Of a DNA stretch of 64,000 bases, positions 1 through 64,000 are shown piece after piece. Made by a program: the position numbers and the translations under genes. Within the stretch, counting starts at the first letter, position 1. Each line of letters opens with the position of its first letter. This stretch comes from Minisyncoccota bacterium (lineage in GTDB: Bacteria > Patescibacteriota > Minisyncoccia > Phycocordibacterales > UBA2100). The notes under the pieces were generated by a model, which worked only from the letters and a program-made list of their open reading frames with translations, did not search any database and was not told where the DNA came from. The DNA lies in assembly GCA_043780835.1 (NCBI GenBank), contig JAYWCB010000010.1, positions 2,845 to 66,844 on the forward strand, read 5' to 3'.

Positions 1-43
1 CAGTCTAGGCATCCACCATACGCCCTTACTCAGAACTCCCGCT
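1..43 (-). rRNA. rrl: 23S rRNA, 5'-terminal fragment (gene continues beyond left window edge)
   Basis: Reverse complement of 1-43 reads GGAGTTCTGAGTAAGGGCGTATGGTGGATGCCTAGACTG, matching the conserved 23S 5' end (…AAGGGCGCACGGTGGATGCCTTGGC…). Confidence 0.45.
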
Positions 44-667
44 AGGAATTCTGAGAACCGCGTAACTCGACTTGTCTTCTGGCACCGCTGCCTTTCCAAC
101 AAGTCATTGCTTTCTGCGTACCCCCTTACAAGAGGAGTACGACTTTTTTGATACTTTCGTATCGATTTGCTTGTCCACTTTCGTGGAACAATTTTTCCTA
201 CATCTCATTTGGGAAAGACCTTCTGTCTACCTTTCGGCAAATCAGGAGAACCCATTTGAGAGTTTTATTCTTGTTTGTATCCGTGACACAAAAGAAAAAT
301 CTTTATACATTACAAAGAAAAATCCCCTGCGATCAGGATTCTTGTTTCGCTCTTCGTGTGTCAACGAGCAAACGTATATGTTTTGCATCGATTACTCGAG
401 CATGAAAAAGACCGCTTTCGCGGCCACCGATACACGTGAGTTTCCTCCCGTCTAAGGCAGCCGATTTGCAGTGCTTTCCGAACACATACGTGAAAAGGAG
501 TATAGGCGAGGCGCTCCGGTATGTCAAATAAATGGCTAAGCTCTGCCCCCTGTGGACAATCGTGGGGATAGACTGGGGATAGTCATGTGAATAAAACGGC
601 TTGAAATCAATGGAAATACAAAGAAACAAGCCCTATGGGAGCTTGTTTCTTTGTATATTCTTTGGAC

Positions 668-976
668 TTAACGATTATTATCCTGCTGATTGCCGCGATT
701 ACCTTGCTGGCTTCCCTGCTGATGAGCCTGGTTGTTCTGACCATTTTGGCTATTTTGGCTATTTTGGCTATTTTGACCGCGTGCCTGTCCGCCTTTTCGT
801 CCTGCTTCTGATGCCTTCTGCCGGTCGTTGGCAAAGTTTGCCGGATTATTTTCCTTGCCCTGCGACTGTCCGCCCTTGGATGCGATTTCTCGCTGCTTGT
901 CTTGGTCCATTGAGGCGAACCCGCGGTTACTTGTATCCCCCTGATTTTGATTTCGATTATTATTGTTATCTGCCAT
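668..976 (-). CDS. KGG-repeat general stress protein (YciG/GsiB-like), Q/N/G-rich
   Basis: Translation has ASKGGQ and RKGGQARGQN KGG-type motifs plus a QNS repeat. The plus-strand ORF 601..981 (HFGYFGYF) is its antisense. Confidence 0.55.
   Translation of the reverse strand: MADNNNNRNQNQGDTSNRGFASMDQDKQREIASKGGQSQGKENNPANFANDRQKASEAGRKGGQARGQNSQNSQNSQNGQNNQAHQQGSQQGNRGNQQDNNR
743..775. repeat. 9-bp tandem repeat (attttggct x3-4) inside the KGG stress gene, encoding QNSQNSQNS
   Basis: Direct reading of tattttggctattttggctattttggctatttt. Confidence 0.8.
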
Positions 977-1015
977 GGTGATGATGTGAGTGAATAATGA
1001 TGATGTGATGAGCGA

Positions 1016-1156
1016 CTATTCGTTCGTGTCTTTTGCGGTTTGGTCGTGATCAAGTTTCGACGTATTTTGTTGGGTCTTTTCAGTCTGCAGATCGTCGTCT
1101 CGCATGCTTGAGGTTTTGTCCGACTGCTTGTTCTGATCGTCGTTTTTTTGATTCAT
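1016..1156 (-). CDS. small hydrophilic protein (46 aa, D/Q/K/N/T-rich), hydrophilin-like
   Basis: Manual translation gives MNQKNDDQNKQSDKTSSMRDDDLQTEKTQQNTSKLDHDQTAKDTNE. It sits in tandem with the KGG proteins and is below the ORF-track length cutoff. Confidence 0.3.
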   Translation of the reverse strand: MNQKNDDQNKQSDKTSSMRDDDLQTEKTQQNTSKLDHDQTAKDTNE

Positions 1157-1182
1157 AGTGAGTGAATGAGTTGGTTGATAGA

Positions 1183-1347
1183 TTACCGATTCCCGCGACT
1201 CGACCCCGATGAACGGGCGCCGTGACTTGCTTTGCCACCTTTCGAAGCGATCTCGCGCTGTTTTTCTTTATCCATCGAGGCAAATCCGCGATTGCTCGTG
1301 CCCGAGCTATTGGAACCTGTTCGTGAATTCGAATTTGAACGTGCCAT
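1183..1347 (-). CDS. small KGG-motif stress protein (54 aa)
   Basis: Manual translation gives MARSNSNSRTGSNSSGTSNRGFASMDKEKQREIASKGGKASHGARSSGSSRGNR. It shares the RGFASMD(K/Q)(E/D)KQREIASKGG segment with the 668..976 product. Confidence 0.5.
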   Translation of the reverse strand: MARSNSNSRTGSNSSGTSNRGFASMDKEKQREIASKGGKASHGARSSGSSRGNR

Positions 1348-1470
1348 ATTTTTTGTAAGGCATAACGCTGGTGATTAATATTCGACCGGCTTGTGAGCAA
1401 TAGTGACGCAACAGCAATGAAGCACCGGTTAAAGCGGCGCTGTAAGAATTCATGTGCAATTGCACGAGCT

Positions 1471-2160
1471 TTATCGCTCTGTAACAACCTCTTCAGCTTT
1501 CTGAAGATCTTCCGGATCTGAAATCTGAAACCAGAATGTAGCAGGTTCAAGCGTTATCGGTATGCCAGATACCTTCGAAGCTGCGAGAACTGTTTGCGGT
1601 AATCCGAATTCATTGCTCCCCTCACTTTTGGGGACCATGGGACATTGAAACAGGCGTGTGTCGAGAACATACATACTAGTTCCGATAATGCCGGGCTTGC
1701 CGCCGTGCGACCCCTCATCGATTCGATCAATGGTTCCGTCTTCGAGAAGAATAATTCGGCCGCCGGAAACAATGGGTGCCTCGTGCACTTGCATTACCCA
1801 GTCAGCTTTTGTAAGACAACGATTCGCATCATCTTTTGAATACATATCGTCCGACATCAAAACCATAAAGCGATCTTTCAAAAGCGGCGCAGCGCGCCAG
1901 AGCGCACCTGCCGTACCGTCGAGGACCTCCTGTTCTACATATAAAAGCTTTTTGCCGTTGTACTCGTTGCCCAGACGCTCTCGAATGAGATTTCCGAGAT
2001 ACCCCACAACAATAACGACTTCGTCGATTGAGTTCGGCAGGATATCGAGTTCTTGCTCGAGTAGTGATTTACCGGCAACTTCCAAAAGCGGCTTCGGACG
2101 AGATTCCGTGAGTACTCCCATTCTGGTTCCGCGACCTGCTGCCAAAATCACTGCTTGCAT
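1471..2160 (-). CDS. sugar-phosphate nucleotidyltransferase (NTP_transferase family)
   Basis: N-terminal AILAAGRGTRMG motif typical of glucose-1-P thymidylyl/guanylyltransferases. Confidence 0.7.
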   Translation of the reverse strand: MQAVILAAGRGTRMGVLTESRPKPLLEVAGKSLLEQELDILPNSIDEVVIVVGYLGNLIRERLGNEYNGKKLLYVEQEVLDGTAGALWRAAPLLKDRFMVLMSDDMYSKDDANRCLTKADWVMQVHEAPIVSGGRIILLEDGTIDRIDEGSHGGKPGIIGTSMYVLDTRLFQCPMVPKSEGSNEFGLPQTVLAASKVSGIPITLEPATFWFQISDPEDLQKAEEVVTER

Positions 2161-2193
2161 CTGACGATGATAGCAAAAAAAACTTACCGGTAG

Positions 2194-3099
2194 CTAGCGA
2201 TAATTTACCTCCGCCTTCTTCGCGACAATACCCGCATTGGTCCGTACACACCAACTGACTATTTCTGTTACTTCGTTGCCATAGCCATACACCATCCAGG
2301 TCATGTCGAGACCGGAGCCTAAAACCGGTACGGAAATTGTCATAGTAGGGTCACTCGCAGGAGGCGTTCGGCTCAATACACGAGCCCACTGTCTCAGCTT
2401 GTCGGCTTTTTGCTCCTCCGTGTACCCCATGTCTTTCCAATGACGCAGAAGTTGCCGGCTAAATTCAGATACCGCATCAAAAACGGCGCTTCTCATTTTC
2501 TGATTCTCCTTTGCCGGTGGATACGCACCGATAACACCTAAATACATCAGCGCTGAATTGCCCCACACAGAACCTTTTTTCCGGATCTCATCTTTCAGTT
2601 CCTGCATCAGATCCACGCCTTCTGGTGAACGCGCGAATTCGGGCAATATGACGGACACACTTTCTGAAGGATCGGTCGCCTTTTCAATAGCTGTCGCAGT
2701 TATGTCAACGCGCGGCTGTGCCTCGTCGACCGGTGCTTGTTCCGCCGGCACACGTGCCGGTTCAGTATGCGCAACGTGCTCAAGCGCCTGAGCCGCTGGA
2801 ACAGCTAAAGCCCCAGAGTCGGGTGATACGAAATCAAGCACGCCGAGTAAACTTCTATAAGATTTTGCATCTTCAGCTGATAGTTCCAATTCATCTCTTC
2901 CGGCGAAGTATCCATTTGCAAGGCTTACGACGTCATTGGCGGCCTGGTCATGTTCCGTATATTGAACTCTGGATATGTACTTGTCGCTGCGGATCCTCCG
3001 CGCCATTTCCTGCAGATCCTCTATCTTGATCCGCATCGGTCCTTCTGTCGTGAGTTTCCGTTGCTCAGACATACCCGTAGTCTGCTTAAACTTTTCCAT
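2194..3099 (-). CDS. hypothetical protein
   Basis: Long ORF with no recognisable motif; true start may be an internal Met. Confidence 0.4.
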   Translation of the reverse strand: MEKFKQTTGMSEQRKLTTEGPMRIKIEDLQEMARRIRSDKYISRVQYTEHDQAANDVVSLANGYFAGRDELELSAEDAKSYRSLLGVLDFVSPDSGALAVPAAQALEHVAHTEPARVPAEQAPVDEAQPRVDITATAIEKATDPSESVSVILPEFARSPEGVDLMQELKDEIRKKGSVWGNSALMYLGVIGAYPPAKENQKMRSAVFDAVSEFSRQLLRHWKDMGYTEEQKADKLRQWARVLSRTPPASDPTMTISVPVLGSGLDMTWMVYGYGNEVTEIVSWCVRTNAGIVAKKAEVNYR

Positions 3100-3181
3100 T
3101 TCCTCATGATGGCATGTGATACCAAAAATAGAAACCGCCAGCGTAGCTGGCGGTTTCCGGTCGAGGAGTGTGGGGGTCGAA

Positions 3182-3874
3182 TTAATCCTTGTGATGTGCT
3201 ATTTCCGAGCGGATGCGCTCGATAGCACGAGCAGCAGCGTCTTTCCCGCCGAGGCCAAACGCGAGACCGAACGCGAGTGATGCAGCAATGACAATTCCGG
3301 TGAAAAGTGTTTGCACAAATTCTGTCGCAACACCGAGCTGATTCAGTGCCGCGAGAACCGCGGTCACCCAGATCGCCCACTTAGCGACTGCGCCTGCCAA
3401 GTTCGCACCATGTGCGCCGGCGGCGCGAGCAGATCCCGCAACCAGGCCTCGTACCACTTCGGCAACGATCGCACCGAGAATCAATATGAGGGCCGCGACG
3501 ATTACCTGAGGCAGGTACAAGAGCACCACCGTCTGCAAGAAGATCGTCACTCGTGTGAGCCCGAGAATATCGAGAGACGCAACGAGAAACACCAAAACAA
3601 CGAACCACTGCACGAGTGTGCCCAAGATGTGTCCGACATCAAGATGAAACCCTGCTGATCGAGCCGCTTCGTCCATACCGGCGCTCCGCAATGCTTCGTT
3701 CAGTCGCAGTACGCGCACAATCTCTACAACGACGCGATAGAGTATCACGCCCACGATCCACCCGATCACAAACACAATCACTGCCGCAATGATTGCGGGC
3801 AGGAATTGCGCAACCGTATACCAGAGGTCGCTGAATGAGCCTTGCACCGCTCCCGCTGATTGAGTAACTAACAT
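3182..3874 (-). CDS. integral membrane protein with duplicated conserved-TM-helix repeats (MscS-associated type)
   Basis: Two internally similar hydrophobic repeats (…QTVVLLYLPQVIVAALILILGAIVA… and …VQWFVVLVFLVASLDILGL…). Confidence 0.5.
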   Translation of the reverse strand: MLVTQSAGAVQGSFSDLWYTVAQFLPAIIAAVIVFVIGWIVGVILYRVVVEIVRVLRLNEALRSAGMDEAARSAGFHLDVGHILGTLVQWFVVLVFLVASLDILGLTRVTIFLQTVVLLYLPQVIVAALILILGAIVAEVVRGLVAGSARAAGAHGANLAGAVAKWAIWVTAVLAALNQLGVATEFVQTLFTGIVIAASLAFGLAFGLGGKDAAARAIERIRSEIAHHKD

Positions 3875-4006
3875 ATATATGTATAAACCTATATTAAAGA
3901 AAAAGTATTAAGGTACGGTTTCGACCCCGTATACCGTTATGATAGCAATCTCGTTCATGGAGACGGCTCCCTTTGGGGAGCCGTGTGGATAGTTCTTTTT
4001 GACGAT

Positions 4007-4645
4007 TTATAACAGCCGCGTTTTGTCCAAGAGCACAACGTGCGGGAAATCGAGCGTGTCGCGAATGAGGCGGTCTTTGACAGTGATGCGGTATCGAAAC
4101 TCTGGAGTTGTAAACGCAGCGTAGCGGATTTCCCGACCAAACGCCGGCTCGAGCGAACGAACAGCTTTTTCCAAACGGCGCTCATTAATAGAGTCGGATG
4201 CGATCAGAATATCTGCCGGCCGCGTATCGTCGCCCATAAATGATCCGGAGAGGATGACTGCGGAGATTCTGCCGCCGCGCTTCAGCGCACCGACAATACT
4301 GTCGTAACGGACCGGCGAGACTTCGTGAATGAGCGCGGAAACTGCGCGCAAGTGTTTGAATTCACTGTTCGTAGACCACGCTGCCACTTTTGCATTACCT
4401 TTTACGACGCGTTTTGATTTGTTTGCGAGCGTAATCGATACCGCGCGGGCCGGTTTTACCATGCCGATTTTCACCAGCGATTTCACTTCTTTCAGCACCG
4501 CCTTTGGTGCAACCCCGCTCCGCTTCGAGATATCCGAGACAGTCATGACATCGTTTGTATTAAACACAAAAACACGCAGAATTCGGGCACGGTTCTTATT
4601 GTTAAGAAACTCGGGGAGAAAATCGTCTTTCAGTACAGCAGTCAT
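4007..4645 (-). CDS. wHTH plus minimal nucleotidyltransferase-like domain protein
   Basis: N-terminal HTH-like segment; C-terminal ILSGSFMGDDTRPADILIASD resembles the GS…D.D NTase motif. Confidence 0.4.
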   Translation of the reverse strand: MTAVLKDDFLPEFLNNKNRARILRVFVFNTNDVMTVSDISKRSGVAPKAVLKEVKSLVKIGMVKPARAVSITLANKSKRVVKGNAKVAAWSTNSEFKHLRAVSALIHEVSPVRYDSIVGALKRGGRISAVILSGSFMGDDTRPADILIASDSINERRLEKAVRSLEPAFGREIRYAAFTTPEFRYRITVKDRLIRDTLDFPHVVLLDKTRLL

Positions 4646-4712
4646 AGGCTCATACTACTACCCTCTCGATAGTCCAAATGGGGTGAAGTGTGGATAGATC
4701 GATAGACCCGTA

Positions 4713-5210
4713 TTAGACGGCTTGGTCAATTTTTATGATTTTGTGAGAATAATCACCCAATGCCGCTACTAGCGCATGAATGGATTTTTTTAGCACTGGA
4801 TGGATTAATTTTCCCGCGATGTCTGCAAGCGGCACGAGCACGAATGCCCGCTCGTGCATTCGTGGATGCGGAATGGTGAGCGTACTCGTGCGAAGCGAAA
4901 TAGACTCGTACAGCAAAAGATCGACATCGATCACCCGAGGGTCGAATTTACCCGCCTTTCTACGCCCCATCGCCTTTTCGATCATCTGACACTTTTCAAA
5001 CGCTCGCTCCGGTGAGAGGTCAGTTTGCACTCGACAGCAGATATTCAAACAGCGCGGTTTGCCGGGTCGGTAGAGCTTGTCGGTTACGTACATTGCCGAC
5101 GACTTTAGAATGCGAAACTCCGGTCCAAAGAGCCGCATTGCTTGTTCGAGGTTAGCCTCGCTGTGCCCGAGGTTGCTGCCCAGTCCTATGTAGACCGTGG
5201 CCATATACAC
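4713..5210 (-). CDS. folK: 2-amino-4-hydroxy-6-hydroxymethyldihydropteridine pyrophosphokinase (HPPK)
   Basis: IGLGSNLG, PRVIDVDLLLY and HPRMHERAFVLVPL motifs. Start is probably the third codon (Met3, 5204). Confidence 0.75.
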   Translation of the reverse strand: MYMATVYIGLGSNLGHSEANLEQAMRLFGPEFRILKSSAMYVTDKLYRPGKPRCLNICCRVQTDLSPERAFEKCQMIEKAMGRRKAGKFDPRVIDVDLLLYESISLRTSTLTIPHPRMHERAFVLVPLADIAGKLIHPVLKKSIHALVAALGDYSHKIIKIDQAV

Positions 5211-5324
5211 TCATCCTACCCTGTTTAAATTTGAATACAATCCGGTTTCTTCATGTGTTCGCTGAATTGACTTCTGGGTACTCATGGGGTCTTATGTGTT
5301 CGGGATATATTGTAGGAGCTGAGA

Positions 5325-5648
5325 ATGCACGAAATAAGCGAAGTGCTTGATTGGAAATTCGAGCGCCTTGAACTGCGAGGCCGCAGTCACGACTATTTGA
5401 AAAAACTTTACGGCCAGCATACTCTTGTACGTGAACTGGTTACACTACCGGTGACCACACTGACTGCGCACATACGAGCGAGCCACAAACGACCGGGGCC
5501 GATTGTGAATGACATCAAAGAATCACTCATGAATCATGGTCTTGAGCTCGGAACTGATCCGGCCAAACTGCCACACTCCGTTCATTCGAACGTGCGCGAT
5601 CTTTCGAAACTAGCGATAGCAACTCAAGCGGCTTCGGTGAAGCAGTAG
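5325..5648 (+). CDS. hypothetical protein
   Basis: Non-overlapped ORF in an otherwise empty stretch. Confidence 0.35.
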   Translation: MHEISEVLDWKFERLELRGRSHDYLKKLYGQHTLVRELVTLPVTTLTAHIRASHKRPGPIVNDIKESLMNHGLELGTDPAKLPHSVHSNVRDLSKLAIATQAASVKQ

Positions 5649-5679
5649 CCGCAGCGCTCCAAAAGGAAGGGAGGAAACC

Positions 5680-5904
5680 GTGCCCATCATCCACAATAGT
5701 CCGCGACGGACTATCATCGTGATCGATGAGGATGTTGGTAGCGTAACCGTGAGTATGACCAGGAAGCGTGCATGTCGTGAATCCGAACCAGAGCTTGCAC
5801 TCGATAAGGCGATCGTTCCTGATCAAGAATCCGCATTCGAACTTGTACACCAACATTTCGGTATGAGTGATGCCGAACTGAACGCTCTCATGAGAGCCAC
5901 ATGA
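5680..5904 (+). CDS. hypothetical small protein
   Basis: ORF followed by the bidirectional terminator at 5907. Confidence 0.35.
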   Translation: MPIIHNSPRRTIIVIDEDVGSVTVSMTRKRACRESEPELALDKAIVPDQESAFELVHQHFGMSDAELNALMRAT

Positions 5905-5906
5905 CC

Positions 5907-5934
5907 AAAAACCCGGCAGTGATGCCGGGTTTTT
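5907..5934. terminator. bidirectional intrinsic terminator (aaaaacccggcagtgatgccgggttttt)
   Basis: GC hairpin flanked by an A-tract and a T-tract, between convergent genes. Confidence 0.7.
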
Positions 5935-5963
5935 AATGTGAGCGTGTGCTCGGTTTGATTGAA

Positions 5964-6323
5964 TTACTTCAATGCGACCTTCCCACCGGCGGTTTCGATT
6001 TTTGCCTTGAGGGCTTCTGCGTCCTCCTTCTTCATACCCTGCTTGAGCATAGCCGGAGCTGATTCAACGAGGGTCTTGGATTCTGCGAGGCCGAGTGCCA
6101 ACGCCTCCTTAACCACCTTGATAACAGCGATTTTCTGTTCACCGAACGACGTAAGCTCGACATCGAACTCGGTCTTTTCGTCAGCCGCTGCTGCGCCTGC
6201 CGGTCCGGCAACTGCAACCGCCGCTGCGGATACGCCCCACTTCTCTTCGATTGTTTTCACGAGCGTATTGAGCTCGAGAACCGTCATCTTTTCGACTGCC
6301 TCTATGATTTGATCATTTGTCAT
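5964..6323 (-). CDS. rplL: 50S ribosomal protein L7/L12
   Basis: [19 protein letters not shown]… Ala-rich hinge … [15 protein letters not shown]. Start taken at the internal Met (6323). Confidence 0.9.
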
Positions 6324-6354
6324 ATTGTATAAATGATTGTTGTTCAATAAATAA

Positions 6355-6849
6355 TTACTGTTTTGTTCCTGCGACCGCGTCGAGCACAACAGCGAATCGC
6401 TGGCGCGGCGAATTAATCACCTGCGCAAACATTCCGCGCAGTACCTGCAGCGATGGGATGGTCGCGATCTCTTCCATTTGTGCACGATTCACAATCTTAC
6501 CCTCGAAAATTCCTCCGAGAATCTGAACGCGATTCGTCAATTTCTTTCCGAACTCATGCACGATGCGTGCGGCGACAGTGGCGTCGTCGCCTCCGCCGTA
6601 TGCAGCAGCCACTTCTCCGTCGAGGGTCATACCTTCGGTCGAGTGACCAAGCTTCTGAAGCGCGAGGCGGATGAGTGTCTTTTTTGCGACCGTGTATTTT
6701 ACGTTGTCTGAGCGCAGTGCACGGCGCATTGCCGTTTCGTCTGCGACAGTGATACCGCGAAAGTGTACAAAGACTGTCGATGTAGCAGACTTGAAAGACT
6801 CTGCGAGCGCATCGATGACCTGCCCTTTCTGTTCTCTGGTTTTAGCCAT
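6355..6849 (-). CDS. rplJ: 50S ribosomal protein L10
   Basis: [20 protein letters not shown]… is typical L10, directly upstream of rplL. Start taken at the internal Met (6849). Confidence 0.85.
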
Positions 6850-7046
6850 GTGCAAAAAAGTTACGTCTGTTACTAACAAGGCTGTCCGTCCCGAACGGAT
6901 TCGGGAAGACGGAGTGTTCGACCTCGGCAAGACTGACTCTCCGTTTGGAGACGCTCGCGTTCTCTGGCCTTGTGCGACGTATAATACTGATTTTATTGAG
7001 CGCGTCAAATAGCGATTTTACCGGCAGGGTTATGATTGAAGCGGTA

Positions 7047-7074
7047 TTGACTTTAAATTAATTAGTGTTAATAT
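7047..7074 (+). promoter_or_regulatory. sigma70-like promoter (TTGACT, 16-nt spacer, TGnTAATAT extended -10)
   Basis: Read directly, about 30 nt upstream of ORF 7107. Confidence 0.4.
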
Positions 7075-7106
7075 ACAGCTAGTTTCCTCTATGCGGAGTT
7101 ACCGGC

Positions 7107-7358
7107 ATGTCGCTATTTGCAACTCGTTATCGCACTCTTCCTACCGAGGCCAAAACGCTTCTGTCGGTCACGAACAAAGAATGCGGATTCGGCGTCGCTG
7201 CCGAACTCTGTCAGCATCTATTCAAAATGCATCACGATGGAATCGACGACCGATTCTGGGATAATGTCGACGATTCTGACGGCGCCGCGATTCTCGATAT
7301 CGCAAAGGCGCAGGGCATGAAAAAAGTCGGATCATTCGATCTGATGCAAATCGCATAA
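7107..7358 (+). CDS. hypothetical protein
   Basis: ORF with an upstream promoter-like element and a downstream terminator. Confidence 0.35.
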   Translation: MSLFATRYRTLPTEAKTLLSVTNKECGFGVAAELCQHLFKMHHDGIDDRFWDNVDDSDGAAILDIAKAQGMKKVGSFDLMQIA

Positions 7359-7433
7359 GTTCCCACGGACTGGAGGGCTCCATTACCGTGGCATCGCACA
7401 GCGCTCGTTCTTGCCCCGGAACAGTGCTGTGCC

Positions 7434-7473
7434 GGACTCCAGTATCGTTAGATACTGGAGTCCCTTCTTTTTA
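7434..7473 (+). terminator. intrinsic terminator (ggactccagtatcgttagatactggagtcc + T-tract)
   Basis: Perfect 13-bp stem followed by cttcttttt. Confidence 0.6.
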
Positions 7474-7579
7474 TTGCCGAACATCGGGCCATAACGGTAA
7501 GATGCCGACGGAACACTCCCGAGACAGTCCCCTCACTCTCTCGGAGTTAGAGCAGTGCCAGTGTCTGGTGCACTGCTTG

Positions 7580-7616
7580 AAACCCCGACCGCTTGTCCCA
7601 GCGGTCGGGGTTTTTT
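7580..7616. terminator. bidirectional intrinsic terminator
   Basis: aaaccccgaccgcttgtcccagcggtcggggtttttt. Confidence 0.65.
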
Positions 7617-7626
7617 CATTACTCAT

Positions 7627-7815
7627 TTATTGAACCTCTTCGAGCATCTTTGCTTTTGCCGCCGCCGCCGCCTGAGTTGTTGCACGTGCCGTAGCGTAGG
7701 AATTGACCGCATAGGTGAGTCCGAATGAGAGCGTGATCAGGGTCAAAAAACCCGTAAGGAATTTGATGAACGAACCCGCAGGTGTCGGCTGCTGCATAAT
7801 CCGATAATTATACAA
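7627..7815 (-). CDS. small membrane protein
   Basis: Hydrophobic 62-aa ORF bracketed by terminators. Confidence 0.35.
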   Translation of the reverse strand: MYNYRIMQQPTPAGSFIKFLTGFLTLITLSFGLTYAVNSYATARATTQAAAAAKAKMLEEVQ

Positions 7816-7817
7816 CG

Positions 7818-7845
7818 AAAGCCCGGCGTGAACGCCGGGCTTTTT
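7818..7845. terminator. intrinsic terminator (aaagcccggcgtgaacgccgggcttttt)
   Basis: Hairpin with flanking A-tract and T-tract, downstream of the M23 peptidase gene. Confidence 0.65.
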
Positions 7846-7846
7846 C

Positions 7847-8500
7847 TTAGGGAACTTTTACGAACTGGAGCGGGTTCGGGCACAATTTTTGCCATCGCTT
7901 CCACTCGCTCTGCGGACAGTAGCCGTCGATCGAATCGGGATCATCTGAAAACATCATCCATGCCTCTGCCGTCAACGCTTGGATATGCAGATGACTGAAC
8001 CATCCGCCGTTTTCGTGTGGCACACCGACCGTTGCAAAGATCTCTCCCGGCTTGAGTCGCTGAGTCAACTCGCACATCGGACGCGCAAGATGGGCATAGA
8101 TTAGCCATATCTGCGTATCTTTCAATTTCAGAAACACGCGATTTCCCCATCCATATGGCTCGGGATGATCGGTAGTGATACACACGACATGAGCATCACA
8201 ATCGATTGCGATTTCGGTACCTGCGGGAACGTTCACATCGATACCAAGATGCACGGGATCATCCATGCGGTCGAGGTACGTGCCACGCCATACGTGTCCA
8301 CGATGTTCACCGTATGATCCATACGACGCATCTACATTTCGGTGCGAATGGTATCGATCAAGTAACTCCTGTGTACCATCAGGTTGCGCATACGGATTTC
8401 TGACAGCACGGGATATACCTCTCTGTGCTGCATCAATACGGGAAATTGCATCAAGATCTACGGTTACGAGGCGCTTACCTCTGAGACTTGGAATTGTCAT
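7847..8500 (-). CDS. M23 family metallopeptidase (LytM-like)
   Basis: HLGIDVNVPAGTEI…, GWGNRVFL…YAHL and HLH motifs. Confidence 0.65.
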   Translation of the reverse strand: MTIPSLRGKRLVTVDLDAISRIDAAQRGISRAVRNPYAQPDGTQELLDRYHSHRNVDASYGSYGEHRGHVWRGTYLDRMDDPVHLGIDVNVPAGTEIAIDCDAHVVCITTDHPEPYGWGNRVFLKLKDTQIWLIYAHLARPMCELTQRLKPGEIFATVGVPHENGGWFSHLHIQALTAEAWMMFSDDPDSIDGYCPQSEWKRWQKLCPNPLQFVKVP

Positions 8501-8572
8501 AACATTCCCCTTCTATTGAATCTGTCGCAACCCTATCAAACTGAATTCCCGGGTCAACGACAGACGATTTTT

Positions 8573-8612
8573 ACAAAAATACAGCGCGGTCTGGTGACCG
8601 CGCTGTAAAAAC
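8573..8612. terminator. bidirectional intrinsic terminator
   Basis: acagcgcggtctggtgaccgcgctgt flanked by an A-tract and a T-tract. Confidence 0.6.
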
Positions 8613-8613
8613 A

Positions 8614-9321
8614 TTAGAGAACTTTATAGATATTGATTCTGCATTCCGCGGTGAGTCGGAAGCCGCGCGTCCGCAAAAATTCAAGGGCAACCGCGGTATC
8701 AACCGTCGGCTTTGTGGCATGTAGAAATTCGGGAATTGTCGTAAGTTCAAACGTGGCCTCTTCTATTGTTTCTCCCACGTGTGCGATTGCAGGGTGCGTG
8801 CGCATCGCACGCATTGCGGCTCGTTTTGCGAACGTTTTGTCGCCGCCGTTAATGCCGAGTTCGCGCTCAGCGTCGAAAAAAGATCCTTTAAATCCCGGCT
8901 CAAGAATGACGACGTGCGAATTCCACCGCAACACGCGAACCGCTTCGTCGAGTGCGGTTTCCATCATGTTCACCGGCACCTTGTGGAGCGAGAGTGAAAA
9001 GACCGCAATATCGAATACGCCACCTCCAACCGGTAAATCGATGAGTGATCCCCGCTCAAACCTTGCATGTGGTATAGCGCGTGCCTTTGCGCGACGAATA
9101 TTGAACGCATGCGGATCGATACCATAGAGGAGTCGCGGATTTCGCTGTGCGAACTCCGCAGTGTACCGACCGTCACCGCATCCGATTTCAATAATGCCGG
9201 AGCCTGCGAGCCCTATCTTTTGATCAAGGAGCTTCACGAATGAGTCTTCGGATCGCTTCATGTTCGATCTCCCCTGTTTTGATCTTCCTGCCGGCACTAT
9301 ATACCGAGTGGCCCAATACAC
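8614..9321 (-). CDS. class I SAM-dependent methyltransferase
   Basis: IIEIGCGDGRYT glycine-rich SAM motif. Start may be the internal MKRSED (9261). Confidence 0.65.
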   Translation of the reverse strand: MYWATRYIVPAGRSKQGRSNMKRSEDSFVKLLDQKIGLAGSGIIEIGCGDGRYTAEFAQRNPRLLYGIDPHAFNIRRAKARAIPHARFERGSLIDLPVGGGVFDIAVFSLSLHKVPVNMMETALDEAVRVLRWNSHVVILEPGFKGSFFDAERELGINGGDKTFAKRAAMRAMRTHPAIAHVGETIEEATFELTTIPEFLHATKPTVDTAVALEFLRTRGFRLTAECRINIYKVL

Positions 9322-9692
9322 TAGTCGTATTTACTTTGGGCGATATGGTAGTGCGGCAGGATTACTTTTTTATATAAAATGACGAGCGTGATTGTACTGA
9401 GTACAAGTACTGCGAGTGTGGATACAAGTGATTTCGCCTCGAGCTTTCCGACTGCAGTCGGTGTGATTAGAACGGCGCACATAGACGCGATGGTCCACGG
9501 GACTGCAAAGCGAAACCACCATCGATAGGCTTCGCCCTTCACCCACTGCATCGCGTAAAGCGCAGCTAAGAGCGGTAGTGTTGGAAGCAGTGCGTATGCA
9601 AGCCCCTGCCCAAATGAGCCACCACCAAACAACCAAAGAAGCGTGAGTAATCCCACGCAGGCCATCAGCACCCATTTGAGCTGATCCCTCAT
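9321..9692 (-). CDS. polytopic membrane protein
   Basis: Several hydrophobic segments. Confidence 0.4.
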   Translation of the reverse strand: MRDQLKWVLMACVGLLTLLWLFGGGSFGQGLAYALLPTLPLLAALYAMQWVKGEAYRWWFRFAVPWTIASMCAVLITPTAVGKLEAKSLVSTLAVLVLSTITLVILYKKVILPHYHIAQSKYD

Positions 9693-9701
9693 CCCCCTAT
9701 C

Positions 9702-10118
9702 CTACACCCACCTCTTCAACGCAGCCCTCTTGGTAACAATTATTACGAATGACGCGATAATAAAAATCAAAATCATACCAATGTCGATGATCCCTTTTGT
9801 ACTCGGCATTGGTAGCGACTGACTTGCATCATTCGGCGCAGCCATTGTCAGAAGTACGGTAAGCGGAACCCACCATATAGCGAATTTTGCCCAAGACTGG
9901 AAAACTTCTTCTCGCATGAAATATGTAACTAGTGAAAAAAACATTGTTGGAATAAAAATAAATAGAGATGCAGCCAGCGCGACCATGCTAAATGCACAAT
10001 CATAGTTTTCACGCGCACAAAGACCTGTCTTCCACGAGTTTGCTACCAAAAACATTACGATGACTCCCCCGATGGCAACAATCAAAACATTCCTTTTTGC
10101 AATAATTCTTGCATGCAT
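9702..10118 (-). CDS. polytopic membrane protein
   Basis: Several hydrophobic segments. Confidence 0.4.
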   Translation of the reverse strand: MHARIIAKRNVLIVAIGGVIVMFLVANSWKTGLCARENYDCAFSMVALAASLFIFIPTMFFSLVTYFMREEVFQSWAKFAIWWVPLTVLLTMAAPNDASQSLPMPSTKGIIDIGMILIFIIASFVIIVTKRAALKRWV

Positions 10119-10134
10119 ACCAGTTTTTGTGTCA

Positions 10135-13100
10135 CTAATATTTAATAATCATTGTACCTTGTTTCGTCAAAACCTGCGGAACGACGAGTCCGTTGAGTGT
10201 TTTAAGTTTCGAGCGTAAAAGCAATAACGCAGATTGAAGTGAAGGATCAGCTATATCATCTGCTGCCGTCGTATTTATGACATATGTTTTATCAACTAAA
10301 GATGAGTAGATCGAGAGCGCACGATCTGTAGGTGTTTTTATCGCGCTAATAAATAATGTGTATTTGCCAGTCTTGTCTGTAGACCAGAAATAGCGAATCG
10401 TTGTAGTAGCGTTCGTAGAAGAACCAGTGGAGTACGAAAATGAAGGGATGATCAAGGTTGCGTAATTAGACTGTGCCGTGTTTTTTTGGATGATTAAAGT
10501 TAGTGAATTTGCATAAGAGTCACTTACTTTTAACCCGGCAGCAGTAGCAATAACGCTTGCAACAGAACGATCATCTGTTCCCAAAAACTCAACGCGTTTT
10601 GTTGTGGTACCGAAACGTATTGTTACCTCTGGTGGCACGGTGTCAAATAATGTAACTCCTCCAATCCTAGGCAAGAGTGTTATATCCACATTTCCGTCAC
10701 CATTTGAATCTATTCGCATGGGAGAAACCGTTGTGATATCAGACTGGACGTCTAAACTAACTTTCGTTTGTGGTGTGGTCGGAATGTCTTTAAAGGTCGC
10801 TTTGGCAGTCTGCGAGTCGCCAATGAATTGCTCTACGCTGAAAGAGAATGTTCCCGTAGCATATCCGCTCATTATGATGCGATTGGCACTATCGGTACCT
10901 GAATACAAATACTTTACGCCGCCAAGTTCCATGTAATAAGTGCCTGGAATTCCTGCTTCAATCTCACCCGTAGATGTGGAAATGCCCGTGTGATTACCCG
11001 CTCGATCATACAGATCGAGAGTAAGGGGAGAATGTAGTTCATATCGCAGTCGTTTATTCACTGCATGAGGAGCTGCGAATGAGAGATATGAATACTTAAA
11101 AATCGGCTTTGTCGAACTTGATATATTATCTACGATAAAATTATCGAGATCTGTTATTTCGAGTATATCTTTATGATTAAAGGGTCGAAGAATGGTTCCA
11201 CCTGACGCAATAAGATGATCAATATTGTAGCTACCTATGTCCACCCAATAATCTTTGACGTTTGGTATTGATGCAGCCATCCATAGTGCGCTCGGCACCA
11301 CCACCGTTCCATCACCATCTACAGTAGTACTTGCCGTAAGCGTAAGTCCCTGATCGCAGAAATTGCTACAAAATACGGACTTTGTAGTGCTCGAGTATTG
11401 AATACTTTTCAGGGTTGTTGGAATTCCCCATCCGGCAATTTGTATTACTTGAATACCTGCAGGAGGTATCCACGCATCAAGAATCGCATGCGTATGTTGT
11501 GCTTGTGCTAGTAAGTAGGCATTCGCTTGTATAGGCATTGTTGTGTTTGAACTGGTTTTATCGACACGCTCATATGAGTCTATTAAGTACGAACCAAGGG
11601 TCTCTACCGAATGAATCGTGTTGCCATATTTCCCAGACCATACGGGAAGTGTCTGAGCATCAAACGTAACAACGGGATCGTCCACATAGGTAAAGTAGCT
11701 TTGCGAAGGCAATAGATTGTATGCAACCGGAGCGTTGGCCGAGAATTCTCGCCCGGCTTGAGCAGATATTATGAGAGGCAGATAATCTGAAGGCATGCCT
11801 TGTTTGTTTCCGTGTAGAATCGCTGCCACCGCCTGCGGTGTTCCGACCTGAGGAACAGCCACGAAAATGAGCTTATCGACATAGCGAGCGAATTCGGGGT
11901 GTGCTACGAGTAACGCCTTGATCACTAATCCACCGTTTGAATGCGCGACCACTGTTACTTTCCCCGTTCGAGAACTCGAGGCCAATCGCATTAACTCAGC
12001 GGCAATGTACGGAGTAGCAGTTGCATGCAGATACGATATCTTTCCATTCGAATTAACTCCGCTGCTTAAGATGTCATCCAATGAAAGTCTCCAGTCATAT
12101 GGCACAGCCGACCACTCATGTATTGAGGATGACGCGACAAGAGCATCCATCTTTTGCATGAAAGTTTTATAAATGTTCGGTCCGGCAGCAGATACATACG
12201 CCTCGTCTAGCACGTCACGAGTATATATTTCTGATTGTGGTGAAGTGATGTCTTCCTTCCCCTGATCATTAAGCTCCAAATTATAAACATCTGCATCCGT
12301 TTTCGGTTCCCAAATCTGATGCTGACTGTTCGGTGCCTCGTCAGGTCTTGCTGGTCGATACAGACGACTCCCTCCTACTCCCGGTAAGAACATAACATTC
12401 GAATTGCAGTTAAGAGTGCACGACGCAGTGGTGGTCGCGGTAGTGGTGGCTGTAGAAGTGGCGCCATTGGTGTGAATGCGGAATGCGTAGTCAATGTAGC
12501 CGGGTGCATTGAGGCTCGGATTTTGTAACAAATTAGCCCGATTATCAGTATCTCGACCGTATATGCAGCCGGTTGTTGATGCGTGGTACACGTCTGTTGA
12601 ATGTCCATAATACGTGCTGGCATATGTAGATGGGTATACCTGATACGAAAGCATTTGATAACAGCGAGAAGGATCGGGCGTAAAAGCGCTTGGGAAATCA
12701 AAATGATATGTGTGGTCGCCTTCGATTGTCTCTTGCAGATTTTGAGGTGTAAATTCATTGGTTTGTGCACTGGTTGCATCGTATTCGCGAATCGTTGCCA
12801 GTATAAGATTGCCCGGAACAGCACCAACACGAACATCAATCCCCGTTACCGCGTTCCCTTCGGAAAACGATCCGTTACCCAGATTCTGCAATGCCGCGCT
12901 TGTGCCCTGTGCAGCAAACGAAAAGTCCGCATTCAGACTGCCATATGTTTTACCTGTTGGAGTAATTGGTGGGGTCGCGGTGGCCACGTTTCCGTCGTCA
13001 TAAATCACAAACGAATAGTCGACGATGCCGTGGCCATTCATCGCAGGGTTTTGATTGAGACTACTTATATCGTCACTGTTATACCCGTATACACACCCTG

Positions 13101-13539
13101 CCGATGAGGCAGTATATTTTTGACTCGACCATCCATAAAAATCCACCGGCGTATTGTCGGATTCCGAGACGATCAATGTGTAACAACTGAATGAGTGCGG
13201 AGTGAAAGGTGCGAAAGCAAAATGATAGACCGCGCTGCCTGATGTTGCCGCCTGACCAGCAATTGCAAAATAATAGGTAACATTCCCCGTTACGATGTCG
13301 TGTTCCTGGATTTGGGTGTAGATCATGTTCCCGAGAGTCGTTGATGCGCGCACATCTACACCCGTTACTGCGGCCCCGTGTGTAAAGTTGCCGTTGCCGA
13401 GATTTTGAATACTCGAGTATGAAGACGGCACTTCAAAAGACCTATCAAACCCGACGTCTCCATGCGTTGCTGCAGCAGACATAGTAGGCAGTCCCAACGC
13501 CAAAGCCGCAATCGCCCAAGCGGCGATCTTTTTGTTCAT
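10135..13539 (-). CDS. large secreted protein: two ~200-aa N-terminal repeat domains plus a C-terminal alpha/beta-hydrolase (lipase/PGAP1/LCAT-like) domain
   Basis: Signal peptide MNKKIAAWAIAALALGLPTMSAA. Internal repeats QNLGNG(N/S)F(T/S)(H/E)G(A/N)AVTG(V/I)DVR. Lipase-type pentapeptide VVAHSNGG. Confidence 0.6.
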   Translation of the reverse strand: MNKKIAAWAIAALALGLPTMSAAATHGDVGFDRSFEVPSSYSSIQNLGNGNFTHGAAVTGVDVRASTTLGNMIYTQIQEHDIVTGNVTYYFAIAGQAATSGSAVYHFAFAPFTPHSFSCYTLIVSESDNTPVDFYGWSSQKYTASSAGCVYGYNSDDISSLNQNPAMNGHGIVDYSFVIYDDGNVATATPPITPTGKTYGSLNADFSFAAQGTSAALQNLGNGSFSEGNAVTGIDVRVGAVPGNLILATIREYDATSAQTNEFTPQNLQETIEGDHTYHFDFPSAFTPDPSRCYQMLSYQVYPSTYASTYYGHSTDVYHASTTGCIYGRDTDNRANLLQNPSLNAPGYIDYAFRIHTNGATSTATTTATTTASCTLNCNSNVMFLPGVGGSRLYRPARPDEAPNSQHQIWEPKTDADVYNLELNDQGKEDITSPQSEIYTRDVLDEAYVSAAGPNIYKTFMQKMDALVASSSIHEWSAVPYDWRLSLDDILSSGVNSNGKISYLHATATPYIAAELMRLASSSRTGKVTVVAHSNGGLVIKALLVAHPEFARYVDKLIFVAVPQVGTPQAVAAILHGNKQGMPSDYLPLIISAQAGREFSANAPVAYNLLPSQSYFTYVDDPVVTFDAQTLPVWSGKYGNTIHSVETLGSYLIDSYERVDKTSSNTTMPIQANAYLLAQAQHTHAILDAWIPPAGIQVIQIAGWGIPTTLKSIQYSSTTKSVFCSNFCDQGLTLTASTTVDGDGTVVVPSALWMAASIPNVKDYWVDIGSYNIDHLIASGGTILRPFNHKDILEITDLDNFIVDNISSSTKPIFKYSYLSFAAPHAVNKRLRYELHSPLTLDLYDRAGNHTGISTSTGEIEAGIPGTYYMELGGVKYLYSGTDSANRIIMSGYATGTFSFSVEQFIGDSQTAKATFKDIPTTPQTKVSLDVQSDITTVSPMRIDSNGDGNVDITLLPRIGGVTLFDTVPPEVTIRFGTTTKRVEFLGTDDRSVASVIATAAGLKVSDSYANSLTLIIQKNTAQSNYATLIIPSFSYSTGSSTNATTTIRYFWSTDKTGKYTLFISAIKTPTDRALSIYSSLVDKTYVINTTAADDIADPSLQSALLLLRSKLKTLNGLVVPQVLTKQGTMIIKY

Positions 13540-13638
13540 GACATACAGTATGCCAATCTATGAGCAATTCATCAACATATCCACATGTGTATACGTTATG
13601 TGCACAATACCTATTAGCGGTCCTATAGGATTGTTAAT

Positions 13639-14196
13639 ATGTCGAGTCAAATGGAGCAAAAACTTGTAAGAAAGTTGCGACGGACTAAAATGCAGGACGC
13701 TATACTCTCCTCACTCAAAATCGCCGGCATTTTAACCATCGCAATCGCCGCGCCAAATTTGGTGCAATTGTTAAAAAGACAGCTGACTAATCGCTCGATT
13801 CAAGGCGCATCTGAGCGACTTGCACAAAAAGGATTCATTGCATGGCAACATATAGACGGAAAAAGATTTATGCAGCTGACCGCCAAAGGAGAAGCGTATA
13901 TAAACGCAAGAACCATGTCGATCGCAAAGCCAAAACACTGGGACGGTAAATGGCGAATCGTCATATTTGATATTGCTGAGCCTCGAAGGAGGCACCGTAC
14001 ACAGTTGCGTAGAACGCTCATCGCGCTTGGTTTCAAACGGCTCCAAGATAGCGTGTGGGTATTCCCCTATGACTGCGAGGAGCTCATTACCCTTTTGAAA
14101 ACGGAGTATGGCCTTGGCAAAGAAGTTTTGTATATCATCGCGGATTCAATCGAGAGAGATTGGGAAATTATAGATCATTTTAAACTGAGGGATTAA
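13639..14196 (+). CDS. PaaX-like winged-helix regulator
   Basis: WDGKWRIVIFDIAEPRRRHRTQLRRTLIALGFKRLQDSVWVFP resembles the PaaX C-terminal signature. Confidence 0.45.
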   Translation: MSSQMEQKLVRKLRRTKMQDAILSSLKIAGILTIAIAAPNLVQLLKRQLTNRSIQGASERLAQKGFIAWQHIDGKRFMQLTAKGEAYINARTMSIAKPKHWDGKWRIVIFDIAEPRRRHRTQLRRTLIALGFKRLQDSVWVFPYDCEELITLLKTEYGLGKEVLYIIADSIERDWEIIDHFKLRD

Positions 14197-14295
14197 TTGC
14201 AGATTAGTGGTCCTATAGGAGCGTTAATGTGTACTTATGAATTGAAAGGTGTATGGAGACTGAGAGGGCTGTGAAGAAAAAGGACGGTCCTTTTT

Positions 14296-14430
14296 GGGGT
14301 GTGTGGTTGGGTGGGTGGGTGGGTTGGATGTTGGTGGGGTTTGCTGGAGAAGTGGGAGGATGTGGTGGAAGGGTGACGGTGGGAAAAGAAAAAAAGGGGG
14401 TGGAAATACATCGGTAACGGGGGGGGTGAA
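14296..14430 (+). repeat. G-rich low-complexity tract with canonical G-quadruplex motif (GGGTGGGTGGGTGGG at about 14308-14325) and a G8 run (14418-14425)
   Basis: Direct reading; lies in the intergenic region between convergent genes. Confidence 0.7.
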
Positions 14431-14452
14431 GTGAGAGGCTTTGCGATCTTCC

Positions 14453-15286
14453 CTATTTGATTCCGGCGTCGGTTTTGATTTGAGCAGCGAGCTGGGTTTG
14501 GCCTTGTTTGGTTGCGTTGTCGATTGCGGCCTGGAACATCGCCATTGCCTCGTCGGTACGACCGAGTTTTTTTAGATAGACAGCGAGCGTGTACTGCATG
14601 TCTACAGCACGCGGATTGGCAGCGATCGCCTTTTTGAGAATGTCTTCGGCTGCAGAGTTAGACGGTTTATAGGAAGTTTCGCTGTAAAGCGTAAACAAGT
14701 TGCGGTATGGGTTCGTGTCGTCAGGCTTGTTTACTATAGCTGCAAGAAATTCCTTTTCTGCTTTCGGGTAGTCCTTAAGATAACTCATGTACAGCTCGCC
14801 TAAATTATTATGCGATGCGTGATTTGATGGCCATTGCGCCGAAGTGTATTGCCAGACCTGCTTTGCGGTTTCGTAATTACCCGCCATGAAGTTCAGCGTG
14901 CCTACATTGATCCACGCGTTGAAATCGAGCTTGTCTTTTGCAATATCGTTAAAGGCCAATGCATAACCGGATTGCAATGTATGCTTTTCTGCAGGAGAAA
15001 GTTTTGCGGTGAATTGCAGAGCCATTGGAATAGTCGGGGCTTTATATGTCACCGTTGCTTTCTGACCATCCGTAAACGGCACAACGCGTGTGCTTCCGCT
15101 CTCTACCGCAGACTTGGTAAGGGCCGCAAACGTTGCGCTAGAAGTTGTAGCAGCAGATTTAGCATTCGTCTGCATGGCTAAGGCATGCTGATGATTCTGA
15201 TAGAGATAACCGGCCGCAATAAACGCGATCGAGATCACTAAAAGGGCGCTCGCTCTAAGTGTGGATTGATTCATGGTGGCCATCAT
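14453..15286 (-). CDS. TPR-repeat protein, N-terminal signal/anchor
   Basis: Hydrophobic N-terminus; repeated A/L/Y-rich TPR-like helices. Confidence 0.55.
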   Translation of the reverse strand: MMATMNQSTLRASALLVISIAFIAAGYLYQNHQHALAMQTNAKSAATTSSATFAALTKSAVESGSTRVVPFTDGQKATVTYKAPTIPMALQFTAKLSPAEKHTLQSGYALAFNDIAKDKLDFNAWINVGTLNFMAGNYETAKQVWQYTSAQWPSNHASHNNLGELYMSYLKDYPKAEKEFLAAIVNKPDDTNPYRNLFTLYSETSYKPSNSAAEDILKKAIAANPRAVDMQYTLAVYLKKLGRTDEAMAMFQAAIDNATKQGQTQLAAQIKTDAGIK

Positions 15287-15324
15287 ACATGAGACGAGTC
15301 GGCTTTGCAGCCCTTACCAAAACG

Positions 15325-15357
15325 AAAAGCCCTCTCTCCTTTCGGAGAGAGGGCTTT
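15325..15357 (-). terminator. intrinsic terminator after the large surface protein gene
   Basis: aaaagccctctctcctttcggagagagggcttt; a T-tract follows on the minus strand. Confidence 0.65.
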
Positions 15358-15415
15358 CGTCTATGACCGCGAGCTTACGCTCGGTGAAGTCATATGAGGT
15401 AATTCCTAAGCGGAA

Positions 15416-18400
15416 TTACTGATTACGTGTCTGGGTGATACCAGAGCTCGAGAGTCCAGGAACGCCACGACCGTTGCGCCAATCTGTATTAGCGGTGTCG
15501 GAGATGAGCGTTGTGGATGTCGAGTTTGGAGTCCAGAGGAAGTTCTGGGTCGAGACCGTACTCGTCGCACCCGTGTTCGTGCCGCTAGCATCTCCAAGAA
15601 GAATCGTCGTGATTGACGAACCAACCTGTACGCCTGTTACAGTCGCGCGAAGTTCGAAGTAGTACGTGGATCCCGCAGGAACCTGGACGATGCCTGCAGG
15701 TGTTGCTGTAACACCATTGGTGTTAACAACAATCGTCTGCGCACCAGTCACACCCGCTGTGTTCAACGGAGCTACGTTAAGCGGATTACCCCCGTTTACC
15801 GCGCTGCTCTGGAAGTCAGAGTTCTGGAATGCGTAGAGATTGAAGTTCGTTGCAGTTACAGACGAAGTCGCAACTGTGAACGTGAACTTCGTAATACCTA
15901 CGTCACCTCCAGCTCCTGCCAACACAGAGAAGCGGATGAGCTTACCGTCTGCAACACCTGTCGAGCTCATTGCTACCTGTCCAACGGACGGGAAGGTGCG
16001 CTCGATTCGTACGCCTTCAACATTTGTATTGCCTGTTGCGTAGATCGTGTTGCCAGAGTTGTTGCCGGTTGCCTTTGCTCCACTGAAGTTGAGCACGACA
16101 ACACGACCAGGTGTACCCACCTGACTTGGGCCAACGTTTGCAACGTTTGCCTTAATCGTGAGGACTACATCTGTGTCCTTCGGCAAGGTAACCGGTGTCG
16201 AGAGTGTCGACGTTGCGGTCAAGCTACCAGAAGTGAAGCTGATTGTACCTACCTGAGTTGCGCCGTTCCAGATTGTTGCCTGGAGAACGTCGGAGTTGAC
16301 ACCGGTAGAACCGGTGATACCGAGCTCAGTGAGGGACATGTCTTCACCTGTACCCTTGAGCTTGATAGCAGCTACCGTGATACCTACTGTACCGCCGGAA
16401 GCGAGAGTAAACGACGGTGACAAGTTCGATTGTGAAGCCACAAGCGCACTCGTACCGACAGTTTGCGTACCACTGTTAGAAGCAGTTGCAGTGAGGTTTG
16501 TTCCTGCTACGAGGGACGAACCGGACTGAACGCCTGTTGCAGCGTATGTGCTAGGCGTAGCAGGTACACCAGTGGTGTATCCGAGCGTAGCAGCAGACGA
16601 CAGGTTGCACTTAACAGCGAGGGTCACAACTGCGCCCTTAGCAACTGTAAGTGAGTTGTCGAACGTGAAGTTCGTAACACCGGTAGCGATCGGAGTGACC
16701 GTGTTGGAGCCGGTGTTTACAGCTGTCGTACCGTTCCACAGCTGACACGCGCTAACGCCCGTGATGTTGCTGAAGTTGACCGGCACCTGGTTCACGCGGA
16801 TGTCTTCACCCGACTGCGATGCGTCGAGCTGGATATTCGCGAGTGTTACAGCAGAGCCACCTGCAACGATCGACTGAGCTGCAGGACTTGCAGCTGCTGT
16901 GATGTTGAGAGTTGCACCACGAACAGTCATCGTGTTCAGGGTGAACGTAGAAGCTGGGATTACGACAGTGTTACCTGTCTGTTGGCCCGTGACTCCTGTG
17001 AAGTTTGCTGTGTTGACAGTAACTGCGTAGGTAGCACCGTTTGGTACACCTGTAGCTACCTTGCCCTTGATTGTGTAGACGTGTCGACCAGACTTGAGTG
17101 TGATCGAGTTGTTGAACGTAACCAAGGTGTTGACTGCATCAACCGGTCCTGCGAGCACTACACCGGCATCATCCACGAGGGTGACGTTGGTGAGCTGTGC
17201 AGAAGTTGATGTTGCCAAACCGTAGATGTTAAGCGCGATGGTTTGCACCGTAAGCGCCTCACCCTTGATATCTGCGACGAAGCCGCCGAGATTCTGGTTC
17301 GGGACGTTGACTGCGATGTTCTGAGATGGCACTTCTGTCGCGCGAGCGATAGAGGTAACCGATGAACCCTGAACAGTTACAGTTGAGCCTTGGAACATTG
17401 GCTGTGCTGGTGTGACACCAGTACCAAAGAAGCCAGAAGCGTGTGTGGACAACGACGACGGAGTTGCACCTGTAAAGGATGCAGACGTCGGCGTGATTCC
17501 GTAGCCGTAGGTTTGACCGACGATGTAGATGTCAGACGGACGATCGATATCGAATTCGATCACGCGAGTGTTCGAATTGGTACCGGTGATGTCTCCCATA
17601 ACGTACACATCGGCAGAATTACCCTTCGTCATCAGGATGCCACCAGCGACCGTAGTCGTGAAGTAGCGACCGTCAGCAGAGACCGTTGTCGGGTAGCTCG
17701 TGCCGTTGATGACTGTCATGACATTCGAGATGTCAGACGCGCTCGCGGAACCATTGAGGCGCCAACGAACTGAGAAGAGGCGAACGTCTTCCTGAGAACC
17801 CGCAGTGATGCGGATGCCTGAGAACTTAACTGCAGTATCACCGATGTTCTTTGTCTGAGCCGAGTTTGGATCAAACGAAGAGTTGGCGATGGTAGCTGTA
17901 CCAACAGAAAGCGAAGCATTGATTGTCTGGTTTGCGCCCGAGATCGGGAGTGAACCGGAAACTGTGCTTGTTGTGTTGATTCCAGTTACCTGGAGAGCAG
18001 CAACCTGTCCTGCGAATGCAGAGAGGTTGGCGTTCATGTTGCCGGCGACCGTAAAGGTCATCGACTGTCCAGCCTGGAGGGTCATCGTTTCACCGATGGT
18101 TGCCATGTGGTTCGTGTCGAATGTGCGCGGTGTTCCGATTTGGAGACCGTTTTGATCGAGAAGAACTACACCTGCAAAGACACCGTCTTGCGCGAGGCCG
18201 GTGCGAGTGACCGTGATGCCGTTGATTGTAACTGCAGCGTTCGACGAATTCGTGAGCGTGAAGTTAGTGAACGGTACGCGGGCAGATCCTGCCGGAGCGA
18301 GCGAGTTGGCTGGCTGTGAGCCTGCAGAAACCATAAGGGTTCCTGGAGTTGAGCCCGGAGGAGGCGTTGTGCCACCTGTCGTGCCGCCAGTTGTCGTGCA

Positions 18401-18853
18401 AAGCATGTTTGCCTTTGCGCGCGTGGAAACGAACCAGTTACCGGTTCCCTTCGAAAGTCCGTTCGGCGTGAGGATGTCTGCCGCGTACTTGTTCTGGAAC
18501 TTGACCACTGCACGCTTAGTTGCAGGACCAAAGGTAGATGTTTCGTTGCCAGCTGAACCAGCGCCGCTTACCGCGACCGTGGTGTCTGACGATTTGTTAA
18601 GGAATTTCTGCAAGTTCATGACTTCAGCTCCCTTTGAACCCATTTTGAGATTCGCGGTGAACGTGAAGCTGCATGAGGTGCTCGATGAAGAGCCCTGAAG
18701 TGCAGCGATTTGTGCGAGCAGTGCGTTGATTTGAGACTGCATGTCCATCGTGGTTGCTGCCTTTGCCGGAGCGGCAAAAGAGAAGACCGAGAGGATCATA
18801 CCGATACCCAAAAGCACAGCTGCAACATTCTTTGTTGCTAATGCTTTACTCAT
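15416..18853 (-). CDS. very large Thr/Ser/Gly-rich cell-surface protein with N-terminal peptidoglycan-binding-like domain
   Basis: Signal peptide MSKALATKNVAAVLLGIGMILSVFSFAAPAKA. PG_binding-like GSKGAEVMNLQKFLN…KRAVVKFQNKY. About 1000 aa of T/S/G/V-rich repeats. Confidence 0.6.
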   Translation of the reverse strand: MSKALATKNVAAVLLGIGMILSVFSFAAPAKAATTMDMQSQINALLAQIAALQGSSSSTSCSFTFTANLKMGSKGAEVMNLQKFLNKSSDTTVAVSGAGSAGNETSTFGPATKRAVVKFQNKYAADILTPNGLSKGTGNWFVSTRAKANMLCTTTGGTTGGTTPPPGSTPGTLMVSAGSQPANSLAPAGSARVPFTNFTLTNSSNAAVTINGITVTRTGLAQDGVFAGVVLLDQNGLQIGTPRTFDTNHMATIGETMTLQAGQSMTFTVAGNMNANLSAFAGQVAALQVTGINTTSTVSGSLPISGANQTINASLSVGTATIANSSFDPNSAQTKNIGDTAVKFSGIRITAGSQEDVRLFSVRWRLNGSASASDISNVMTVINGTSYPTTVSADGRYFTTTVAGGILMTKGNSADVYVMGDITGTNSNTRVIEFDIDRPSDIYIVGQTYGYGITPTSASFTGATPSSLSTHASGFFGTGVTPAQPMFQGSTVTVQGSSVTSIARATEVPSQNIAVNVPNQNLGGFVADIKGEALTVQTIALNIYGLATSTSAQLTNVTLVDDAGVVLAGPVDAVNTLVTFNNSITLKSGRHVYTIKGKVATGVPNGATYAVTVNTANFTGVTGQQTGNTVVIPASTFTLNTMTVRGATLNITAAASPAAQSIVAGGSAVTLANIQLDASQSGEDIRVNQVPVNFSNITGVSACQLWNGTTAVNTGSNTVTPIATGVTNFTFDNSLTVAKGAVVTLAVKCNLSSAATLGYTTGVPATPSTYAATGVQSGSSLVAGTNLTATASNSGTQTVGTSALVASQSNLSPSFTLASGGTVGITVAAIKLKGTGEDMSLTELGITGSTGVNSDVLQATIWNGATQVGTISFTSGSLTATSTLSTPVTLPKDTDVVLTIKANVANVGPSQVGTPGRVVVLNFSGAKATGNNSGNTIYATGNTNVEGVRIERTFPSVGQVAMSSTGVADGKLIRFSVLAGAGGDVGITKFTFTVATSSVTATNFNLYAFQNSDFQSSAVNGGNPLNVAPLNTAGVTGAQTIVVNTNGVTATPAGIVQVPAGSTYYFELRATVTGVQVGSSITTILLGDASGTNTGATSTVSTQNFLWTPNSTSTTLISDTANTDWRNGRGVPGLSSSGITQTRNQ

Positions 18854-19013
18854 AGTTATATTTTGACCTTTGTATTCCTGGCATTCAATAAAAGAATGCG
18901 AGGAACCGTACACGTATTCATTCGACGTGATTACCTGTACGTTTGTTTTGCGAACCCTCTATTAATAGAGTGTCCACTAATAATGTATTTGCTAACCCTT
19001 GGCTCCTTGCTAA

Positions 19014-19358
19014 TTGTCGACGCGGAACGAAGGGAGTAGCAGCGAGATGGGATGTGTCGTATACAGCGTTTCAATCGTGCCCGACACACGCGAAGCGTAT
19101 GAACGGGTCCGTCACACTTTGCAGTGTGTCGGATCGGGAAAATCAGAACGACGAAAACTCATGAGCATACGTTCATTCGTCATGCCTCATGAAAACATGG
19201 TGATGCGATCACCAGAATCTGTTTCAATATATAAAATGTCAAAGAGCGACACAGAGGGCAAGGTGCTTCCCTGTGCAACGCATGAAGTATGCGTCCGCAC
19301 AATTATATACTGGAAGCCTGAATACACCTGTCTGAGCAAAACTCCGTTTTGTGGATAA
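19014..19358 (+). CDS. hypothetical protein
   Basis: ORF only. Confidence 0.25.
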   Translation: MSTRNEGSSSEMGCVVYSVSIVPDTREAYERVRHTLQCVGSGKSERRKLMSIRSFVMPHENMVMRSPESVSIYKMSKSDTEGKVLPCATHEVCVRTIIYWKPEYTCLSKTPFCG

Positions 19359-19501
19359 CTTGTGAGTAAAAACGGCCCTAATTCAAGCCGATTCTACGTC
19401 CCCCAAGTTACCGGCGCAGGATACTGCACCGCCCCACAGGAGTCAATTAAGGAGACGTGCATCACCGGACTATATTTCACTGTAAAATAAGCCGCACAAT
19501 A

Positions 19502-20281
19502 TTACACCACACTGTAGCGGGACCACCGTTTCAAACCGGTCTTTGTGACCCGACCATCCGCAACGAGCCCCAGTAGCTCCCGCTGTATCATTTTCTCGCT
19601 GTATTCGGGCAAATTCGAACAAATATCCTTGATTCCCATCGAACCACTCGATCGCAGAATTTCCAATATACTTTGGGTACGCACGGTTGTTTGTCCATTT
19701 ATCGCATGCGACTTCACTGTCTCGGATACGACGCTTCCGGATCCAGAAGCGTCGCGTGTCATGGAAATGTCCTTAACGTCTTTTACGGCATAGGTCGGGC
19801 TTCGAACCGGCTGTGTGCCTACATCGAGTAGTTCCTCACGCGTTACAACCACACTTTCTGAGAAATTAGTCCTTTGTGATACCTGCATAAAATTACCCAA
19901 TTCGTCGAGCGCCTCAACGATTGCGGTCACATTTTGGGTGGAGGCAAATCCGGATATTGCCAGCATCCGCACGAGCGATATCAAATGCCTGATCGATGAA
20001 ACGACGGTAATAACACCGCCTGAATTCGGTGCCCGCATTTCATCGCGCACATCAAGCAGTGCTGCCAGCAATTTTGTAGATGCGCGACGAGCTTCGTGAC
20101 GGATCGATTCACCGGAATCAATGTGATTCGTGAGCAAATGGACAGCAGCTGCGATACGCTCAGCCCTCCGATATGCTCTATCAGCCGCTCGGTTTTCACC
20201 AAATGGATTGATACGGACATTCTGAGAGTCGAAGAATTTCCCAAGATTTTCTGTCTTTTGTACGTCTTTATGATCGTCCAT
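19502..20281 (-). CDS. hypothetical protein with C-terminal winged-helix domain
   Basis: Start taken at MDDHKDVQK. C-terminal LEILRSSGSMGIKDICSNLPEYSEKMIQRELLGLVADGRVTK is wHTH-like. Divergent from ftsK. Confidence 0.4.
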   Translation of the reverse strand: MDDHKDVQKTENLGKFFDSQNVRINPFGENRAADRAYRRAERIAAAVHLLTNHIDSGESIRHEARRASTKLLAALLDVRDEMRAPNSGGVITVVSSIRHLISLVRMLAISGFASTQNVTAIVEALDELGNFMQVSQRTNFSESVVVTREELLDVGTQPVRSPTYAVKDVKDISMTRDASGSGSVVSETVKSHAINGQTTVRTQSILEILRSSGSMGIKDICSNLPEYSEKMIQRELLGLVADGRVTKTGLKRWSRYSVV

Positions 20282-20462
20282 TTTAGGTAGCGCGATGTCC
20301 GATAGATATAAAGGACGTAATAGCGTTGGGCGATTATATAAAGGACGCGTGAAAACGCAACTTTTTGTGAGCCGTAGGGCACACGGCTTCTCGGACAATA
20401 CTCTTTGCATGGCTCTAGGACTGGATTTTTTGAGTATTCCGAGAGGTGGTGCGTGATATGAT

Positions 20463-22703
20463 ATGCGCATGAAAGACCGGGCAAAAGAGAAGTCTAAAAA
20501 AAATAACAAGAAGAAAACTGACGAGCTTCAATCCGCGGTGAGTGTGATTAGTAACGAGGCACTCCGTGGAGTGATCGCGATTTTTCTTTTTGCCATTTCA
20601 GGCTTTTTGATTTTGGCTCTTGCCGGTGTGGGGGGAACAGCAGGCGCATCGCTCTATCATGGTCTCTCGTGGCTTCTGGGCGTGGGTTATTTGCTGCTAC
20701 CACTCTCGATGATGATGCTCGCCATTCTTATTTTCCGCTCACTTGAGCGAAGTGTTTCGTGGGTCCACGTGATATCGATGGCAATATTTTTACTCTCGGC
20801 GCTCGGACTGATTTCGCTCGTGTATCCGATGGCCGGCGGTATTTTGGGAAATGCGATTTCTGCGCCGATTGTGTCTGCAGTGGACACGATCGCAACCGTT
20901 ATTTTTCTACTCGCATTTGTGATCATGGCACTCGTGGTCGCATTTGATATCCATCTGGGCGAAGTGGTGCGCTGGTTCAAAGGCTTGGTAGGGCCGCAGG
21001 CAATTCAAGACGGGCTTGTGCCTGTTGCACTTGAAGACGTGCCGGTAACAGGAATGACGATGGAGCCGGAGCACGATGAACCGGCACCTGAAGTGGCACC
21101 GAAACGAGAAAAGGAGCCGGAGATTAGAAAGTTTACCGATAAGGTTTCGGACGAAGGTGGGTTCCCTATTATTGCCGCAACCGGCAGCACCTACACGCCG
21201 CCGCCCGCATCGCTTCTGGCAAAAAATAAAGGCAAGCCCGAAGTCGGCGACGTGAAGGCCAACATGAACATCATTAAGCGCACGTTGCAGAATTTTGGTA
21301 TTCAAGTGGAAATGGATGAAGCATCCATCGGCCCGACCGTGACTCGCTACTCGATGAAACCGGCAGAAGGAGTTCGCTTGGCGAAGATCGTAGCGCTGCA
21401 GAGCAACTTGGAACTCGCACTCGCTGCATCCCCTGTGCGAATCGAGGCGCCTATTCCGGGTAAGTCGTTGGTCGGAATCGAAGTGCCGAATATTTCCCGC
21501 ACGACGCTCGGTATGGGTCCGATTATTTCGGACGAAGGCTTTACGGGTTCGGATAAATCGCTCCTGATCGCGCTTGGCCGCACGATAACCGGCACACCGC
21601 TGTTTGCGGACTTGGCGCGCATGCCGCACATGCTGGTCGCAGGTACAACCGGCGCCGGTAAATCTGCCACGATCAATGATTTCATTATCTCGTTACTCTA
21701 CCGCTGCGGACCGGAGAAGCTGCGGTTTATCATGGTTGACCCGAAACGGGTTGAACTTACCCTCTACAACCCGATCCCCCACTTGCTCACGCCGGTGATC
21801 ACCGACGCGAAGAAAGCAATCCTTGCACTCAAGTGGCTCGCAAAAGAAATGGAACGACGCTACAACATATTGGAAGCGGAGCGTGTGCGCGATATCGGTT
21901 CCTATCACGACACCATTCTAAAGCCTGCACTTGAACGTGGTCCGGTAGACGGAAAGCCTATGCCGGAAGCGATGCCCTATATCGTACTCATCATCGACGA
22001 ATTGGCGGATATTATGACGGCCTATCCACGAGAACTCGAAGGCGGTATCGTGCGTCTTGCACAGATGAGTCGTGCGGTGGGTATTCACCTCATTCTCTCC
22101 ACTCAGCGACCATCGGTGAAAGTTATTACGGGTTTGATTAAGGCAAACATCCCTGCACGTGTTGCGCTTCAGGTGTCGTCGCAAATCGATTCGCGCACTA
22201 TTTTGGACATGGGCGGAGCGGAAACACTTCTGGGTGCCGGCGACATGTTGTTCTTATCGGGCGAAATGTCGAAGCCGAGCCGTATACAAGCGCCGTATAT
22301 TTCCGAAGCAGAGGTAAAAAGCGTGGTTGCCTATATTGCCAAGCACAACGAACCTACCCTCGCGACCACGATCGATATGGCAGATAAGGTTGCCGGTGGG
22401 ACTGACGCAATATTCTCGTCGATGATCGGAAACGATAGCGAAGAGGACGATGACGCGCTCTACCCTCAGGCTAAGCAAACGGTCATTGAAGCCGGAAAGG
22501 CCTCTACATCGTACTTACAACGCAAACTCGGTGTCGGATACGCTCGTGCCGCAAAGCTCATCGACATTCTTGAAGAGCGCGGCGTGATCGGTCCGGCAGA
22601 CGGTGCCAAGCCGCGTGAAATCATCGGCGCCGGTAATGCTGATGAACTCGCCAGAGAACCGGCCGAGGGTCAGCTCATTGAAGAAGATCCGCGAGAGAAC
22701 TAG
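20463..22703 (+). CDS. ftsK: DNA translocase FtsK/SpoIIIE
   Basis: N-terminal TM helices, Walker A GTTGAGKS, motor-domain motifs, C-terminal gamma-domain-like segment. Confidence 0.9.
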   Translation: MRMKDRAKEKSKKNNKKKTDELQSAVSVISNEALRGVIAIFLFAISGFLILALAGVGGTAGASLYHGLSWLLGVGYLLLPLSMMMLAILIFRSLERSVSWVHVISMAIFLLSALGLISLVYPMAGGILGNAISAPIVSAVDTIATVIFLLAFVIMALVVAFDIHLGEVVRWFKGLVGPQAIQDGLVPVALEDVPVTGMTMEPEHDEPAPEVAPKREKEPEIRKFTDKVSDEGGFPIIAATGSTYTPPPASLLAKNKGKPEVGDVKANMNIIKRTLQNFGIQVEMDEASIGPTVTRYSMKPAEGVRLAKIVALQSNLELALAASPVRIEAPIPGKSLVGIEVPNISRTTLGMGPIISDEGFTGSDKSLLIALGRTITGTPLFADLARMPHMLVAGTTGAGKSATINDFIISLLYRCGPEKLRFIMVDPKRVELTLYNPIPHLLTPVITDAKKAILALKWLAKEMERRYNILEAERVRDIGSYHDTILKPALERGPVDGKPMPEAMPYIVLIIDELADIMTAYPRELEGGIVRLAQMSRAVGIHLILSTQRPSVKVITGLIKANIPARVALQVSSQIDSRTILDMGGAETLLGAGDMLFLSGEMSKPSRIQAPYISEAEVKSVVAYIAKHNEPTLATTIDMADKVAGGTDAIFSSMIGNDSEEDDDALYPQAKQTVIEAGKASTSYLQRKLGVGYARAAKLIDILEERGVIGPADGAKPREIIGAGNADELAREPAEGQLIEEDPREN

Positions 22704-22733
22704 CGATGCCTCTACACACGAAATGACCTTGTT

Positions 22734-23003
22734 ATGTTCTACGTGTATGTACTCCAAAGTATGAAAGACAACAAGCTGTACACAGGCTACACAAACGATC
22801 TCAGGCGAAGATTCTCCGAACATAACCTCGGTCAGAACAAATCAACAAAACCTCGTGTCCCTCTCAAGTTACTGTATTACGAAGCATATTCATCGCAGAC
22901 TGATGCGCAGAATAGAGAACGCAACATAAAACATTCCGCAGGTGCCAGAACCGCCCTTAAACGTCGATTACCAGACAGTCTGCGATTAGGTCATTTCGTG
23001 TGA
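22734..23003 (+). CDS. GIY-YIG nuclease domain protein (stand-alone, 89 aa)
   Basis: YVYVLQS…KLYTGYTNDLRRRFSEHN matches GIY-YIG. Confidence 0.65.
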   Translation: MFYVYVLQSMKDNKLYTGYTNDLRRRFSEHNLGQNKSTKPRVPLKLLYYEAYSSQTDAQNRERNIKHSAGARTALKRRLPDSLRLGHFV

Positions 23004-23392
23004 CAGGTATGCTCCCCTACCGTGACGGAAGAATTACTCGAATTACAATCATTCTTTTCTTTCTTCTGATAGCCGGGTACGCGTATTTTGAAGCGCGAGG
23101 CGTATTGTATGGCCCGACCATCCACGTGGTATCCGGTGTCACACAGGTAACCGATCCATTTATATCTATTCAAGGAAAAGCAGAGCGCATCGCGGATCTA
23201 TCCATGAACGGTCGTCCGATTTCGGTTACCGAGGACGGTGCGTTTAATGAGCCGTACCTGCTCGCGCCGGGACTCAATCGCATCATGCTTGATGCGACCG
23301 ATCGCTATGGCCGCACATCGCAGCAAATTGTGGAGGTGGTGTATACACCGAGCTCCACCGGAGTAAAACCCGCGGTCCCGAACGCAACTTAG
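23000..23392 (+). CDS. membrane-anchored hypothetical protein
   Basis: N-terminal TM helix ITIILFFLLIAGYAYF. Confidence 0.35.
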   Translation: MTGMLPYRDGRITRITIILFFLLIAGYAYFEARGVLYGPTIHVVSGVTQVTDPFISIQGKAERIADLSMNGRPISVTEDGAFNEPYLLAPGLNRIMLDATDRYGRTSQQIVEVVYTPSSTGVKPAVPNAT

Positions 23393-23445
23393 AGCCTTAT
23401 AAGCGCCTCCTCAAGCCTGCAACGCCCGTAGGTACACCGTGCGTG

Positions 23446-23477
23446 TTGCCCCAGGCACAGAGGCGGTCTGTATGAAT
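23446..23477 (+). promoter_or_regulatory. putative recA promoter (TTGCCC, 17-nt spacer, TGTATGAAT)
   Basis: Read directly, about 50 nt upstream of the recA start. Confidence 0.3.
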
Positions 23478-23526
23478 ACCTCATGGGGTATACTCAATGC
23501 ATTACCCCAAAACACACACGCACGAT

Positions 23527-24597
23527 ATGGCATTCGGAACGAAAAAGGTAAAAGCATTGAAAGAAACGGGTACGGGCACCGATAAAGACATAGAGCGGGC
23601 GCTCGCCGAAATAAAAACAAAGTTCGGCGACGACTCCATTATGATGTTGGGCGCAACGCCCAAAGTAGATGTAAACGCCATCCCCACCGGATCGATCGGC
23701 ATTGATTGGGCGCTCGGTATTGGCGGTATCCCCCGCGGGCGTATCATCGAAATTTTCGGTCCTGAAAGTTCGGGCAAGACAACGCTCTCGCTCCATGCAA
23801 TTGCAGAAGCGCAGAAAAAAGGCGGCATCTGCGCGTTTATCGATGCGGAACATGCACTTGATCCTGAGTACGCAAAGAAAATCGGCGTTGATATTGCATC
23901 GCTGCTCGTATCGCAGCCTGACACCGGCGAACAAGCGCTCGAAATCGTGGAAAGTCTCGTGCGCTCGGGAAAAATCGATATCATCGTTATCGACTCCGTT
24001 GCAGCCCTCACCCCAAAGGATGAAATTGAGGGTGATATGGGTCAATCGCACGTGGGTAAGCAAGCGCGTCTTATGTCTCAGGCACTCCGCAAGCTGACTG
24101 CGATCGTGAGTAAAACAAAGACGGTTGTCATATTCATTAACCAGATCCGTATGCAAATCGGCGTTATGTTTGGCAACCCTGAAACAACGACCGGCGGTAA
24201 GGCGCTTAAATTTTATACCTCGGTTCGTATTGATATTCGTCGTATCGCACAGATCAAGAAAGGTGACGAAACCATGGGCGGGCGGCATCGTGTGAAGATC
24301 GTAAAGAACAAAGTGGCGGCACCTTTCCGCGCGGTTGAATTTGATATGTTGTACGGCGAAGGGATTTCACGCGAGGGCGAAGCACTCGCACTCGGCGAAA
24401 AGCTGGGCTTGCTCGAAAAATCATCGGGCGGTTCGTATGCCATTGGCGAGATAAAACTCGGGCGCGGCTATGACGCTGCCCGTACGTACCTGCGTGAGAA
24501 TAAGACCGTATTGAACGAGCTCCTCAAAAACATCAAAAAACAACTCAACGAGCACGGCATGAGTTCGAAGAGCTCGGGTGGAAGCGCAGACGAATAA
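23527..24597 (+). CDS. recA: recombinase RecA
   Basis: Classic RecA sequence (GPESSGKTT Walker A and others). Start taken at [13 protein letters not shown]. Confidence 0.95.
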
Positions 24598-24613
24598 ACG
24601 AAAGCGAGCAATT

Positions 24614-24937
24614 CTATACGAAGAATAAAGACCCCACGCTCTCGCGTGGGGTCGTGTCGTGTGGCAAGGGTATTCCCCTCCCCGGTCCGGGACCGCGTCT
24701 TGTGGATGTGTACATGCGAATCAGAATCGAAACTACCGCACAGAGGAACGTGATGCCGCAGGTAAATGCAGCAAGGAACATCCAAAATAGATAGATTGTT
24801 CCGGGGTCCTCAAAAGTGGAGCAGAGCGCAAACAGTAGAAACAAAGTCCCGAATGCTGCAGCAACGATACAATCGCTGAGATACGGTGATCCGCGATGAA
24901 ACAAAATTCTCATGTTCATCCTCCGATGATTGTCCAA
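24614..24937 (-). CDS. small hydrophobic membrane protein
   Basis: Two or three TM-like segments. Confidence 0.25.
   Translation of the reverse strand: MDNHRRMNMRILFHRGSPYLSDCIVAAAFGTLFLLFALCSTFEDPGTIYLFWMFLAAFTCGITFLCAVVSILIRMYTSTRRGPGPGRGIPLPHDTTPRESVGSLFFV
24630..24653 (+). terminator. hairpin after recA (gaccccacgctctcgcgtggggtc)
   Basis: Strong stem but a weak U-tract. Confidence 0.4.
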
Positions 24938-25001
24938 AAGCAGCCTACACTATGTCGTGCCGAGTGGACAATACTCATTATTTGGCTAGAATACGCGCAC
25001 T

Positions 25002-25574
25002 ATGGCAATGCTCGCATACAACGAAGTGCTCCCTAAGCGGATCATTATCATCGACGATGAACCCTACGAAGTGCTTTCTGCGTGGGTTTTTCGCAAGCAG
25101 CAGCGCAAGCCGGTCAACCAGGTGAAAATGCGCAATCTCAAGTCGGGCTCAATGGCCGAACACACCTTCCATGTTTCCGATAAAGTAGAGGAAGCCGATG
25201 TGGAAAATCGCGTGGCGATGTTTATTTACGAGCGCAACGGCGAATGGTTCTTTCATGAATCAAAAGACAAATCAAAGCGCTTTACCCTCTCAGCGGAGCG
25301 TATCGGTGATGAGAGCAAATGGCTCAAGCCCAACACTGATGTCGATGTGAAATGGTTCGACGGTGAGCCCATTCAAGTGAAAATCCCGATCAAGGTGGAT
25401 CTCAAGGTGACTGAGGCACCACCAAATACGCGCGGCAATACCGCGCAGGGCGGCAACAAGCTTGTGCAGCTTGAAACAGGTGCTGCGATTACTGTACCGA
25501 TGTTCGTAGAGACCGGCGACATCATTCGAATCAATACAGAAACGGGAGACTACGTCGAGCGGGTAACTAAATAA
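25002..25574 (+). CDS. efp: elongation factor P
   Basis: Aligns along its whole length to EF-P (DDEPYEV…KMRNLKSG…VETGDIIRINTETGDYVERV). Confidence 0.9.
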   Translation: MAMLAYNEVLPKRIIIIDDEPYEVLSAWVFRKQQRKPVNQVKMRNLKSGSMAEHTFHVSDKVEEADVENRVAMFIYERNGEWFFHESKDKSKRFTLSAERIGDESKWLKPNTDVDVKWFDGEPIQVKIPIKVDLKVTEAPPNTRGNTAQGGNKLVQLETGAAITVPMFVETGDIIRINTETGDYVERVTK

Positions 25575-25617
25575 TGCACATCTTCATACACGGAGCGAGG
25601 GCCTCGTTCGTGCTTTA

Positions 25618-26199
25618 ATGGTCTACATGCCAAACTCTACATCGCAAAATAAATTCCAGAGAGAATCGTGGTGGCCTACAATCGGCGCAATTGTATTGCT
25701 CATCATTATCGTAATTCTTGGCGCGTTTTCGTATCAGTCCTACGCACACAACGTGGAGCTCTCAGCTGAAAACGGCGGATTGCATTCTCGTATGAGTCAG
25801 CTGACGGCGGACAAGGACACGCTCACTACCCAAATCGCCGAGTCGATCAAAGAAATAGCAAAATTGAAATGCTTGGGTGTATGGAACGGCGAAGCCTGTG
25901 TTGCGCCGAAAGTCTCAATAGTCGCTGAGCCGGCATCGGGCAAATCTCCGCTTGCTGTTGTATTGAAGGTTCGTGCACCTCACTCCAAATATGCTATCGA
26001 TTTTGGTGATGGCTCAGCGACAGTCGCGAGCTTGGGCGCAGAATGCACACCTGACATTGAGAAACTTTGTACGTTTACGATCAAGCATATGTACAAATTC
26101 TCGAACGCCACGAGCAGTACATTCGTAGCAAAGATTACGTCTGAAGGAAAAACTGACGCTTCAACTGAAATCAAACTGACGGATAAACACGTCGAATAA
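25618..26199 (+). CDS. membrane-anchored protein with PKD-like domain
   Basis: TM helix, coiled-coil-like segment, PKD signature …PLAVVLKV…YAIDFGDGS…. Confidence 0.45.
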   Translation: MVYMPNSTSQNKFQRESWWPTIGAIVLLIIIVILGAFSYQSYAHNVELSAENGGLHSRMSQLTADKDTLTTQIAESIKEIAKLKCLGVWNGEACVAPKVSIVAEPASGKSPLAVVLKVRAPHSKYAIDFGDGSATVASLGAECTPDIEKLCTFTIKHMYKFSNATSSTFVAKITSEGKTDASTEIKLTDKHVE

Positions 26200-26222
26200 G
26201 AAACGCGTTCTCATTCAAAAGG

Positions 26223-26248
26223 AAAAACCGGCTTTCGCCGGTTTTTTT
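26223..26248 (+). terminator. intrinsic terminator (aaaaaccggctttcgccggttttttt)
   Basis: Downstream of the 25618..26199 gene. Confidence 0.7.
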
Positions 26249-26279
26249 ATTTTTGGATGTACGGAAGCACCCCACGTGT

Positions 26280-26343
26280 CGGCTTGCTACTGCAAGCCGC
26301 ACGCAGGCCCCATCTCGCGATCCCATTCGCCGTCGCGAATGGG
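26280..26343. repeat. copy of the dispersed hairpin element family (H2 hairpin, loop TACT, then H1 hairpin cccattcgc-CGTC-gcgaatggg)
   Basis: Same GC-CGTC-GC hairpin and flanks (cgat…ctccgattcc) as the elements at 57231, 57403 and 59875. Confidence 0.55.
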
Positions 26344-26395
26344 CCCCACGCTCCGATTCCTTCTGTCTTCATTCAAACACTTTGTGTTTGCGAAA

Positions 26396-26427
26396 TAAAA
26401 AAAGCCCGGTTGGGACCGGGCTTTTTT
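26396..26427 (-). terminator. intrinsic terminator of the rpsF-ssb-rpsR operon
   Basis: aaaaaaagcccggttgggaccgggcttttttt immediately after the rpsR stop. Confidence 0.75.
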
Positions 26428-26624
26428 TATTTCTGAATGTAAGGCAGAAGGCCCATAAATCGCGCGCGCTTGACCGCCGCTTCTACAGCTCGCTGCTGCT
26501 TTGCTGTAAGGCCCGTTCGCTTGCGACCCATTACGCGACCGTGTGGATTGACGAATTGCTTGAGCAAATCGATATCCTTGTAGTCGACGTGTTGGATGTC
26601 ATTCTGTGTCAAAATGTTTGCCAT
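26427..26624 (-). CDS. rpsR: 30S ribosomal protein S18
   Basis: …DYKDIDLLKQFVNPHGRVMGRKRTGLTAKQQR…. Confidence 0.9.
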   Translation of the reverse strand: MANILTQNDIQHVDYKDIDLLKQFVNPHGRVMGRKRTGLTAKQQRAVEAAVKRARFMGLLPYIQK

Positions 26625-26810
26625 ATCTTAGAGATTCTTAGTGAGCCTTGCGAGCTTAGAAGCTCTTAGACCCGTACACTTTTTTCTTACACTCGTACTT
26701 GTACCATGTACACATCTTTGGTTCAAGTGAATGTAGATTATGTGTATTTATAAGCGAATGTTGGAAAAAGTGGCCGGGTTAAGAATTTGTAATCGCTGCG
26801 CTCAACAATT

Positions 26811-27269
26811 CTAAAACGGAATGTCGTCCGGATTAATATCATCTTTCGGGTAATCAATACCAGGTCCGGCTGATGGTATAGGCGCCTCGTCCATGTCGTC
26901 TGACTGCTGACGAGAACCACCTGCGCTCCCACCCCCTCCACCTGAGGCTCGCGGACCAAATTGAACGGCGTCTGCAATCACTTCGGTGCGATATTTCTTT
27001 TCGCCGTTTTGCTCCCAACTGCGGGTTTGCATGCGACCTTCGACATATACCGAGCTACCCTTCTTGAGGTACTGATTGACCGTATCGGCAGTGCGACCGA
27101 AGACGACGACATTGTGGAAGTCGGTTTGCTCTTGCTTTTTGCCGTCGCGGTCTTTATAGGTGCGGTTCGTGGCAACGGAAAAATTGCACACATTCATGCC
27201 GCTCGGCAGCGCTCGCAATTCAGGATCGCGCGTCAAATTGCCGAAAAGCATTGCCTTATTGAGATACAT
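26811..27269 (-). CDS. ssb: single-stranded DNA-binding protein
   Basis: OB-fold SSB N-terminus, Gly-rich tail, acidic C-terminal DDIPF. Confidence 0.9.
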   Translation of the reverse strand: MYLNKAMLFGNLTRDPELRALPSGMNVCNFSVATNRTYKDRDGKKQEQTDFHNVVVFGRTADTVNQYLKKGSSVYVEGRMQTRSWEQNGEKKYRTEVIADAVQFGPRASGGGGGSAGGSRQQSDDMDEAPIPSAGPGIDYPKDDINPDDIPF

Positions 27270-27275
27270 AGATTG

Positions 27276-27791
27276 TTAGTCGGTGGTGATATCCGAGAGC
27301 GCCTTGTCGAGATCTTCTTCTGAAACAGGAGCGCTTTCCTCGTCAGGGCGTCGGGCAGTGGTCTTGATAGTGTCTGTTCGCTTCACTTCACGAAGCGTCG
27401 GTGCCTTGATACGAGCACGTGTTTCCTCACGAACAGTACGGAACACGATGTGGCGGAGAATGCTTTTGTGTGCCTTGAGCATGTCCTCGAGCGAGAGAGC
27501 ACTCCCCACAACGGCCTCAAATTTAATCCAGCCGAAGTATCCGCGGTCCTGCGACGCCCACTTGTCGCCTTCGCGAGAGTTCATGTCGTAGGCGAGCTTG
27601 GTCAAGACTGGTGCACCTTCGGCAATGAACGAGCCGCCCTGCTTTTCGATAAAAGCACGGATTTCGCCGACGACTTTATCGACGTTTTCTTCGGCAACGG
27701 TCGAAATGACATGGTAGCCGACCTCGTAAATACGGGTGGCTGCCGCGTCTTCTGCGGTGGTATCAACTGTCTTCACTGTTTCTTCGGCCAT
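27276..27791 (-). CDS. rpsF: 30S ribosomal protein S6 with acidic C-terminal extension
   Basis: RIYEVGYHVIS…KLAYDM… plus operon context. Start taken at MAEETVKT. Confidence 0.8.
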   Translation of the reverse strand: MAEETVKTVDTTAEDAAATRIYEVGYHVISTVAEENVDKVVGEIRAFIEKQGGSFIAEGAPVLTKLAYDMNSREGDKWASQDRGYFGWIKFEAVVGSALSLEDMLKAHKSILRHIVFRTVREETRARIKAPTLREVKRTDTIKTTARRPDEESAPVSEEDLDKALSDITTD

Positions 27792-27836
27792 ATCTTTAGT
27801 CGGCGTACTGTAGCACATTTAAGCCGTGAATCGCAA

Positions 27837-27937
27837 GGCCCGTTAGAGAACGCCCCGCCACGGGCGCGGCTTCAGCCGTTTTGAGGGCGACTTTTCTCTA
27901 ACGGGCCAAGTCCCGGCCCGTAGCATGGGCTTTTTTT
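27837..27937 (-). promoter_or_regulatory. structured rpsF leader: 14-bp inverted repeat (GGCCCGTTAGAGAA and its complement), followed by hairpin gcccgtagcatgggc plus T7
   Basis: Direct reading. The core CCCGTTAGA(G)AA is shared with the elements at 34061/34154 and 63124/63213. Confidence 0.5.
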
Positions 27938-27958
27938 GGTCTTACACTTAAGGCGGGT

Positions 27959-28456
27959 TTACAGTGTAATGAGGGTCTTGAAATTGCCGCGGAAACCTTG
28001 CCCTTCTCCACTCGACTCCTGCTGTTCGCCATGTTTCAAAACAAACGTGCCGTTTTCGTTAAAAATGCCGATTTCGTCTCCAGATCCAGCAAACCAACAT
28101 AATGCCCCGGATACCTCACCGTCGCTCAGTGTGCCGTTTGAACCGTCTATTTCGGTACAGCTCCCCTGATACGTGCCTGCATCGTGGCTTTTGCCATCCC
28201 AGGTCACGGTAACCCGCGTCTTTGGAGCGTCACTCGGTTTCGATGCGGCATTGCTTACAGGAGTGAACTTCCATGTAACTGCATGCTTTGCGACCGATGC
28301 ACTCGTGGATGCATCTGCTATCGGTCGTGTGTTTGCATTATCAGCCGCATAGGTCGGCAGCTGCTGTTGTTTGAACGCGGCGTTGTTGCCGTAGCCAGCG
28401 TATATACCCCCCGCTACGAGAATAAGGACCGCCGCGATGAGGATATTTTTATTCAT
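27959..28456 (-). CDS. secreted hypothetical protein
   Basis: Signal peptide MNKNILIAAVLILVAGGIYAG. Confidence 0.45.
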   Translation of the reverse strand: MNKNILIAAVLILVAGGIYAGYGNNAAFKQQQLPTYAADNANTRPIADASTSASVAKHAVTWKFTPVSNAASKPSDAPKTRVTVTWDGKSHDAGTYQGSCTEIDGSNGTLSDGEVSGALCWFAGSGDEIGIFNENGTFVLKHGEQQESSGEGQGFRGNFKTLITL

Positions 28457-28539
28457 ACCTGAATACTAAAGACATGCGCGTCAATTGCAAGGTAACAAAA
28501 AGACCGGCTGCCTCCTTCGGCAACCGGTCTAAAACAATG

Positions 28540-29811
28540 TTACGCAGCGTTCGTCTGTGGATGCGCTTCGCGATGTGCAATCTCAGCACAAAGCGCGAGC
28601 ACGTGAGCTGCACGACGTACATCTTCCACGCGCGGCGAGGTGGGTGCGACTCTTATATGCCGATTCATCGGATCGTTTCCGAGCGGAAACGCAGCTCCTG
28701 CAGGAGTCAGTTTCAGGCCGACACCAGTGGCAAGCTCAACAACACGCTGCGCACTACCTGTGTTCATTTCGAACGAAATGAAATATCCGCCTTCCGGCCT
28801 GCTCCACGTCGCGATCCCCTTGCCGGCGAGTCCTTTTTCGAGCTCTACGTACACCGCCTTGAACTTAGGTTCGAGGATCCGGCGATGGCGGTTCATATGT
28901 GCCTTGATGCCTGTGAGGTTCTTGAGGAAACGCACGTGCTGCATCTGCCGGAGCTTATCGGGTCCGATAGTCTGCAGCGCGAGCCGCTTGCGGTACCACG
29001 CGATATTATCTGCGCTCGATGCAAGCATTGAGATCGCGGCACTCGGGAACGTGACCTTTGAGAACGATCCGAACATCCACATACGGTCTTCGCGTCGTGC
29101 AAGTCGTGCAAACAACATCACGTCTTGCGCCGGATGGCGCAATCCAACGAGATCGTGGTGGGCGTACGCATTATCCCAGAAAACCCGGAATCGAGACGAC
29201 GCTTTCATGGTGGCGATCGCACGCGTTGTTGCGCGCGAATAGGTAATGCCAGTTGGATTCGAGAACTTCGGCATGCACCACATACCTACAATCGACGGAT
29301 CGCGTGCGACGTACGAACGCACAATCTCCATGTCGGGACCATTCTCATCGTGCAGCACCGGAATCATTTCAATGTCGTTGTCCTCGCAGATCTTGAAGTG
29401 TCGATCGTAGCCGGGTACAGGGCAGATGAAGCGGAGCTTTCCGTTCCATCCTCCATGCAACCTCATCTGCACAATGCAGTCGTGCATGATGTTGAGACTC
29501 GAATTTCCGAGCACAAGCGTATTTTTCGCATTGGTTCCGAGGTACTGGGCTGCAAGCTTTCGCGCTTCAGGTAATCCGTCGGGATACCCGTAGTTCAAAA
29601 GATTCATTCCATACTCCGAATCCGTACACGGATCATCAAGCATTTTGAGCGAGAGCGCAATCTGCTCGTCCGAGGGTTTTCCCCTTGTCATATCCAAATC
29701 TAACTTATCGGCCTTCAGGAGGTCATAGCGGGCGCGGAGTGCCGCCATATACTGCGCATTCGGACCGTTTGGGGTATCAAGCATCGTGGAACTCCTCATA
29801 TTTCGACACAT
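28540..29811 (-). CDS. PLP-dependent aminotransferase (fold type I)
   Basis: …FGSFSKVTF… lysine motif region; overall class I/II aminotransferase-like length and composition. Start may be the internal MLDTPNG. Confidence 0.5.
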   Translation of the reverse strand: MCRNMRSSTMLDTPNGPNAQYMAALRARYDLLKADKLDLDMTRGKPSDEQIALSLKMLDDPCTDSEYGMNLLNYGYPDGLPEARKLAAQYLGTNAKNTLVLGNSSLNIMHDCIVQMRLHGGWNGKLRFICPVPGYDRHFKICEDNDIEMIPVLHDENGPDMEIVRSYVARDPSIVGMWCMPKFSNPTGITYSRATTRAIATMKASSRFRVFWDNAYAHHDLVGLRHPAQDVMLFARLARREDRMWMFGSFSKVTFPSAAISMLASSADNIAWYRKRLALQTIGPDKLRQMQHVRFLKNLTGIKAHMNRHRRILEPKFKAVYVELEKGLAGKGIATWSRPEGGYFISFEMNTGSAQRVVELATGVGLKLTPAGAAFPLGNDPMNRHIRVAPTSPRVEDVRRAAHVLALCAEIAHREAHPQTNAA

Positions 29812-29860
29812 TGTCGTTGCCTACCCTGAACAAACCATAGTTGGCCATGTGTGTAAAGAA

Positions 29861-30673
29861 TCAGATATTGAACACACGTCTCGCATTGTGCAGCAATTGT
29901 TCGCGCACAACCTCCTCATCTTCTCCGCGAATACCGGCGATCGCTTTTACGATATAGGGTACATATGACGATTCGTTTCGCTTCCCGCGATATGGAACGG
30001 GCGTAATGTAGGGCGCATCAGTTTCCGACAGGAGCATGTCGAGCGGCGTGTTTTTTACGACCTCATCGTAATCGTGCGTAAATGTAACGACGCCAGTAAA
30101 CGAAAGTGTGAATCCGATGTCGAGGAATTTCTTTGCCGTTTCCCAGTCGCCGGCAAAGAAATGTACGTCGCCCAATACCTTGGTGTGTGCCCTCAATACT
30201 TCGAGTGCATCGTCGTACGCATTGCGAATATGGAGCATGAGCGGTTTCTGCAAACGGTTTGCAAGATCGATCTGTTCGATAAACGTTTTGATCTGCACAT
30301 CCTTGGTATCTTCTTCCACACGGTAGTAATCGAGGCCGCATTCTCCGATTGCAATGACACGAGGCGATTGCGCGAGAGCTTCGTATGCCGCAGTGTCGAA
30401 TTGCTCCCCTCGAGAAGTGAACTCCTTGCCGCCTTCCCCAAGTTCTTTTTCATCGTGATACGACTTTGCAGTGTGCACCGGATGGAGTCCGATGGTGGCA
30501 TAGATGTGATCGTGCGCTTCGGCGAGCGCAACCGCTTCGCGTGAGGTGTCGAGCTGAGTACCAACCACGTTCATCCCGACACCGACATCGAGCGCTCGTT
30601 GAATCACCTCGTCGCGATCGTCCTTGTACGCGATGAAATTAACGTGCGTATGCGCATCAAAATATTTCATCAT
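29861..30673 (-). CDS. tatD: TatD family metal-dependent hydrolase (DNase)
   Basis: MMKYFDAHTHVNF…, GLHPVH, …GECGLDYY…. Confidence 0.8.
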   Translation of the reverse strand: MMKYFDAHTHVNFIAYKDDRDEVIQRALDVGVGMNVVGTQLDTSREAVALAEAHDHIYATIGLHPVHTAKSYHDEKELGEGGKEFTSRGEQFDTAAYEALAQSPRVIAIGECGLDYYRVEEDTKDVQIKTFIEQIDLANRLQKPLMLHIRNAYDDALEVLRAHTKVLGDVHFFAGDWETAKKFLDIGFTLSFTGVVTFTHDYDEVVKNTPLDMLLSETDAPYITPVPYRGKRNESSYVPYIVKAIAGIRGEDEEVVREQLLHNARRVFNI

Positions 30674-30679
30674 GATGGA

Positions 30680-30925
30680 TCAATATGTATTTTCATCTCT
30701 GCGCCGGACGTCGATAATAACGTTCTGACCGCCGAGTCTGCGAAAAATAACACGGACTTTCCCGACGCGCACTCGGTATTCGTCTTTTCTACCTTTTAAT
30801 TTCTTACAATCCAGGTCCATTACCTCTCCTGAGATGATGTCACGCATAATAGGGATGAGGCCCTCACGCTCCTTTCTTGAAACTTTCAGGAGAAATTTAC
30901 TTACCTTGTCCATGAAGTCTTTCAA
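30680..30925 (-). CDS. RelE/ParE family type II toxin
   Basis: …DEYRVRVGKVRVIFRRLGGQNVIIDVRRRDENTY. Overlaps the upstream antitoxin gene by about 29 nt. Confidence 0.6.
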   Translation of the reverse strand: MKDFMDKVSKFLLKVSRKEREGLIPIMRDIISGEVMDLDCKKLKGRKDEYRVRVGKVRVIFRRLGGQNVIIDVRRRDENTY

Positions 30926-31181
30926 GAGAGGCTAGAACTTCTTCGGCGGGGACCCCACCTTTGCGGATCTTGGTGAAATCAATGACTGTTTTCCAGCCTG
31001 GTCCATCAATCTCCTCGAGATCATACTCAACCTCGCTCGGAGGTACGATCGAAAACACCGGCTTTGAGTGTCGGAAGACGGTAAATTTCTTGCCCTTTCC
31101 TACAGCTTTGATGTAGGTATCTATGTTGTCACGCAACTCCTTGAGACCAATTATTGAATCCGTTGCTATGTATTTAGCCAT
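30897..31181 (-). CDS. Phd/YefM family antitoxin
   Basis: …GLKELRDNIDTYIKAVGKGKKFTVFRHSKPVFSIVPP…. Confidence 0.55.
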   Translation of the reverse strand: MAKYIATDSIIGLKELRDNIDTYIKAVGKGKKFTVFRHSKPVFSIVPPSEVEYDLEEIDGPGWKTVIDFTKIRKGGVPAEEVLASLERLHGQGK

Positions 31182-31276
31182 GCAATAAGTGTACTATTTC
31201 GTCACTTTTTCGTCAACATTACTGAGATCGCTCCAAAGCACCCGTACGTCGCCCGCGCGAACGTCAAAATGCTTCA

Positions 31277-31546
31277 TCAGGACTCGTTATCGTACCCCTT
31301 CACATCGCCGTTTTCCCGCATTTTCTTGTCTTCGTACGGCGCAACGAGCCGTCGATAGAATTCACGGGCGACACTCGAAAGCACTCCCATGACCTCGTTC
31401 AGGTTTCCGTACCGAATGCCTTTTCTTTCGGCATACGAGATGCATAGCCGTGTGATCACATAATTCAACTCGCCAGGACCGTCCGGCTTTAACTCGTTGA
31501 GTATCTTGTCGAAATCCGGCCGCTGTTCTTGTTTTATGTATGGCAT
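31277..31546 (-). CDS. hypothetical protein
   Basis: ORF in operon context between metG and the TA pair. Confidence 0.35.
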   Translation of the reverse strand: MPYIKQEQRPDFDKILNELKPDGPGELNYVITRLCISYAERKGIRYGNLNEVMGVLSSVAREFYRRLVAPYEDKKMRENGDVKGYDNES

Positions 31547-31558
31547 ACCAAAATACTA

Positions 31559-32989
31559 CTATTCTTTTCGCGGGAACAAATTCTCGGGTTTCTTGTTTGC
31601 GAGTACAGCGGCTTTTATTGCCGTACTCGTTGCAGGCATGAATGGCTTGAGTAGATATGCAATTTCATTTAGTTCAGTGACACATTCTCGGATGATTTGT
31701 TTTGCTTTGTCTTCGTCAGTTTTTATAAGCGTGAATGGGCGCTCGTTTGCTAACCGTTGATCGAGAGCCGAAATTCGCGCCCACACGTATTCCAGTGCCG
31801 CTGCAAAGTTAAACGATAGTATGGATTCTGAATACGCCGCGGCCTGCGTAAAGGAAGAGCTTTCGAAAATTGTCAGATGTGTCTCTGAGAGCTTTAGAAC
31901 ACGCGATGCAAGATTTCCAATACCATTCGCAAGATCGGCGTTGTACGCCTCTTTGAAGCGCTCCATGGTCACATCCGAATCATCGAACGGATGCACGTGA
32001 CGGGCAAGGAAATACCGCAGCGCATCAATCCCATACTCATCCACGATAGTCATCGGATCGATTACATTGCCGAGACTTTTCGACATCTTTTGACCACCGC
32101 TCGTTATGAAGCCGTGATAAAAGATTCGGTCAGTATTCTTAACCCCCGCAGACATAAGCATTCCCTGCCACATAATGCTCTGAAATCGCACCTGATCCTT
32201 ACCCGCCATCTGCATTACTTCGCCCTCATTCCAGAATTTCTGAAAATTCCCGTCTGTGTCCTCAGGCCATCCGAGGGTCGAGATGTAATTTGTGAGGGCA
32301 TCAAACCACACGTATATGACCTGCGAGTCATCACCCGGTACCGGTATACCCCATGGCATTTTTTCTTTTACTCGTGATATTGAGAAATCCTGGAGTCCTT
32401 TCTCGACAAATAGCCTCGCCTCGTGTCTGCGCCATTCGGGAACAATGACGCCCTCACGCGATACATAATCAAGGATCGACTGCTGGTATTTGCTGAGTAA
32501 AAAGAAATAATTCTCCTCTTCAAGTTCAATCAGTTCCATATTGGGATGGTTCGGACACTTGCCGTCCACCAGATCCGATTCCTGCATAAAAGCCTCGTCG
32601 CCCACGCAGTACAAACCTTTATAGGTGCGCTTTTCAATGTCACCCTGGGCAAGACATCGTTTCCAAATCTCCTGCGCCGCTGCAACGTGATGCGGATCTG
32701 TCGTTCGGACAAAATGCAGATCCGGAACAAGATTCAATTTGGTTTTGAGCTCGCGAAACTTTGCCGCATATCCATCAACGTATGCTTGAGTATCGGTACC
32801 AGCCTTCTGTGCAGCCTCGTAGAGCTTTTGCCCGTGTTCATCGGTACCGGTCGAGAAAAAGACTTCGTCACCGATAATTTTGCGATACCGGGCTGTGATA
32901 TCGGCCTGTACGAGCTCGAGCGCGAATCCGATATGCGGATCCGCGTTCACGTACGGAAGCGTTGTCGTCAAATAGAAGTTCTTCCCCAT
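31559..32989 (-). CDS. metG: methionyl-tRNA synthetase, short form lacking C-terminal tRNA-binding domain
   Basis: HIGH-type PYVNADPHIGFALELV, KMSKSLGN, MetRS insertion with C-x2-C…C-x2-C-like residues. Confidence 0.9.
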   Translation of the reverse strand: MGKNFYLTTTLPYVNADPHIGFALELVQADITARYRKIIGDEVFFSTGTDEHGQKLYEAAQKAGTDTQAYVDGYAAKFRELKTKLNLVPDLHFVRTTDPHHVAAAQEIWKRCLAQGDIEKRTYKGLYCVGDEAFMQESDLVDGKCPNHPNMELIELEEENYFFLLSKYQQSILDYVSREGVIVPEWRRHEARLFVEKGLQDFSISRVKEKMPWGIPVPGDDSQVIYVWFDALTNYISTLGWPEDTDGNFQKFWNEGEVMQMAGKDQVRFQSIMWQGMLMSAGVKNTDRIFYHGFITSGGQKMSKSLGNVIDPMTIVDEYGIDALRYFLARHVHPFDDSDVTMERFKEAYNADLANGIGNLASRVLKLSETHLTIFESSSFTQAAAYSESILSFNFAAALEYVWARISALDQRLANERPFTLIKTDEDKAKQIIRECVTELNEIAYLLKPFMPATSTAIKAAVLANKKPENLFPRKE

Positions 32990-32998
32990 AGGAGATGA

Positions 32999-34090
32999 CT
33001 ATGCCGCATTACGTACATGTTCCGCAAGCCTGCCCGATTCGATGTCTTTTACAAACTCCTGCAGCGTCGCCGCGACGGGAACAGATAATATGACCCCCAA
33101 AAACCCGGCGAGTTCCGCACCGATAATCAGCGCGAGGATGACAAGCAAAGGCGGCACACCCACAACGCGCGTCACCACCTGCGGATAAATGAGGTGATTT
33201 TCGAATTGTTGAATGACGGTGTAGATAATGACAACAGTGATACCAAGCACCGGCCCGCCGGCAACGAAGCCGATCATGACGGCCGGTGTTGCCGCCAATA
33301 TAGGCCCGAACACCGGGATTAATTCAAACAGCGCCGTGATAACAGCGAGAATGAGCGCGTGCGGTACCTGGAAAATAAGAAGCGAAAGGTACACGAGCAC
33401 ACCAATGAGAACTCCTAAAATAATCTGTCCCTGCATCCACAGACCGATTTTGTGCTGCGAGCGTTTCCAGAGATCTTGTACATACGCGCGATGTGAGCGC
33501 GGAGACACAATGCGAATGAAATCATCCACCCCGGTTTCGACGACCGCAAAGTAAAACGAAAAGACGATAATCAATACAAATGAGAACAGTCCGCCAAAAA
33601 TCTTTGTCGCGGCAGAAAATGTGTTACTCGCGGATCCAAAATCAAACAAACTACGGAAACTCGCGATCACGTCACTTCCGGATAAATTAGCGGACGAGGG
33701 TAATCCGAGAATGCTTGAGTACGCCGTATATGCGCTCGACTGCGTAAATGTATCAAGATACGACGGTAACGAAGCGGCGAACGTACCAAAATCTTTCAGA
33801 AGCGACGGAAAGAAAAAGTAGAATACCAAGAAAAACAGAGTGAACATAAACAAATACAAAATAAGCACCGCAACAACCCGCGGCAACGCATGCCTCGTCA
33901 TTGCACGCACGCCCGGTTCTACCGCAGACGATATGACGACTGCGGTGAGCACGATAAGCACGACGTCGCGCAAAATAAAAAGTATCCACGCAAGCACGAG
34001 GAAGACGATAGTCTTGAGGAGTGTTCCCGATGTAATCGTTACGTGGAGATTCCGCTCGTCCATCCCGTTAGAAATAGGACGCGGACACAT
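32999..34090 (-). CDS. AI-2E family transporter (PerM/YhhT-like)
   Basis: 8-TM profile and conserved AI-2E segments. N-terminus MCPRPISNGMDE is encoded by the repeated regulatory motif. Confidence 0.7.
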   Translation of the reverse strand: MCPRPISNGMDERNLHVTITSGTLLKTIVFLVLAWILFILRDVVLIVLTAVVISSAVEPGVRAMTRHALPRVVAVLILYLFMFTLFFLVFYFFFPSLLKDFGTFAASLPSYLDTFTQSSAYTAYSSILGLPSSANLSGSDVIASFRSLFDFGSASNTFSAATKIFGGLFSFVLIIVFSFYFAVVETGVDDFIRIVSPRSHRAYVQDLWKRSQHKIGLWMQGQIILGVLIGVLVYLSLLIFQVPHALILAVITALFELIPVFGPILAATPAVMIGFVAGGPVLGITVVIIYTVIQQFENHLIYPQVVTRVVGVPPLLVILALIIGAELAGFLGVILSVPVAATLQEFVKDIESGRLAEHVRNAA

Positions 34091-34186
34091 TGGATGTGTC
34101 GCACCCTACTCGACTACTACTCATAAACTCGACGCTTCTGCCATGCTCTGATTCCGCGCGTCCGCGATTTCTAACGGGATCCATGC
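34061..34186 (-). promoter_or_regulatory. inverted-repeat RNA stem enclosing the start codon: arm L 34061-34086 (in CDS), arm R 34154-34186 (5' UTR); core ATCCCGTTAGAAAT
   Basis: Direct reading. Arm R is about 90% identical to 63213-63241. Confidence 0.5.
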
Positions 34187-34196
34187 CCGCATCCTA

Positions 34197-35315
34197 TCAC
34201 GGAGCGTTCCTTTGAGTGATGGTTTGATCAAGTATTTTCCTAACTAAATGATGGGTGTTCCCATGCCGTAGAAGCCCCAGATATGATTGCATTATCGGAT
34301 CATTTTCTGCCACCTCGCGTGTATTTTTGCACGCACGACACTTAGTAGACCTTCGAAGCACGCGATGACGCGGAAAGTGCACCCATCCGAGAAAGTCCAC
34401 GCCGCTCGCGAATGTTTTTATAAATACCTTATCTGGATGCAACTCGAGCTTGAGTTTTTCATGCAGAAATGCCGCGATCTTCGGCAACAATGAGTCAAGG
34501 CGCGGCCTTGATGCAGAGAGTATTACGAAGTCGTCCGCGTAGCGAATGTAGTGCTTCGCTTTGAGCGTCTGCTTTACGTATTGATCGAACTCGTTCATGT
34601 AGATATTCACAAGCAGCTGACTCGTCAGATTACCGAGCGGCAATCCCTTTAAAGTGGAAGGTTTAGCCTTCCACTTTACTCCTCTGCTCATATCCCTATC
34701 TTCGCGCGGTCGCGTAGAAATAGGGATACCGGATCGGAAACTATGGACGACGTTTTTGATGAGCTCAACAGTGCGGATGTCGGGAATATACCCACCTACG
34801 ATGTCGAGAAGGATTGATTGATCGATGCTTGCGAAGAACTTTCGGATATCGCACTTGAGCACCCAACAGGTGCGGGTGTGATTTTTTGATACTTTGTATG
34901 CGAATTCCCGGAAACGATTCATCGCTTTGTGGGTTCCCTTTCCTTTTCTGCATGAATACGAATCTGCGATAAACGTGCGGTCGAAGAACGGGTAGAGTTT
35001 GCGATACAGCGCGTGGTGTAACAGTCGATCGCGTACGCTCGCCTTGTGAATGTCGCGGGGTTTGGGGTCGGATATCTTGAACGCCTCGTATCCGTCGTGA
35101 CGATACGTACCGTTCCTTAGATCGGTATGCAAGGCAAGAACATTACGCATTAGACTAGCTCGAAATTCCTGCACATCCTGCTTCTTTTGTTTTCCCCGCA
35201 CAAATTCTCTCCACGCCGCAAGAAGATTTACAACCGAAATGATATCCTCGTATGAGTGGCTGAAAACTCTCCGAGACTGGACCCCCCCCAACGGCTTTTG
35301 CCTGTTATTGAGCAT
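34197..35315 (-). CDS. DGR reverse transcriptase
   Basis: NLLAAWREFVRGKQKK…LRNGTYRHDGYEAFKISDPKPRDIH…VRDRLLHHAL (bRT-like N-terminus). Motif 4 LPLGNLTSQLLVNIYM (the SQ variant typical of DGR RTs). RYADDFVIL active site. Confidence 0.8.
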   Translation of the reverse strand: MLNNRQKPLGGVQSRRVFSHSYEDIISVVNLLAAWREFVRGKQKKQDVQEFRASLMRNVLALHTDLRNGTYRHDGYEAFKISDPKPRDIHKASVRDRLLHHALYRKLYPFFDRTFIADSYSCRKGKGTHKAMNRFREFAYKVSKNHTRTCWVLKCDIRKFFASIDQSILLDIVGGYIPDIRTVELIKNVVHSFRSGIPISTRPREDRDMSRGVKWKAKPSTLKGLPLGNLTSQLLVNIYMNEFDQYVKQTLKAKHYIRYADDFVILSASRPRLDSLLPKIAAFLHEKLKLELHPDKVFIKTFASGVDFLGWVHFPRHRVLRRSTKCRACKNTREVAENDPIMQSYLGLLRHGNTHHLVRKILDQTITQRNAP

Positions 35316-35678
35316 GCAAAGAAATTGTACATCCTCTGGCTTCCCATACGGCGCAACATGGCACGGGATGAGCGTTTTGGAATCGGCAAACGAATCGACG
35401 AACTTTTGTTATCTGCACTCGAACAATTGCGAGAGGCTTCGTATAGCTCGGGAAGCGGAAAAATAACACTCCTCGGCAAAATTTTGCAAAGCACCGATCT
35501 GCTTCGCTTTTTCTTCCAATTGGCGTGGGAAGGTCAAATTCTCCAACAAAGACAGTACATTCTCCTTGCGGAAAATACGGAGAGTCTCGGCAAAATGGTC
35601 GGCGGATGGCGCAAAGGATTGATTGCAAAAACCCCGCCCCAAGAAAATAAATCCGTGAGCGGGGAAAGAAAAGAGTAG
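35256..35678 (+). CDS. avd: Avd-like accessory variability determinant (four-helix-bundle protein)
   Basis: Helical ORF. LWLPIRRNMARDERFGIGKRIDELLLSALEQL is similar to the Bordetella phage BPP-1 Avd segment YLYPIAQSIPRKHGVAREMFLKCLLGQVEL. Lies on the strand opposite the RT and overlaps its annotated start by about 60 nt; start may instead be at Met35 (35358). Confidence 0.5.
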   Translation: MAENSPRLDPPQRLLPVIEHAKKLYILWLPIRRNMARDERFGIGKRIDELLLSALEQLREASYSSGSGKITLLGKILQSTDLLRFFFQLAWEGQILQQRQYILLAENTESLGKMVGGWRKGLIAKTPPQENKSVSGERKE

Positions 35679-35788
35679 CGAGACAGGACCTGGTTGCCGT
35701 CGTTCCACCTATTCGGGTTCTCGATCGAGTTGGCCTCTACATTCCAGCCACCGTTGTCGGAGTTCCAGTTGGCGTTGACCGCCCAGAG
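35677..35788 (-). repeat. DGR template repeat (TR), 112 bp, AAC/AAT-rich in sense orientation
   Basis: Identical to the VR except at 16 positions, all A in the minus-strand (sense) TR. Encodes …NANWNSDNGGWNVEANSIENPNRWNDGNQVLSR. Confidence 0.85.
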
Positions 35789-36035
35789 CCATATTGTGCA
35801 TTGAGTCACCTATGCCACTGCCCTTTGACTACTCTCAGAGCTGTATCGTATGTGGGACCTCAAAGTCCTCCAACGCAATGCACCGATTCTTAATCTTTTT
35901 TAAGAGCTTCTGCTCGCGCGCTTCCAAGAGATCTCTCCGTTGAAATTCTGACGATGCAAATAACCCGAGGCGCTGCGTGAAATTTGTTACACGTCACACC
36001 AGAGCACTCCTCGCTATGTAGTATACAAAAGAAAA

Positions 36036-36071
36036 GACCCTCTGAAACTGTTTTTAAAGTTTCAGAGGGTC
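36036..36071 (-). terminator. perfect 14-bp hairpin (gaccctctgaaact / agtttcagagggtc) about 50 nt downstream of the VR; terminator and/or DGR cruciform element
   Basis: Direct reading. Confidence 0.55.
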
Positions 36072-36122
36072 AGAAAAGCTGAGGGTTTAAAGTAAAACCC
36101 CAAAGAGAACAAGTGAGAAGAA

Positions 36123-36722
36123 TCAGCGAGACAGGACCTGGTCGCCGCCGCCCCACCTACGCGGGTCCTCGATCGAGTTGGCCTCTACACCCCAGCCACC
36201 GCCGTCGGAGCCCCAGCGGGCGTAGACCGCCCAGAGGATGCCGTTCACGTCGCGGATATACACAATGTTGGCATACCCGCTGGTGAGGAGCGGTCCGACT
36301 TCGCCCTTGCCCTGCTTCGAGAGCAGCGCAAAGAACTGACCGAGCTTGATCTCGCACTTTTCGGCGAGTACCGTAATGATCGGAGTATCGAGCGAGTGTT
36401 CCAGGAGCTTGTGCGCCTTGATGTCGGAGGCATCGCAGATACCCTCAAAAAGTCCGAGGAAGTTCGTGCTGAAGTTGTGGCCGATCCATGCAATACGCAC
36501 CGCAGCCTTCTTTGTGTCGACCGTGAAGTAGTCGGCAGCCTTAAAACCTTCGACGCCGGCGACCGAGGTGGTCGTCACGAGTTCGAGGAGCTTCTTGGGC
36601 TCGCTCGGCTTAGCGACAACGACATGTAGATCTCCGGCGAGTAGACGCATGAATGCGTCTTCGCCCCCGATCTTGTTGATGCCCGCCTCAATCTGGCCAA
36701 GGGTGAGATTGCCATATTTCAT
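36123..36722 (-). CDS. DGR variable (target) protein, 199 aa, no signal peptide
   Basis: C-terminal 37 aa encoded by the VR (…WAVYARWGSDGGGWGVEANSIEDPRRWGGGDQVLSR*). Confidence 0.75.
   Translation of the reverse strand: MKYGNLTLGQIEAGINKIGGEDAFMRLLAGDLHVVVAKPSEPKKLLELVTTTSVAGVEGFKAADYFTVDTKKAAVRIAWIGHNFSTNFLGLFEGICDASDIKAHKLLEHSLDTPIITVLAEKCEIKLGQFFALLSKQGKGEVGPLLTSGYANIVYIRDVNGILWAVYARWGSDGGGWGVEANSIEDPRRWGGGDQVLSR
36125..36236 (-). repeat. DGR variable region (VR)
   Basis: 112-bp copy of the TR with all 16 differences at TR adenines. Confidence 0.85.
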
Positions 36723-36869
36723 GATGGACTCCTTCCCGGCTGTTTGCCGGTGACTTCTCGCTTCCCGCGAGTTGAGGGGCCGTTGACATTTGCCACAGCA
36801 GAAAAGCTTCTTTCATAAAGGCCTGTCTGCTGCGGCAAATCAATTGTCAAAGTGCGCAACCTATTTATA

Positions 36870-38159
36870 TTATACTATACGAGAGGCCAACTTGTCAATA
36901 GGTACGCGCTTCTGGGCACCTGTATCACGGTCGCGAACAGTCACTGTGCCCTCGAGATCCGGGTTTTCACCAAGAGTGTCGAAGTCGATCGTGATACAGA
37001 ACGGCGTGCCGATCTCATCTTGGCGGCGATAGCGCTTGCCGATGTTGCCGTTGTCATCCCACATGATCTGCGGGATATCCTTTTTGAGCATTAAATATAC
37101 TTCTCGCGCCTTCTGCACGAGTTCGGGTTTGTTTTTGAGCAACGGGAAAACCGCCGCTTTCACCGGTGCAACGGCTGTATTAAAGGCAAGATAGGATCGC
37201 GGTTCGCCGCCGAGTTCGTCTTCCCGGTATACCGAGGCAAGCACAGCAAGAAATGTACGATCGACTCCAAACGAGGGTTCAATGACATGCGGAACGAGTT
37301 TGTCCCCTTCTACATCGTCCTGAAATTCAAGACTTTGACCCGAGCCCGTTTGGTGCGCTTTCAAATCGAAGTCGGTGCGATATGCGAGACCGTACAATTC
37401 TTTGCGACCAAATGGGAAATCAAATTCAAAATCGATGGTGCGCTTCGAGTAATGTGCCCGGTCGCCGTCTGCAACTTCGAGCTCGTGTACCGCTGATCGC
37501 GCAATGCCGACAGCCTCGTTAAAGGCATGCACGTTTTCACGCCACATTTCAAATGCTCCTTCCCATGTTTCCGGTCGCACAAAATATTCAATTTCCATCT
37601 GTTCAAGTTCGCGCACGCGGAAAATAAAGTCTCGTGGAGCGATTTCATTGCGAAACGCTTTTCCGATCTGTCCGATACCGAACGGGAGCTTCGGGTGGAA
37701 TGAGTCAACGACATTTTTGAAATTCACAAAAATCCCTCCCGCAGTTTCCGGACGAAGATATGAAACAGCAGCTTCGCCTTCGGTCGCGCCGATCTTCGTC
37801 TCAAACATCATATTGAACTGACGAACTTCGCCGAATGCGCCGCCGCACTCGGGACACGCCTCGCCCACGTGATCGACACGAAAGCGGCGTTTGCATTTTT
37901 TGCATTCAACAAGCGGGTCTGAGAAACCGCTCACGTGGCCGGACGCTTTCCACACCTCCTGATTCATAAGGATCGCGGCATCGAGTCCGTACATATCATC
38001 GCGATTCTGCACAAACATGCGCCACCATATATTCTTGATGTTATTTTTGAGCTCAACGCCAAGCGGACCGTAATCCCATGTACCGGCGAGTCCCCCATAT
38101 ATTTCTGAGCCCTGATACACAAAGCCCTTACGCTTCGCGAGCGAGATGATTTTTTCCAT
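36870..38159 (-). CDS. glyQS: glycyl-tRNA synthetase (class II, alpha2 type)
   Basis: MEKIISLAKRKGFVYQGSEIYGGLAGTWDYGPLG… Start taken at the MEK Met. Confidence 0.9.
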   Translation of the reverse strand: MEKIISLAKRKGFVYQGSEIYGGLAGTWDYGPLGVELKNNIKNIWWRMFVQNRDDMYGLDAAILMNQEVWKASGHVSGFSDPLVECKKCKRRFRVDHVGEACPECGGAFGEVRQFNMMFETKIGATEGEAAVSYLRPETAGGIFVNFKNVVDSFHPKLPFGIGQIGKAFRNEIAPRDFIFRVRELEQMEIEYFVRPETWEGAFEMWRENVHAFNEAVGIARSAVHELEVADGDRAHYSKRTIDFEFDFPFGRKELYGLAYRTDFDLKAHQTGSGQSLEFQDDVEGDKLVPHVIEPSFGVDRTFLAVLASVYREDELGGEPRSYLAFNTAVAPVKAAVFPLLKNKPELVQKAREVYLMLKKDIPQIMWDDNGNIGKRYRRQDEIGTPFCITIDFDTLGENPDLEGTVTVRDRDTGAQKRVPIDKLASRIV

Positions 38160-38210
38160 CGTTACATCCGACATATCAGAGGAGTGTACCGAAGCGCGGC
38201 CGTTTAACAA

Positions 38211-40235
38211 CTATTTGGAAACCGTTGCATTTGCCGGCAAGAATCCCGCATCGGGGTTTACCGTGAATCCGTTCGACGACTTACCAATTTGGCCGAGATT
38301 GGTCGTCACATCGGGCGTTGCTTTGCGCGTTACGATCGCGCCGGTTGCCTCATCGGTACCGGTCAACGTAACGTTTTGCACCAGTACCGGCTGCTCTCCG
38401 ATTTGACTGGTCGACGGAGTAAATCCGACAGAAATCGCGATTTGCCGGGGCTGCGTGCCGTTTTCTCCTGCGCCAGGTGCGATATCGCCGAGATCCCACG
38501 TAAACGTGCCGTCGTATTGATTGAACGTGAGATTTTCCGTGCGGGGCGCGTGTGACCCGATCCATCGCACGTATGAAGGTAATTTTGCTTTCACCTTTGC
38601 GTTTGTGAGCTTGCTCGACGTGTTTGTAATAGTGAACACGAGTGCTAATTGTGTTTCGGTGCCGGCTTTCGGCGGCATCGGACCGGACACCCCAAACGGA
38701 TTTTGGGTGTAGAGCGCTTGTGCCGCGAGCTGGAGATCCGTAGCGAGCCGCACCTGCGCGCGGGCTGATGATTGCAAATTTTGCGGCACTCCGGTTTCCG
38801 ATAATCGTTTCCCTGCCGCGTTCACACTAATGTCGATTTTCGGATCCGCCGTTGCAGTTTTTGGCTCGGGCATTTTAAATGAAAACGAGACGGTTCCTTT
38901 TTTCCCGGGAGGAAGCGTGCCGAGATCTCCTGCGGTAGATGTTTTATCCCATATCACCGTGTCGTCGGACGATCGATAGAACCCGTCATTTACCCGAACA
39001 CTTTCGCCATTCACGAGCAGTCCGTTGAGACGCGCCACGATCACCGCGTCGTTAATTTCAACCGTGAGATTATTTTGATACTCGATCGTAACCGTTACCG
39101 TCGTGCCCGGCTCTGCGATCGGGAGGTTCATTTTAGGTTGTGTTTCGAAATCGCTCGGCGTCGTCGTTGATTGACTCGAGTTTGTAATAATAGAAAGGCC
39201 AAGAAATGCCTGCGCAATTTTCATCTCATATGAGTTGTCGGCGAGTTTCGTCGAAACGCCGGATGATGTTGCGGTGCGCGTGCCCGCCGAAATGCGAAAC
39301 ACTCGCTTGTCTCCCTGCTCCCCCGCAAGCGTTCCCTGTACAAGAATTGATTTACGCTGGCCCGGCGCAAAATCCCCGAGTGTCCACGTGGTACCTCGTG
39401 CGGGCTCCGGCGTCGCACTCGAAAATTTAAATCCAAACGGGTAAGTCATATCCAGTACCACGTCGCGCAATGGCGCACTCGCGTTTGATGCGACACTCAC
39501 GGTGAACTGCACCGGTTGACCGGATGTGGTTTGGGAATTCCCGTCTACAGAAATAGAAAGTGGCGATGATGTAAACGTGAGTCCATAATCCTGATTCGCA
39601 ACGAAAATAGCGCTCGATCCCTGCACGCGGTATTCAAGCTCGACTTTCACGTTTGCATTCTGTCCGCTCGCGCCGGCAAAAACGGCCGAAATCGTACCCT
39701 GGCGCCGCCCTCCCGGTTCGATAGTGCCGAGCGATTGTCTGAGACTCGGCATGTCGGTGGCAAAATCAGCGACAGAGCGCGTCCCTTGCGGGAATGTCAC
39801 CAACAGATCAGCGAGCTCAAGCGGAACGCGATTTCGATTTACTACGGTGATCTGTAACTCAACCGGTTCGCCGCCCGCAATTTGCGGCGGTCCTGAGACC
39901 GAAATATCAATATTCCCCGGATTTGCAGGATGACTGCCTCCGCCGAACAAAAAATAATATCCAAAGAAACCGGCGGCCGCGACGAAAAATAATACCGAGA
40001 TCACGAGGAACCATTTTAAAATCGCACGGGTTGTACCGATGAATCGTGGTGCGACACGCATTTTATCGAGCTCCGGCTCCTGTGTTTTCCAGTCATCGCC
40101 GACAATTTCGCGATCGTGTTCAAGCTCGCGACGAGGTCGCTCGTGAAGTTGGCCGGAAAGTTTCCGCGAATACATCGCTCGACGCAATTGTTCGATTCGC
40201 TCCTTGTCGTGCTCCGAGGGTTCCATCACGACCAT
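38211..40235 (-). CDS. large membrane-anchored extracellular protein (beta-rich, Ig-like repeats probable)
   Basis: N-terminal cytoplasmic segment, single TM FLVISVLFFVAAAGFFGYYFLF, then about 600 aa rich in T/S/G/V. Confidence 0.45.
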   Translation of the reverse strand: MVVMEPSEHDKERIEQLRRAMYSRKLSGQLHERPRRELEHDREIVGDDWKTQEPELDKMRVAPRFIGTTRAILKWFLVISVLFFVAAAGFFGYYFLFGGGSHPANPGNIDISVSGPPQIAGGEPVELQITVVNRNRVPLELADLLVTFPQGTRSVADFATDMPSLRQSLGTIEPGGRRQGTISAVFAGASGQNANVKVELEYRVQGSSAIFVANQDYGLTFTSSPLSISVDGNSQTTSGQPVQFTVSVASNASAPLRDVVLDMTYPFGFKFSSATPEPARGTTWTLGDFAPGQRKSILVQGTLAGEQGDKRVFRISAGTRTATSSGVSTKLADNSYEMKIAQAFLGLSIITNSSQSTTTPSDFETQPKMNLPIAEPGTTVTVTIEYQNNLTVEINDAVIVARLNGLLVNGESVRVNDGFYRSSDDTVIWDKTSTAGDLGTLPPGKKGTVSFSFKMPEPKTATADPKIDISVNAAGKRLSETGVPQNLQSSARAQVRLATDLQLAAQALYTQNPFGVSGPMPPKAGTETQLALVFTITNTSSKLTNAKVKAKLPSYVRWIGSHAPRTENLTFNQYDGTFTWDLGDIAPGAGENGTQPRQIAISVGFTPSTSQIGEQPVLVQNVTLTGTDEATGAIVTRKATPDVTTNLGQIGKSSNGFTVNPDAGFLPANATVSK

Positions 40236-40281
40236 TCTATCATTGTGTCGTCCTTGACTCGGTGCTGTTCCCGAGATTTGA

Positions 40282-40572
40282 TTGATCCCAGTGCGTTTAG
40301 AGTGCGTATCAAAACAACCGTTATTCCCGGGAGGACATCAAATGATTGTGACAGTGCGGGTCAAATGTCCAAAACATAGGACACTCGAACGAAAAGTGGA
40401 CGAAATGGATTTCGAAATCAAAGGGCCGTTTTATACCGGCAACGTGATTTCATTCCTCGCGGGTATTACCGGGCAGATCGTTGCGAAGCTTTCCAATGAA
40501 TACATTGAAGTGGAGGTCACGCCGTCCGACTACTCGAAATGCAAGGAAAGCGGTTTTGAACCGATCTTTTGA
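40282..40572 (+). CDS. hypothetical small protein
   Basis: ORF followed by the hairpin terminator at 40583. Confidence 0.3.
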   Translation: MIPVRLECVSKQPLFPGGHQMIVTVRVKCPKHRTLERKVDEMDFEIKGPFYTGNVISFLAGITGQIVAKLSNEYIEVEVTPSDYSKCKESGFEPIF

Positions 40573-40582
40573 TGCATTGAAC

Positions 40583-40604
40583 TAGCCGCCTCAAAAGGCG
40601 GCTA
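40583..40604. terminator. bidirectional hairpin terminator (tagccgcctcaaaaggcggcta)
   Basis: Between convergent genes. Confidence 0.55.
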
Positions 40605-40609
40605 TTCTC

Positions 40610-42424
40610 TTAGTCTTCGCGCTCGTATAAGAGGTCGTCGGGCAGACGGAACAGCCCTTCATCGTTTCGCTTTTGTTCGATGAAATGAGAAATGAATCCC
40701 ACCGTACGTGGAATGATAAACAGTGCATTGAAAAATTCCGCGTCGAGCAGTTCGCCTATCTCCTGGTTGGAGTACCCGTCCTTTTCCTGCAAGAGATCGA
40801 GTACGAGTGCCGCCATGACGCCGTCAACATTTAAAATAAGATTACCGTTTTTTGCAGTCGTCACGGATTCAATGGCACGAGCAAAATCGTAGTGCGGATG
40901 TCGAGAAAGCAGTTCTGCAAATTCTGAGAGTGCTGCCACGCGCGGATCAGGAATACCGACCCGATATTTTCTATGACCGATCCCGGAGAGCAACTGCCCT
41001 GCCTTATTTTTTGCTTCCACATACGCGGCAGCGTCGGCGGCTGATGTCATGCCGTCGTGCCAACACCGTGCCGCATCGTTCACCGCGCCGCCAAAGCGCG
41101 GACCAACGGTCAGGAGTCCGGAGACCAGCGAAGAAACCATATCTTTCCCTGCGCGCGCGGTCACCATAGTGTTTACCGCGCCGGACACATGACCACCGTG
41201 ATCAATCAGAAGTTCAAATATATTTTCTACACATGCGGCTGTTTCTGCAGACACGGTGCGGCCGAGCAACGCCTTAAGAGCCGCAGCGGCAAATGCGTTT
41301 TCAGGCTGCTTCGTGAGCGTCCCACCCTTTACAAAAACCGGAACCGCATCGAGGTCGACTATTTTACGCGATGAAAGAATACTTGGTTTCCGTTCCATAA
41401 ACACCTTCGTATCAATGACCGTATCATGAATGAGTGGGAGCGAAATCTCGGCGAGCGCATGCAGAAAAAGAGGAAAGGTTTCCGGCGCGATCGCACCCGC
41501 ACTATTGAGCGCGTCACGTTTTGCACGCGCGCTTTCATCCTTTCTCGCAACAAGTGCCTTTGCATGCCCGAATTGCATTCGCTCATCAAATGCTTCGTCT
41601 ATGATTCCGGCAATGTAACAAATGATGGGTTTCGTGAGCTGTTTTGATTTCAGTAGTTCAACGATTTCATATTCGTCTGCGCCACCGAGTTCGCCAAAAT
41701 ACACAATCGCCTTTGTGGCGGGATCAGATTCTGCCAGTGCGAGAACCTGTGAAAGTGCCGTGACCGGAAACCGGTCGCCACCGATCGAGAGAGAAAACGA
41801 CACGCGCTTCCCTGCCTGCACTACGGCGCGAATCAGCTCATTGGTCATACCTCCGGATGTAGACACGACCGCAACAGATCCTTCGGTTGCAAGTTTCCCC
41901 GCTTCGATTTGTGCCACATCTGTACCGCCGATCGCACCAAGTTTTAAGTATTTTGGAACGAGTAATCCCACGCCGGATGATCCGGCGATAAGATAGTTCG
42001 CCCCAAATTTCGCAATGAGCTCGGTCGCGTGATTTTCAGGTACGTTTTCAGCAAAGAGATGTCCGCCGAGTGCATCAGGAAACGCAGAAAAGAAACCGAT
42101 TGTTGAGGCGAGGGTGCGACGTCCTGACAGGGCGTTGAGCATCCATTGCACGCGAGCATGCGATGCTTTCGGGACATGCGCATAGTCGCGATAGCATGGG
42201 ATCAGAATCTCTGATGTGCCGAAAAAGAATTTCTGAGCTTTTCGCGTGCCGGAAATGATCCCGATAATAGACGGACGAGATTTGCCTGAAAGCGCATCGA
42301 AATCAAGTATGGACTGCACAATTCCCGGATGATTTCCGACGACGAGAATCCCGTCTGCTCCACTTCGTATTCGTTCAATGAGCGTCATATTATTGAATGA
42401 AAACAATAGCTTCTTCCACTGCAC
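40610..42424 (-). CDS. aclA: ATP-citrate lyase large subunit-like (CoA-binding/CoA-ligase + citrate-synthase-like C-terminal domain)
   Basis: Succinyl-CoA-synthetase-alpha-like N-terminal half. C-terminal GIGHRKYRVGIPDPRV matches the citrate synthase/ACLY GIGHRVKS…NPDMRV motif. Confidence 0.6.
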   Translation of the reverse strand: MQWKKLLFSFNNMTLIERIRSGADGILVVGNHPGIVQSILDFDALSGKSRPSIIGIISGTRKAQKFFFGTSEILIPCYRDYAHVPKASHARVQWMLNALSGRRTLASTIGFFSAFPDALGGHLFAENVPENHATELIAKFGANYLIAGSSGVGLLVPKYLKLGAIGGTDVAQIEAGKLATEGSVAVVSTSGGMTNELIRAVVQAGKRVSFSLSIGGDRFPVTALSQVLALAESDPATKAIVYFGELGGADEYEIVELLKSKQLTKPIICYIAGIIDEAFDERMQFGHAKALVARKDESARAKRDALNSAGAIAPETFPLFLHALAEISLPLIHDTVIDTKVFMERKPSILSSRKIVDLDAVPVFVKGGTLTKQPENAFAAAALKALLGRTVSAETAACVENIFELLIDHGGHVSGAVNTMVTARAGKDMVSSLVSGLLTVGPRFGGAVNDAARCWHDGMTSAADAAAYVEAKNKAGQLLSGIGHRKYRVGIPDPRVAALSEFAELLSRHPHYDFARAIESVTTAKNGNLILNVDGVMAALVLDLLQEKDGYSNQEIGELLDAEFFNALFIIPRTVGFISHFIEQKRNDEGLFRLPDDLLYERED

Positions 42425-43538
42425 GCGTGATCACATCATCAGAGCCATGTACCGAGCCAAAAAGTCTCTCTTTTTCCAAAAAAGATTTCATAAGGGACAG
42501 ACCAGCCGCTTCATTAGGTCCGCCGCGTCGCACAAACACGCGAATTCCCTGTTCCCTTAATGGCGCTGCGACTTCCGAAAGCGCATCGATAATGCCCAGA
42601 AACGTCTTTTTTACGTCGGTGAAATTGGCAACGCCGCCGGCAATCACGAGTGCTTTTTTGGGCGCCTCAGATGCAAGGAGGAGCGAGAGGATTTCTTTTG
42701 CATATAAATACGTCTCCTCGCGCGTTGGTCCACCGCTGTATTCGCCGTAGTTGGCAAGGAGCGATCCCGCACCCTGCAATTGCACTTCATCGGCGATGAC
42801 GATGGATCCACCGCCGCCGGAGAGCAGGAAAAAGAGGGCGCCGTTCGGATTGATTACCGAGAGCTTCAGCGACGCGGGGGTTGTTGCGGCAAGAGCTTCA
42901 ACGCGACTTTCTGCCGGATGTTTTGCTTTTTGTTTGATGACATCGGAATCAGTCCACGAATCTCGCAGGAAAAATTCGCCCGCACTGTCGACGAGCGCCG
43001 CCGCATCGAGCAAAACTGCGGATCCATTTAAAACGACGAGCGGATTGATTTCGAGAAATGCAAAAAATTCTTTTTCGAACGCATCACCCACGCGCGCAAA
43101 AAACGCTTCCGGTATACCGGTCGACGATGCGATTGACGCCACGTCTTCTTTTTTTGTAAGCATGTATGTATGCACCGCTTCGGGATGCGCTTCGATATCG
43201 ACGCCTCCGTCTTTTGCGTGCAAAACGCGAATTCCGTCCCGCACACGCTCAAATGATATGTATTGATCGAGGGTCGCATCGTGATCCATGTATGGGTCGA
43301 GCAAGAATTGCGTGAATCCTTTTTCCTCCCACGCCGCTATCGCAGATTTAATTTCTGCGTCGCTTTTATCCACCACAAGAAGCCCCTGCTTGAAGCGCTT
43401 CTTGATCCCTTGATCCACCTTTGCGACCCACCGCCCCGCTGGAATAGAAATCGCTCCTGTGTGCAATTGCACACCGGTATACGAATCTCCGAGAAGGATT
43501 TTCTTCGCCTTATATTCGCTGAGCTTTACACGCGCCAT
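42390..43538 (-). CDS. aclB: ATP-citrate lyase small subunit-like (ATP-grasp, SucC-like)
   Basis: MARVKLSEYKAKKIL… SucC/AclB-type N-terminus. Overlaps aclA by 35 nt. Confidence 0.6.
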   Translation of the reverse strand: MARVKLSEYKAKKILLGDSYTGVQLHTGAISIPAGRWVAKVDQGIKKRFKQGLLVVDKSDAEIKSAIAAWEEKGFTQFLLDPYMDHDATLDQYISFERVRDGIRVLHAKDGGVDIEAHPEAVHTYMLTKKEDVASIASSTGIPEAFFARVGDAFEKEFFAFLEINPLVVLNGSAVLLDAAALVDSAGEFFLRDSWTDSDVIKQKAKHPAESRVEALAATTPASLKLSVINPNGALFFLLSGGGGSIVIADEVQLQGAGSLLANYGEYSGGPTREETYLYAKEILSLLLASEAPKKALVIAGGVANFTDVKKTFLGIIDALSEVAAPLREQGIRVFVRRGGPNEAAGLSLMKSFLEKERLFGSVHGSDDVITRAVEEAIVFIQ

Positions 43539-43540
43539 AT

Positions 43541-43978
43541 TTATAGCTTGAGCCTGTACGGATTTGTTTCTTTGAGTTCGAATCCTAGTTTTTGATACAG
43601 TTTGTTCGCTGCAACACGCGACGGCCGGGACGTGAGCGCTATCGAAACAGCTCCAAAAGACTTTGCGAGCTCTATCGTTTTGGATACGAGCTGCTCTCCA
43701 AGACCCTGTCCTCTATACGCACTGCTCACGACAACATCCTCAAGGTGAGAAACAAGCTTGCCCACTTTGGGCATTACATAGAGCGTAGCGACACCAATGA
43801 TCGTGTCGTCGTCATTGACCGTAACCATGATGATATTCTTTTCCTGCAATAACACCTGAACTCTTTCGAGGGTAGCCTTAGGAATATTTTCAGAATCGGG
43901 GCTCAATTCTTGCATCAATAGATTGAGCTGCTCAACGCCATCAGGCGTGATGGACGTACGACGCGAAATGGTAATCAT
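43541..43978 (-). CDS. GNAT family N-acetyltransferase
   Basis: …VVSSAYRGQGLGEQLV… acetyl-CoA-binding motif A. Confidence 0.7.
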   Translation of the reverse strand: MITISRRTSITPDGVEQLNLLMQELSPDSENIPKATLERVQVLLQEKNIIMVTVNDDDTIIGVATLYVMPKVGKLVSHLEDVVVSSAYRGQGLGEQLVSKTIELAKSFGAVSIALTSRPSRVAANKLYQKLGFELKETNPYRLKL

Positions 43979-44077
43979 TGCTCGAGAGTACCGTTAGAGT
44001 GGCGTCCGTGCAATCTGCAGTTTCTATATACAAGGCCGCAGCAGTGCTGCGGCCTTTCTTTACGGACAGAACAATTC

Positions 44078-44227
44078 TATTTCTTCTTCGTTTGAGCCTG
44101 CTTGCGTTTCTCGGCCTCTTCCCGTTCAGCGCGCTTATCACCTTCCGGTGAATGACGCTTTACCATTCCTTCGCCTGCGGCGCGCACAATATCCGGGTCT
44201 TCAGACGTTGATTTCTTATTTCCCATG
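44078..44227 (-). CDS. small Lys/Glu-rich protein (49 aa)
   Basis: Manual translation gives MGNKKSTSEDPDIVRAAGEGMVKRHSPEGDKRAEREEAEKRKQAQTKKK. Confidence 0.3.
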
Positions 44228-44302
44228 ATCTCCTCCTTGGTTCGTGGGGTAGGTCAAACGGTACACCCGTTGCATCCATCGTCAATATGCAAAGATACGC
44301 AC

Positions 44303-44875
44303 TTAGAGATGTGTCTCAGCGATCGCACGATTGATCGACTTCAGCATTATTTCTTTCAGAATTTCGGCTTCCTGCATGTGGTCGCTTCCGTACTGTGTGT
44401 GTGTGAAAAGAGTTGTTTTGAGCGCTTCTGCCGACACGTACCCGAGCGCAAAGAGCACGCGGGCAACGGAGACAATTTCGATCGTGGGAATCGCGAGGAC
44501 CTCGGTGCTCATCAGGACGCGATGCGCTTCGGCAAGCACATCGAAGAGGTATTCGTTCTTTTCTTCACCCGCGACCACTCTGAGCGTCAACTCAGAAATG
44601 CGCGCAAACGCTGAAATCCCGGAGACCGATCCCGTGGGAAGTGAGCGCGCACTCGCCCCCGCCATCCGCCATCCGCGCTTCCCTTTTACGAGCGACGTCA
44701 TGGAGCAGCTGTACAATTGAGATGCGTAGCGCATTTTTGAATGTTCCGAACGGACTGCACTCGCACGTGCACGCACTAATCCGAAATCACGCGTCATGAG
44801 TGCGAGGGTTCGATCTGCTTCTCCGCGCTCGGAACTGCCGAGCACGATCGCTTCCGTGTGATATTTCTGATACAT
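44303..44875 (-). CDS. recO: DNA repair protein RecO-like
   Basis: N-terminal OB-fold-like EAIVLGSSERGEADRTLALMTRDFGLVRARA… Weak similarity. Confidence 0.45.
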   Translation of the reverse strand: MYQKYHTEAIVLGSSERGEADRTLALMTRDFGLVRARASAVRSEHSKMRYASQLYSCSMTSLVKGKRGWRMAGASARSLPTGSVSGISAFARISELTLRVVAGEEKNEYLFDVLAEAHRVLMSTEVLAIPTIEIVSVARVLFALGYVSAEALKTTLFTHTQYGSDHMQEAEILKEIMLKSINRAIAETHL

Positions 44876-44883
44876 CGGATTGT

Positions 44884-47778
44884 TTATCGCTCTAGTGTGA
44901 CTCGCTTTTTGTCGGCCTCGGCGAATCGGAGTGCGTCGACCTTCGTAGATACCTGCAGTTCTACGGCGTATTTTTTTAAAATAACTATTTCATCGGGCAT
45001 TGCTTCAATGAGCGCACCCGCGATGACGTCTGTAGGTGCGAGCTCCGAATCTTTTCGTGCGCCCTGCAACAAGCGTCTCACTTCGCGCACAAGCCCCTCT
45101 TCCAGCAGTGCCTCGGTGACGACCGTATCGAGCTTTACGCCCGGCTCGTCCATAAAAATTACCTCTTTTACGTTGACCTCGTCTTTTATCAAATCGAGAT
45201 GTTCTTGAATACCAGGTGTATCACGCGCATACAGATCAGTTTGACCGATATGGAGTGCAGCAAGAGGTTGTCGCACATTGAGCTTGAGCACCTCTCGCTC
45301 TTTCAGCGCATTTGAAACAATGAGGCGTGTTGCAAACATGCGCGTGAGTTCTTGCGCAGCATTTGTATCGTGCGGTAGGATTTCCGGCCACATCGACAAA
45401 TGCACACTTTCTTCGTCTTCTTCCTCGCGCACTGCCCGGAATAAATACTCCGCATAAAACGGCATCGCAGGCGCCATTACACGCGCGAGCGTGTGTAACA
45501 CATACCGAAGCGTTGCGAGCGCGACGGTCTTGTCGCTACCCGCAACCTTGAAACGCTCGCGAGAGCGTCGCAGATACCATACGGAAAGATCGTCGATAAA
45601 CTGCGCGAGCGGACGCGTGGCGGTATCAAGCTCGTATGTTTCGTATCCGTCGGTACTCTCCCCCACGAGCGCATTCACGCGCGCCACGATCCACCGATCA
45701 AGCACGTGCGCACTCTTAAAGTCGCGCACCGTGCCATCGGCATAGAGATTGTAGAACTCGAGCACGTTGTTGAGTCGCCCGATATTTTTCTTTACGATTT
45801 CGTCAACACCTTTTTCTGAAAACATCAGGTTTTCGGCCTGCATGACCGGTGACGTGAGGAGATAGAATCGAAGCGCATCCGCGCCATATTTGTTTACGAC
45901 TTCCATTGGATCGGGATAGTTCTTCAGCTTCTTCGCCATCTTCTTACCATCTTCGGCGAGCACGATGCCGTTGACGATGACGTTTTGAAACGCGTTCTTT
46001 TCGAGCAGTGCTCCACCGAGTACGTGCAGGTAGTAGAACCACGCACGCGTTTGATCGAGCCCTTCCGCAATAAACTGCGCGGGAAACGCAGCATCAAACT
46101 TTTCTTTATTCTCAAACGGATAGTGGCGTTCCCCGTATGGCATAGAGCCTGAATCAAACCACGTGTCGAGCACGTCGGGGACACGCTTCATCGTACCGCC
46201 GCAGCTGCACGCAACGGTGATCCCATCGACGACGTGCTTATGGAGATCATCGACTGTTTTCCCGCTCGCCTCTTCGAGTTCGGTCGCACTGCCGAAAACT
46301 TGTTTTTCTTTACAGTCCACGCATACCCAAATTGGCATGACGCTCGCCCAAAAGCGCTGACGACTGATTGACCAATCGCGCGCGCCGCTCAGCCACATTC
46401 CGAAACGGCCTTCTTTGATGTGCTCAGGTGACCACGAAATATTCTCGGCATTTTGGAGAAGATTCGGCTTGATGCCGGTCACATTTACAAACCACGACGA
46501 GGTCGCGTAGTTCAAGAGTGGCGTGTCGCACCGCCAGCAATGAGGATACGGGTGTACGATATTCTCTTTCGAGAAAAACGTACCGTACTCCTGCAGATAT
46601 TTCAAAACAGCGATGTCGGTACCGAGACGCACCTTATCATCGTCGGAATTCGGTTTTACTTCCATGCCTGCAAACGCGGTGACCTCGGGCTTCATCGTGC
46701 CGTCGAAATTCACATGCTGCACAAAAGGAAGGTTTACCTGCTTGAGTAGTTCCCAGTCGTCGGCACCGAATGCGGGGGCCTCATGCGCAATGCCCGTACC
46801 ACTGTCTGCAGTAACAAAATCTGCGTGATACACCTTCCACCCGTTTTCACGATTCTTTAACGTCTCGTCTTTGCTGTAGTAGTCGAACGGCGGCTCATAT
46901 TCGAGACCAATAATCTCAGAAGCACTGATCGGCCGGACGATTGAGGATGGTTCAGGAATAGGGCTTTTATCTCGTATTTGCGCAACGATAAAATTGTCCC
47001 CCTCTTTCTCAATCAGCACATATGGAATATCCTTCCCGACAGCGAGTGCCACGTTACCCGGTAGCGTCCAGGGAGTCGTGGTCCATGCGAGAAAATATGT
47101 ATTTTCAGGAAATCCGTGTTTCTCCGGATCTTTCATCTTGAACTTCACCGTCACCGAAATGTCTTTTACTTCTTTGTACCCCTCACTCACCTCTTGTTGA
47201 GAGAGTGTGGTTTCGCAGCGCGGGCAAATATGCATCGAGCGATAATCTTCGTACACGAGTCCTTTGTCGTAGATCGTTTTAAAAACCCACCACACGCTCT
47301 CCATAAAATCCTTATCCATTGTGCGGTACGCATGCTCCATGTCTGCCCATCTGCCGATACGCGGAATAATCTTTTCCCATTCATGCGCGTATGTGAGCAC
47401 CATTTCGCGGCATCGTTCGTTGAACTTCGCAACGCCGTACGCCTTGATGTCTTTCTTATGTTTAAAGCCGAGCTCTTTCTCGACGATGTTTTCAATCGGA
47501 AGGCCGTGACAATCCCATCCCCAACGGCGAGGCACATGATAGCCGCGCATCGTCCAGTAGCGAGGCACCACGTCCTTGATTACCGAAGCAACGATGTGGC
47601 CGTAATGCGGTAGGCCGGTTGCAAAGGGTGGGCCGTCATAAAATACGTAGTCGCCCTTCGGTGCGTCTTGCGCAAGCGACTTCTCGAAAATCTTGTTTTC
47701 ATTCCAAAAAGCGAGGATATCTTCCTCCCGCTTGGCGACTGATGATTTATCGACGTTTTCAGCCAGCTTTTTGTCCAT
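44884..47778 (-). CDS. ileS: isoleucyl-tRNA synthetase
   Basis: HIGH-type GLPHYGHIVA, KMSKS-type (KKMAKKLKN), CP1 editing domain. Start taken at MDKKLAENV. Confidence 0.9.
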   Translation of the reverse strand: MDKKLAENVDKSSVAKREEDILAFWNENKIFEKSLAQDAPKGDYVFYDGPPFATGLPHYGHIVASVIKDVVPRYWTMRGYHVPRRWGWDCHGLPIENIVEKELGFKHKKDIKAYGVAKFNERCREMVLTYAHEWEKIIPRIGRWADMEHAYRTMDKDFMESVWWVFKTIYDKGLVYEDYRSMHICPRCETTLSQQEVSEGYKEVKDISVTVKFKMKDPEKHGFPENTYFLAWTTTPWTLPGNVALAVGKDIPYVLIEKEGDNFIVAQIRDKSPIPEPSSIVRPISASEIIGLEYEPPFDYYSKDETLKNRENGWKVYHADFVTADSGTGIAHEAPAFGADDWELLKQVNLPFVQHVNFDGTMKPEVTAFAGMEVKPNSDDDKVRLGTDIAVLKYLQEYGTFFSKENIVHPYPHCWRCDTPLLNYATSSWFVNVTGIKPNLLQNAENISWSPEHIKEGRFGMWLSGARDWSISRQRFWASVMPIWVCVDCKEKQVFGSATELEEASGKTVDDLHKHVVDGITVACSCGGTMKRVPDVLDTWFDSGSMPYGERHYPFENKEKFDAAFPAQFIAEGLDQTRAWFYYLHVLGGALLEKNAFQNVIVNGIVLAEDGKKMAKKLKNYPDPMEVVNKYGADALRFYLLTSPVMQAENLMFSEKGVDEIVKKNIGRLNNVLEFYNLYADGTVRDFKSAHVLDRWIVARVNALVGESTDGYETYELDTATRPLAQFIDDLSVWYLRRSRERFKVAGSDKTVALATLRYVLHTLARVMAPAMPFYAEYLFRAVREEEDEESVHLSMWPEILPHDTNAAQELTRMFATRLIVSNALKEREVLKLNVRQPLAALHIGQTDLYARDTPGIQEHLDLIKDEVNVKEVIFMDEPGVKLDTVVTEALLEEGLVREVRRLLQGARKDSELAPTDVIAGALIEAMPDEIVILKKYAVELQVSTKVDALRFAEADKKRVTLER

Positions 47779-47791
47779 ATGGGTGTCATCG

Positions 47792-47830
47792 TAACAAAAA
47801 ACGAAGCCCGGTGCGAAAAGTCGCACCGGG
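47792..47830 (-). terminator. hairpin plus U-tract about 12 nt upstream of the ileS start (attenuator, or terminator of the upstream small ORF)
   Basis: Minus-sense cccggtgcgacttttcgcaccggg followed by cttcgttttttgtt. Confidence 0.5.
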
Positions 47831-47859
47831 TCGATTGAGAACAGGGTCCTCATACAAAT

Positions 47860-48042
47860 TCAGATCGTAGAAAAACGGCACTCATTCCTGACACGGACTG
47901 GCTTGTCTCTGGCATGTGCGGCGATGAAATCGTCGTACGCGTGACGATCTTCGCAGACCGTCTCGATGGCCTTGCTTCCGACAAGCAAAAATACAGCTCT
48001 GGGGAATTGCAGCGAACTCGCATCGACAGCAATCTGTTGCAT
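47860..48042 (-). CDS. small protein (60 aa) with consensus RBS
   Basis: GGGAGG 7 nt upstream of the ATG. Confidence 0.35.
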   Translation of the reverse strand: MQQIAVDASSLQFPRAVFLLVGSKAIETVCEDRHAYDDFIAAHARDKPVRVRNECRFSTI

Positions 48043-48124
48043 TTTTTCCTCCCGATTCAGAACACAGAGGTAATTCCTCTGCCGTATAAAAGCGTATCAA
48101 GCCCCGCAGTACGCGCAAGTGCTC

Positions 48125-49831
48125 CTACATTTTTTCCGGGGCAGGAATACCAAGAATCCAGAGACCGTTTTTGAGAGTGTTTCGAACTGCGTTTACCACA
48201 GCCACTTTGTGCGCAGCCGCTGGCGTGCCGTCGAGAATCTGCTCTTGCGCGTACCAACTGTTATATGCCGAAGCGAGCTCGGTGAGATACGTGGTCACGA
48301 TATGCGGCTCCATAAGAACGGACGCTTGTTCAATAACTTCCGGAAATCGATGCAGGAGGCGTGTGACGAGAGACGGCGGCGCCTGCAGATCAGCGTGCGC
48401 ATGGATGCCCTCTGCTTTTGCCCGCTCTACAATCTGATGTGCGCGAGCGTGGGCATATTGCAGATACGGCCCCGAATCTCCTTCGAGCGAAAGCGCCCGC
48501 TCGCGATCAAAAATAATATCCTTACCGCTCGCCTGCTTAAGAATTTGGAATTTAATAGCGGCGACTGCAACATCATTTGCAAGCTGGTCTTTATCGTCAG
48601 CACGACTCTCCGCTGCGCGCGCCTTTGCAGCACCAGAAAGCTCATCAAGGAGAGCCTCTCCGGTAATAACATCACCGGTGCGGGATGACATTTTTCCAGT
48701 CGGGAGCCGCATCATGCCGTGCGTAATGTGCGTGGTCTTACCCGCGATTCCTGCGAGTTCGGGGATCAGGAGCGCGGCGGCTCGAACCACGCGAAAATAA
48801 TCTTTTTGTTCGGAAGCCGTTACCGTCACGGACACATCCGGAACCCAGCCAAACATGTCATTTTTAGATTTATAGAGTCCGAGTTCTTTTGCCTCATACG
48901 TTGGCAAGCCCTGAGAGGTTATGAATACTCGTGTATGCAATGTCGGATCAACATCTTCTCCCTTGAATACGATAGCGCCGTCGCTCGACATAAAGACCGC
49001 AGGAGTATTTTCTTCTACTATCGTTTTGCCGATCCACCAACAAAGACTTTCATAAAAATAGTAGTCGAAATAATCCTCAGTACCGGTGTGGTTTTGCACC
49101 TTTTCCATACCGACCTGTGCGTAGATTTTTTCGAATGCCGCCTGTGATGACAACAATCCTGTTTTGTAGTGTTCGTTGATGAGTGGATCTTCGCGCGTGT
49201 ACACTTTTTTATTGATGGCATCGATATCCGCCTTGTTGTCTTCGTACAGTTTTGATCCGTACGCATATGCTTCCCCCCACGAAAGTTGGGGCTGCTGCAT
49301 TTTCCCCCAAATGGATTTGGCAACGTGCAGCCCAACATCACCCTGATAGTTCGCGCGCCGCACGTCGGCTCCTGCAAATTCGGACAATCGCGCAACAGAT
49401 TCACCGATAGCATTGCTCATTAAATGACCAATGTGGAACTCCTTGAATGGATTCGGATCGGTGTATTCGAACAGAACCTTCTGATGCGATGGCGCATTTC
49501 TTCCCCACGCTTCATTCGAGGCGTATCCCACGGTTTCGGCAATTTCTTTCGGTGAAAGCGTGACATTGATAAATCCCGGTCCCGCAATCGTAATGGATTC
49601 GATGCCGTCTATTTCGCCTAAAGCCGCCACTATTTTTTCGGCTAGCTCTCGTGGCGGAATACCGGTCTGTTTTGAGTATTTCATCGCGACGCCCGTCGCG
49701 TAGTCACCATGAGAAATATCGAGCGGATACTCGATTTTTATGTCTGTGGCTGCCACTTCGATATCGTAGTTTGCGAGCGCTGCTGCAAGTGCGACACGCA
49801 ATCGATTTGAGATCGCTTCAGGAATTAACAT
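48125..49831 (-). CDS. argS: arginyl-tRNA synthetase
   Basis: ArgRS N-terminal add-1 domain; catalytic core with HIGH-like segment. Confidence 0.85.
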   Translation of the reverse strand: MLIPEAISNRLRVALAAALANYDIEVAATDIKIEYPLDISHGDYATGVAMKYSKQTGIPPRELAEKIVAALGEIDGIESITIAGPGFINVTLSPKEIAETVGYASNEAWGRNAPSHQKVLFEYTDPNPFKEFHIGHLMSNAIGESVARLSEFAGADVRRANYQGDVGLHVAKSIWGKMQQPQLSWGEAYAYGSKLYEDNKADIDAINKKVYTREDPLINEHYKTGLLSSQAAFEKIYAQVGMEKVQNHTGTEDYFDYYFYESLCWWIGKTIVEENTPAVFMSSDGAIVFKGEDVDPTLHTRVFITSQGLPTYEAKELGLYKSKNDMFGWVPDVSVTVTASEQKDYFRVVRAAALLIPELAGIAGKTTHITHGMMRLPTGKMSSRTGDVITGEALLDELSGAAKARAAESRADDKDQLANDVAVAAIKFQILKQASGKDIIFDRERALSLEGDSGPYLQYAHARAHQIVERAKAEGIHAHADLQAPPSLVTRLLHRFPEVIEQASVLMEPHIVTTYLTELASAYNSWYAQEQILDGTPAAAHKVAVVNAVRNTLKNGLWILGIPAPEKM

Positions 49832-49845
49832 GCGGAGATTGTACC

Positions 49846-50481
49846 TTAGGAAGCACTAATGGCGTCCCACACACGCTCATGGATATCTGTTGCAGACTCT
49901 CCTTTTTTACAATCTACCGTTCTCCATGTTTTGTCTTTTGCCCGTCTGTTATACAGGTCGGCGACACGTTTCTGGTATTCCTGATCCTGCTCATGCTGAT
50001 CAAGCGCGTGTCCCGCATCGTCCATATGATCTTTCGCGAGCTCTACCGGGAGCTTGAGGTAAATGACTCGATGCGGTTTCGGAAGACCGAGCTCTTCGAA
50101 CATAATATTTTCAACGAGTTTTATGAAATGGCTACGCGTAGCGCCCTCAACTTTCGCGCCGTGATATGCGATGGTACTTGGCACATAACGGTCAAAAACC
50201 ACAAAGCCAGTCTTCAGAGACTCAACAAGGCCTTCCTTTTGAGTTGCAAAATCGAGGAGGTACGGCATTGCAGAAAGGTATGGCGAAAGATTTTTGAAAT
50301 CGCCGAATTTACCGGAGAGCGCATTTCGAACAACTTTGCCGATCGGTTTTTCGTAGTTTGGGGTCTGCATCAGTTTTACCTGGTGCCCCTGTTTTCGCAG
50401 CCGATCGACAAGCAATTTTGCCTGCGTCGCTTTGCCCGAGCCGTCGATGCCCTCAAATACGATGAGTGTATTGGTCCTCAT
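49846..50481 (-). CDS. tmk: thymidylate kinase
   Basis: LIVFEGIDGSGKATQ P-loop. Start taken at MRTNTL. Confidence 0.85.
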   Translation of the reverse strand: MRTNTLIVFEGIDGSGKATQAKLLVDRLRKQGHQVKLMQTPNYEKPIGKVVRNALSGKFGDFKNLSPYLSAMPYLLDFATQKEGLVESLKTGFVVFDRYVPSTIAYHGAKVEGATRSHFIKLVENIMFEELGLPKPHRVIYLKLPVELAKDHMDDAGHALDQHEQDQEYQKRVADLYNRRAKDKTWRTVDCKKGESATDIHERVWDAISAS

Positions 50482-50508
50482 ATGCGCCAGTATTCCTTTG
50501 AGCGCCTT

Positions 50509-50544
50509 AAAAAGCAACAACCCCTCATATGAGGGGTTGTTGCT
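50509..50544 (-). terminator. intrinsic terminator after rplK
   Basis: gcaacaacccctcatatgaggggttgttgc plus a T-tract on the minus strand. Confidence 0.7.
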
Positions 50545-50558
50545 GGATGTAGGAGTGT

Positions 50559-50987
50559 TTACTTCGTGTCGACGTCGACGCCCATGGATCGGGCAGTTCC
50601 CGCGATGATCTTTTTTGCGTGCTCCAAATCGAGCGCGTTCAAATCTTCCATTTTTTCGGTTGCAATATCCTCGAGCTGTTTCTGAGAAAGCTTTGCGATC
50701 TTGGTTGAATGCGGCTTGTCGGAGCCTTTATCCTTGCCTATTGCCTTGAGGACGAGGCGCGATGCCGGCGGCTTCTTGATGATGAATGTGAATGTTCGGT
50801 CCTTGTAGACGTTCATGACAACCGGAACGATGGTGCCCGCGAGCGGTCGAGTGAGCGTATTGAACTGGTTGACGAATTCACCGATATTGACGCCGGCCGG
50901 GCCGAGCGCCGTACCAACCGGTGGCGCAGGAGTGGCAGCACCCGCTGCAATCTGCAATTTAATGATTTTTGTGATTTCTTTTGCCAT
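50559..50987 (-). CDS. rplK: 50S ribosomal protein L11
   Basis: [35 protein letters not shown]…. Confidence 0.95.
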
Positions 50988-51004
50988 AAATATTTAGTTT
51001 CTGT

Positions 51005-51550
51005 TTATACACGCTGCACCTGATCTGCTTCGAGCTCCACCGGAGTCTCACGCCCGAACATCGGAACTAACACCTTAACCTTTCCGCGCTCTTCGTCAAT
51101 CTCGCCCACTTTTCCTTCCAAGTCTTTGAAGGGTCCGTCGACGATCACCACCGCGTCTCCTTCTGCAAGATCAATCGCGTGGCGAACAGTATCCCCCTCG
51201 GTGCGCTTGAGAATCTTCTCAACTTCCGCCGGCTCGAGCGGCACGGCCTGGTTTGCGGTACCGACGAATCCGGTTACCTGCGGTGTGTTTCGTACCACAC
51301 TCCATGCGTCATCCGTTGCAACCATGTCTACGAGCACATAGCCCGGGAAGATCTTTTCTTTCGTTTCAGTGCGCTTACCGTTTTTAATCTTGATCTTCTT
51401 TTCGGTCGGGACAACGACATTGAAAATCCGGTCACTCATGCCGAATGATTCGACACGCTGGCGAAGATTGCGGGCGACCGCGTCTTCATACCCGGAATAG
51501 GTATGCACCGCGTACCACTGTCGCTCCGTTCCGTATGTTTGTTTTGCCAT
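51005..51550 (-). CDS. nusG: transcription antiterminator NusG
   Basis: WYAVHTYSGYE… NGN domain; KOW domain with GPFKDLEGKV. Confidence 0.9.
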   Translation of the reverse strand: MAKQTYGTERQWYAVHTYSGYEDAVARNLRQRVESFGMSDRIFNVVVPTEKKIKIKNGKRTETKEKIFPGYVLVDMVATDDAWSVVRNTPQVTGFVGTANQAVPLEPAEVEKILKRTEGDTVRHAIDLAEGDAVVIVDGPFKDLEGKVGEIDEERGKVKVLVPMFGRETPVELEADQVQRV

Positions 51551-51574
51551 AGCGAAATGCTGTTATCAATAATA

Positions 51575-51853
51575 TTACTTCTTGCTTGTAGGAATACTGA
51601 AGTCGATCGGAGTCGTGGTTGAGGTGGACGAAGCCACAGGCGTGGTCTGCTGCGTCTTCGAAGCGACGGGCTGCACACCGGCGAGACGCGCAAGCGTCGT
51701 GGTGAATAAGAAGTCGAAAAAGCCCAAATACAGTGCGATGAAAAGTGAAATAGCGATAACGAGCGCCGTGTAGACGGTGGTCTGCGCACGCGTCGGCCAC
51801 GAAACGTGACGGAGTTCTGCCTGTGTTTCTTTGATGTAACTGAGTACGGACAT
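51575..51853 (-). CDS. secE: preprotein translocase SecE (with Thr/Ser-rich C-terminal tail)
   Basis: …KETQAELRHVSWPTRAQT… plus a single TM. Position upstream of nusG. Confidence 0.75.
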   Translation of the reverse strand: MSVLSYIKETQAELRHVSWPTRAQTTVYTALVIAISLFIALYLGFFDFLFTTTLARLAGVQPVASKTQQTTPVASSTSTTTPIDFSIPTSKK

Positions 51854-51921
51854 ACGGTCAATCGGTTAGTTGTGTGGCTAAAAATTAGACATTTTTAAAA
51901 CCCCTTCCGGGGCTTGTATGT

Positions 51922-51949
51922 ATAATATCTCTTTTTAGTGGAGTGTCAA
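51922..51949 (-). promoter_or_regulatory. consensus sigma70-like promoter for secE-nusG-rplK (TTGACA, 16 nt, TATTAT)
   Basis: Minus-sense reading: gaTTGACActccactaaaaagagaTATTATacat. Confidence 0.55.
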
Positions 51950-51987
51950 TCCCTGCGACTTCTCTGCGACGCAGGGATATGCGTGCG

Positions 51988-52278
51988 CTATTTTATGGTG
52001 GTGAGGAATTTCACGAGGGCTTTTGCTTGAGGATTTTTCGAGATCGCATAACACATCATGCGGCCGGACTTTTTTGAGGTCACAATATCGGCACCCGCCA
52101 GAACTGCGAGTTGATGGCTTACTGCCGAGTGCGTCATATCAAGCTCCTCTGCTATATCTTGCACCGCAAGCTCCTTGTGTTTTGCTAATGCAAAGAGAAT
52201 CGATGCGCGGGTTGAGCTTGCAGCTAGTTTTAATAATCGTGCAGCATGCGCGGCGCGCTTTCTTTCGGCAGTTCCCAT
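51988..52278 (-). CDS. ArsR/SmtB family transcriptional regulator
   Basis: …RASILFALAKHKELAVQDIAEELDMTHSAVSHQLAVL…. Confidence 0.7.
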   Translation of the reverse strand: MGTAERKRAAHAARLLKLAASSTRASILFALAKHKELAVQDIAEELDMTHSAVSHQLAVLAGADIVTSKKSGRMMCYAISKNPQAKALVKFLTTIK

Positions 52279-52282
52279 ATAG

Positions 52283-53098
52283 TTATCGAATTTCGTACGT
52301 AATATTTACCTGAGACGTTATTTTGTTCTGTCCCGTCGGAATTTCTGGTGAAGGCGGGGTGGCTGCTGTTGATTTCGCCATAGAATCCATCGCGACACCC
52401 CCGCGTGCATATGCATAGGGCTGGTTGGAGTTTTCACTAAACCCGACGACTCGTACGATCGACACACCGAGAGAGCCGGCGAGCTTCTCCGCTTTCACCT
52501 TTGCGTCTGCGATTGCCTTGTCGCGAGCGTCTGCCTCAAGCTTGTTTTGATCGTCGATAGTGAAAGAAAGTCCCGATACGGTAGACGCGCCGCGAGAACC
52601 TACCCCTGAAAGCAATTCCCCCGCTTTGGTGGTGTCTTTTACTTTCACCGTGAGGGTTTGCGTGACCTCAAAACCGACGAGTTTCTGTGAACCCGGTTGG
52701 CAGTACCCTGTGGAACAAACACCATTGGAATATTCATACTGCGGATTCACATTGTAATCAGTAGTCTGGATGTCTTTTGCAACAACGCCGGCGTTTTTGA
52801 GGTACGCAACAACGTCGTTGTTCTTTTTTGTTGCAGCAGTTTGTGCTGTTGCAACGTCTTTTGCGCGCTCCTGAATCGTGACGCTAAAGGTGGCGGTATC
52901 AGGCACTGCAAACACATCTCCCGTGCCTGACACACTAATCGTATTACTTGCGGAAACTCCGCTTCCGATAAATGCGATACTCTTGAATGCATACATTGTT
53001 GCGGCGAGGAGAAAAAACGCAAGGAGCGCAAGCGCAAGTGTGCCTGCGGTTTTCATCCAGTACGTGGTGCGTGCAATATCCTGTTCTGTTGGAGTCAT
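52283..53098 (-). CDS. SIMPL/DUF541 domain protein (YggE-like), membrane-anchored
   Basis: N-terminal TM. ISVSGTGDVFAVPDTATFSVTI… is typical of DUF541. Confidence 0.6.
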   Translation of the reverse strand: MTPTEQDIARTTYWMKTAGTLALALLAFFLLAATMYAFKSIAFIGSGVSASNTISVSGTGDVFAVPDTATFSVTIQERAKDVATAQTAATKKNNDVVAYLKNAGVVAKDIQTTDYNVNPQYEYSNGVCSTGYCQPGSQKLVGFEVTQTLTVKVKDTTKAGELLSGVGSRGASTVSGLSFTIDDQNKLEADARDKAIADAKVKAEKLAGSLGVSIVRVVGFSENSNQPYAYARGGVAMDSMAKSTAATPPSPEIPTGQNKITSQVNITYEIR

Positions 53099-53162
53099 AA
53101 AAAATGAAGGAAATATTAATTTTTAAACATAGTACCATCCTGACGCTCCGTTCAGGTTGGGC

Positions 53163-53360
53163 TTACATGTTTAAGGTTGCGCTGTAGGTAGAGAGGTACG
53201 AAGGAATAGCAAATATGAGTCCGATGAGGGGTAGTACTACGGCAAGAACAGAAACGATAGCCGCAACGAGGAAGTATTTCCTTGTCTTTTCTGCTGAAAC
53301 GTAGACCATTTCGACCTTCTGTTCTATTGAGTCGATGCGTTTTTTGAGTTCAGGATCCAT
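53163..53360 (-). CDS. small membrane protein
   Basis: Single TM. Confidence 0.3.
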   Translation of the reverse strand: MDPELKKRIDSIEQKVEMVYVSAEKTRKYFLVAAIVSVLAVVLPLIGLIFAIPSYLSTYSATLNM

Positions 53361-53393
53361 ACAGCAAGTATATCAGCCGCCTGTGGGCGGCTT

Positions 53394-54077
53394 TTATGAT
53401 TGTACGTCACCCATAAAGAGACGATATTCGCTTTCGAATGCCCAGATTGAAATCCGGTAGATTCCGTATGTAATAAAAAACGCCGAGGCGATATCAATGG
53501 AATAATGAATATGCCCCATTAATACGATGATAACGAAAAAGAGACACGATCCCATGAAAACGTTTCGGATCCAGAGCACATGTGAATATGCGAGCGCCCC
53601 GAGAAATGTCATACCGGTATGGCCAGAGAAAAACTGATCCGAGCCGAAAAATGCATTCGTAATCGTTGCGCCGAAGTTACTTGCGTAGTGGGCCTCGGGC
53701 GGCCCCAGATGCGTGAGGAGCGTGAAGCCTGATCGTACCAATATGAAGAGTGTCAGTCCGTGCAATACAAACGGAATACTTTTCGGCTGAGAGAGGACAA
53801 TGAGTGTCGCAAACGCAATCACAACGAACGTGCCGTAGACGAAAAATTCGTCAACCTCGAACACCGGGAAGTTTGAAAGTAATAGGTCTTCAACAGCAGG
53901 ACCGGCCTGCACGGTGGCCCGCTCAATCGCCCAGAAATTCACGTACAGGGCACCACAGAGTACGAGCAAAGATACCAAGAGAGAAATTACGTACCCCCGC
54001 GTATGCCACACGGCGCTGTAATCGCGAGCAAGTCGTGAAGCGCTCAACCATGCCGCTGCTGTGGGCGTTGTTGCCAT
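53394..54077 (-). CDS. PAP2-superfamily membrane protein (sphingomyelin-synthase-like)
   Basis: SGHTGMTF and GHIHYSIDI resemble PAP2 motifs 2 and 3. Confidence 0.45.
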   Translation of the reverse strand: MATTPTAAAWLSASRLARDYSAVWHTRGYVISLLVSLLVLCGALYVNFWAIERATVQAGPAVEDLLLSNFPVFEVDEFFVYGTFVVIAFATLIVLSQPKSIPFVLHGLTLFILVRSGFTLLTHLGPPEAHYASNFGATITNAFFGSDQFFSGHTGMTFLGALAYSHVLWIRNVFMGSCLFFVIIVLMGHIHYSIDIASAFFITYGIYRISIWAFESEYRLFMGDVQS

Positions 54078-54097
54078 GAACGAAAGTATACCGCCGC

Positions 54098-54739
54098 GTG
54101 CACCGTGCGCGAACAGTGAACAGGTATACTTTGGCCATGGAATTTGCCTCGCTTACTTCGCTCGTCCTTGCCTATCGCTACTGGATCATCTTTCCTATTG
54201 CTTGCATCGAGGGACCGATCTTTTCGCTGTTTATGGGCACTCTTGCAGCGCTCGGATATTTCGACGTTTTTCTTGCCTACCCTATTTTAGTTGCGGGCGA
54301 CCTTATCCCGGATGCGGTCTTGTACTACATCGGTAAACGGGGCCAACGTTCACGTCTGATTGAAAAGTACGCGAGCAAAATCGGTATCAGCGGTGGAAAC
54401 TTCGCACCAATTGAGCGCATGTGGCACGAACATCCTCGCAAAATGATGGCTTTTGCGAAACTTGCACTCGGGCTTTCGACTCCGCTGTTGGTGTCGGCGG
54501 GGCTTGCCGGAGTAAAACCCCGCATTTTTTTCGGCGTTGCGATTCCCGTAGCACTCGCACAACACGTGGCACTACTGGCCCTTGGTTTCTATTTCGGGAA
54601 TTCGTATGAATTTGTAAAACGATATATGGGACACGCCGAATTTCTTATCATTATGGTTGTTGTGTTCGGATTTCTCTATTACCTCTTTGCGCGACGTATG
54701 AAACGACAATTCTTAAAGAAGGAGAACGCAATGCAATGA
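54098..54739 (+). CDS. dedA: DedA family membrane protein
   Basis: …PIACIEGPIFSLFMGTLAALG…VAGDLIPDAVLYYIGKRG…. Confidence 0.7.
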   Translation: MHRARTVNRYTLAMEFASLTSLVLAYRYWIIFPIACIEGPIFSLFMGTLAALGYFDVFLAYPILVAGDLIPDAVLYYIGKRGQRSRLIEKYASKIGISGGNFAPIERMWHEHPRKMMAFAKLALGLSTPLLVSAGLAGVKPRIFFGVAIPVALAQHVALLALGFYFGNSYEFVKRYMGHAEFLIIMVVVFGFLYYLFARRMKRQFLKKENAMQ

Positions 54740-55866
54740 AAATAGCAATCTGCACTGACATGTACCTGCCGCAGCTCGGCGGCGTTGCGGATTCCGTTGT
54801 GCTACAGGCACGGAGTTTGCGTGGACTCGGGCACGACGTGCGCATATTCGCTGCGCATATGCGTGGCGAGGCAGCCGACCCACTCGTAACGCGTTTTACG
54901 TCGATCGAACTATTCGGTGGTACGTTTTGCATCGTCTCCCCCTTCGGCATTCACACGGCACTCAAAACATATCGCCCGGATGTGATTCACGTGCACTCAT
55001 TCGGCACAATCGGACTCATGGCGCGATACACTGCAAAGAAACTGGGCATTGCGGCGGTCGGCACCAATCACAGCTCTCCCGTTGATTATCTGCATTATTT
55101 TTACTTGGACGCCGAGCCGTTTCGCTCTTTAATTCTGCGATTTGTAGCGTGGTTTTACGGAGGGTTTCATGTAGTTACCACTCCGACGTCGCAACCGATG
55201 GACGTACTCCTGAGCGCCGGCCTGCGGCGCGTTATGACGACGATCATTTCAAATGCAGTCGATGTCGGGGCATTTCGTCATTTTGATGAGAAAGAGACAC
55301 TCCGTGATCGCATCGGTCTCTCGCATCGAGCGGTCCTCGTCTTTGGCAGACTGGCCAAAGAAAAGAATCTCGATCAAGCCCTCAAAGTATTTGCAGAAGT
55401 CCATAAGCGAACAAACGCGCAACTCGTCATCATCGGTGACGGACCCGCACGGGACGAACTCGAGACTCGTGCCCGCTCGCTTGGTATAGCGCAACAGACG
55501 TTTTTCATGGGCCGCCTGTCCGGTGATGCGCTTGTTGCGGCGATCAATGCGTGTGACGTTATGCTCACGACCAGCCGCTCCGAAATACAACCGATGACCA
55601 TTCTGCAAGTGAATATATGCGGCGTGCCCGTTGTCGGCGCACGTGCAGGTGGCGTGCCGGAGTGTATCGATGACGGGGTCTCCGGCTACGTCGTCGATCC
55701 GGAAGACACGAATGCATTCGTAGACCACGTTTCGCGGCTTCTATCGGATCACTCGTTGGCCGAGAAAATGGGAAGGGCTTCGCGTGAGCGCGTTTCCAGA
55801 TTCGATCCGGTAAAAATAGCGCTTCAATGGGAACGACTTTTTCGCACATTACCCGGCGTTATTTGA
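54736..55866 (+). CDS. glycosyltransferase family 4 (GT-B)
   Basis: MKIAICTDMYLPQLGGVADSV… and C-terminal E-x7-E region. ATGA overlap with dedA. Confidence 0.75.
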   Translation: MKIAICTDMYLPQLGGVADSVVLQARSLRGLGHDVRIFAAHMRGEAADPLVTRFTSIELFGGTFCIVSPFGIHTALKTYRPDVIHVHSFGTIGLMARYTAKKLGIAAVGTNHSSPVDYLHYFYLDAEPFRSLILRFVAWFYGGFHVVTTPTSQPMDVLLSAGLRRVMTTIISNAVDVGAFRHFDEKETLRDRIGLSHRAVLVFGRLAKEKNLDQALKVFAEVHKRTNAQLVIIGDGPARDELETRARSLGIAQQTFFMGRLSGDALVAAINACDVMLTTSRSEIQPMTILQVNICGVPVVGARAGGVPECIDDGVSGYVVDPEDTNAFVDHVSRLLSDHSLAEKMGRASRERVSRFDPVKIALQWERLFRTLPGVI

Positions 55867-56371
55867 CGTGGCGATACATAGGCCGAATGCACAACAGATA
55901 CACGTTGGCCAGTGTGAAGAGCCCTGCACCGAACCATGCGGCAGGCAACGCTACGGATGTGCGGGTAAGACCGAGCACAACGACACATAAGGCAGTACCC
56001 AGAAGATCGATGAATATCTTTTTTCGAAGCGTTGCATTGTACGGCGTCTTTCCGAGCAGGTTGGCGTATTTTACGGGAGCAATCGCAAACACAATGAGTG
56101 CGAAAAAAGAAAACGCGAGCGGCGTCCCGATTGAAAGACCCAAAGCGATGTACGCAACCATGAGCGCGAGGTCGATTGCAGTTTGAATGATAGACGTAGG
56201 TGTCCACGCGCTATAAAAACGGACCGAGAAATACGTATTAATGGTGAGCACTGTATAAAAAAGTGCATTCGGCAGGGTGAATTGCGATACCGTATCGTGA
56301 AAAAACAAAGACGAGATCCCGACGATAGAAAAGAGGATTGTTGCGGCGAGTGCGCGAATTGCAGGCGTCAT
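55859..56371 (-). CDS. polytopic membrane protein
   Basis: 5 TM-like segments. Confidence 0.4.
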   Translation of the reverse strand: MTPAIRALAATILFSIVGISSLFFHDTVSQFTLPNALFYTVLTINTYFSVRFYSAWTPTSIIQTAIDLALMVAYIALGLSIGTPLAFSFFALIVFAIAPVKYANLLGKTPYNATLRKKIFIDLLGTALCVVVLGLTRTSVALPAAWFGAGLFTLANVYLLCIRPMYRHVK

Positions 56372-56373
56372 AT

Positions 56374-57087
56374 TTATCGGATGTCTTTATACTGTTCGTG
56401 GTACGGACGACCAAATAATACCGGCCACCAGAAATTGAGTATGTAGTTCATATTCGTGCGGAAATATCCCTCAGCTGCAAAGCGCCGCATCGACGTGATG
56501 ATGTAAAAATCCATTCTGAATACCGTCTTCCCCTGCGTATGCAATCGTTTTGCGAGCGTCATATCCTCTCCGTAAAATACAACGTCCGGATCAAAACCAC
56601 CGATCGCCTCCATCGCGCTTCGACGCACGATAAAATTTGCGCCGAATAGCATGTAACCGATTGCTCGATACATGAGCGGTGCGCTCGCCCACCATCCGAG
56701 ACTGAGCTGCAATCGCCAGAGCATGGACGGCGCATCGAAATATTTTGCCGGGCCACTCCACGAGACGCCGTTCGGATAGCGCGCAATAAGCCGCTCAGCA
56801 GTGCTGTACCACTGCGCAGGCAATCGACAGTCCGCGTCAATATATGCGACGAACTCACTGGTCGTTGCTTCTAGTCCTGCCTGCCGCGCTTTGGTGAGCC
56901 CTTTATCTGTGACCTGCACTATGCGTACGCGCGGATAGCGTCGTACAATTTCTGCAGTCTCATCGGTGGATGCGTTGTCTATGACGACGATTTCCTTGAA
57001 ACGTGCAGCGTGCGCAACCACCGAATCGAGGCACGGTCCGATGTACTTCGCCTCGTTATGAGCGGGAATTACCAGAGAAATTTCCAT
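56374..57087 (-). CDS. glycosyltransferase family 2
   Basis: SLVIPAHNEAKYI…IDNASTDET…YIDADC. Start taken at MEISLVIPAHNE. Confidence 0.8.
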   Translation of the reverse strand: MEISLVIPAHNEAKYIGPCLDSVVAHAARFKEIVVIDNASTDETAEIVRRYPRVRIVQVTDKGLTKARQAGLEATTSEFVAYIDADCRLPAQWYSTAERLIARYPNGVSWSGPAKYFDAPSMLWRLQLSLGWWASAPLMYRAIGYMLFGANFIVRRSAMEAIGGFDPDVVFYGEDMTLAKRLHTQGKTVFRMDFYIITSMRRFAAEGYFRTNMNYILNFWWPVLFGRPYHEQYKDIR

Positions 57088-57149
57088 ATTGGACGACGTA
57101 ACCTTCATAGTACACAACTACATACACCGATATTTCATTTTTCGCCAGT

Positions 57150-57547
57150 CTGGGCGGCTATAGATCAATGGGTGAAGCGCCCGCGTTTTTGAATTATTTT
57201 GGGCAGTAGGTCACGGTCAAGCGCTCGATCCTGCGCCGTCGCGCAGAATCTCCGCCTGACCACGCGCGGGCATCCCCGCGTACTCGCGGGGCCCCAGCCC
57301 TTGCTTTCGATTCCCTGTAGCCGTCCACAAAATAAAATTCATCAACGCTTCGCGTTTTTGAATTATTTTGGGCGGCTACAAGTGAATAGGCCAAGCGCTC
57401 GAAATGTTGCCGTCGCAACATTTCTCCGCTCGGCCCTGCTCACGTCGTCCCGCCTGCTGGCGGGTCCCGCGACGCTCGCTTTCGATTCCCGATAGCCTGC
57501 ACCAAAAAGCATATTACAGAAACGCTGCGCGTTTCTTCCATTGTTTT
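57150..57547. repeat. tandem array (about 2.5 units of about 175 bp) next to tRNA-His. Each unit carries a tRNA-His 3'-end copy (tgggcggctacag), hairpins H1 (GC-CGTC-GC) and H2, and an inverted copy of the tRNA T-arm/acceptor (ttcgattccctgtagccg)
   Basis: Direct reading. Direct repeats at 57152, 57201 (degenerate), 57369 and 57548. Covarying hairpin stems between units. Confidence 0.7.
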
Positions 57548-57622
57548 TGGGCGGCTACAGGGAATCGAACCCTGATCGAGAGCTCCACAAGCTCCAGTGT
57601 TAACCGTTACACCATAGTCGCC
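57548..57622 (-). tRNA. tRNA-His (anticodon GUG) with encoded G-1
   Basis: Cloverleaf folds with D-stem GTGT/ACAC, anticodon arm GGAGC-TTGTGGA-GCTCT, T-arm CAGGG-TTCGATT-CCCTG. Confidence 0.8.
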
Positions 57623-57681
57623 ATCTCCTCTAACAATTGATTTATAGCAGAATCAAGCCCGCAGCGCGAACGCGTATGCAC

Positions 57682-58779
57682 CTATCGTGTCTCCTGCAAA
57701 AGATTTATGACTGTATCGCGCACAACGGTAAAGTTGATCCGTCCAATAAACTGCCCTCGTTCAGTAAGCACGTTTACGCGCCATGATCCGGGTTCCGGGT
57801 TTTGTTTTTGAGAATACCCGCGGAAACCGCCATCGCGCCCGCCGCGTATTTCAAACCTGACATCGCCTCGTGTTTCCCATTGCCTCGTTCCCTTGTTATA
57901 AAACTGCCACTGATGGCGCAGGATCGTGGAAAGGCCTGATGGTGCAAATACAGCGGTGAATACATACGCATTATCACCGTCGTTGAGTGCGATGTGTGCG
58001 GGTATACCGAGATAGCGAACTCCAAACGATTTCATTTCCCCGCTCAACGTATATTCGTTTTCCGTTCGCTCTACGAGATGATAGACCCCTCCCTCTTTGA
58101 GCGCGAGTGGAAGTGGAGGAATAATATTGGAGAAATACAGCACATTGAAGAGCATAAAGAGGGCGGCGAGTGAGCGCGTAGTCGTGGACTGAGCGGCAGT
58201 GAACCGTTCCGGCGTGAGTGCACGCAACAGTCCGGTAAACAATCCGATAATAACAACGCTCGAAGCGCCCGCAAGCAAAAACATGGCGGGACCGATCGTT
58301 TTAAATATGAGCGGCAAAAAGAATATAAAGAAAGAAAACAGCGTGGTGAAGTACATCGATATTTGAAATGGAAGTTTTTGATACAGCATGCGAAACCGCT
58401 CATTTCCGATAAGCATGAATGCAAGCGCGAATACAAAGACCCACGACACCGCGACACCTGCGCTGCGACTGTATAAACTCACATACCCGCTAAATAATGC
58501 GCCAAAGAAAAATTGCACCGCAACTGGAAGAAATGGCGACACGGTAAGCAAAAATCTCTGTTCAACACGACCCGACTCTATCAGATTGAGTAATACAATC
58601 GCGATACCGACGAGTACAAGATACGAAAGCATCAACATATTTCCGAATGGTGCGTCCACGCGCTTCAGCACGATGAAATTATCAATCAAAAAGCCCGCAA
58701 TGAGTGAGAGCGGAGAGATGTAACGCTCATACCATTGAATGAGCTCTTCTATATTCTGAGGAAGATACTGACGGATCAT
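57682..58779 (-). CDS. membrane protein with several N-terminal TM helices and a C-terminal extracytoplasmic domain
   Basis: Hydrophobicity pattern only. Confidence 0.45.
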   Translation of the reverse strand: MIRQYLPQNIEELIQWYERYISPLSLIAGFLIDNFIVLKRVDAPFGNMLMLSYLVLVGIAIVLLNLIESGRVEQRFLLTVSPFLPVAVQFFFGALFSGYVSLYSRSAGVAVSWVFVFALAFMLIGNERFRMLYQKLPFQISMYFTTLFSFFIFFLPLIFKTIGPAMFLLAGASSVVIIGLFTGLLRALTPERFTAAQSTTTRSLAALFMLFNVLYFSNIIPPLPLALKEGGVYHLVERTENEYTLSGEMKSFGVRYLGIPAHIALNDGDNAYVFTAVFAPSGLSTILRHQWQFYNKGTRQWETRGDVRFEIRGGRDGGFRGYSQKQNPEPGSWRVNVLTERGQFIGRINFTVVRDTVINLLQETR

Positions 58780-58844
58780 GGATATAGAAATAATAGCAAA
58801 TCCACCGGTCCCCCAGGTATTTGAATACGAGTCGTTTCAATAAC

Positions 58845-58875
58845 AAAAAGCCGGATATCGATCCGGCTTTTTGTT
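58845..58875. terminator. bidirectional intrinsic terminator (aaaaagccggatatcgatccggctttttgtt)
   Basis: Downstream of tRNA-Leu. Confidence 0.65.
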
Positions 58876-58897
58876 ATGGACTTTTTTCCAATTTTTG

Positions 58898-58982
58898 TGC
58901 CCGGGACAGGACTCGAACCTGCACGCCCATAACAGGCTTTACCACCTCAAGGTAAAATGTCTACCAATTTCAACACCCGGGC
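58898..58982 (-). tRNA. tRNA-Leu (anticodon GAG), class II with long variable arm
   Basis: Acceptor GCCCGGG/CCCGGGC, anticodon arm TTACC-TTGAGGT-GGTAA, T-arm GCAGG-TTCGAGT-CCTGT. Confidence 0.8.
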
Positions 58983-59036
58983 ATCACTGCTTCGCGATTA
59001 TACGCATCGCTTTCACTATTATCAATCTGATGTACA

Positions 59037-59070
59037 CAAAAGGCCCCGAGTGGGGCCTTTTGTGTTTGTT
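59037..59070 (-). terminator. intrinsic terminator after rplS (aaaaggccccgagtggggcctttt…)
   Basis: Hairpin with flanking tracts. Confidence 0.6.
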
Positions 59071-59072
59071 TT

Positions 59073-59528
59073 TTATGCCTGTTCGATTGCGGCTGACTCT
59101 TCGGCAGAGGGAGTTGCAAGTTCAATCGGCGCCTGGTCTTCTTCAAGACCCGTAACAACCGGTGCCGCCGACTTATTGACGAGGACGGTGCGGCGAAGCA
59201 TACGACGAGCCTCGCGAGCAACTTTGTCGCGAAGGAAATAGAGCTTGGCGCGGCGCATAGTTGCGCGCTTTACGATCTCAATTTTGTCGATCATCGGAGA
59301 ATAGAGCGGGAAAATCTTCTCGACACCTACACCACTCGATACACGGCGAACCGTAAAAGTACCGCCTGCCTCCGTGCCGTGCTTGCGCGCGAGTACGAGA
59401 CCCTCGAATGTCTGGATGCGGGTTTTGCCCTTTTCCTCGATTTTCTGGTGCACACGAACAGTGTCTCCGGAGCGGAGGTCTAATGTCTTGCGTGCTTGCA
59501 CATCTACCGGTGAAATTGTGAACGCCAT
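59073..59528 (-). CDS. rplS: 50S ribosomal protein L19 with C-terminal extension
   Basis: …[34 protein letters not shown]…[31 protein letters not shown]…AKLYFLR. Start taken at MAFTISP. Confidence 0.85.
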
Positions 59529-59730
59529 AACGTCGCGGCACTGTAACATGCAGGACCTGCAAGGGCAAATTACTATAGAAAAGGACCGGAAGCGTGTGCT
59601 CACGGCCCTTTGTAGTGCGGCTCAGCCGCGAAGATCAATGGCCGCCGTGGCCGTCTTCGTCGTTGGCAACATTCATCTCGAATTAAACACAAGAAGACCG
59701 ACAGCAGCTGTCGGTCTTCTTGTGTTTCTG

Positions 59731-59803
59731 TGGGCGATACAGGACTCGAACCTGTGACCTTCGCTGTGTAAAAGCGTTGCTCTACCAACTGAGCTAATCG
59801 CCC
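59731..59803 (-). tRNA. tRNA-Val (anticodon UAC)
   Basis: GGGCGATTAGCTCAGTTGGTAGAGC…TTTACAC…GGTTCGAGTCCTGTATCGCCCA. Confidence 0.75.
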
Positions 59804-59839
59804 GTTCCGCATCACCTTATCGTATTTATGTCTTTACAC

Positions 59840-60075
59840 CAATTGCCCTCGGTTGGAAACGCCCGCGACTAAACGATTGCCGTCGCAATCGCTTGTCTGG
59901 GCACCGCCTCACTGTCTCGCAAGCTTGCGAGACATCGTTCCGGCGTTCGATTCCAACACGCACAGCGCGCAGGCGCTGTGCTCTCGGTCAAAACATACGT
60001 TTTGCCCTTCGGTATCTGGGAAACCCACGGTTTTCCCAAGCCTTCCTCCACGGGAAACTTCCGTTTCCCGCCCCC
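59840..60075 (-). ncRNA. highly structured spacer between tRNA-Val and tRNA-Arg. Hairpins: H1 gattgc-CGTC-gcaatc; tgtctcgcaag/cttgcgagaca; cacagcgc-gcag-gcgctgtg; cgggaaac-ttcc-gtttcccg. Also an inverted T-arm-like segment ggcgttcgattccaac. Possible co-transcribed ncRNA or repeat-element copy
   Basis: Direct reading of multiple perfect stems; no protein-coding potential. Confidence 0.35.
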
Positions 60076-60115
60076 TTCCCTAACCGAGGACACCTCGTTC
60101 GCTTCGCTCACTCTG

Positions 60116-60187
60116 TGCCCCCGGTTGGAATCGAACCAACATAGACGGCTTAGAAGTCCGCTGCACTATCCATTGTGCTACAAGGGC
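60116..60187 (-). tRNA. tRNA-Arg (anticodon UCU)
   Basis: Acceptor GCCCTTG/CGGGGGC (two G-U pairs), D-stem GCAC/GTGC, anticodon loop CTTCTAA, T-arm GTTGG-TTCGATT-CCAAC. Confidence 0.7.
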
Positions 60188-60224
60188 CGAAGTTGAATCG
60201 TATCCGTCTGTTGCAATACGTCAA

Positions 60225-60551
60225 TTACTTTGTAGGGTCGGTCACTTGAGGCGTCGTCGTTTTGCTGAGTTCAAAATTCGCCTTTCGCTCCGAAAACTTT
60301 GCAAGCGCACTTTCAAGTTGCGTACGATCGATCGCCGTTTTCTGTTGCGTGCTCGCGTCGATGGTTGTCGCAGACATAGTCGACATGACCGCCGAAAACT
60401 CCCATATACCGAAGAAAATTACGAGGCCCGCAGCAATGATTGCACCCAAGAGAACCGTTCGCCAATACGCCTCCGCAATTGGCCTGAGATTTTCCGGCTC
60501 ATGCCGAGCTTCATAAAGCTCTTTGAAAGAATCATGCTGTGCATCTTTCAT
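60225..60551 (-). CDS. small membrane protein downstream of pilO
   Basis: Single TM. Start taken at MKDAQHD. Confidence 0.35.
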   Translation of the reverse strand: MKDAQHDSFKELYEARHEPENLRPIAEAYWRTVLLGAIIAAGLVIFFGIWEFSAVMSTMSATTIDASTQQKTAIDRTQLESALAKFSERKANFELSKTTTPQVTDPTK

Positions 60552-61099
60552 ATTGATACCGAAATTAAAGTCTGCACGCGGATACGTACAGAAATATGCC
60601 ATGGCGGCAGTTTGGGATCGGACGACTGCACTTTCTCAATATCCATCTGATCTATCGATGAAAGCAACGGAAGTTTTTCGTAAAGTTCAGCCGCGTGCAT
60701 CACCTGCACAAACGTCCCCGAACCCTGTACGTTGAATACCACCGCACGCAGTGTATCGCCCGACTTGTCCAGTTGCTGCGTGCCGGTAACCGCGGCATCG
60801 CTCACCGTGGCCTGAATTGCCGCACTCTTTCCGGCGGCGTCTATAAGATCGATAATGGGTACCACGTCTGCGCCCGCAATCGCCGAAAGTTCGGCGCGTT
60901 TATCTTTTGTGCTTTCAGCAAGCGCTTGAACACGTTTATTTAATGCTGCCTGATTCGCTTTTGTGAGCGCGGCAATCGAATCATTTGATCGCTGTACTGC
61001 CGTGGTCTCGATGAGATTCGCGGCAAACACAACAGCTCCCCACGAAAGTATCGCGAGGGCCACCATGATCCATGAAATCAATTTTATGCGTTTCGTCAT
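60548..61099 (-). CDS. pilO: type IV pilus assembly protein PilO-like
   Basis: N-terminal TM and coiled coil, position after pilM-pilN. Confidence 0.45.
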   Translation of the reverse strand: MTKRIKLISWIMVALAILSWGAVVFAANLIETTAVQRSNDSIAALTKANQAALNKRVQALAESTKDKRAELSAIAGADVVPIIDLIDAAGKSAAIQATVSDAAVTGTQQLDKSGDTLRAVVFNVQGSGTFVQVMHAAELYEKLPLLSSIDQMDIEKVQSSDPKLPPWHISVRIRVQTLISVSI

Positions 61100-61100
61100 A

Positions 61101-61610
61101 CTAAAATTTGCCGGAGAGCGTTACAGAAAACTGACCACTGGTGCCCACGAGCGCTGCTACAGGTACTGAAACACTCGAAAACATACCGTCGTTTTCGAGC
61201 GCCGTGCGATATGCAGTGAGCGCATCGCGATTCGCGGCGCCGGCAAGCTGTATATTTTTTGACGCACCGACATATCGTATGCGTTGAACCGTCACACCTT
61301 TCGGTCGCAACGCGAGCGCGCGCTCAATGGCCGCCGACGGTGATGACGTTGCAAAGATAATAGGAGTAAGTGCCGACAAAAGCGCCTGTGATTTCGACAT
61401 ACTTTTAAGACTCTCGGCGGCAGATGAACCTTGCGCGCTCATTTGCGCCTCGGAGAGCGTATTTGATTCCAGTGCGAAATAACTCGGCATAAGAGCAATA
61501 AACGCGAGCATCGCGAGGCCGATGCATACGAGTGAAAGCACGATCAAAAAACGTGCGCGGTGCATCGCCCAGAGAGATTGTTGTGCCGGAAGCGGAAGAA
61601 CGTTTGTCAT
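61101..61610 (-). CDS. pilN: type IV pilus assembly protein PilN-like
   Basis: N-terminal TM, PilN-like length and position. Confidence 0.5.
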   Translation of the reverse strand: MTNVLPLPAQQSLWAMHRARFLIVLSLVCIGLAMLAFIALMPSYFALESNTLSEAQMSAQGSSAAESLKSMSKSQALLSALTPIIFATSSPSAAIERALALRPKGVTVQRIRYVGASKNIQLAGAANRDALTAYRTALENDGMFSSVSVPVAALVGTSGQFSVTLSGKF

Positions 61611-61615
61611 ATGTA

Positions 61616-62671
61616 TTAGAGTCCCCGAAGCGCAAGGCCGATGGCCGTCGCAAATTGCAATGAGTTATGTTTGTCGATCGGCGGTATGTAGTCGTCGAAG
61701 TCAGTCACATGGCGCCACACATTGCCTCTGAGCGCTTTCGCCTGAACACGTCCTGAAATGTAATCGGACAACCCACGGAGATTTGCGTTCCCTCCCACGA
61801 GAATAACGCGACCGACGGGCGTCATACGTTCTCCATGTTCATTACGCCGGGTATCCCAATAGTGGTAGTGGCGTGCGACCTCATCTGCAAGCGCTGCGGC
61901 TGCACCGCTCACGGCATCTAATTGCGACGGCTTGTCTTTTCTTGATGCTAAGAGTCCTTCGTCATTTTTGAATCGTTCCGCGTCTTCATGCGTCATCGAG
62001 AGTTTACCTACAAGCATTCGGTCAATCAGATCGCCGCCAACTTCCACGGTCGACGTAAAGATCGGGACCCCGCGCTTCACAACGGCAAATCCGGTGCGCG
62101 CTCGTCCGAAATCAACAAGCAGCACGATCGGCTCTTCGGCATCCGATGATGAAACGGCGCGTGCAATCGAGCGTGCTTCAACCTCGAGGGATAAAAGCGT
62201 AATGCCCGCGGCCGAGAACGCCTCCACATACGCTTGCGCGACATCGCGCGGAAACACAACCACGCTGATTTCTTCGCTTCCAGTATCGTCTTTCGAAATA
62301 GTACTGTAATCAAACACTGCGGCACTTGGTGGAATCGGTACGCGACCTTCAAATTCAAACTCAATCATGCCCATAATCTGATCGCGCGCAGTTCCGCCAG
62401 GCACCTGCATACTAAACACATAGGCCGCTTCTTCGGGCAGCGCGGCGTGCGCGCATGTAACGCCCTTCAATTCTGTCCGCACCTGTTTCAACACCTCGGC
62501 AAGCGCATGGATATCGTGAATAACACCGTTGATAACGATGCCGGATTTGAGTTGTATGTCGCCATGCGTCTGCACACGTAGTCCACGCTCTGCAGGTAGC
62601 AGCGTCAGCCATTTTATTGATGAGTCCGAAATATCCACGCCGGCCGCGCGCGGCATCAAAAGTTCAGGCAT
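61616..62671 (-). CDS. pilM: type IV pilus assembly protein PilM (actin-like ATPase fold)
   Basis: …AAGVDISDSSIKWL…, …LLVDFGRARTGFAVV…, …ILVGGNANLRGL… Start taken at MPELLMP. Confidence 0.7.
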   Translation of the reverse strand: MPELLMPRAAGVDISDSSIKWLTLLPAERGLRVQTHGDIQLKSGIVINGVIHDIHALAEVLKQVRTELKGVTCAHAALPEEAAYVFSMQVPGGTARDQIMGMIEFEFEGRVPIPPSAAVFDYSTISKDDTGSEEISVVVFPRDVAQAYVEAFSAAGITLLSLEVEARSIARAVSSSDAEEPIVLLVDFGRARTGFAVVKRGVPIFTSTVEVGGDLIDRMLVGKLSMTHEDAERFKNDEGLLASRKDKPSQLDAVSGAAAALADEVARHYHYWDTRRNEHGERMTPVGRVILVGGNANLRGLSDYISGRVQAKALRGNVWRHVTDFDDYIPPIDKHNSLQFATAIGLALRGL

Positions 62672-62775
62672 CGGAAACCAGCGCGCGAGGCGCCGAGAGA
62701 ACGATTGCTTCGCATTCGAAAGAGCCGTGGGATCAGACGACCACATCGCTCGATTATATCAGGAGCGAACGACTA

Positions 62776-63183
62776 TTACTTCAATGTTGTTCCGCGTGGG
62801 ACTTCGCGCTCAGGTGAGAGCAGCGCAACACCAGAGTCATCAGATGCTGCAATAAGCATTCCCTGACTTTCAACACCACGAAGTGTTCGTGGTGCAAGAT
62901 TCACGATATAGGGGAGTTGTTTTCCGACGAGATCCTCGGGGGTTTTCCATTCTGCGATACCCGAAACAATAATGCGTGTTCCATAGTCACCGAAATCAAT
63001 GGTGCACTTAAGTAATTTATCGGCGTTTTCAATTTTCTCCACAGCGAGGACGGTGCCGAGGCGAATATCAAGCTTTGCAAAATCTTCGTACGAAATCTCC
63101 GGCTTATTCTGAGGAGTTTCTTCCACCCCGGTAGAAACAGGTCGCGGAAGGTTCGTTTCGGGACTATTGGAATCTAATGTCAT
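62776..63183 (-). CDS. stand-alone tRNA-binding domain protein (CsaA/Trbp111/EMAP-II-like OB fold)
   Basis: …KLDIRLGTVLAVEKIENADKLLKCTIDFGDYGTRIIVSGIAEW…QGMLIAA…. Confidence 0.7.
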   Translation of the reverse strand: MTLDSNSPETNLPRPVSTGVEETPQNKPEISYEDFAKLDIRLGTVLAVEKIENADKLLKCTIDFGDYGTRIIVSGIAEWKTPEDLVGKQLPYIVNLAPRTLRGVESQGMLIAASDDSGVALLSPEREVPRGTTLK

Positions 63184-63241
63184 AAAAAAGCATTTAAAAA
63201 AATATGATTGTTGCGACCGCGGTTTCTAACGGGGTCCATGC
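63124..63241 (-). promoter_or_regulatory. inverted-repeat RNA stem enclosing the start codon: arm L 63124-63147 (in CDS), arm R 63213-63241 (5' UTR); core CCCCG(T/G)TAGAAAC
   Basis: Direct reading. Arm R is about 90% identical to 34154-34186. Confidence 0.5.
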
Positions 63242-63242
63242 A

Positions 63243-63635
63243 TTAGTCTACACGGCCTGTTTTGATATCCAAATAGCGCTGCAAAATAACCGCGGCTGCG
63301 GCGGAATCATCGTGCCGGTCGTCCGGTGCGTAGCGATTGGCCTCGATTGAGCTCCCCGCTTCCCACGACGATGCAATCGGAATATCAAGGACTTCCTTCA
63401 GGTCGATCACAAAGTTTTTTACGTGTGTCGTTATCGGATTCGGCACACCGCCATAGCTTTTTGTGTCGCCAATGACGATGAAATCGATCTTTTCTTCACG
63501 TACAAGCGCTTTAATCGTATCAATCACACCGCGCATGTTTGCAATGGTGGCGCGAGGAAAGGCAATGGTGCCGTTGGCATCGGACACCGCAAGTCCGATG
63601 CGTTTGCCGCCGTAGTCGATGCCAAGGAATTTCAT
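63243..63635 (-). CDS. ruvX: Holliday junction resolvase-like RuvX/YqgF
   Basis: MKFLGIDYGGKRIGLAVSD…. Confidence 0.85.
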   Translation of the reverse strand: MKFLGIDYGGKRIGLAVSDANGTIAFPRATIANMRGVIDTIKALVREEKIDFIVIGDTKSYGGVPNPITTHVKNFVIDLKEVLDIPIASSWEAGSSIEANRYAPDDRHDDSAAAAVILQRYLDIKTGRVD

Positions 63636-63637
63636 AT

Positions 63638-64000
63638 TCAGAATTCCCGCGTTTCGTTGTTGTGGAGTGCTTTGAATTCAATACCATGAGGCGCGATGAT
63701 AGATTGGATGATCTGAGGTATAAATCCGGTCAATTGAGGATTAAGAATCATATCGTGCACGGGGAAAGCGGTCTTTGGTTTTAGTTCAATCGCATAATCA
63801 ATCGCTTCGGATAAGCGCATCCACGGACCCGCAACGGGTAGCGCAAGTATTTCAACAGCGACATTCGGTTTGATAAACGAATCTCCCGGGTACCACAGTC
63901 GATTGGCGACAAGGAAGCCCGTGTTTTGAATTCGTGGAATCGTGGAATGTATTTCTTCGTGTATACCCGAAACGCCGGAAATCAGCACTCCCCCAATTTC
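63638..64000 (-). CDS. MBL-fold metallo-hydrolase, C-terminal part (N-terminus beyond window end)
   Basis: …YPGDSF…VEILALPVAGPW…AFPVHD… Truncated by the window. Confidence 0.4.
   Translation of the reverse strand, partial: EIGGVLISGVSGIHEEIHSTIPRIQNTGFLVANRLWYPGDSFIKPNVAVEILALPVAGPWMRLSEAIDYAIELKPKTAFPVHDMILNPQLTGFIPQIIQSIIAPHGIEFKALHNNETREF

Follow-up and report, generated by a model that had tools for sequence, protein, structure and literature searches.

What are the hairpin-forming repeats that recur at the 5' ends of unrelated genes in the 64-kb stretch of DNA analysed here (the window)? A preliminary description of this DNA had proposed a shared cis-regulatory RNA structure or protein-binding site. 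We arrive at a different answer, to which we give a probability of about 0.8: the repeated hairpin is a miniature mobile DNA element, the gene-less form of a mini-element that encodes a GIY-YIG nuclease, and it tends to insert at start codons. The RNA half of the earlier proposal does not agree with the empty sites found at orthologous loci, whereas the protein recognition site survives in altered form, the recognising protein probably being the GIY-YIG nuclease.

Inverted-repeat pairs in the window

The core CCCGTTAGARA and its complement form three inverted pairs, at 27839-27905, 34064-34178 and 63127-63233. With at most one mismatch the core matched seven times in the window against 1.6 expected, and the pair pattern was found at three loci but never in 100 shuffles, which confirms the recurrent pairs at gene 5' ends that had been described. 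A search of the window with up to two mismatches per arm gave no further pairs. The 29-nt arms at the genes for an AI-2E family transporter (34158-34186) and a tRNA-binding protein (63213-63241) are 90% identical, as reported before. Fold prediction, proposed earlier as a check, gave long hairpins for all three pairs (z-scores from -2.2 to -4.0), and both strands folded equally well.

As DNA, the window elements are 69-117 bp long, end in 13-bp terminal inverted repeats (Y-CCCGTTAGA-R-A-N) and are each flanked by a 4-bp target-site duplication. The 71 kb of the source genome that were analysed contain four copies with CCCGTTAGA arms, the fourth in L131, and no full-length copy with these arms. 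Terminal inverted repeats, a duplication of fixed length, empty sites and several copies per genome, by which MITEs are recognised, were all observed.

Copy 1 at the start codon of the AI-2E transporter gene

The features at this locus are as follows.

34063..34179, minus strand: MITE-like element copy 1, 117 bp; empty sites in six relatives
34180..34183, minus strand: TGGA duplication, promoter-side copy; single in relatives
34059..34062, minus strand: TGGA duplication, gene-side copy; single in relatives
32999..34063, minus strand: AI-2E family transporter gene, 354 aa counted from the ancestral start codon
34191..34199, minus strand: inferred extended -10 box TGATAGGAT, from comparison of orthologues

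Copy 1 has 13-bp terminal inverted repeats (T-CCCGTTAGAAAT / ATTTCTAACGGG-A) and an inner stem (CGCGGAC/GTCCGCG), and the CCTAT side, which is specific to the right end, points toward the AI-2E gene. In close Kaiserbacteria relatives the empty site reads GC ATGGAC GA and occurs once, while the window has GC ATGGA T[element]A TGGAC GA. Together with A34184, the promoter-side TGGA makes a duplicated start codon (ATG, 34184-34182), and A34063, the last base of copy 1, restores the ATG of the host gene (34063-34061). Precise empty sites were found in six relatives (L121-124, L216 and L217). Since copy 1 has an intact duplication and is absent from relatives whose AI-2E proteins are 88-90% identical, recent mobility is indicated, and we regard the mobility of these elements as well supported.

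The preliminary description placed the partner arm inside the coding region. The six orthologues, all called at 354 aa and all lacking the element, nevertheless start at the ATG abutting the arm (34063), and the best 120 AI-2E homologues are likewise about 354 aa long (PF01594). The TGATAGGAT box lies 6 nt before the ancestral ATG, at the position of a leaderless-type promoter, and is kept in 6/6 relatives. A simple sigma-70 promoter scan made no call at the AI-2E or the rpsF site, and our statements on both promoters are therefore drawn from orthologue conservation only. We also considered a link to a DGR, whose reverse transcriptase gene (34197-35315) is directly upstream of copy 1. This candidate was rejected: the conserved host promoter separates the reverse transcriptase gene from the element, and a neighbouring DGR is not shown for the other three copies of the source genome or for the hundreds found elsewhere.

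The other copies of the source genome

The two remaining window loci have the following features.

63126..63234, minus strand: element copy 2, 109 bp; empty sites in L129 and L130
63235..63238, minus strand: TGGA duplication, upstream copy, within ATGGAC (ATG 63239-63237)
63122..63125, minus strand: TGGA duplication, downstream copy
62776..63126, minus strand: stand-alone tRNA-binding-domain protein, 116 aa, PF01588, from the ancestral start position
27838..27906, no strand assigned: element copy 3, 69 bp, upstream of the inferred rpsF -35 box
27834..27837, plus strand: CAAG duplication, left copy
27907..27910, plus strand: CAAG duplication, right copy

Copy 2 has the terminal pair C...G and a right arm with one mismatch and, with respect to its host gene, lies the same way round as copy 1; its terminal G (63126) makes the host start GTG. 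The site in L130 is a single ATGGAAGAA, and the window reads ATGGA C[element]G TGGAAGAA. The orthologous site is filled in L212-L215. Most tRNA-binding orthologues begin MEE... or MDE..., corresponding to GTG 63126 next to the arm, and the claim of an arm within the coding region thus probably fails here as well. The peptide PRP[IV]S[NT]G that the two proteins were said to share appears only because their longest open reading frames both cross the right arm, in one and the same frame. In the AI-2E transporter it is an artefact of an over-extended ORF. In the tRNA-binding gene, an in-frame ATG within the element is conserved in a second lineage (L212), and an extended protein is therefore possible.

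Copy 3 belongs to a separate short subfamily (GAGAAAAGYCGCCC..., terminal pair G...C) that also occurs in L010, L027 and L113. Judged by comparison with orthologues, it directly adjoins the inferred rpsF -35 box on the upstream side and probably does not lie, as had been thought, entirely within the rpsF 5' UTR. Relatives have one CTTG within TTCTTGCCTC (gene strand) at this position, and insertion into a site that is empty in relatives explains the rpsF locus too. The fourth copy of the source genome, in L131, has a precise empty site by comparison with L130 and is in frame with an EamA gene.

Flanks and arms of the element family

A set of 127 short copies from about 120 genomes was used to characterise the flanks. 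In these copies flank positions 2-5 repeat directly in 73-84%, whereas complementarity at the central positions 3-4 is limited to 9-20%; the base immediately outside CCCG is complementary to its counterpart in 96%. For the central flank dinucleotide there are 87 direct and 6 inverted cases. The 4-nt duplication, mostly TGAA, TAAA, TGGA, TTGA or TGAG, is perfect in 81/130 short copies (62%) but in only 29% of full-length copies, many of which have unrelated flanks.

The two arms of an element co-vary. Among 217 distinct elements, arm positions 0, 10, 11 and 12 agree within an element in 96, 98, 98 and 90%, compared with 48, 50, 85 and 40% when the arms are taken from different elements. Rare variants are altered jointly in both arms (CCACG..CGTGG, GGCCG..CGGCC and TTAAAGA..TCTTTAA). 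Such co-variation is explained as well by pairing at the DNA level or by end recognition as by an RNA structure.

Short copies retain the arms and often also the right-end subterminal CCTRT and a hairpin. In 23 short copies this hairpin, YA-GG(stem)CC-GT, stands beside one arm and not the other, and its compensating stems are of at least 12 kinds. The span between core motifs is only 41-101 bp. A 63-66 bp subfamily is found in L097, L120 and L131, each time with a different duplication. Only 8/127 short copies fall within long open frames. The element occurs in Patescibacteria, Omnitrophota, Planctomycetota and Desulfobacterota. Among 2.9 million viral contigs there were only three pair matches, which argues against phages as the main carriers. 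A 2.7-kb segment between two inverted copies in L020 was considered as an autonomous element and rejected: it encodes a lipoprotein-like ORF, and the shared flanks of the two copies make them part of a larger inverted duplication. A literature search with the core sequence returned nothing relevant.

A full-length element encoding a GIY-YIG nuclease

A longer coding element with the ends of the short copies was found; L094, L005 and L126 have a GIY-YIG ORF, which is not a known type of transposase, between the same arms (Pfam PF01541, E 5.7e-14). Gene copies were also fetched through the protein alone; both arms were exact in 74 of these 82, with a unit length of 273-278 bp. The unit is made up of two 13-bp arms, left and right, and one gene of 86 codons that specifies a GIY-YIG protein with a single domain. 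The right arm doubles as the last five codons of the nuclease (LSLTG), and its stop codon, TGA or TAA, is supplied by the flanking duplicated target. The ORF is 86 aa long in 54/76 full-length copies, and the stop codon begins at flank base 2 in 56/76. RFLSLTG ends nearly all of the best 120 nuclease homologues, and several gene calls begin with M[SN]PVR[DE], that is, an ATG in the flank followed by the left arm in frame. Because the same ends bound this nuclease unit of ~277 bp, the window copies are best described as MITE-like derivatives of the mini-element.

The model of the 86-aa nuclease (pLDDT 93) has the GIY-YIG fold. Its nearest solved folds are UPF0213 BH0048, Slx1 and HIGLE, followed by I-TevI and UvrC; Slx1 and HIGLE are structure-selective nucleases.

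The window itself carries a full-length mini-element with a second family of arms:

22715..23002, plus strand: full-length mini-element of the second arm family; relatives have only 4-15 nt there

It has an 89-aa GIY-YIG gene (22734-23003) within a perfect 15-bp inverted repeat (CACACGAAATGACCT / AGGTCATTTCGTGTG), which differs from the CCCGTTAGA arms, and it is located between the stop codon of FtsK and the ATG of the next gene.

Bias towards host start codons

A host start codon, opening at least 60 codons, is abutted by 47/127 short copies (37%), co-oriented with the gene. For full-length copies, 21/76 (28%) abut a co-oriented host start as against one divergent case; the crude chance expectation is about 2.5%. 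Hosts that could be recognised are unrelated housekeeping genes such as those for DnaA, TypA, L1, TopA, AtpD, LysRS, ClpP and SMC. The frame from the duplicated ATG is open to the host ATG in 15/42 copies, compared with 7.1 +/- 2.2 in shuffles. With regard to the 47 start-abutting short copies, the distance from arm to arm or between the duplicated start codons, taken modulo 3, is about equally spread over three classes, and no single preferred frame emerged. Selection rather than targeting could account for the start-codon bias. Any effect on the translation of host genes would be a side effect of insertion or a secondary adaptation.

A possible mechanism

Insertions duplicate 4 bp and strongly favour TG-N-N at host start codons, where the element has the orientation of the gene and its terminal A or G restores the host ATG or GTG. 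The nuclease would recognise the arm and the hairpin, probably in single-stranded DNA like the Ssn enzymes (see below), and may drive mobility together with host repair or replication. At start codons the initiation signals of the host would serve the translation of the nuclease, whose place in short copies is taken by a small upstream ORF. Ribosomes might then reach the host ORF by stop/start coupling (at GGGATGA, or from a TAA 4 nt upstream) or, alternatively, by in-frame read-through. This translational coupling is an idea suggested by the sequences.

A stronger version of this proposal, which we hold tentatively and think somewhat more likely wrong than right, makes the ~277-bp unit a start-codon parasite that needs no function of its own for mobility other than its one 86-aa, Ssn-like GIY-YIG nuclease. 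It would insert at TGNN, borrow the initiation signal of its host, take its stop codon from the target and hand ribosomes over through an ATGA overlap.

Alternative explanations

The reading that fares best among the alternatives, although we consider it unlikely, is that the repeats have been domesticated by their hosts like NTS and SsnA of Neisseria, hairpins marking single-stranded DNA for cutting and thereby governing how transforming DNA is taken up or recombined, and that they are no longer active as transposons. Patescibacteria are believed to rely on taking up DNA, and the copies lie mostly outside genes, flanking them. The Ssn system provides a precedent (PMC11893778), but insertions that are confined to one lineage and have intact duplications speak against domestication; copy 1, absent from relatives whose AI-2E proteins are 88-90% identical, is one of them. 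Domestication is compatible with a mobile mini-element and would be an added layer, not a replacement.

Somewhat less probable is an ordinary MITE moved in trans by a DDE transposase with the same ends, the GIY-YIG gene being a passenger or a homing-type hitch-hiker. Terminal inverted repeats with a fixed-length duplication are a hallmark of DDE transposition, and GIY-YIG nucleases are unable to join DNA. GIY-YIG enzymes are hydrolytic nucleases and we know of none that catalyses strand transfer, so the 4-bp duplication is left without an explained origin, which counts against our main explanation. However, no larger element and no transposase with these ends was present in about 1.2 Mb of loci (each at most 8 kb). 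Moreover, the nuclease ORF is built into the ends, with codons in the right arm and a stop in the duplication, and the unit has a constant length of 273-278 bp in 74/82 copies, which is not expected of a passenger gene.

We consider it very improbable that the repeats are a dedicated cis-regulatory RNA hairpin, or the operator of an RNA-binding protein, that sequesters the start region in a regulon of unrelated genes. The position at gene 5' ends, the stable hairpins, in whose stems the first two start-codon bases are paired, the co-varying arms and an upstream reading frame that is open more often than chance would all fit such a role. At orthologous loci, where the preliminary description had asked for stem conservation, the element was nevertheless absent from 6/6 AI-2E and two tRNA-binding loci, one further tRNA-binding lineage being filled. 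The host genes are unrelated, number dozens and come from several phyla; both strands fold equally well; the flanks are direct repeats; and the element ends coincide with the ends of the nuclease gene. No Rfam family matched the repeats even at E up to 10: searches of the whole window at gathering thresholds, and around copy 1 at E up to 10, returned four tRNAs and one chance match.

Invertons (invertible promoter switches) or recombination sites of the integron attC type, which would share conserved inverted repeats with variable interiors upstream of genes and, for attC, a core (GTTAGA/TCTAAC) resembling GTTRRRY/RYYYAAC, can practically be dismissed, as the flanks are direct and not inverted (87 vs 6), the core-to-core interior is only 41-101 bp, a recombinase or integrase is absent nearby, the GTT and AAC halves are in reverse order for attC, and the empty sites correspond to simple insertion. 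A reading as DNA-uptake sequences was likewise ruled out by flank symmetry, spacing, half-site order and empty sites.

Relation to known systems

The closest known system is Ssn with its NTS/SRM repeats: single-domain GIY-YIG nucleases specific for single-stranded DNA, which bind and cut beside hairpin repeats; these repeats lie on either side of the nuclease gene and are also scattered in hundreds of copies (Chenal et al. 2025, Nat Commun, PMC11893778). That paper describes 'NTS-ssnA-NTS ... identical to insertion sequences' (PMC11893778). Common to both systems are a GIY-YIG protein with one domain and about 90 aa (here 86 aa), a nuclease gene bracketed by inverted or hairpin repeats, the same repeats in many dispersed copies that are almost always intergenic and adjoin genes, and a conserved single-stranded motif beside a hairpin with a variable stem. 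The likeness is one of protein size, single domain and repeat layout, the nearest solved relatives being UPF0213 proteins. In contrast, the SRM consensus HGTCWYN(0-2)YYVSBRHN(0-5)WNVSBRGN(0-2)RNCYNB matches 0/137 of our elements, although it matched an NTS test sequence, and the unit here is discrete, with 13-bp terminal inverted repeats. The 4-bp duplication, the empty sites, the insertion at start codons, a nuclease ORF that ends in the arm and takes its stop from the target, and hosts among Patescibacteria, Omnitrophota, Planctomycetota and Desulfobacterota are not described in that paper (PMC11893778).

In size (60-150 bp), terminal inverted repeats, target duplication and copy number the short copies resemble bacterial MITEs. 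These include the Correia elements of Neisseria, RUP, ERIC and the Rickettsia palindromic elements (RPEs), which are co-transcribed with their neighbours as hairpins and sometimes read within a protein; the L131 copy in frame with EamA recalls RPEs in host genes. Unlike in those families, the full-length partner encodes a GIY-YIG nuclease and not a DDE transposase, and the start-codon bias and fixed orientation are unusual.

An analogy may be drawn with IS200/IS605 and REP/RAYT (REPtron) systems, in which hairpins in single-stranded DNA are the substrate of a small enzyme, palindromic repeats multiply through the genome and the gene for the enzyme has its own repeats on either side. Those enzymes are HUH/Y1 transposases, which work through covalent intermediates and leave the target unduplicated, whereas here a GIY-YIG protein and a 4-bp duplication are found. 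The catalytic fold and residues are those of I-TevI, Seg proteins, Slx1 and HIGLE, of which Slx1 and HIGLE cut branched or hairpin DNA. Free-standing homing endonuclease genes (I-TevI, Seg) are selfish nuclease genes as well, but homing enzymes have extra DNA-binding domains and no terminal repeats and enter one cognate site via homologous repair, while the present element encodes a one-domain protein, has terminal repeats and occupies many unrelated sites with duplications.

Implications

In many uncultured lineages the starts of essential genes (for DnaA, TopA, AtpD and aminoacyl-tRNA synthetases) are occupied by these elements, and gene callers are misled into N-terminal extensions of the types PRPISNG or MNPVRN. 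Ssn repeats were previously only suspected to be IS-like; the duplications, the empty sites and a gene built into the ends make a first sequence-level case that Ssn-type units move. The 13-bp arm with its hairpin, CCCGTTAGAGAYA-GG(stem-loop)CC-GT, is a compact candidate substrate with which a new specificity of single-stranded DNA nucleases, enzymes of biotechnological interest, may be tested.

If host genes stay expressed despite a hairpin of 70-120 nt between their initiation signals and their start, such insertions would be natural experiments that bear on leaderless initiation, re-initiation and coupling in Patescibacteria. Should the stronger proposal of a start-codon parasite be true, the unit would be the smallest self-contained mobile element of bacteria, GIY-YIG nucleases would form a new class of transposition enzyme in prokaryotes, and orphan Ssn/SRM repeats would gain a mechanism of mobility.

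Inverted pairs and target-site duplications

The core CCCGTTAGARA and its complement, which the preliminary description had reported as close inverted pairs, were found as such three times in the window:

27839-27905, within copy 3 (27838-27906), upstream of rpsF
34064-34178, within copy 1 (34063-34179), at the start of the AI-2E transporter gene
63127-63233, within copy 2 (63126-63234), at the start of the tRNA-binding-protein gene

At one mismatch or fewer the core matched the window 7 times against 1.6 expected, and the inverted-pair pattern occurred at 3 loci compared with none in 100 shuffles; allowing up to two mismatches per arm revealed no further pairs in the window. The 29-nt arms 5' of the AI-2E transporter and tRNA-binding-protein genes are 90% identical, as originally noticed, and the sequence between the arms of copy 3 is unrelated to that of copies 1 and 2. 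All three copies fold as long hairpins (z-scores -2.2 to -4.0), with both strands folding equally well. Rfam recognised only four tRNAs in the window, and near copy 1 gave no match even at E <=10. While the sequence observation itself is confirmed, its reading as a cis-regulatory RNA has been replaced by that of a mobile element.

When GTDB genomes were scanned for inverted pairs of this kind, at least 120 loci were identified, and the matches listed belong to many Patescibacteria groups, Omnitrophota, Planctomycetota, Desulfobacterota and others. Six bases on either side of the arms were analysed for 127 elements among these matches. Positions 2-5 were direct repeats in 73-84% of the elements, the central positions 3-4 were complementary in only 9-20%, and the base adjoining CCCG was complementary in 96%. 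This pattern defines the unit as Y-CCCGTTAGA...TCTAACGGG-R located between 4-bp target-site duplications. Of 130 elements, 81 had a perfect duplication; the most frequent sequences (reverse complements pooled) were TGAA (25), TAAA (21), TGGA (9), TTGA (9) and TGAG (8).

Empty and filled sites in relatives

AI-2E orthologues from Candidatus Kaiserbacteria relatives were 79-90% identical and were all called at 354 aa. In six relatives an aminoacyl-tRNA synthetase gene lies about 30 nt upstream of the AI-2E ATG without any element there, and the spacer ends ...CGTG[A/C]TAGGATGCGGGC immediately before ATGGA[A/C/T]... The window has the same spacer followed by ATGGA-T[CCCG...CGGG]A-TGGAC-GAG; copy 1 is a 117-bp insertion with the duplication TGGA, and its terminal A restores the ATG. 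The tRNA-binding gene reads ...ATGGAAGAA in relatives and ATGGA-C[element]G-TGGAAGAA in the window, so that its host start is now GTG. An orthologous filled tRNA-binding site in a second lineage (L212-L215) has conserved arms and a diverged interior. Copy 3, with the duplication CAAG (CTTG on the gene strand), lies directly upstream of the inferred -35 box, and relatives have a single CTTG at the rpsF site. A locus from the same genome, L131, whose overlap with the window end is 100% identical, adds 7 kb and a fourth element:

L131 4108-4173, about 2.9 kb past window position 64000: CCCGTTAGA element of a 66-bp subfamily, duplication TGAA

This subfamily was also found at L097 and L120. The L131 copy is placed exactly where the flavokinase stop and the EamA start overlap (ATGA), an overlap that is uninterrupted in a relative. 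Two other loci contain tandem or inverted short-element duplicates (L026, 2943-3104 and 6122-6199; L020, 2167-2258 and 4942-5033); since these share common flanks, some copies multiply by segmental duplication or recombination, not by new insertion.

A GIY-YIG mini-element and its probable short derivatives

At two loci the arm pairs were about 275 bp apart and enclosed a GIY-YIG ORF of 86-89 codons (PF01541, E 5.7e-14). A protein search gave 1746 relatives, and nearly all of the best 120 of these 1746 end ...GKRYLKNRLKRFLSLTG; the right arm, CTATCTCTAACGGGG, encodes the LSLTG of this ending. Several gene calls start M[SN]PVR[DE]xx-M, that is, a flanking ATGAGT or ATGAAT plus the in-frame left arm. 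When 80 metagenomic loci were fetched by the nuclease protein alone, 74 of their 82 gene copies had CCCGTTAGA no more than 45 nt before the ATG, with TCTAACGGG forming the final codons. Rare arm variants were altered in both arms together (CCACG/CGTGG, GGCCG/CGGCC, TTAAAGA/TCTTTAA). The full-length unit measures 273-278 bp (76 distinct copies) with an ORF of 86 aa in 54 of the 76; in 56 of them the stop codon T[GA]A runs from the second flanking base, placing it in the target/duplication outside the element. The inverted repeat spans 13 bp in a set of 217 distinct elements, and at four variable arm positions the two arms match in 90-98% of elements versus 40-85% for arms of different elements. 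Since the arms bracket a GIY-YIG gene, we regard the window copies as insertion-derived, MITE-like derivatives of a mini-element whose sole gene encodes a GIY-YIG nuclease, with a probability of about 0.8.

The right-end segment CCTRT was often retained in short copies, and 23 of these carried a perfect local hairpin, YA-GG(stem)CC-GT, beside one arm only. Among these hairpins at least a dozen stem sequences were distinguished, their two sides changing in compensation. The full-length counterpart of the hairpin is the palindromic GGAAGCGCTTCC, present twice (codons RKRF and KRFL), which suggests internal deletion between these repeats as the step giving rise to short copies.

The catalytic positions of the nuclease (Y3, Y5, Y16, R26, H30 and E50) were invariant in a 31-member alignment. 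Its AlphaFold model is confident (pLDDT 93), the closest solved structures being UPF0213 protein BH0048, then the structure-selective nucleases Slx1 and HIGLE, and then I-TevI and UvrC. The window also contains a relative:

22715-23002: second GIY-YIG mini-element; gene at 22734-23003, 52% identical to the nuclease

Its perfect 15-bp terminal inverted repeat, CACACGAAATGACCT, is unrelated to the CCCGTTAGA arms; the genome therefore hosts at least two arm families. The element sits between the FtsK stop codon and the ATG of the next gene, where only 4-15 nt are present in relatives; the site shows no clear target duplication, and gene-less copies of its arm family were absent from the window.

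There is good support for mobility of the elements. The nuclease is the sole candidate for the mobilising function, and we lean slightly towards it driving mobility itself. GIY-YIG nucleases are hydrolytic enzymes and none is known to catalyse strand transfer, which makes a 4-bp duplication hard to explain. One alternative to a nuclease-made duplication would be that the element carries a junction sequence and integrates through microhomology of this sequence with the target, which would also account for the duplication sequences being few and lineage-specific.

Under the mini-element reading, the short copies have the same anatomy as classical MITEs (Correia elements, RUP, Rickettsia palindromic elements) but differ in origin, as the latter derive from DDE transposons. 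The hairpin and ssDNA logic is found in IS200/IS605 and REP/RAYT too, but their enzymes are of the HUH type and no duplication is made. Among described systems the Ssn family comes closest; its members are single-domain GIY-YIG proteins with a length of about 94 aa (Chenal et al. 2025, PMC11893778). Ssn proteins bind and cut ssDNA only, beside hairpin repeats (NTS/SRM) that bracket the ssn gene and also occur as hundreds of dispersed copies, seldom inside genes, and the authors liken NTS-ssnA-NTS to an insertion sequence (PMC11893778). This architecture of gene-flanking, dispersed hairpin repeats and a single-domain GIY-YIG protein is common to the mini-element family; however, the published SRM consensus matches 0 of 137 elements, and target duplication, empty sites, start-codon insertion and Patescibacteria, all features of the mini-elements, are absent from that paper (PMC11893778).

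Insertion at start codons

For 47 of the 127 short copies among the matches listed, an ATG or GTG opening at least 60 codons directly follows the right arm with no spacer, and only 8 of the 127 lie inside long open frames. The recognisable genes at start-abutting copies are unrelated housekeeping genes (such as DnaA, TypA, ribosomal protein L1, topoisomerase I, ATP synthase beta, LysRS, RuvC, ClpP and SMC), and the opposite flank repeats ATGNN. Full-length copies abut a host start codon co-oriented with the nuclease gene in 21 of 76 cases and a divergent start in only 1; in 11 of 14 full-length copies the nuclease ORF can be read in frame, with no stop, from the flanking ATG. The hairpin side of short copies faced the host gene in 11 and pointed away in 2. 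Under a crude null for the window (eligible 4-mers of non-coding DNA plus start-codon sites, all equally likely), 2.5% would fall at start codons, compared with 3 of 4 copies observed in this genome and 28-37% overall. Some other insertions fall on ATGA overlaps within operons. An extended -10-like box (TGnTAnnnT) lies 5-8 nt upstream of the duplicated ATG in 8 of 47 copies, and a Shine-Dalgarno-like motif upstream of it in only 4 of 47. The start-codon bias may reflect either target choice or selection.

At the AI-2E gene, a TG[A/C]TAGGAT box ends 6 nt before the ATG (window 34184-34199; L121-L124, L216 and L217). It is conserved in all relatives, the remainder of the 30-nt spacer being variable, and the gene appears to be leaderless. 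The boxes noted above at 8 of 47 other insertion sites are similar to it. The neighbouring region holds a diversity-generating retroelement (DGR):

34197-36722, minus: complete DGR
34197-35315, minus: reverse transcriptase with LGNLTSQ motif
35256-35678, strand opposite to the DGR: bAvd-like ORF
35677-35788: template repeat, differing from the variable repeat at A on the minus strand
36123-36722: target gene, 199 aa; its 3' end holds the variable repeat, 36125-36236

The entire cassette is missing from six related genomes, in which 30 nt separate a GlyRS-like gene from the AI-2E gene.

Other repeats were seen elsewhere in the window. Partial tRNA-like repeats (57151-57621) adjoin tRNA-His (57549-57621), with direct pairs at 57151-57183/57369-57401 and 57300-57332/57475-57507 and an inverted copy of the tRNA-His 3' part at 57306-57331; they may be remnants of integration events. 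At 13608-14233, two 30-nt repeats with the palindrome GGTCCTATAGGA flank a 185-aa ORF (13639-14196) and may represent operators or the termini of a further small element.

Possible consequences for host-gene translation

The right arm plus target reads TCTAACGGGATGA; one frame leads to a TAA 4 nt before the host ATG, the second to a TGA overlapping the ATG, and the third is in the host frame. Judged from these frames, the start-codon copies in this genome would each leave ribosomes a route from the ancestral initiation site. In copy 1 an upstream ORF of 38 codons ends at the TAA; in copy 2 an upstream ORF of 19 codons ends with a TGA that overlaps an in-frame ATG within the element, giving a gene call of 135 aa. 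Being in frame with EamA, the L131 copy would be read through, and the called protein therefore has a 24-aa element-encoded N-terminus. In 15 of 42 distinct start-abutting copies the frame from the duplicated ATG stays open until at most 12 nt before the host ATG; shuffled interiors gave 7.1 +/- 2.2 open frames, and 0 of 500 shuffles reached 15. We take this excess as a modest hint, some of which could derive from the nuclease ORF; we consider it rather doubtful that ribosome hand-over is a selected feature. The N-terminal peptide that had been described as common to the AI-2E and tRNA-binding proteins is the right arm read in one frame. For AI-2E it is an artefact of ORF extension, whereas an extended tRNA-binding protein is possible, as is an extended EamA protein.

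What the first reader, a model, noticed from the sequence alone, without database searches (positions are those of the whole stretch)
34197..36722. Complete diversity-generating retroelement with adenine-specific TR/VR divergence
A 112-bp segment at 35677-35788 (TR) is repeated at 36125-36236 (VR). The VR forms the last 37 codons of the 199-aa gene 36123..36722. The two copies differ at 16 positions, and at every one the TR has A on the minus (sense) strand while the VR has C, G or A. That is the signature of DGR mutagenic homing. In sense orientation the TR is packed with AAC/AAT codons (…NANWNSDNGGWNVEANSIENPNRWNDGNQ…). Between them sit an RT with DGR-type motifs (F-x-DR-x-x-HHAL region, LPLGNLTSQ motif 4, RYADDF) and an Avd-like four-helix-bundle ORF. 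The 17 nt at the VR 3' end (ccaggtcctgtctcgct) are invariant between TR and VR, which is IMH-like, and a perfect 14-bp hairpin lies about 50 nt downstream. The target protein is small and lacks a signal peptide.
Basis: partly seen in the sequence, partly recalled or inferred. Interest (0 to 1): 0.85.

Follow-up and report, generated by a model that had tools for sequence, protein, structure and literature searches.

The report
Complete diversity-generating retroelement, Patescibacteria type
This is a real, complete diversity-generating retroelement of the kind already known to be common in ultra-small Patescibacteria; it rewrites the tip of a small lectin-like protein, and its template sits in a conserved folded RNA that I found in no RNA library or held paper.

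Summary
TR (35677-35788) and VR (36125-36236) are 112-nt minus-strand copies with 16 differences. All 16 lie at TR adenines (chance about 3e-12).

The RT's best solved relative is the Bordetella phage DGR RT, and it carries the LGxxxSQ and YADD motifs. No intron RNA is present. An Avd gene is there, but on the opposite strand. This TR-(avd)-RT layout is the published "B3" architecture, which accounts for 90% of candidate-phyla-radiation DGRs.

Extras:
- The TR lies in a roughly 390-nt unit with its own extended -10 box.
- That unit has a covariation-supported leader of about 230 nt and a hairpin plus U-run after the TR. Rfam has no match.
- A poly-G tract sits at the avd/RT junction in most relatives.

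The parts
36869..36898 (-). Consensus sigma-70-type promoter (TTGACA-18-TATAAT, 12/12) upstream of the target gene, overlapping the glyRS stop
36123..36722 (-). Target (variable protein) gene, 199 aa. It has an N-terminal two-helix module (residues 1-28), a linker, and a divergent FGE/C-type-lectin-like domain. No TM segment or signal peptide.
36125..36236 (-). VR: the last 37 codons plus the first base of the stop codon
36125..36141 (-). 17-nt GC-rich end identical in VR and TR (IMH-like)
36118..36124 (-). VR 3' flank GATTCTT. Conserved in the closest relatives and complementary to the leader strand AAGAATC (tentative).
36082..36101 (-). Small hairpin 24 nt after the VR. Possible counterpart of the DGR target-site hairpin.
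36027..36071 (-). 14-bp hairpin plus T-run: intrinsic-terminator-like end of the target transcript
36020..36027 (-). Extended -10 box TGTATACT. Putative promoter of the TR RNA, conserved at this position in most related loci.
35789..36019 (-). Structured leader of about 231 nt directly 5' of the TR. It contains helices P1, P2 and P3 (12 bp), with P3 enclosing P4 and P5; an invariant A-rich single strand at 35885-35901; and a conserved GGGCAGTGGCATAGGTG strand at 35807-35823.
35677..35788 (-). TR (template repeat): 28 adenines, 10 AAY codons
35665..35676 (-). Pyrimidine linker ACTCTTTTCTTT 3' of the TR. Tentatively pairs with the A-rich leader strand.
35627..35664 (-). Covarying hairpin (CCCCGC...GCGGGG) plus U-run 12 nt after the TR. 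It lies inside the 3' tail of avd on the other strand. It is a candidate Avd-binding stem-loop and/or terminator of the TR RNA.
35256..35678 (+). avd (accessory variability determinant) on the opposite strand. The ORF runs from GTG 35256. The HMM match starts at residue 15, so TTG 35298 is the likelier start.
35282..35289 (-). Poly-G tract (G8) at the head-to-head avd/RT junction, inside the first codons of RT
34197..35315 (-). DGR reverse transcriptase. The ORF from ATG 35315 gives 372 aa. The product on record from the same 132-kb NCBI contig has 364 aa, which corresponds to TTG 35291.

Best explanation
A chromosomal diversity-generating retroelement of the Patescibacteria type, with the layout target(VR) - TR - (avd, reversed) - RT.

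Proposed mechanism, with each step marked as shown or inferred:
1. The TR is transcribed on the minus strand, embedded in an RNA of about 390 nt. That RNA has its own extended -10 promoter, a structured leader of about 230 nt, the 112-nt TR, a 12-nt linker, and a hairpin with a U-run. The structure is shown by covariation. The promoter and the ends of the RNA are inferred.
2. The RT, helped by Avd, copies the TR into cDNA and misincorporates opposite adenines. This is inferred from family membership. The A-only mismatch pattern is shown.
3. The cDNA replaces the VR, the last 37 codons of a 199-aa cytoplasmic lectin-like protein. This recodes up to 17 codons, about 7e15 possible proteins, without creating stop codons. 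The arithmetic is shown. The replacement step is inferred.
4. The 17-nt identical end, the diverging flanks and the hairpins after the VR mark the VR as the recipient. This is inferred.

The family is active in nature. Near-identical sister loci differ almost only in the VR, at TR-adenine positions. This is shown for the sisters, not for this locus.
For: Repeats:
- 16 of 16 mismatches lie at TR adenines, P about 3e-12.

RT and Avd:
- RT matches Pfam RVT_1 at 1e-23.
- Its best solved relative is the Bordetella phage DGR RT 8ub7 at 1e-39, with aligned PKPR, [I/L]GxLTSQ and Y[A/M]DD motifs. The next hits are group II-like RTs at 7e-18 or weaker.
- Avd matches NF033474 over the full model at E 3e-15, on the + strand. 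It also matches Pfam bAvd at 1.5e-8.

Other RNA families:
- No Rfam family matches, group II introns included, even at E<=1.

Relatives:
- The same VR-TR-(avd)-RT order with A-only mismatches is seen in L003, L005, L006, L011-L015, L025, L026, L028, L029, L031, L033, L034-L040.
- This is the published architecture B3, which makes up 90% of CPR DGRs (PMC5758913). It also fits the Patescibacteria-restricted DGR clade 2, whose targets lack known domains (PMC8144416).
- The RT has more than 8000 homologues. The named ones are from Kaiserbacteria, Minisyncoccota and other Patescibacteria.

Target:
- About 95 homologues are hypervariable exactly at the TR-AAY codons.
- The AF2 model has pLDDT 90. 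[quoted passage not shown]

Activity in sister elements:
- The 12 members of cluster P0051 are near-identical (two single changes) in residues 1-167 and differ across the VR.
- L014 and L029 are 98.6% identical with identical TRs. Their VRs differ at 14 positions, all TR adenines.

RNA:
- The proposed structure is 89% paired, against 39-51% when the partners are slid.
- 49 pairs show double changes, against 11-26 when slid, and 0 of 500 shuffles reach the observed values.
- The covariance model hits once per DGR locus, always abutting the TR, and nowhere else in 278 kb + 50 kb searched.
Against: - No direct evidence that this particular copy is active now. Only one sequence of this locus is on record, and an A-to-N pattern scan of metagenome contigs found nothing.
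- The Avd HMM scores are below the curated cut-offs (56 vs 80 bits; 35.5 vs 40 bits).
- The promoter, the RNA ends and the priming site are inferred from sequence only.
- The proposed long-range pairing of leader and linker has weak statistics.
Confidence: 0.93

Rival explanations
1. It is a DGR, but in this genome it is a fossil. The VR was diversified in the past, and the cassette no longer homes.
For: - Only one VR sequence is available for this locus.
- Target homologues that have lost the RT exist: L001, L030, and L032 next to an IS.
- Some relatives have RT 5' ends out of frame at the poly-G tract or at a 1-nt indel: L033 and L029.
Against: - The RT, avd and target ORFs are intact, with all catalytic motifs.
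- The poly-G tract is in frame here.
- TR and VR differ only at adenines, with no decay at other bases.
- Sister elements are demonstrably diversifying.
Confidence: 0.12
2. The RT belongs to a group II intron or a retron, and the 112-nt repeat is an unrelated duplication.
For: The best NCBIfam hit is the group II RT/maturase model at 137 bits. Some database names for homologues say 'group II intron RT domain' or 'retron-type'.
Against: - The 137 bits fall below the 300-bit cut-off. The retron model gives 52 bits against a 235-bit cut-off.
- No intron or retron RNA is found in Rfam at E<=1.
- The protein is 364-372 aa and too short for the maturase (X) or endonuclease (En) domains of intron RTs.
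- The bRT match is 70 bits stronger than any group II-like RT.
- It has the LGxxxSQ motif rather than QGxxxSP.
- The A-only mismatch pattern has P about 3e-12.
- The Avd gene is adjacent.
Confidence: 0.01
3. The conserved 230-nt region 5' of the TR is not part of the retroelement's mechanism. It could be only a promoter/UTR, a separate small RNA, or a regulator of the neighbouring genes.
For: - No experiment links it to cDNA synthesis.
- Its single-sequence folding energy is unremarkable (z -1.4).
- In the Bordetella phage, 20 nt upstream of the TR suffice (bioRxiv 10.1101/2023.10.23.563531).
Against: - It abuts the TR within a few nt in every locus and occurs only at DGR loci. This includes three elements fetched by RT alone and a second cassette in L028.
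- Compensatory changes support its helices.
- The space 3' of the TR is occupied by antisense avd, so the RT- and Avd-binding RNA has to be somewhere.
Confidence: 0.12

Closest known systems
Patescibacteria (CPR) DGRs: architecture B3 'TR-(avd)-RT' of Wu et al. 2018 (PMC5758913); DGR clade 2 of Roux et al. 2021 (PMC8144416)
   Same: - Gene order and the reversed avd.
- Chromosomal context among housekeeping genes (glyRS, metRS).
- A small target without TM segment or known domain, with a C-terminal VR.
- The RT's nearest relatives come from Kaiserbacteria and other Patescibacteria.
   Different: Nothing essential: it is one more member. I could not check whether this target family equals one of the 'UVR1-6' classes of that survey. 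The leader RNA and the poly-G tract are not mentioned in the passages of those papers that my term searches returned.
Bordetella phage BPP-1 DGR (mtd-avd-TR-brt), the only DGR with a solved RT-Avd-RNA structure (PDB 8ub7; bioRxiv 10.1101/2023.10.23.563531)
   Same: - RT homologous at E 1e-39, with the residues that contact template and dNTP conserved (K29, F66, R74, I76, G182, Q187 equivalents).
- An Avd is present.
- Adenine-specific TR-to-VR differences, AAY-rich TR, C-terminal VR in a lectin-type fold.
- A stem-loop just 3' of the TR, in the position of the BPP-1 Avd-binding stem-loop.
   Different: - avd is on the other strand, 3' of the TR.
- The RNA 3' of the TR is only about 50 nt before a U-run, against 140 nt of essential spacer in BPP-1.
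- The large conserved structured domain is 5' of the TR, where BPP-1 needs only 20 nt.
- No match to Rfam, which as far as I recall includes the BPP-1 spacer motif RT-10 (PMC5737381).
- The host is a cellular chromosome, not a phage, and the target is not a tail fibre.
DGR variable proteins with FGE-type C-type-lectin fold (Treponema TvpA 2y3c; FGE/SUMF, EgtB/OvoA domains)
   Different: - Very small (about 150-aa domain), no sequence similarity, no Pfam family.
- Foldseek finds nothing.
- No lipobox or signal peptide, unlike TvpA.
Group II intron RTs and retron RTs
   Same: Same RT superfamily (RVT_1); weak HMM matches.
   Different: Scores are below the family cut-offs, there is no associated intron or msr-msd RNA, the protein is too short for the X (maturase) or En (endonuclease) domains of intron RTs, and motif 4 is of the DGR type.

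Membership tests
Diversity-generating retroelement (DGR) | TR/VR repeat pair whose differences lie (almost) only at TR adenines | tested here: met
   16 of 16 mismatches at TR-A, P about 3e-12
Diversity-generating retroelement (DGR) | RT of the DGR clade (motif 4 [I/V/L]GxxxSQ; closest to bRT rather than to intron or retron RTs) | tested here: met
   LGNLTSQ and YADD are present. Best PDB hit is bRT 8ub7 at 1e-39, against 7e-18 or weaker for group II-like RTs. No full phylogeny was made.
Diversity-generating retroelement (DGR) | VR inside a protein-coding gene; TR non-coding and next to the RT | tested here: met
   The VR forms codons 163-199 of the target. The TR lies about 360 nt from the RT start, with avd antisense in between.
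Diversity-generating retroelement (DGR) | Accessory protein Avd | tested here: met
   NF033474 matched over the full model at E 3e-15, and PF22296 at 1.5e-8. Both are below the curated cut-offs. Most of the orthologues checked in related loci carry PF22296 on record, some only as 'weak' hits; the L037-L039 ORFs carry none.
Diversity-generating retroelement (DGR) | IMH at the VR end, a differing IMH* at the TR end, and a hairpin downstream of the VR | tested here: inconclusive
   The 17-nt GC-rich end is identical in both copies. The flanks diverge immediately after it. Hairpins start 24 and 54 nt after the VR end. Function cannot be tested in silico.
Diversity-generating retroelement (DGR) | Variable residues displayed on a C-type-lectin (or Ig) fold | tested here: inconclusive
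Diversity-generating retroelement (DGR) | Ongoing diversification: within-population VR variation at TR-A positions | not testable with these tools
   No reads are available, and 0 hits came from the A-to-N pattern scan. The feature is met for sister elements.
CPR/Patescibacteria DGR, architecture B3 TR-(avd)-RT | avd on the reverse strand between TR and RT; Patescibacteria host | tested here: met
   ORF strands and HMM matches. Named RT and target relatives are all Patescibacteria. Definition taken from PMC5758913.
Group II intron | Ribozyme domains flanking the RT ORF; RT reaching the family score, with maturase domain | tested here: not met
   No Rfam hit at E<=1. TIGR04416 gives 137 bits against a 300-bit cut-off.
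Retron | msr-msd RNA next to the RT; retron-clade RT | tested here: not met
   No Rfam hit. NF038233 gives 52 bits against a 235-bit cut-off.

The most novel reading that the evidence does not exclude
In the reversed-avd (B3) DGRs of Patescibacteria, the DGR RNA may be arranged differently from the Bordetella phage paradigm.

- The TR would be transcribed as a discrete RNA of about 390 nt, from its own promoter to a hairpin with a U-run only 50 nt past the TR.
- The large folded domain that binds RT-Avd, and possibly primes cDNA synthesis, would lie 5' of the TR instead of in a 3' spacer.
- An invariant A-rich leader strand is complementary to the sequence just 3' of the TR. In most lineages its last 5-8 nt match the VR boundary or flank. 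It could therefore act as cis-primer and/or guide that marks the VR as the recipient.
- A poly-G tract at the RT 5' end would make mutagenesis phase-variable.

The folded leader itself is well supported. Its absence from Rfam was tested; whether it has been described in the literature I could check only partly. The priming/guide role and the phase switch are conjecture.
Probability: 0.3. Interest if true: 0.7.

Novelty: new member of a known kind. Interest (0 to 1): 0.42.

Why it matters
As a DGR in a Patescibacteria genome it is expected, because these bacteria are the most DGR-rich group known. Its value lies in being a compact (2.6 kb), clean and complete example with many sequenced relatives.

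That set of relatives made three things visible.

1. **An active target family.** The target is a widespread family of about 200-aa lectin-like proteins that appear cytoplasmic. Their function is unknown, and they are being diversified in nature. What such organisms diversify inside the cell is an open question.

2. **A different RNA layout.** The RNA around the TR is a conserved, covarying structure placed 5' of the template. All mechanistic knowledge of DGR reverse transcription comes from one phage element whose essential RNA lies 3' of the template. The most common cellular architecture may therefore work with a rearranged RNA. This is directly testable with a 390-nt RNA and two small proteins, and it matters for engineering DGRs for directed evolution.

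3. **A possible on/off switch.** A homopolymer tract at the RT start could act as an on/off switch for hypermutation.

Tried and rejected
**Searches that found nothing or could not run**
- Exact-protein look-ups of the window's target found no contig.
- A scan of metagenome contigs for the TR with every A replaced by N, to find VR alleles of this population, gave 0 hits.
- Foldseek of the target model against PDB and BFVD gave nothing significant. The afdb50 library was unavailable.
- Pfam and NCBIfam found nothing for the target or for its N-terminal module, even at E<=5.
- PDB sequence search for Avd found nothing.
- Rfam found only 4 tRNAs in the window at gathering thresholds, and nothing in 33900-36300 at E<=1.
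A 118-position model of its 3' half was used instead.
- Two papers were not held: Paul et al. 2017 (PMC5436926) and the 2026 'Minerva' preprint. I therefore cannot exclude that the leader RNA has been described.

**Ideas that did not hold up well**
- *Long-range pairing of the A-rich leader strand with the linker 3' of the TR.* It is 72% paired against 45-53% when slid. The covariation score is barely above the slid controls, and 4 of 500 shuffles reach it. This is suggestive only.
- *Leader complementarity to the VR 3' flank.* There is a perfect match in group-1 loci and L006 (7-8 nt) and in L040 (6 nt). L034 and the second cassette of L028 have 7 nt at another offset. It drops to 5 nt in L025, L026 and L037, and is absent in L020. 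Cross-pairing leaders and flanks of different elements gives matches of 4-7 nt, so it is not statistically secure.
- *Poly-G length difference between near-identical L014 (G9) and L029 (G6).* L029 carries other single-base indels and its contig naming suggests a long-read assembly, so this may be sequencing error.

**Considered and rejected**
- Group II intron, retron, and plain duplication (see rival explanations).
Full report
**1. The observation**

The minus strand carries a 112-nt direct repeat, at 35677-35788 and 36125-36236. An ungapped alignment gives 16 mismatches. At all 16 the downstream copy has A and the upstream copy has G (13), C (2) or T (1). Twelve other adenines are unchanged. 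With 28 A among 112 positions, the chance that 16 mismatches all hit A is 3e-12.

The upstream copy is in frame. It forms codons 163-199 of the 199-aa ORF 36123..36722(-) plus the first base of its stop codon. The downstream copy reads LWAVNANWNSDNGGWNVEANSIENPNRWNDGNQVLSR, with ten AAY codons. Seventeen codons can change, none can become a stop, and about 7e15 proteins are possible. No other copy that tolerates changes at A exists in the window.

**2. The genes**

- *RT.* ORF 34197..35315(-) is a reverse transcriptase (RVT_1, 1e-23). Against all solved structures its best match is the 328-aa RT of entries 8ub7-8ube, at 1e-39. By its length and by the cryo-EM study of bRT-Avd-RNA, I take this to be the Bordetella phage DGR RT. 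The next matches are group II-like RTs at 7e-18 or weaker. The alignment conserves PKPR, [I/L]GxLTSQ and Y[A/M]DD.
- *Other RT families.* NCBIfam has no DGR-RT model. The group II (137 bits, cut-off 300) and retron (52 bits, cut-off 235) models are missed.
- *RT start.* The product on record for the same 132-kb NCBI contig has 364 aa. That places its start at TTG 35291.
- *Avd.* ORF 35256..35678 on the + strand matches the DGR Avd model over its whole length (NF033474, 3e-15; Pfam bAvd, 1.5e-8). Both scores are under the curated cut-offs. The match begins at residue 15, so TTG 35298 is the likely start. RT and avd then start head to head, 6 bp apart.
- *RNA families.* Rfam finds only four distant tRNAs in the window, and nothing in 33900-36300 even at E<=1. 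There is no group II intron RNA.
- *Context.* The neighbours are glyRS, an AI-2E transporter and metRS, which indicates a chromosomal location.

**3. The target**

The 199-aa protein has no Pfam or NCBIfam match. It has no hydrophobic segment (maximum Kyte-Doolittle 19-residue mean 1.13) and no signal-like N-terminus.

About 95 homologues exist. The ones that carry a taxonomic name come from Patescibacteria (Paceibacteria, Kaiser-, Adler- and Giovannonibacteria) or from an unclassified 'bacterium'. Their alignment is conserved except in the last 37 residues. There the consensus is LWAVxAxWxxxxGGWxVxAxSVxxPxxWxxGxQVLSR, so the variable columns are the TR-AAY codons.

**4. Relatives and activity**

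Loci were fetched in three ways: through the target family, through exact proteins, and through RT homologues alone. They show the same order, target(VR) - about 320-400 nt - TR - reversed avd - RT, with 11-23 A-specific mismatches each.

Two results show live diversification in sister elements.
- Twelve members of one 90% cluster are identical in residues 1-167 (two single changes aside) and differ throughout the VR.
- Loci L014 and L029 are 98.6% identical over 2.4 kb and have identical TRs. Their VRs differ at 14 positions, all of them TR adenines.

Some homologues have lost the cassette: L001, L030, and L032 beside an IS.

**5. Comparison with the literature**

- Wu et al. 2018 define architecture B3 as 'TR-(avd)-RT' with avd on the reverse strand. 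[quoted passage not shown]
- Roux et al. 2021 describe a Patescibacteria-restricted DGR clade 2. Its targets usually lack transmembrane or other recognisable domains and are expected to hide new lectin-fold variants (PMC8144416).

The element is thus a typical member of a known, abundant kind. The RT alone has more than 8000 homologues at E<1e-20.

**6. What the non-coding parts look like**

The 336 nt between VR and TR contain, in order:
- a small hairpin (36101-36082);
- the 14-bp hairpin with a T-run (36071-36027), which looks like the target's terminator;
- an extended -10 box TGTATACT (36027-36020), conserved in place in most relatives;
- a leader of about 231 nt that runs up to the TR.

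Across 13 loci the leader plus TR plus 3' tail align (A7). RNAalifold predicts 62 pairs, 48 of them with compensatory changes.

I counted the pairs of a named structure: helices P1 and P2, a 12-bp P3 enclosing P4 and P5, and a hairpin 12 nt after the TR.
- 89% of cells are paired, against 39-51% when partners are slid.
- 49 pairs show double changes, against 11-26 when slid.
- 0 of 500 shuffles reach the observed values.

A covariance model of the 3' half of the leader hits the window once (35791-35908). It also hits once at every DGR locus, always ending at the TR. This includes loci not used to build it, three elements chosen by RT only, and a second cassette in L028. It hits nowhere else in about 330 kb.

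The post-TR hairpin (35664-35632) covaries and is always followed by TTTT[T/C]. It lies inside the poorly conserved 3' tail of avd on the other strand, and the avd stop codon falls at different places relative to it in different loci.

In the Bordetella phage, 20 nt upstream and 140 nt downstream of the TR are required. The downstream spacer holds the Avd-binding stem-loop, the priming adenosine, the stop duplex and the RT-binding stem-loop. The published survey of other DGRs examined only 40 nt upstream and 100 nt downstream (bioRxiv 10.1101/2023.10.23.563531). Here the downstream RNA before the U-run is about 50 nt, and the large conserved structure is upstream.

Weinberg et al. 2017 described RT-associated motifs, including RT-10 in the BPP-1 spacer (PMC5737381). 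None matches here. I could not read Paul et al. 2017, so I cannot claim priority for this observation.

**7. Weaker leads**

- *Leader-linker pairing.* The invariant A-rich leader strand (35901-35885) is complementary to the pyrimidine linker right after the TR. There are a few compensatory changes between lineages, for example AAAUGAAGA/UCUUCAUUU against AACGAAG/CUUCGUU. The statistics are weak.
- *Leader-VR flank match.* The last 5-8 nt of the leader strand match the VR boundary or flank in most lineages: GATTCTT here; AAGTAGC in L006 and AAGTAG in L040. The match is weaker or absent in others, and a cross-pairing control overlaps the observed values. If real, the leader strand plus cDNA would be collinear with the antisense strand across the VR boundary, which would suit a primer or guide role. 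This is conjecture.
- *Poly-G tract.* A G tract (G8, 35289-35282) sits at the avd/RT junction. G6-G12 occurs at the same place in 14 of 16 independent elements, and L006 has (GT)15 there. G/C runs of 7 or more are otherwise rare: 11 in 214 kb of loci, 9 of them at this junction, and 2 in the 64-kb window. The tract is in frame with the RT here and in L011 (G12), but out of frame in L033 (G8). This hints at a phase switch, but homopolymer errors cannot be excluded.

**8. Verdict**

It is a new member of a well-known kind, so it is not surprising to a specialist as a DGR. The associated structured RNA, the short 3' tail and the G tract are worth a follow-up. They bear on how the commonest cellular DGR architecture primes and controls reverse transcription.

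Noticed in passing
window 35282-35289 (G8 on the minus strand); same position in L002, L003, L011, L013, L014, L020, L025, L026, L028, L029, L033, L034-L040: A homopolymeric G tract (G6-G12) sits at the head-to-head avd/RT junction in 14 of 16 independent related elements. L006 has a (GT)15 microsatellite there instead. G/C runs of 7 or more are otherwise rare. The tract is in frame with the RT here and in L011, and out of frame in L033. It may be a phase-variation switch, but assembly error in homopolymers is not excluded.
   Followed up: partly
window 36639-36722 (target residues 1-28); P0075-P0140: The N-terminal two-helix module MKYGNLTLGQIEAGINKIGGEDAFMRLL recurs at 42-85% identity, starting within the first few residues in nearly all of the 49 cluster representatives. 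Most of these are 180-220 aa, and some have a different middle domain. It has no Pfam family. One 1843-aa protein (P0134) shows four matched stretches. Function unknown.
   Followed up: partly
window 34062-34075 / 34167-34180 (extended arms about 34056-34186): A perfect 14-bp inverted repeat, extendable to about 25 bp, with a 91-nt loop. It lies between the RT stop and the AI-2E transporter gene. The RNA fold has z -2.7. No U-run follows it. Not examined in relatives.
   Followed up: partly
window 36869-36898 (minus strand): A perfect consensus promoter, TTGACA-18-TATAAT, overlaps the glyRS stop about 140 nt upstream of the target gene. The diversified protein may be strongly expressed.
   Followed up: no
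L001 6001-6600; L030 3501-4109; L032 3501-4100: Full-length target homologues with no TR, avd or RT nearby. In L032 an IS (rve transposase) sits where the cassette would be. These are orphan or decayed targets.
   Followed up: partly
L028 3592-4647: A second target-like gene (206 aa), followed by a second copy of the leader RNA (4408-4581) and the start of a second TR, directly 3' of the first RT. This looks like tandem DGR cassettes.
   Followed up: partly
window VR 36125-36236 and VRs of related loci: A-to-G dominates the substitutions: 13 of 16 here, and 9-16 of the changes in relatives. This could reflect the RT's misincorporation spectrum or selection for Gly/Asp/Ser/Arg codons.
   Followed up: no
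window 35324-35331 (minus strand): An extended -10-like TGTACAAT lies 33 nt upstream of the RT's TTG start, inside the avd coding region. If the post-TR hairpin terminates the TR RNA, this could be the RT's own promoter. It is not conserved in all relatives.
   Followed up: partly
window 14419-14426: The only other G/C run of 7 or more in the window (G8 on the + strand). It is intergenic, between two convergent ORFs (13639..14196 + and 14453..15286 -).
   Followed up: partly
window 57549-60187 (minus strand): Four tRNA genes (His-GTG, Leu-GAG, Val-TAC, Arg-TCT) spread over 2.6 kb.
   Followed up: no

Follow-up and report, generated by a model that had tools for sequence, protein, structure and literature searches.

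What is the array of repeats that stands directly behind the tRNA-His gene of this Minisyncoccota genome? The window, by which we mean the whole 64,000-nucleotide stretch of DNA that was analysed, carries a typical CPR housekeeping gene set, and the best-matching named relatives of the DUF2914 protein encoded beside the array come from Candidatus Kaiserbacteria, Paceibacterota and Parcubacteria. A sequence-only reading of this DNA had described tandem units with copies of the tRNA-His 3′ end and covarying hairpins, and had offered three origins for them: the relic of serial integration and excision at the tRNA 3′ end, a MITE-like element whose terminal inverted repeats mimic the tRNA, or a structured RNA array. 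The last of these is the best supported, by a conserved three-way-junction fold, strong covariation and a strand-specific G:U signature, and the phenomenon reaches far beyond tRNA-His and beyond the window.

The tRNA-His gene lies on the minus strand, so that lower coordinates are downstream of it, and it does not encode the CCA end. Its last ~20 nt, from the T-loop to the discriminator, are designated a; the units contain copies of this stretch. Behind the gene come two units that have diverged from each other, 179 and 169 nt long, and then a 49-nt internally deleted remnant. In the tRNA sense the order is tRNA-His, S2, inv2, core 2, dir2, S1, inv1, core 1, dir1 and remnant, with the following positions:

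57549-57621, minus strand: tRNA-His(GTG) gene (ARAGORN; Rfam RF00005, 56.8 bits)
57505-57548, minus strand: spacer S2, consisting of an A-run, the hairpin GAAACGC-GCA-GCGTTTC (57518-57536) and a T-run
57481-57504, minus strand: inverted copy of unit 2 (inv2), antisense to the T-loop, the T-stem 3′ strand and the acceptor 3′ strand
57382-57490, minus strand: core of unit 2 (type 2), a three-way junction (covariance model R1, 115 bits)
57369-57389, minus strand: direct copy of the tRNA 3′ end in unit 2 (dir2), in the host-type TGTAGCCGCCC form
57328-57368, minus strand: spacer S1 with the hairpin AACGC-GAA-GCGTT
57306-57327, minus strand: inverted copy of unit 1 (inv1), in agreement with the tRNA-His of the window genome
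57208-57315, minus strand: core of unit 1 (type 1), folded as in unit 2 (covariance model R1, 113.5 bits)
57200-57216, minus strand: degenerate direct copy of unit 1 (dir1)
57151-57199, minus strand: internally deleted remnant (49 nt)

The direct copies of the tRNA-His 3′ end are all present where the sequence-only reading had placed them, including the degenerate one at 57200-57216; copies of TGGGCGGCTACAG occupy 57151-57163 and 57369-57381 (one mismatch each) and 57548-57560, the last being the gene. Each unit does carry the inverted copy of the T-arm and acceptor that had been described, with 26 nt in the inv1 region (57306-57331) 92% complementary to the tRNA-His gene and 17 nt of inv2 (57481-57497) 88% complementary to it. 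The inv2 sequence has the CCCGATAGCC form seen in the tRNA-His of related genomes, the window genome's own form being CCCTGTAGCC. The inverted-copy motif GCTTTCGATTCCCNNTAGCC occurs three times in the window against 0.09 expected, and a core motif has two exact matches, again against 0.09 expected. The hairpins (for example, ctgcgc-CGTC-gcgcag versus tgttgc-CGTC-gcaaca) and their compensatory differences are likewise there, and the proposed periodicity is recovered as a start-to-start spacing of 169-179 nt. One amendment is called for: the leftmost 'unit' (57151-57199) is the remnant, which retains a unit's two extremities only, an S1-type spacer cut back to its 5′ half being joined to the end of a core and a direct copy (…CTATAGCCGCCCA).

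The type 1 and type 2 cores of the window are only 67% identical, and for this reason Tandem Repeats Finder detects nothing in the array region. The same divergence makes a collapsed repeat, the assembly artefact that might have undone the array, an unlikely explanation, and a Logan contig from an independent assembler (SRR23617225) is 100% identical over positions 50515-58927 of the window, although it possibly derives from the same reads.

Both cores adopt one fold, and it is held by compensatory change. RNAalifold applied to 13 units in a MAFFT-based alignment yields 36 pairs, 20 of which show compensatory double changes. Across 19 distinct covariance-model matches, 96.8% of the cells pair and double changes are found at 26 of the 36 pairs; this larger alignment is fitted to the model, and so biased toward structure, and the MAFFT-based result for 13 units agrees with it. 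None of 500 shuffles equalled any of the observed fold measures, and sliding the partners by 1-3 columns lowers pairing to 34-48%. The fold, as in the core of unit 2, consists of a closing helix, hairpin A, and stem C with hairpin B. In the closing helix the complement of the T-stem 3′ strand is paired with the direct copy. In hairpin A the stem is divided by an internal loop (GGGG/AU) into an outer and an inner part and is capped by an AGCA loop, and stem C pairs GGYCRRGCG with CGCUUGRCC through conserved G:U pairs and continues over an internal loop (GAG/CGAG) into hairpin B with its GACG loop. The closing helix covaries apart from the tRNA: TGC stands in both the inverted and the direct copy of L033 where the tRNA has TAC, and the closing helix of the Val unit in L021 carries a compensatory change from G:C to U:A. 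Its outward extension is patchy, and an ungapped count of pairs in that direction is uninformative because of 1-nt register shifts. Given this patchiness and the decay of the acceptor part of the inverted copy in Val and Leu units, a full acceptor-stem mimic is not universally maintained.

The pairs also reveal which strand is folded. G:U cells outnumber A:C cells by 36 to 2 in one count and by 48 to 4, over 19 pairs, in another, which identifies the tRNA-sense strand as the structured one. Single-sequence folding supports the same strand, with a minimum free energy for unit 2 of −71.3 kcal/mol (z −6.5) on the minus strand versus −59.8 kcal/mol (z −4.3) on the plus strand. Folded single-stranded DNA, which tolerates G:T pairs, would leave an equal G:T signature, and the function may thus lie at the level of DNA. 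The GC skew of the window is too weak for leading and lagging strands to be assigned. This strand preference bears on a further explanation, a tRNA-His-like RNA transcribed from the plus (anti-tRNA) strand that begins with GGGCGGCUAC, ends in ...GCACCA and is followed by a good terminator. The spacers do score as terminators right after the unit on the plus strand, where the His units end in NCCA, but the 48 G:U cells would there become A:C mismatches, folding is weaker, and the NCCA reflects the ...CCCA with which the gene itself ends and is not seen in Gly, Arg, Val and Leu units; we give such an RNA almost no credence.

We also considered whether the inverted copy had been templated by a mature, CCA-bearing tRNA, by comparison with a retroviral primer-binding site. 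This idea was rejected, as the 'TGG' in question corresponds to the ...CCCA end of the gene and is missing in non-His units.

When 477 kb of sequence were scanned with R1, a covariance model of the core, 22 matches of 95-121 bits were returned. Every one lies behind a tRNA (His, Gly, Arg-tcg, Arg-gcg, Val or Leu) and, without exception, on the strand of that tRNA; the Val and Leu units first surfaced in this search. The same ~108-nt (roughly 110-base) three-way-junction fold is present in about ten related Kaiserbacteria-like CPR contigs, and in all proximal units the distance from the tRNA 3′ end to the core start is 53-59 nt. Syntenic loci of relatives also have such units behind tRNA-His. 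In JGI metagenomes a two-anchor pattern located the core behind tRNA-Gly(GCC), tRNA-Arg(TCG), tRNA-Arg(GCG) and one tRNA cut by a contig end. A His-specific pattern, run over genome contigs, gave one real relative, in a Saccharibacteria MAG, together with nine chance matches, and the metagenome pattern GCTTTCGATTCCCNNTAGCCN{2,5}CCA gave zero matches because it was too specific to the tRNA-His of the window genome. Units are frequent where they occur: locus L014 (9 kb) has one behind three of its four tRNA genes, and roughly half of the tRNA genes at the loci examined bear one or more. The orthologous genes without a unit include the tRNA-Leu and tRNA-Val of the window and the tRNA-His of L018.

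From T-loop to discriminator, the flanking inverted and direct copies follow the tRNA beside them, and at tRNAs other than His they do not follow tRNA-His. In L030 and L032 the inverted copy is complementary to its tRNA over 19-21 of 19-21 nt, and in Val and Leu units its acceptor part has decayed. These flanks bear directly on the proposal of an ordinary MITE, moved by a transposase and carrying terminal inverted repeats of its own that resemble the tRNA end by chance. Small size, inverted ends, a flanking direct repeat and the capacity to fold would all suit such an element. Its defining feature is missing: the inverted repeats are not intrinsic to the unit, no terminal inverted repeats being common to all copies, and they vary with the neighbouring tRNA, with His-, Gly-, Arg-, Val- and Leu-specific flanks set on shared core types, while the core stays constant. 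What lies between the direct repeats does not itself end in inverted termini, near-identical multi-copy bursts were not seen in the parts of genomes covered, and strand and distance to the tRNA are constant across copies. The MITE option therefore fails in its plain form, and we regard it as extremely improbable.

The search for further units elsewhere in the genome, which the sequence-only reading had called for, was productive. Another unit lies ~7 kb beyond the right edge of the window, and within the window a second locus stands behind tRNA-Arg(TCT):

60115-60187: tRNA-Arg(TCT) gene
59844-60114, minus strand: second locus, downstream of tRNA-Arg(TCT) (covariance model R1, 37 bits, E 6e-6)
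60082-60093 and 59946-59955, minus strand: inverted copy, split in two
59960-59981, minus strand: hairpin
59854-59955, minus strand: divergent core of type 4 (weak match to covariance model R1)
59844-59859, minus strand: direct copy

The spacer at this locus is long. Its type 4 core is 75% identical to that behind the tRNA-Gly of L032. A type 3 core is found in the Saccharibacteria MAG behind tRNA-His, where the closing helix reproduces the tRNA tail perfectly over 17 bp, and types 3 and 4 both fold on the plan common to R1 cores. On the Saccharibacteria contig, two identical units surround a 2.3-kb gene pair (CDPS, GrpB) and adjoin tRNA-His.

The conservation of the cores decides what remains of serial integration. 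That part of the earlier proposal stands in its layout, with direct repeats that take in the tRNA 3′ end from the T-loop onward and with gain and loss of units at them; the word 'relic' does not. Inert attL/attR scars, such as would remain where islands with an integrase had entered and left the tRNA 3′ end time and again, would account for such repeats stacked behind the tRNA, but the cores are 82-92% conserved between species with the flanking DUF2914 gene at 67% nucleotide identity (window versus L016), they carry compensatory changes, one core stands behind five different tRNAs, and no integrase or island was found in the window. The scar explanation is thus largely refuted by covariation and is very unlikely. 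The tyrosine integrase that was sought did not turn up: no integrase or IntI was found among window ORFs of at least 190 aa, and integrases are absent from the neighbouring genes of the units in the window and at the other loci. The units themselves, 130-210 bp long, have no ORF.

Searches of existing collections returned nothing of this kind. With Rfam 15, whose families include tmRNA, T-box, omega RNAs, group II introns and small ribozymes, positions 56500-58500 gave only tRNA-His and two chance matches on it at E≤10, and the whole window gave only four tRNAs at the gathering score. ARAGORN called the four tRNA genes in the window and none of the units as tRNA or tmRNA. Among viral contigs, 34 pattern matches were found, none of which was confirmed by the covariance model; INPHARED phages and PLSDB plasmids showed no similarity to the units, and a full-text literature search returned no description of such elements. 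Within the scope of Rfam, the phage, plasmid and viral collections and the searched literature, this element behind tRNA genes is previously undescribed.

Several further classes were set aside. A casposon-type insertion would bring a 14-15-bp target duplication at a tRNA 3′ end together with terminal inverted repeats and a casposase; the tRNA end is indeed duplicated over 15-18 nt, but the inserted DNA is not bounded by inverted termini, and a search of the window genes gave no Cas1. A retron ncRNA was rejected since the sole reverse transcriptase of the window (34197-35315) is 22 kb away and part of a DGR, and no reverse transcriptase was found beside units elsewhere. A CRISPR array was rejected because what lies between the tRNA tails is a homologous structured unit of ~160 nt and not a unique short spacer. 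No recombinase, transposase or Cas gene was found next to the units either.

The units turn over. Cores group by type and not by tRNA: both type 1 and type 2 are found at His and Gly, type 2 also at Arg, and another type at Val and Leu, with hairpin modules shuffled among core types. Within a genome the copies are 58-87% identical (in partial genomes), and such diverged copies are, on this evidence, unlike those of a recently active transposon. In one species, recognized by a DUF2914 protein and upstream DNA that do not differ between contigs, the tRNA-His locus exists as the alleles U1, U2 and U2-U1, the last having the order seen in the window, and the single-unit alleles depart from the double one precisely where the tRNA tail or the spacer is repeated. 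A clean difference of one 209-nt type-4 unit, bounded by the perfect 18-nt repeat GATTCCCCGTATCCGCAC, separates L028 from L032; the inverted copy of this unit is perfect and is split in two by a hairpin, as in the type-4 unit of the window. Allele differences of this sort fit insertion and repeat-mediated deletion alike, and they may have either polarity. A hybrid unit in L015, with a left half of Val type and a right half and downstream DNA of Leu type, stems either from rearrangement between units or from chimeric assembly.

Comparison of the window with L069 shows how identity is distributed along the array. The tRNA-His genes are 86% identical, S2 98%, inv2 and core 2 each 92%, dir2 71%, S1 69%, and inv1 and core 1 each 82%. 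As S2, inv2 and core 2 are near-identical across species while S1, a spacer equivalent to S2, is not, we read this as a sign of recent exchange of the block between lineages. The T-stem of inv2 has the CCCGATAGCC form of the L018 tRNA-His, and both copies of the tRNA tail that flank the block have the window's own CCCTGTAGCC form. A foreign-type inv2 between host-type tails may reflect transposition with a target duplication of ~15 nt, or homologous conversion of an older resident unit; the identity of the S2-U2 block could likewise reflect homologous gene conversion between species and not transposition.

The unit could also be a non-autonomous mobile cassette acting as folded single-stranded DNA, whose stem rebuilds the duplex tRNA target for a recombinase encoded elsewhere. 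It would recombine with the tRNA gene in the manner of attC with attI, or of the folded attP of CTX with dif, and new cassettes would enter beside the tRNA. Strand-specific structure, allelic gain and loss at the repeats and a discrete block of high identity that ends at tRNA-tail copies all agree with this, as does the placing of inverted and direct target copies ~100 nt apart, since a - cassette - a′ - X - a is the topology of an attI/attC array. The spacers are perfect palindromes or contain GCGNAGC hairpins (the latter in His and Gly spacers, a motif known as an unusually stable DNA mini-hairpin), and the identical Saccharibacteria units around the CDPS and GrpB genes count in the same direction. 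Against this, no recombinase was found in the window or beside any unit examined, and the sequence, loops and internal loops of the core are more conserved than in attC-type sites, which keep structure alone. A simple reciprocal crossover would also leave the foreign-type inverted copy between host-type tails unexplained, and crossover in the T-loop at a different tRNA would yield a chimeric, non-functional tRNA. We therefore rate a single-stranded DNA cassette as unlikely, although it is the main rival.

The reading we favour, with modest confidence, is that the units are an undescribed family of tRNA-linked, structured single-strand cassettes, most likely RNA, read through from the tRNA. The fold, its strand, the linkage to tRNA genes and the spacing from them, the tRNA-matched flanks, allelic gain and loss and the block of elevated identity are observed directly. 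A cassette is made up of a spacer hairpin S, the inverted copy and a ~90-nt core with two conserved arms, and on either side it is edged by the last 14-18 nt of the tRNA, supplied on one side by the tRNA gene itself and on the other by the direct copy. The inverted copy spans the T-loop, the T-stem 3′ strand and the acceptor 3′ strand, and through its pairing with the direct copy the closing helix takes on the sequence of the stacked acceptor and T-arm ('minihelix') of the neighbouring tRNA, followed by that tRNA's own discriminator and trailer. Beyond these observations, we infer transcription, processing by tRNA enzymes, a cellular role for the RNA and an insertion chemistry that builds the flanks at a new tRNA.

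In the working that we propose, the tRNA and the array would be transcribed together, and RNase P, RNase Z and possibly the CCA-adding enzyme would treat each tRNA-like end as the end of a tRNA, which would free discrete folded RNAs. These tRNA genes do not encode CCA, so the CCA-adding enzyme may act on the ends of units too. Arrays would grow, shrink and swap cassettes through recombination at the repeated tRNA tail, and cassettes would pass between lineages. The spacers of His and Gly type have no terminator score in the tRNA direction and score in the opposite direction only, which makes read-through from the tRNA plausible. Against the preferred reading, no promoter belonging to the units themselves was found, and the spacers of Val and Leu type are long perfect palindromes with T-runs and should, to judge from their sequence, end tRNA transcripts ahead of the unit.

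If the unit is transcribed with its tRNA, it could instead be a cis-acting part of the tRNA transcription unit that tunes 3′ maturation, termination or stability, the antisense segment pairing with the 3′ half or trailer of the pre-tRNA and the direct copy competing for it. The fixed distance of 53-59 nt, the shared strand and the full complementarity of the inverted copy to the adjacent tRNA in L030 and L032 would all be expected of such an element, and the three mutually exclusive pairings (a, a′, a) have the layout of an attenuator. A cis-regulatory role is weakened, however, by orthologous tRNAs that do without a unit (Leu and Val in the window, His in L018); tandem copies and the swapping of types would be odd for a dedicated regulator, and acceptor complementarity decays in Val and Leu units while the core stays conserved. 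On balance we find this role quite improbable.

The inverted copy also invites a more ambitious interpretation. It might be a programmable guide of ~20 nt that steers insertion of an RNA or single-stranded DNA cassette behind a tRNA, duplicating the tRNA tail, and that could be re-targeted by re-templating. We consider this rather improbable. Were it true, the units would be guide-directed mobile cassettes with no protein gene of their own, relying on a host or trans-acting factor, and the RNA set free from them would mature in the guise of a tRNA, perhaps even receiving a CCA tail or an amino acid.

How do these units relate to known systems? Integron attC sites and their arrays, and the folded attP(+) sites of CTX and IMEX elements, are imperfect palindromes of ~60-150 nt that act as one folded strand. 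The units resemble them as single-strand-specific imperfect palindromes in arrays beside a primary site; the stem repeats the primary chromosomal site, the arrays stack beside it and cassettes are gained and lost. The units differ in lacking the R″/L″ and L′/R′ boxes (RYYYAAC/GTTRRRY) and dif-like sites, their ends being tRNA-derived (…GGGAATCGAA / GATTCCC…) with no GTTRRRY, and no IntI or Xer gene was found near them. Their stems copy the adjacent tRNA, a conserved three-way junction takes the place of a variable loop, and most units carry no gene.

Islands in tRNA genes whose direct repeats begin in the T-loop and cover the tRNA 3′ end are said to have been described by Williams in 2002. Such a repeat is the usual signature of islands in tRNA genes (PMC9897764), and tycheposons are islands that target tRNA genes with partial-tRNA att repeats (bioRxiv 10.1101/2020.12.28.424599). 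In the units, a 13-18 nt direct repeat of the 3′ part of the tRNA does flank the inserted DNA; as in islands, it runs a few bases into the trailer, leaves the tRNA intact and is stacked downstream. In contrast to islands, the units are only 130-210 bp long, lack an integrase and cargo, possess an extra inverted copy and a structured core, and occur, within one clade, behind no fewer than five tRNA species.

Structured intergenic repeats and MITEs include the Correia, RUP, ERIC and REP/BIME families and the IS200/605-derived PATEs. Like these, the units are small, non-coding, foldable, repeated and strain-variable, and able to mediate rearrangements. Unlike them, they have target-derived ends, a strict position and strand relative to the tRNA, copies that have diverged within a genome, and covariation that signals selection on the fold.

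RNAs of tRNA-like character that tRNA enzymes process include the tRNA-like domain of tmRNA, the bacterial Y RNA YrlA (PMC4201824), mascRNA and viral tRNA-like structures (PMC8127992). Similarly, a helix of acceptor and T-arm sequence ending in a discriminator could recruit RNase P, RNase Z or the CCA-adding enzyme. What sets the units apart is that a ~90-nt junction replaces the T-loop, that CCA is not encoded, that ARAGORN and Rfam do not see them, and that the mimic is modelled on whichever tRNA stands beside it and has decayed in older copies.

Guide-plus-scaffold RNAs comprise the omega RNAs of TnpB and IscB, the bridge RNA of IS110 and the CAST homing guides to tRNA genes. The analogy may hold in that a unit joins a scaffold to 17-20 nt that fit the adjoining chromosomal target, the tRNA end, and that change with it. 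The units differ in having no nuclease or recombinase gene and no match to an Rfam omega RNA, and their sense and antisense copies pair with each other. No named family fits, because the units fail a defining feature of each system compared.

On the practical side, the cassettes break short-read assemblies at tRNA genes, and their partial-tRNA signals can mislead annotation; they also appear to seed rearrangements between tRNA loci. CPR bacteria (Patescibacteria) have tiny genomes with little non-coding room, yet folded cassettes stand behind roughly half of the tRNA genes at the loci examined. If the cassettes are mobile, they would represent a gene-less occupation of the safest address in a small genome, the place behind a tRNA, with flanks that adapt to each tRNA. 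If their RNAs are matured by the tRNA-processing machinery, they would constitute a new and abundant class of small RNA in a large and poorly understood branch of the bacteria.

The window's tRNA-His (57549-57621, minus strand) differs from that of its closest relative, contig L018, by only two compensatory base-pair changes at the base of the T-stem, where the window reads CAGGG/CCCTG and L018 has TCGGG paired with CCCGA. In the acceptor stem of the window gene, A4 and C69 are mismatched. Contigs of the Gly/Arg lineage carry, directly 3′ of tRNA-Arg, a gene of the CCA-adding enzyme/poly(A) polymerase family with an HD domain (L028:3226-4716; also in contigs L030 and L032), and in L030 it directly follows the unit of that tRNA.

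GCGNAGC, a DNA mini-hairpin of exceptional stability, is present on the tRNA-sense strand of His/Gly-type spacers and at the start of type-4 spacers, in the variants GCGAAGC, GCGCAGC and GCGTAGC. It also occurs in the spacers of the related contigs L014, L016, L024, L028, L030 and L032. Val/Leu spacers differ from the His/Gly type in being perfect palindromes of 40 nt. The sites in the window, and the second tRNA-linked unit there, are as follows:

57344-57356, tRNA-sense strand, GCGNAGC spacer site
57518-57536, tRNA-sense strand, GCGNAGC spacer site
60094-60114, tRNA-sense strand, GCGNAGC spacer site
59844-60187, second tRNA-linked unit together with the tRNA-Arg(TCT) that it follows, divergent type 4 core

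The spacer of the tRNA-Arg(TCT) unit is 159 nt long and holds many additional hairpins, and its inverted copy of the tRNA tail is in two separate pieces.

Paired units were found in a Ca. Saccharibacteria MAG (contig CAZMYZ010000010.1), where a 2.3-kb stretch adjoining tRNA-His is bracketed by two identical units of ~200 nt, each with a tRNA-His-derived closing helix of a perfect 17 bp:

L010:7431-8000 and L004:1-1984 (pieces of the MAG contig), paired units and intervening genes

The stretch between the units encodes GrpB and a cyclodipeptide synthase (PF16715, 38.5 bits), the latter from an enzyme family that uses aminoacyl-tRNAs. Behind each of the two genes stands another repeat ending ...GACGTCGCCC(A).

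Elsewhere, the window holds a pair of giant ORFs, 1134 and 1165 aa long and nearly without a family match, one with an LCAT-like segment, together with an ATP-citrate-lyase-like gene pair, a small protein with the PaaX central 'Cas2-like' domain, and a diversity-generating retroelement (34197-36722):

10135-13539 and 15416-18913, giant ORFs
40610-43538, ATP-citrate-lyase-like pair
13639-14196, PaaX-domain protein
34197-35315, minus strand, reverse transcriptase ORF (Pfam RVT_1, 1e-23)
35256-35678, Avd-like ORF (NCBIfam DivGenRetAVD, 2.9e-15, below cut-off)
35677-35788 and 36125-36236, 112-nt repeat pair, 86% identical, the second copy located at the 3′ end of ORF 36123-36722 (minus strand)

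The unit behind tRNA-Val in contig L015 (2393-2629), judged against L014:267-504 and L014:3074-3320, is a mosaic whose left end is Val-type and whose core, right end and downstream DNA are Leu-type; the ribosomal protein L19 gene is seen twice in the same contig. This mosaic reflects either inter-locus recombination between units of different tRNAs or an assembly chimera. Gene order and orientation of tRNA-Arg, tRNA-Val and tRNA-Leu vary among close relatives (window 58897-60187 versus L014, L018 and L021), with tRNA-Leu inverted in L014, L017 and L018 and tRNA-Arg oriented in the window opposite to L014 and L021. Logan contigs of the window's own organism (L013 and L067) end inside tRNA-Leu and tRNA-Val (window about 58927 and 59775), and the start of L067 falls within a further unit. 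The tRNA genes and units seem to fragment short-read assemblies. Because order and orientation differ between such close relatives, the sequence comparison suggests that inversions are frequent around the tRNA-Arg, -Val and -Leu genes.
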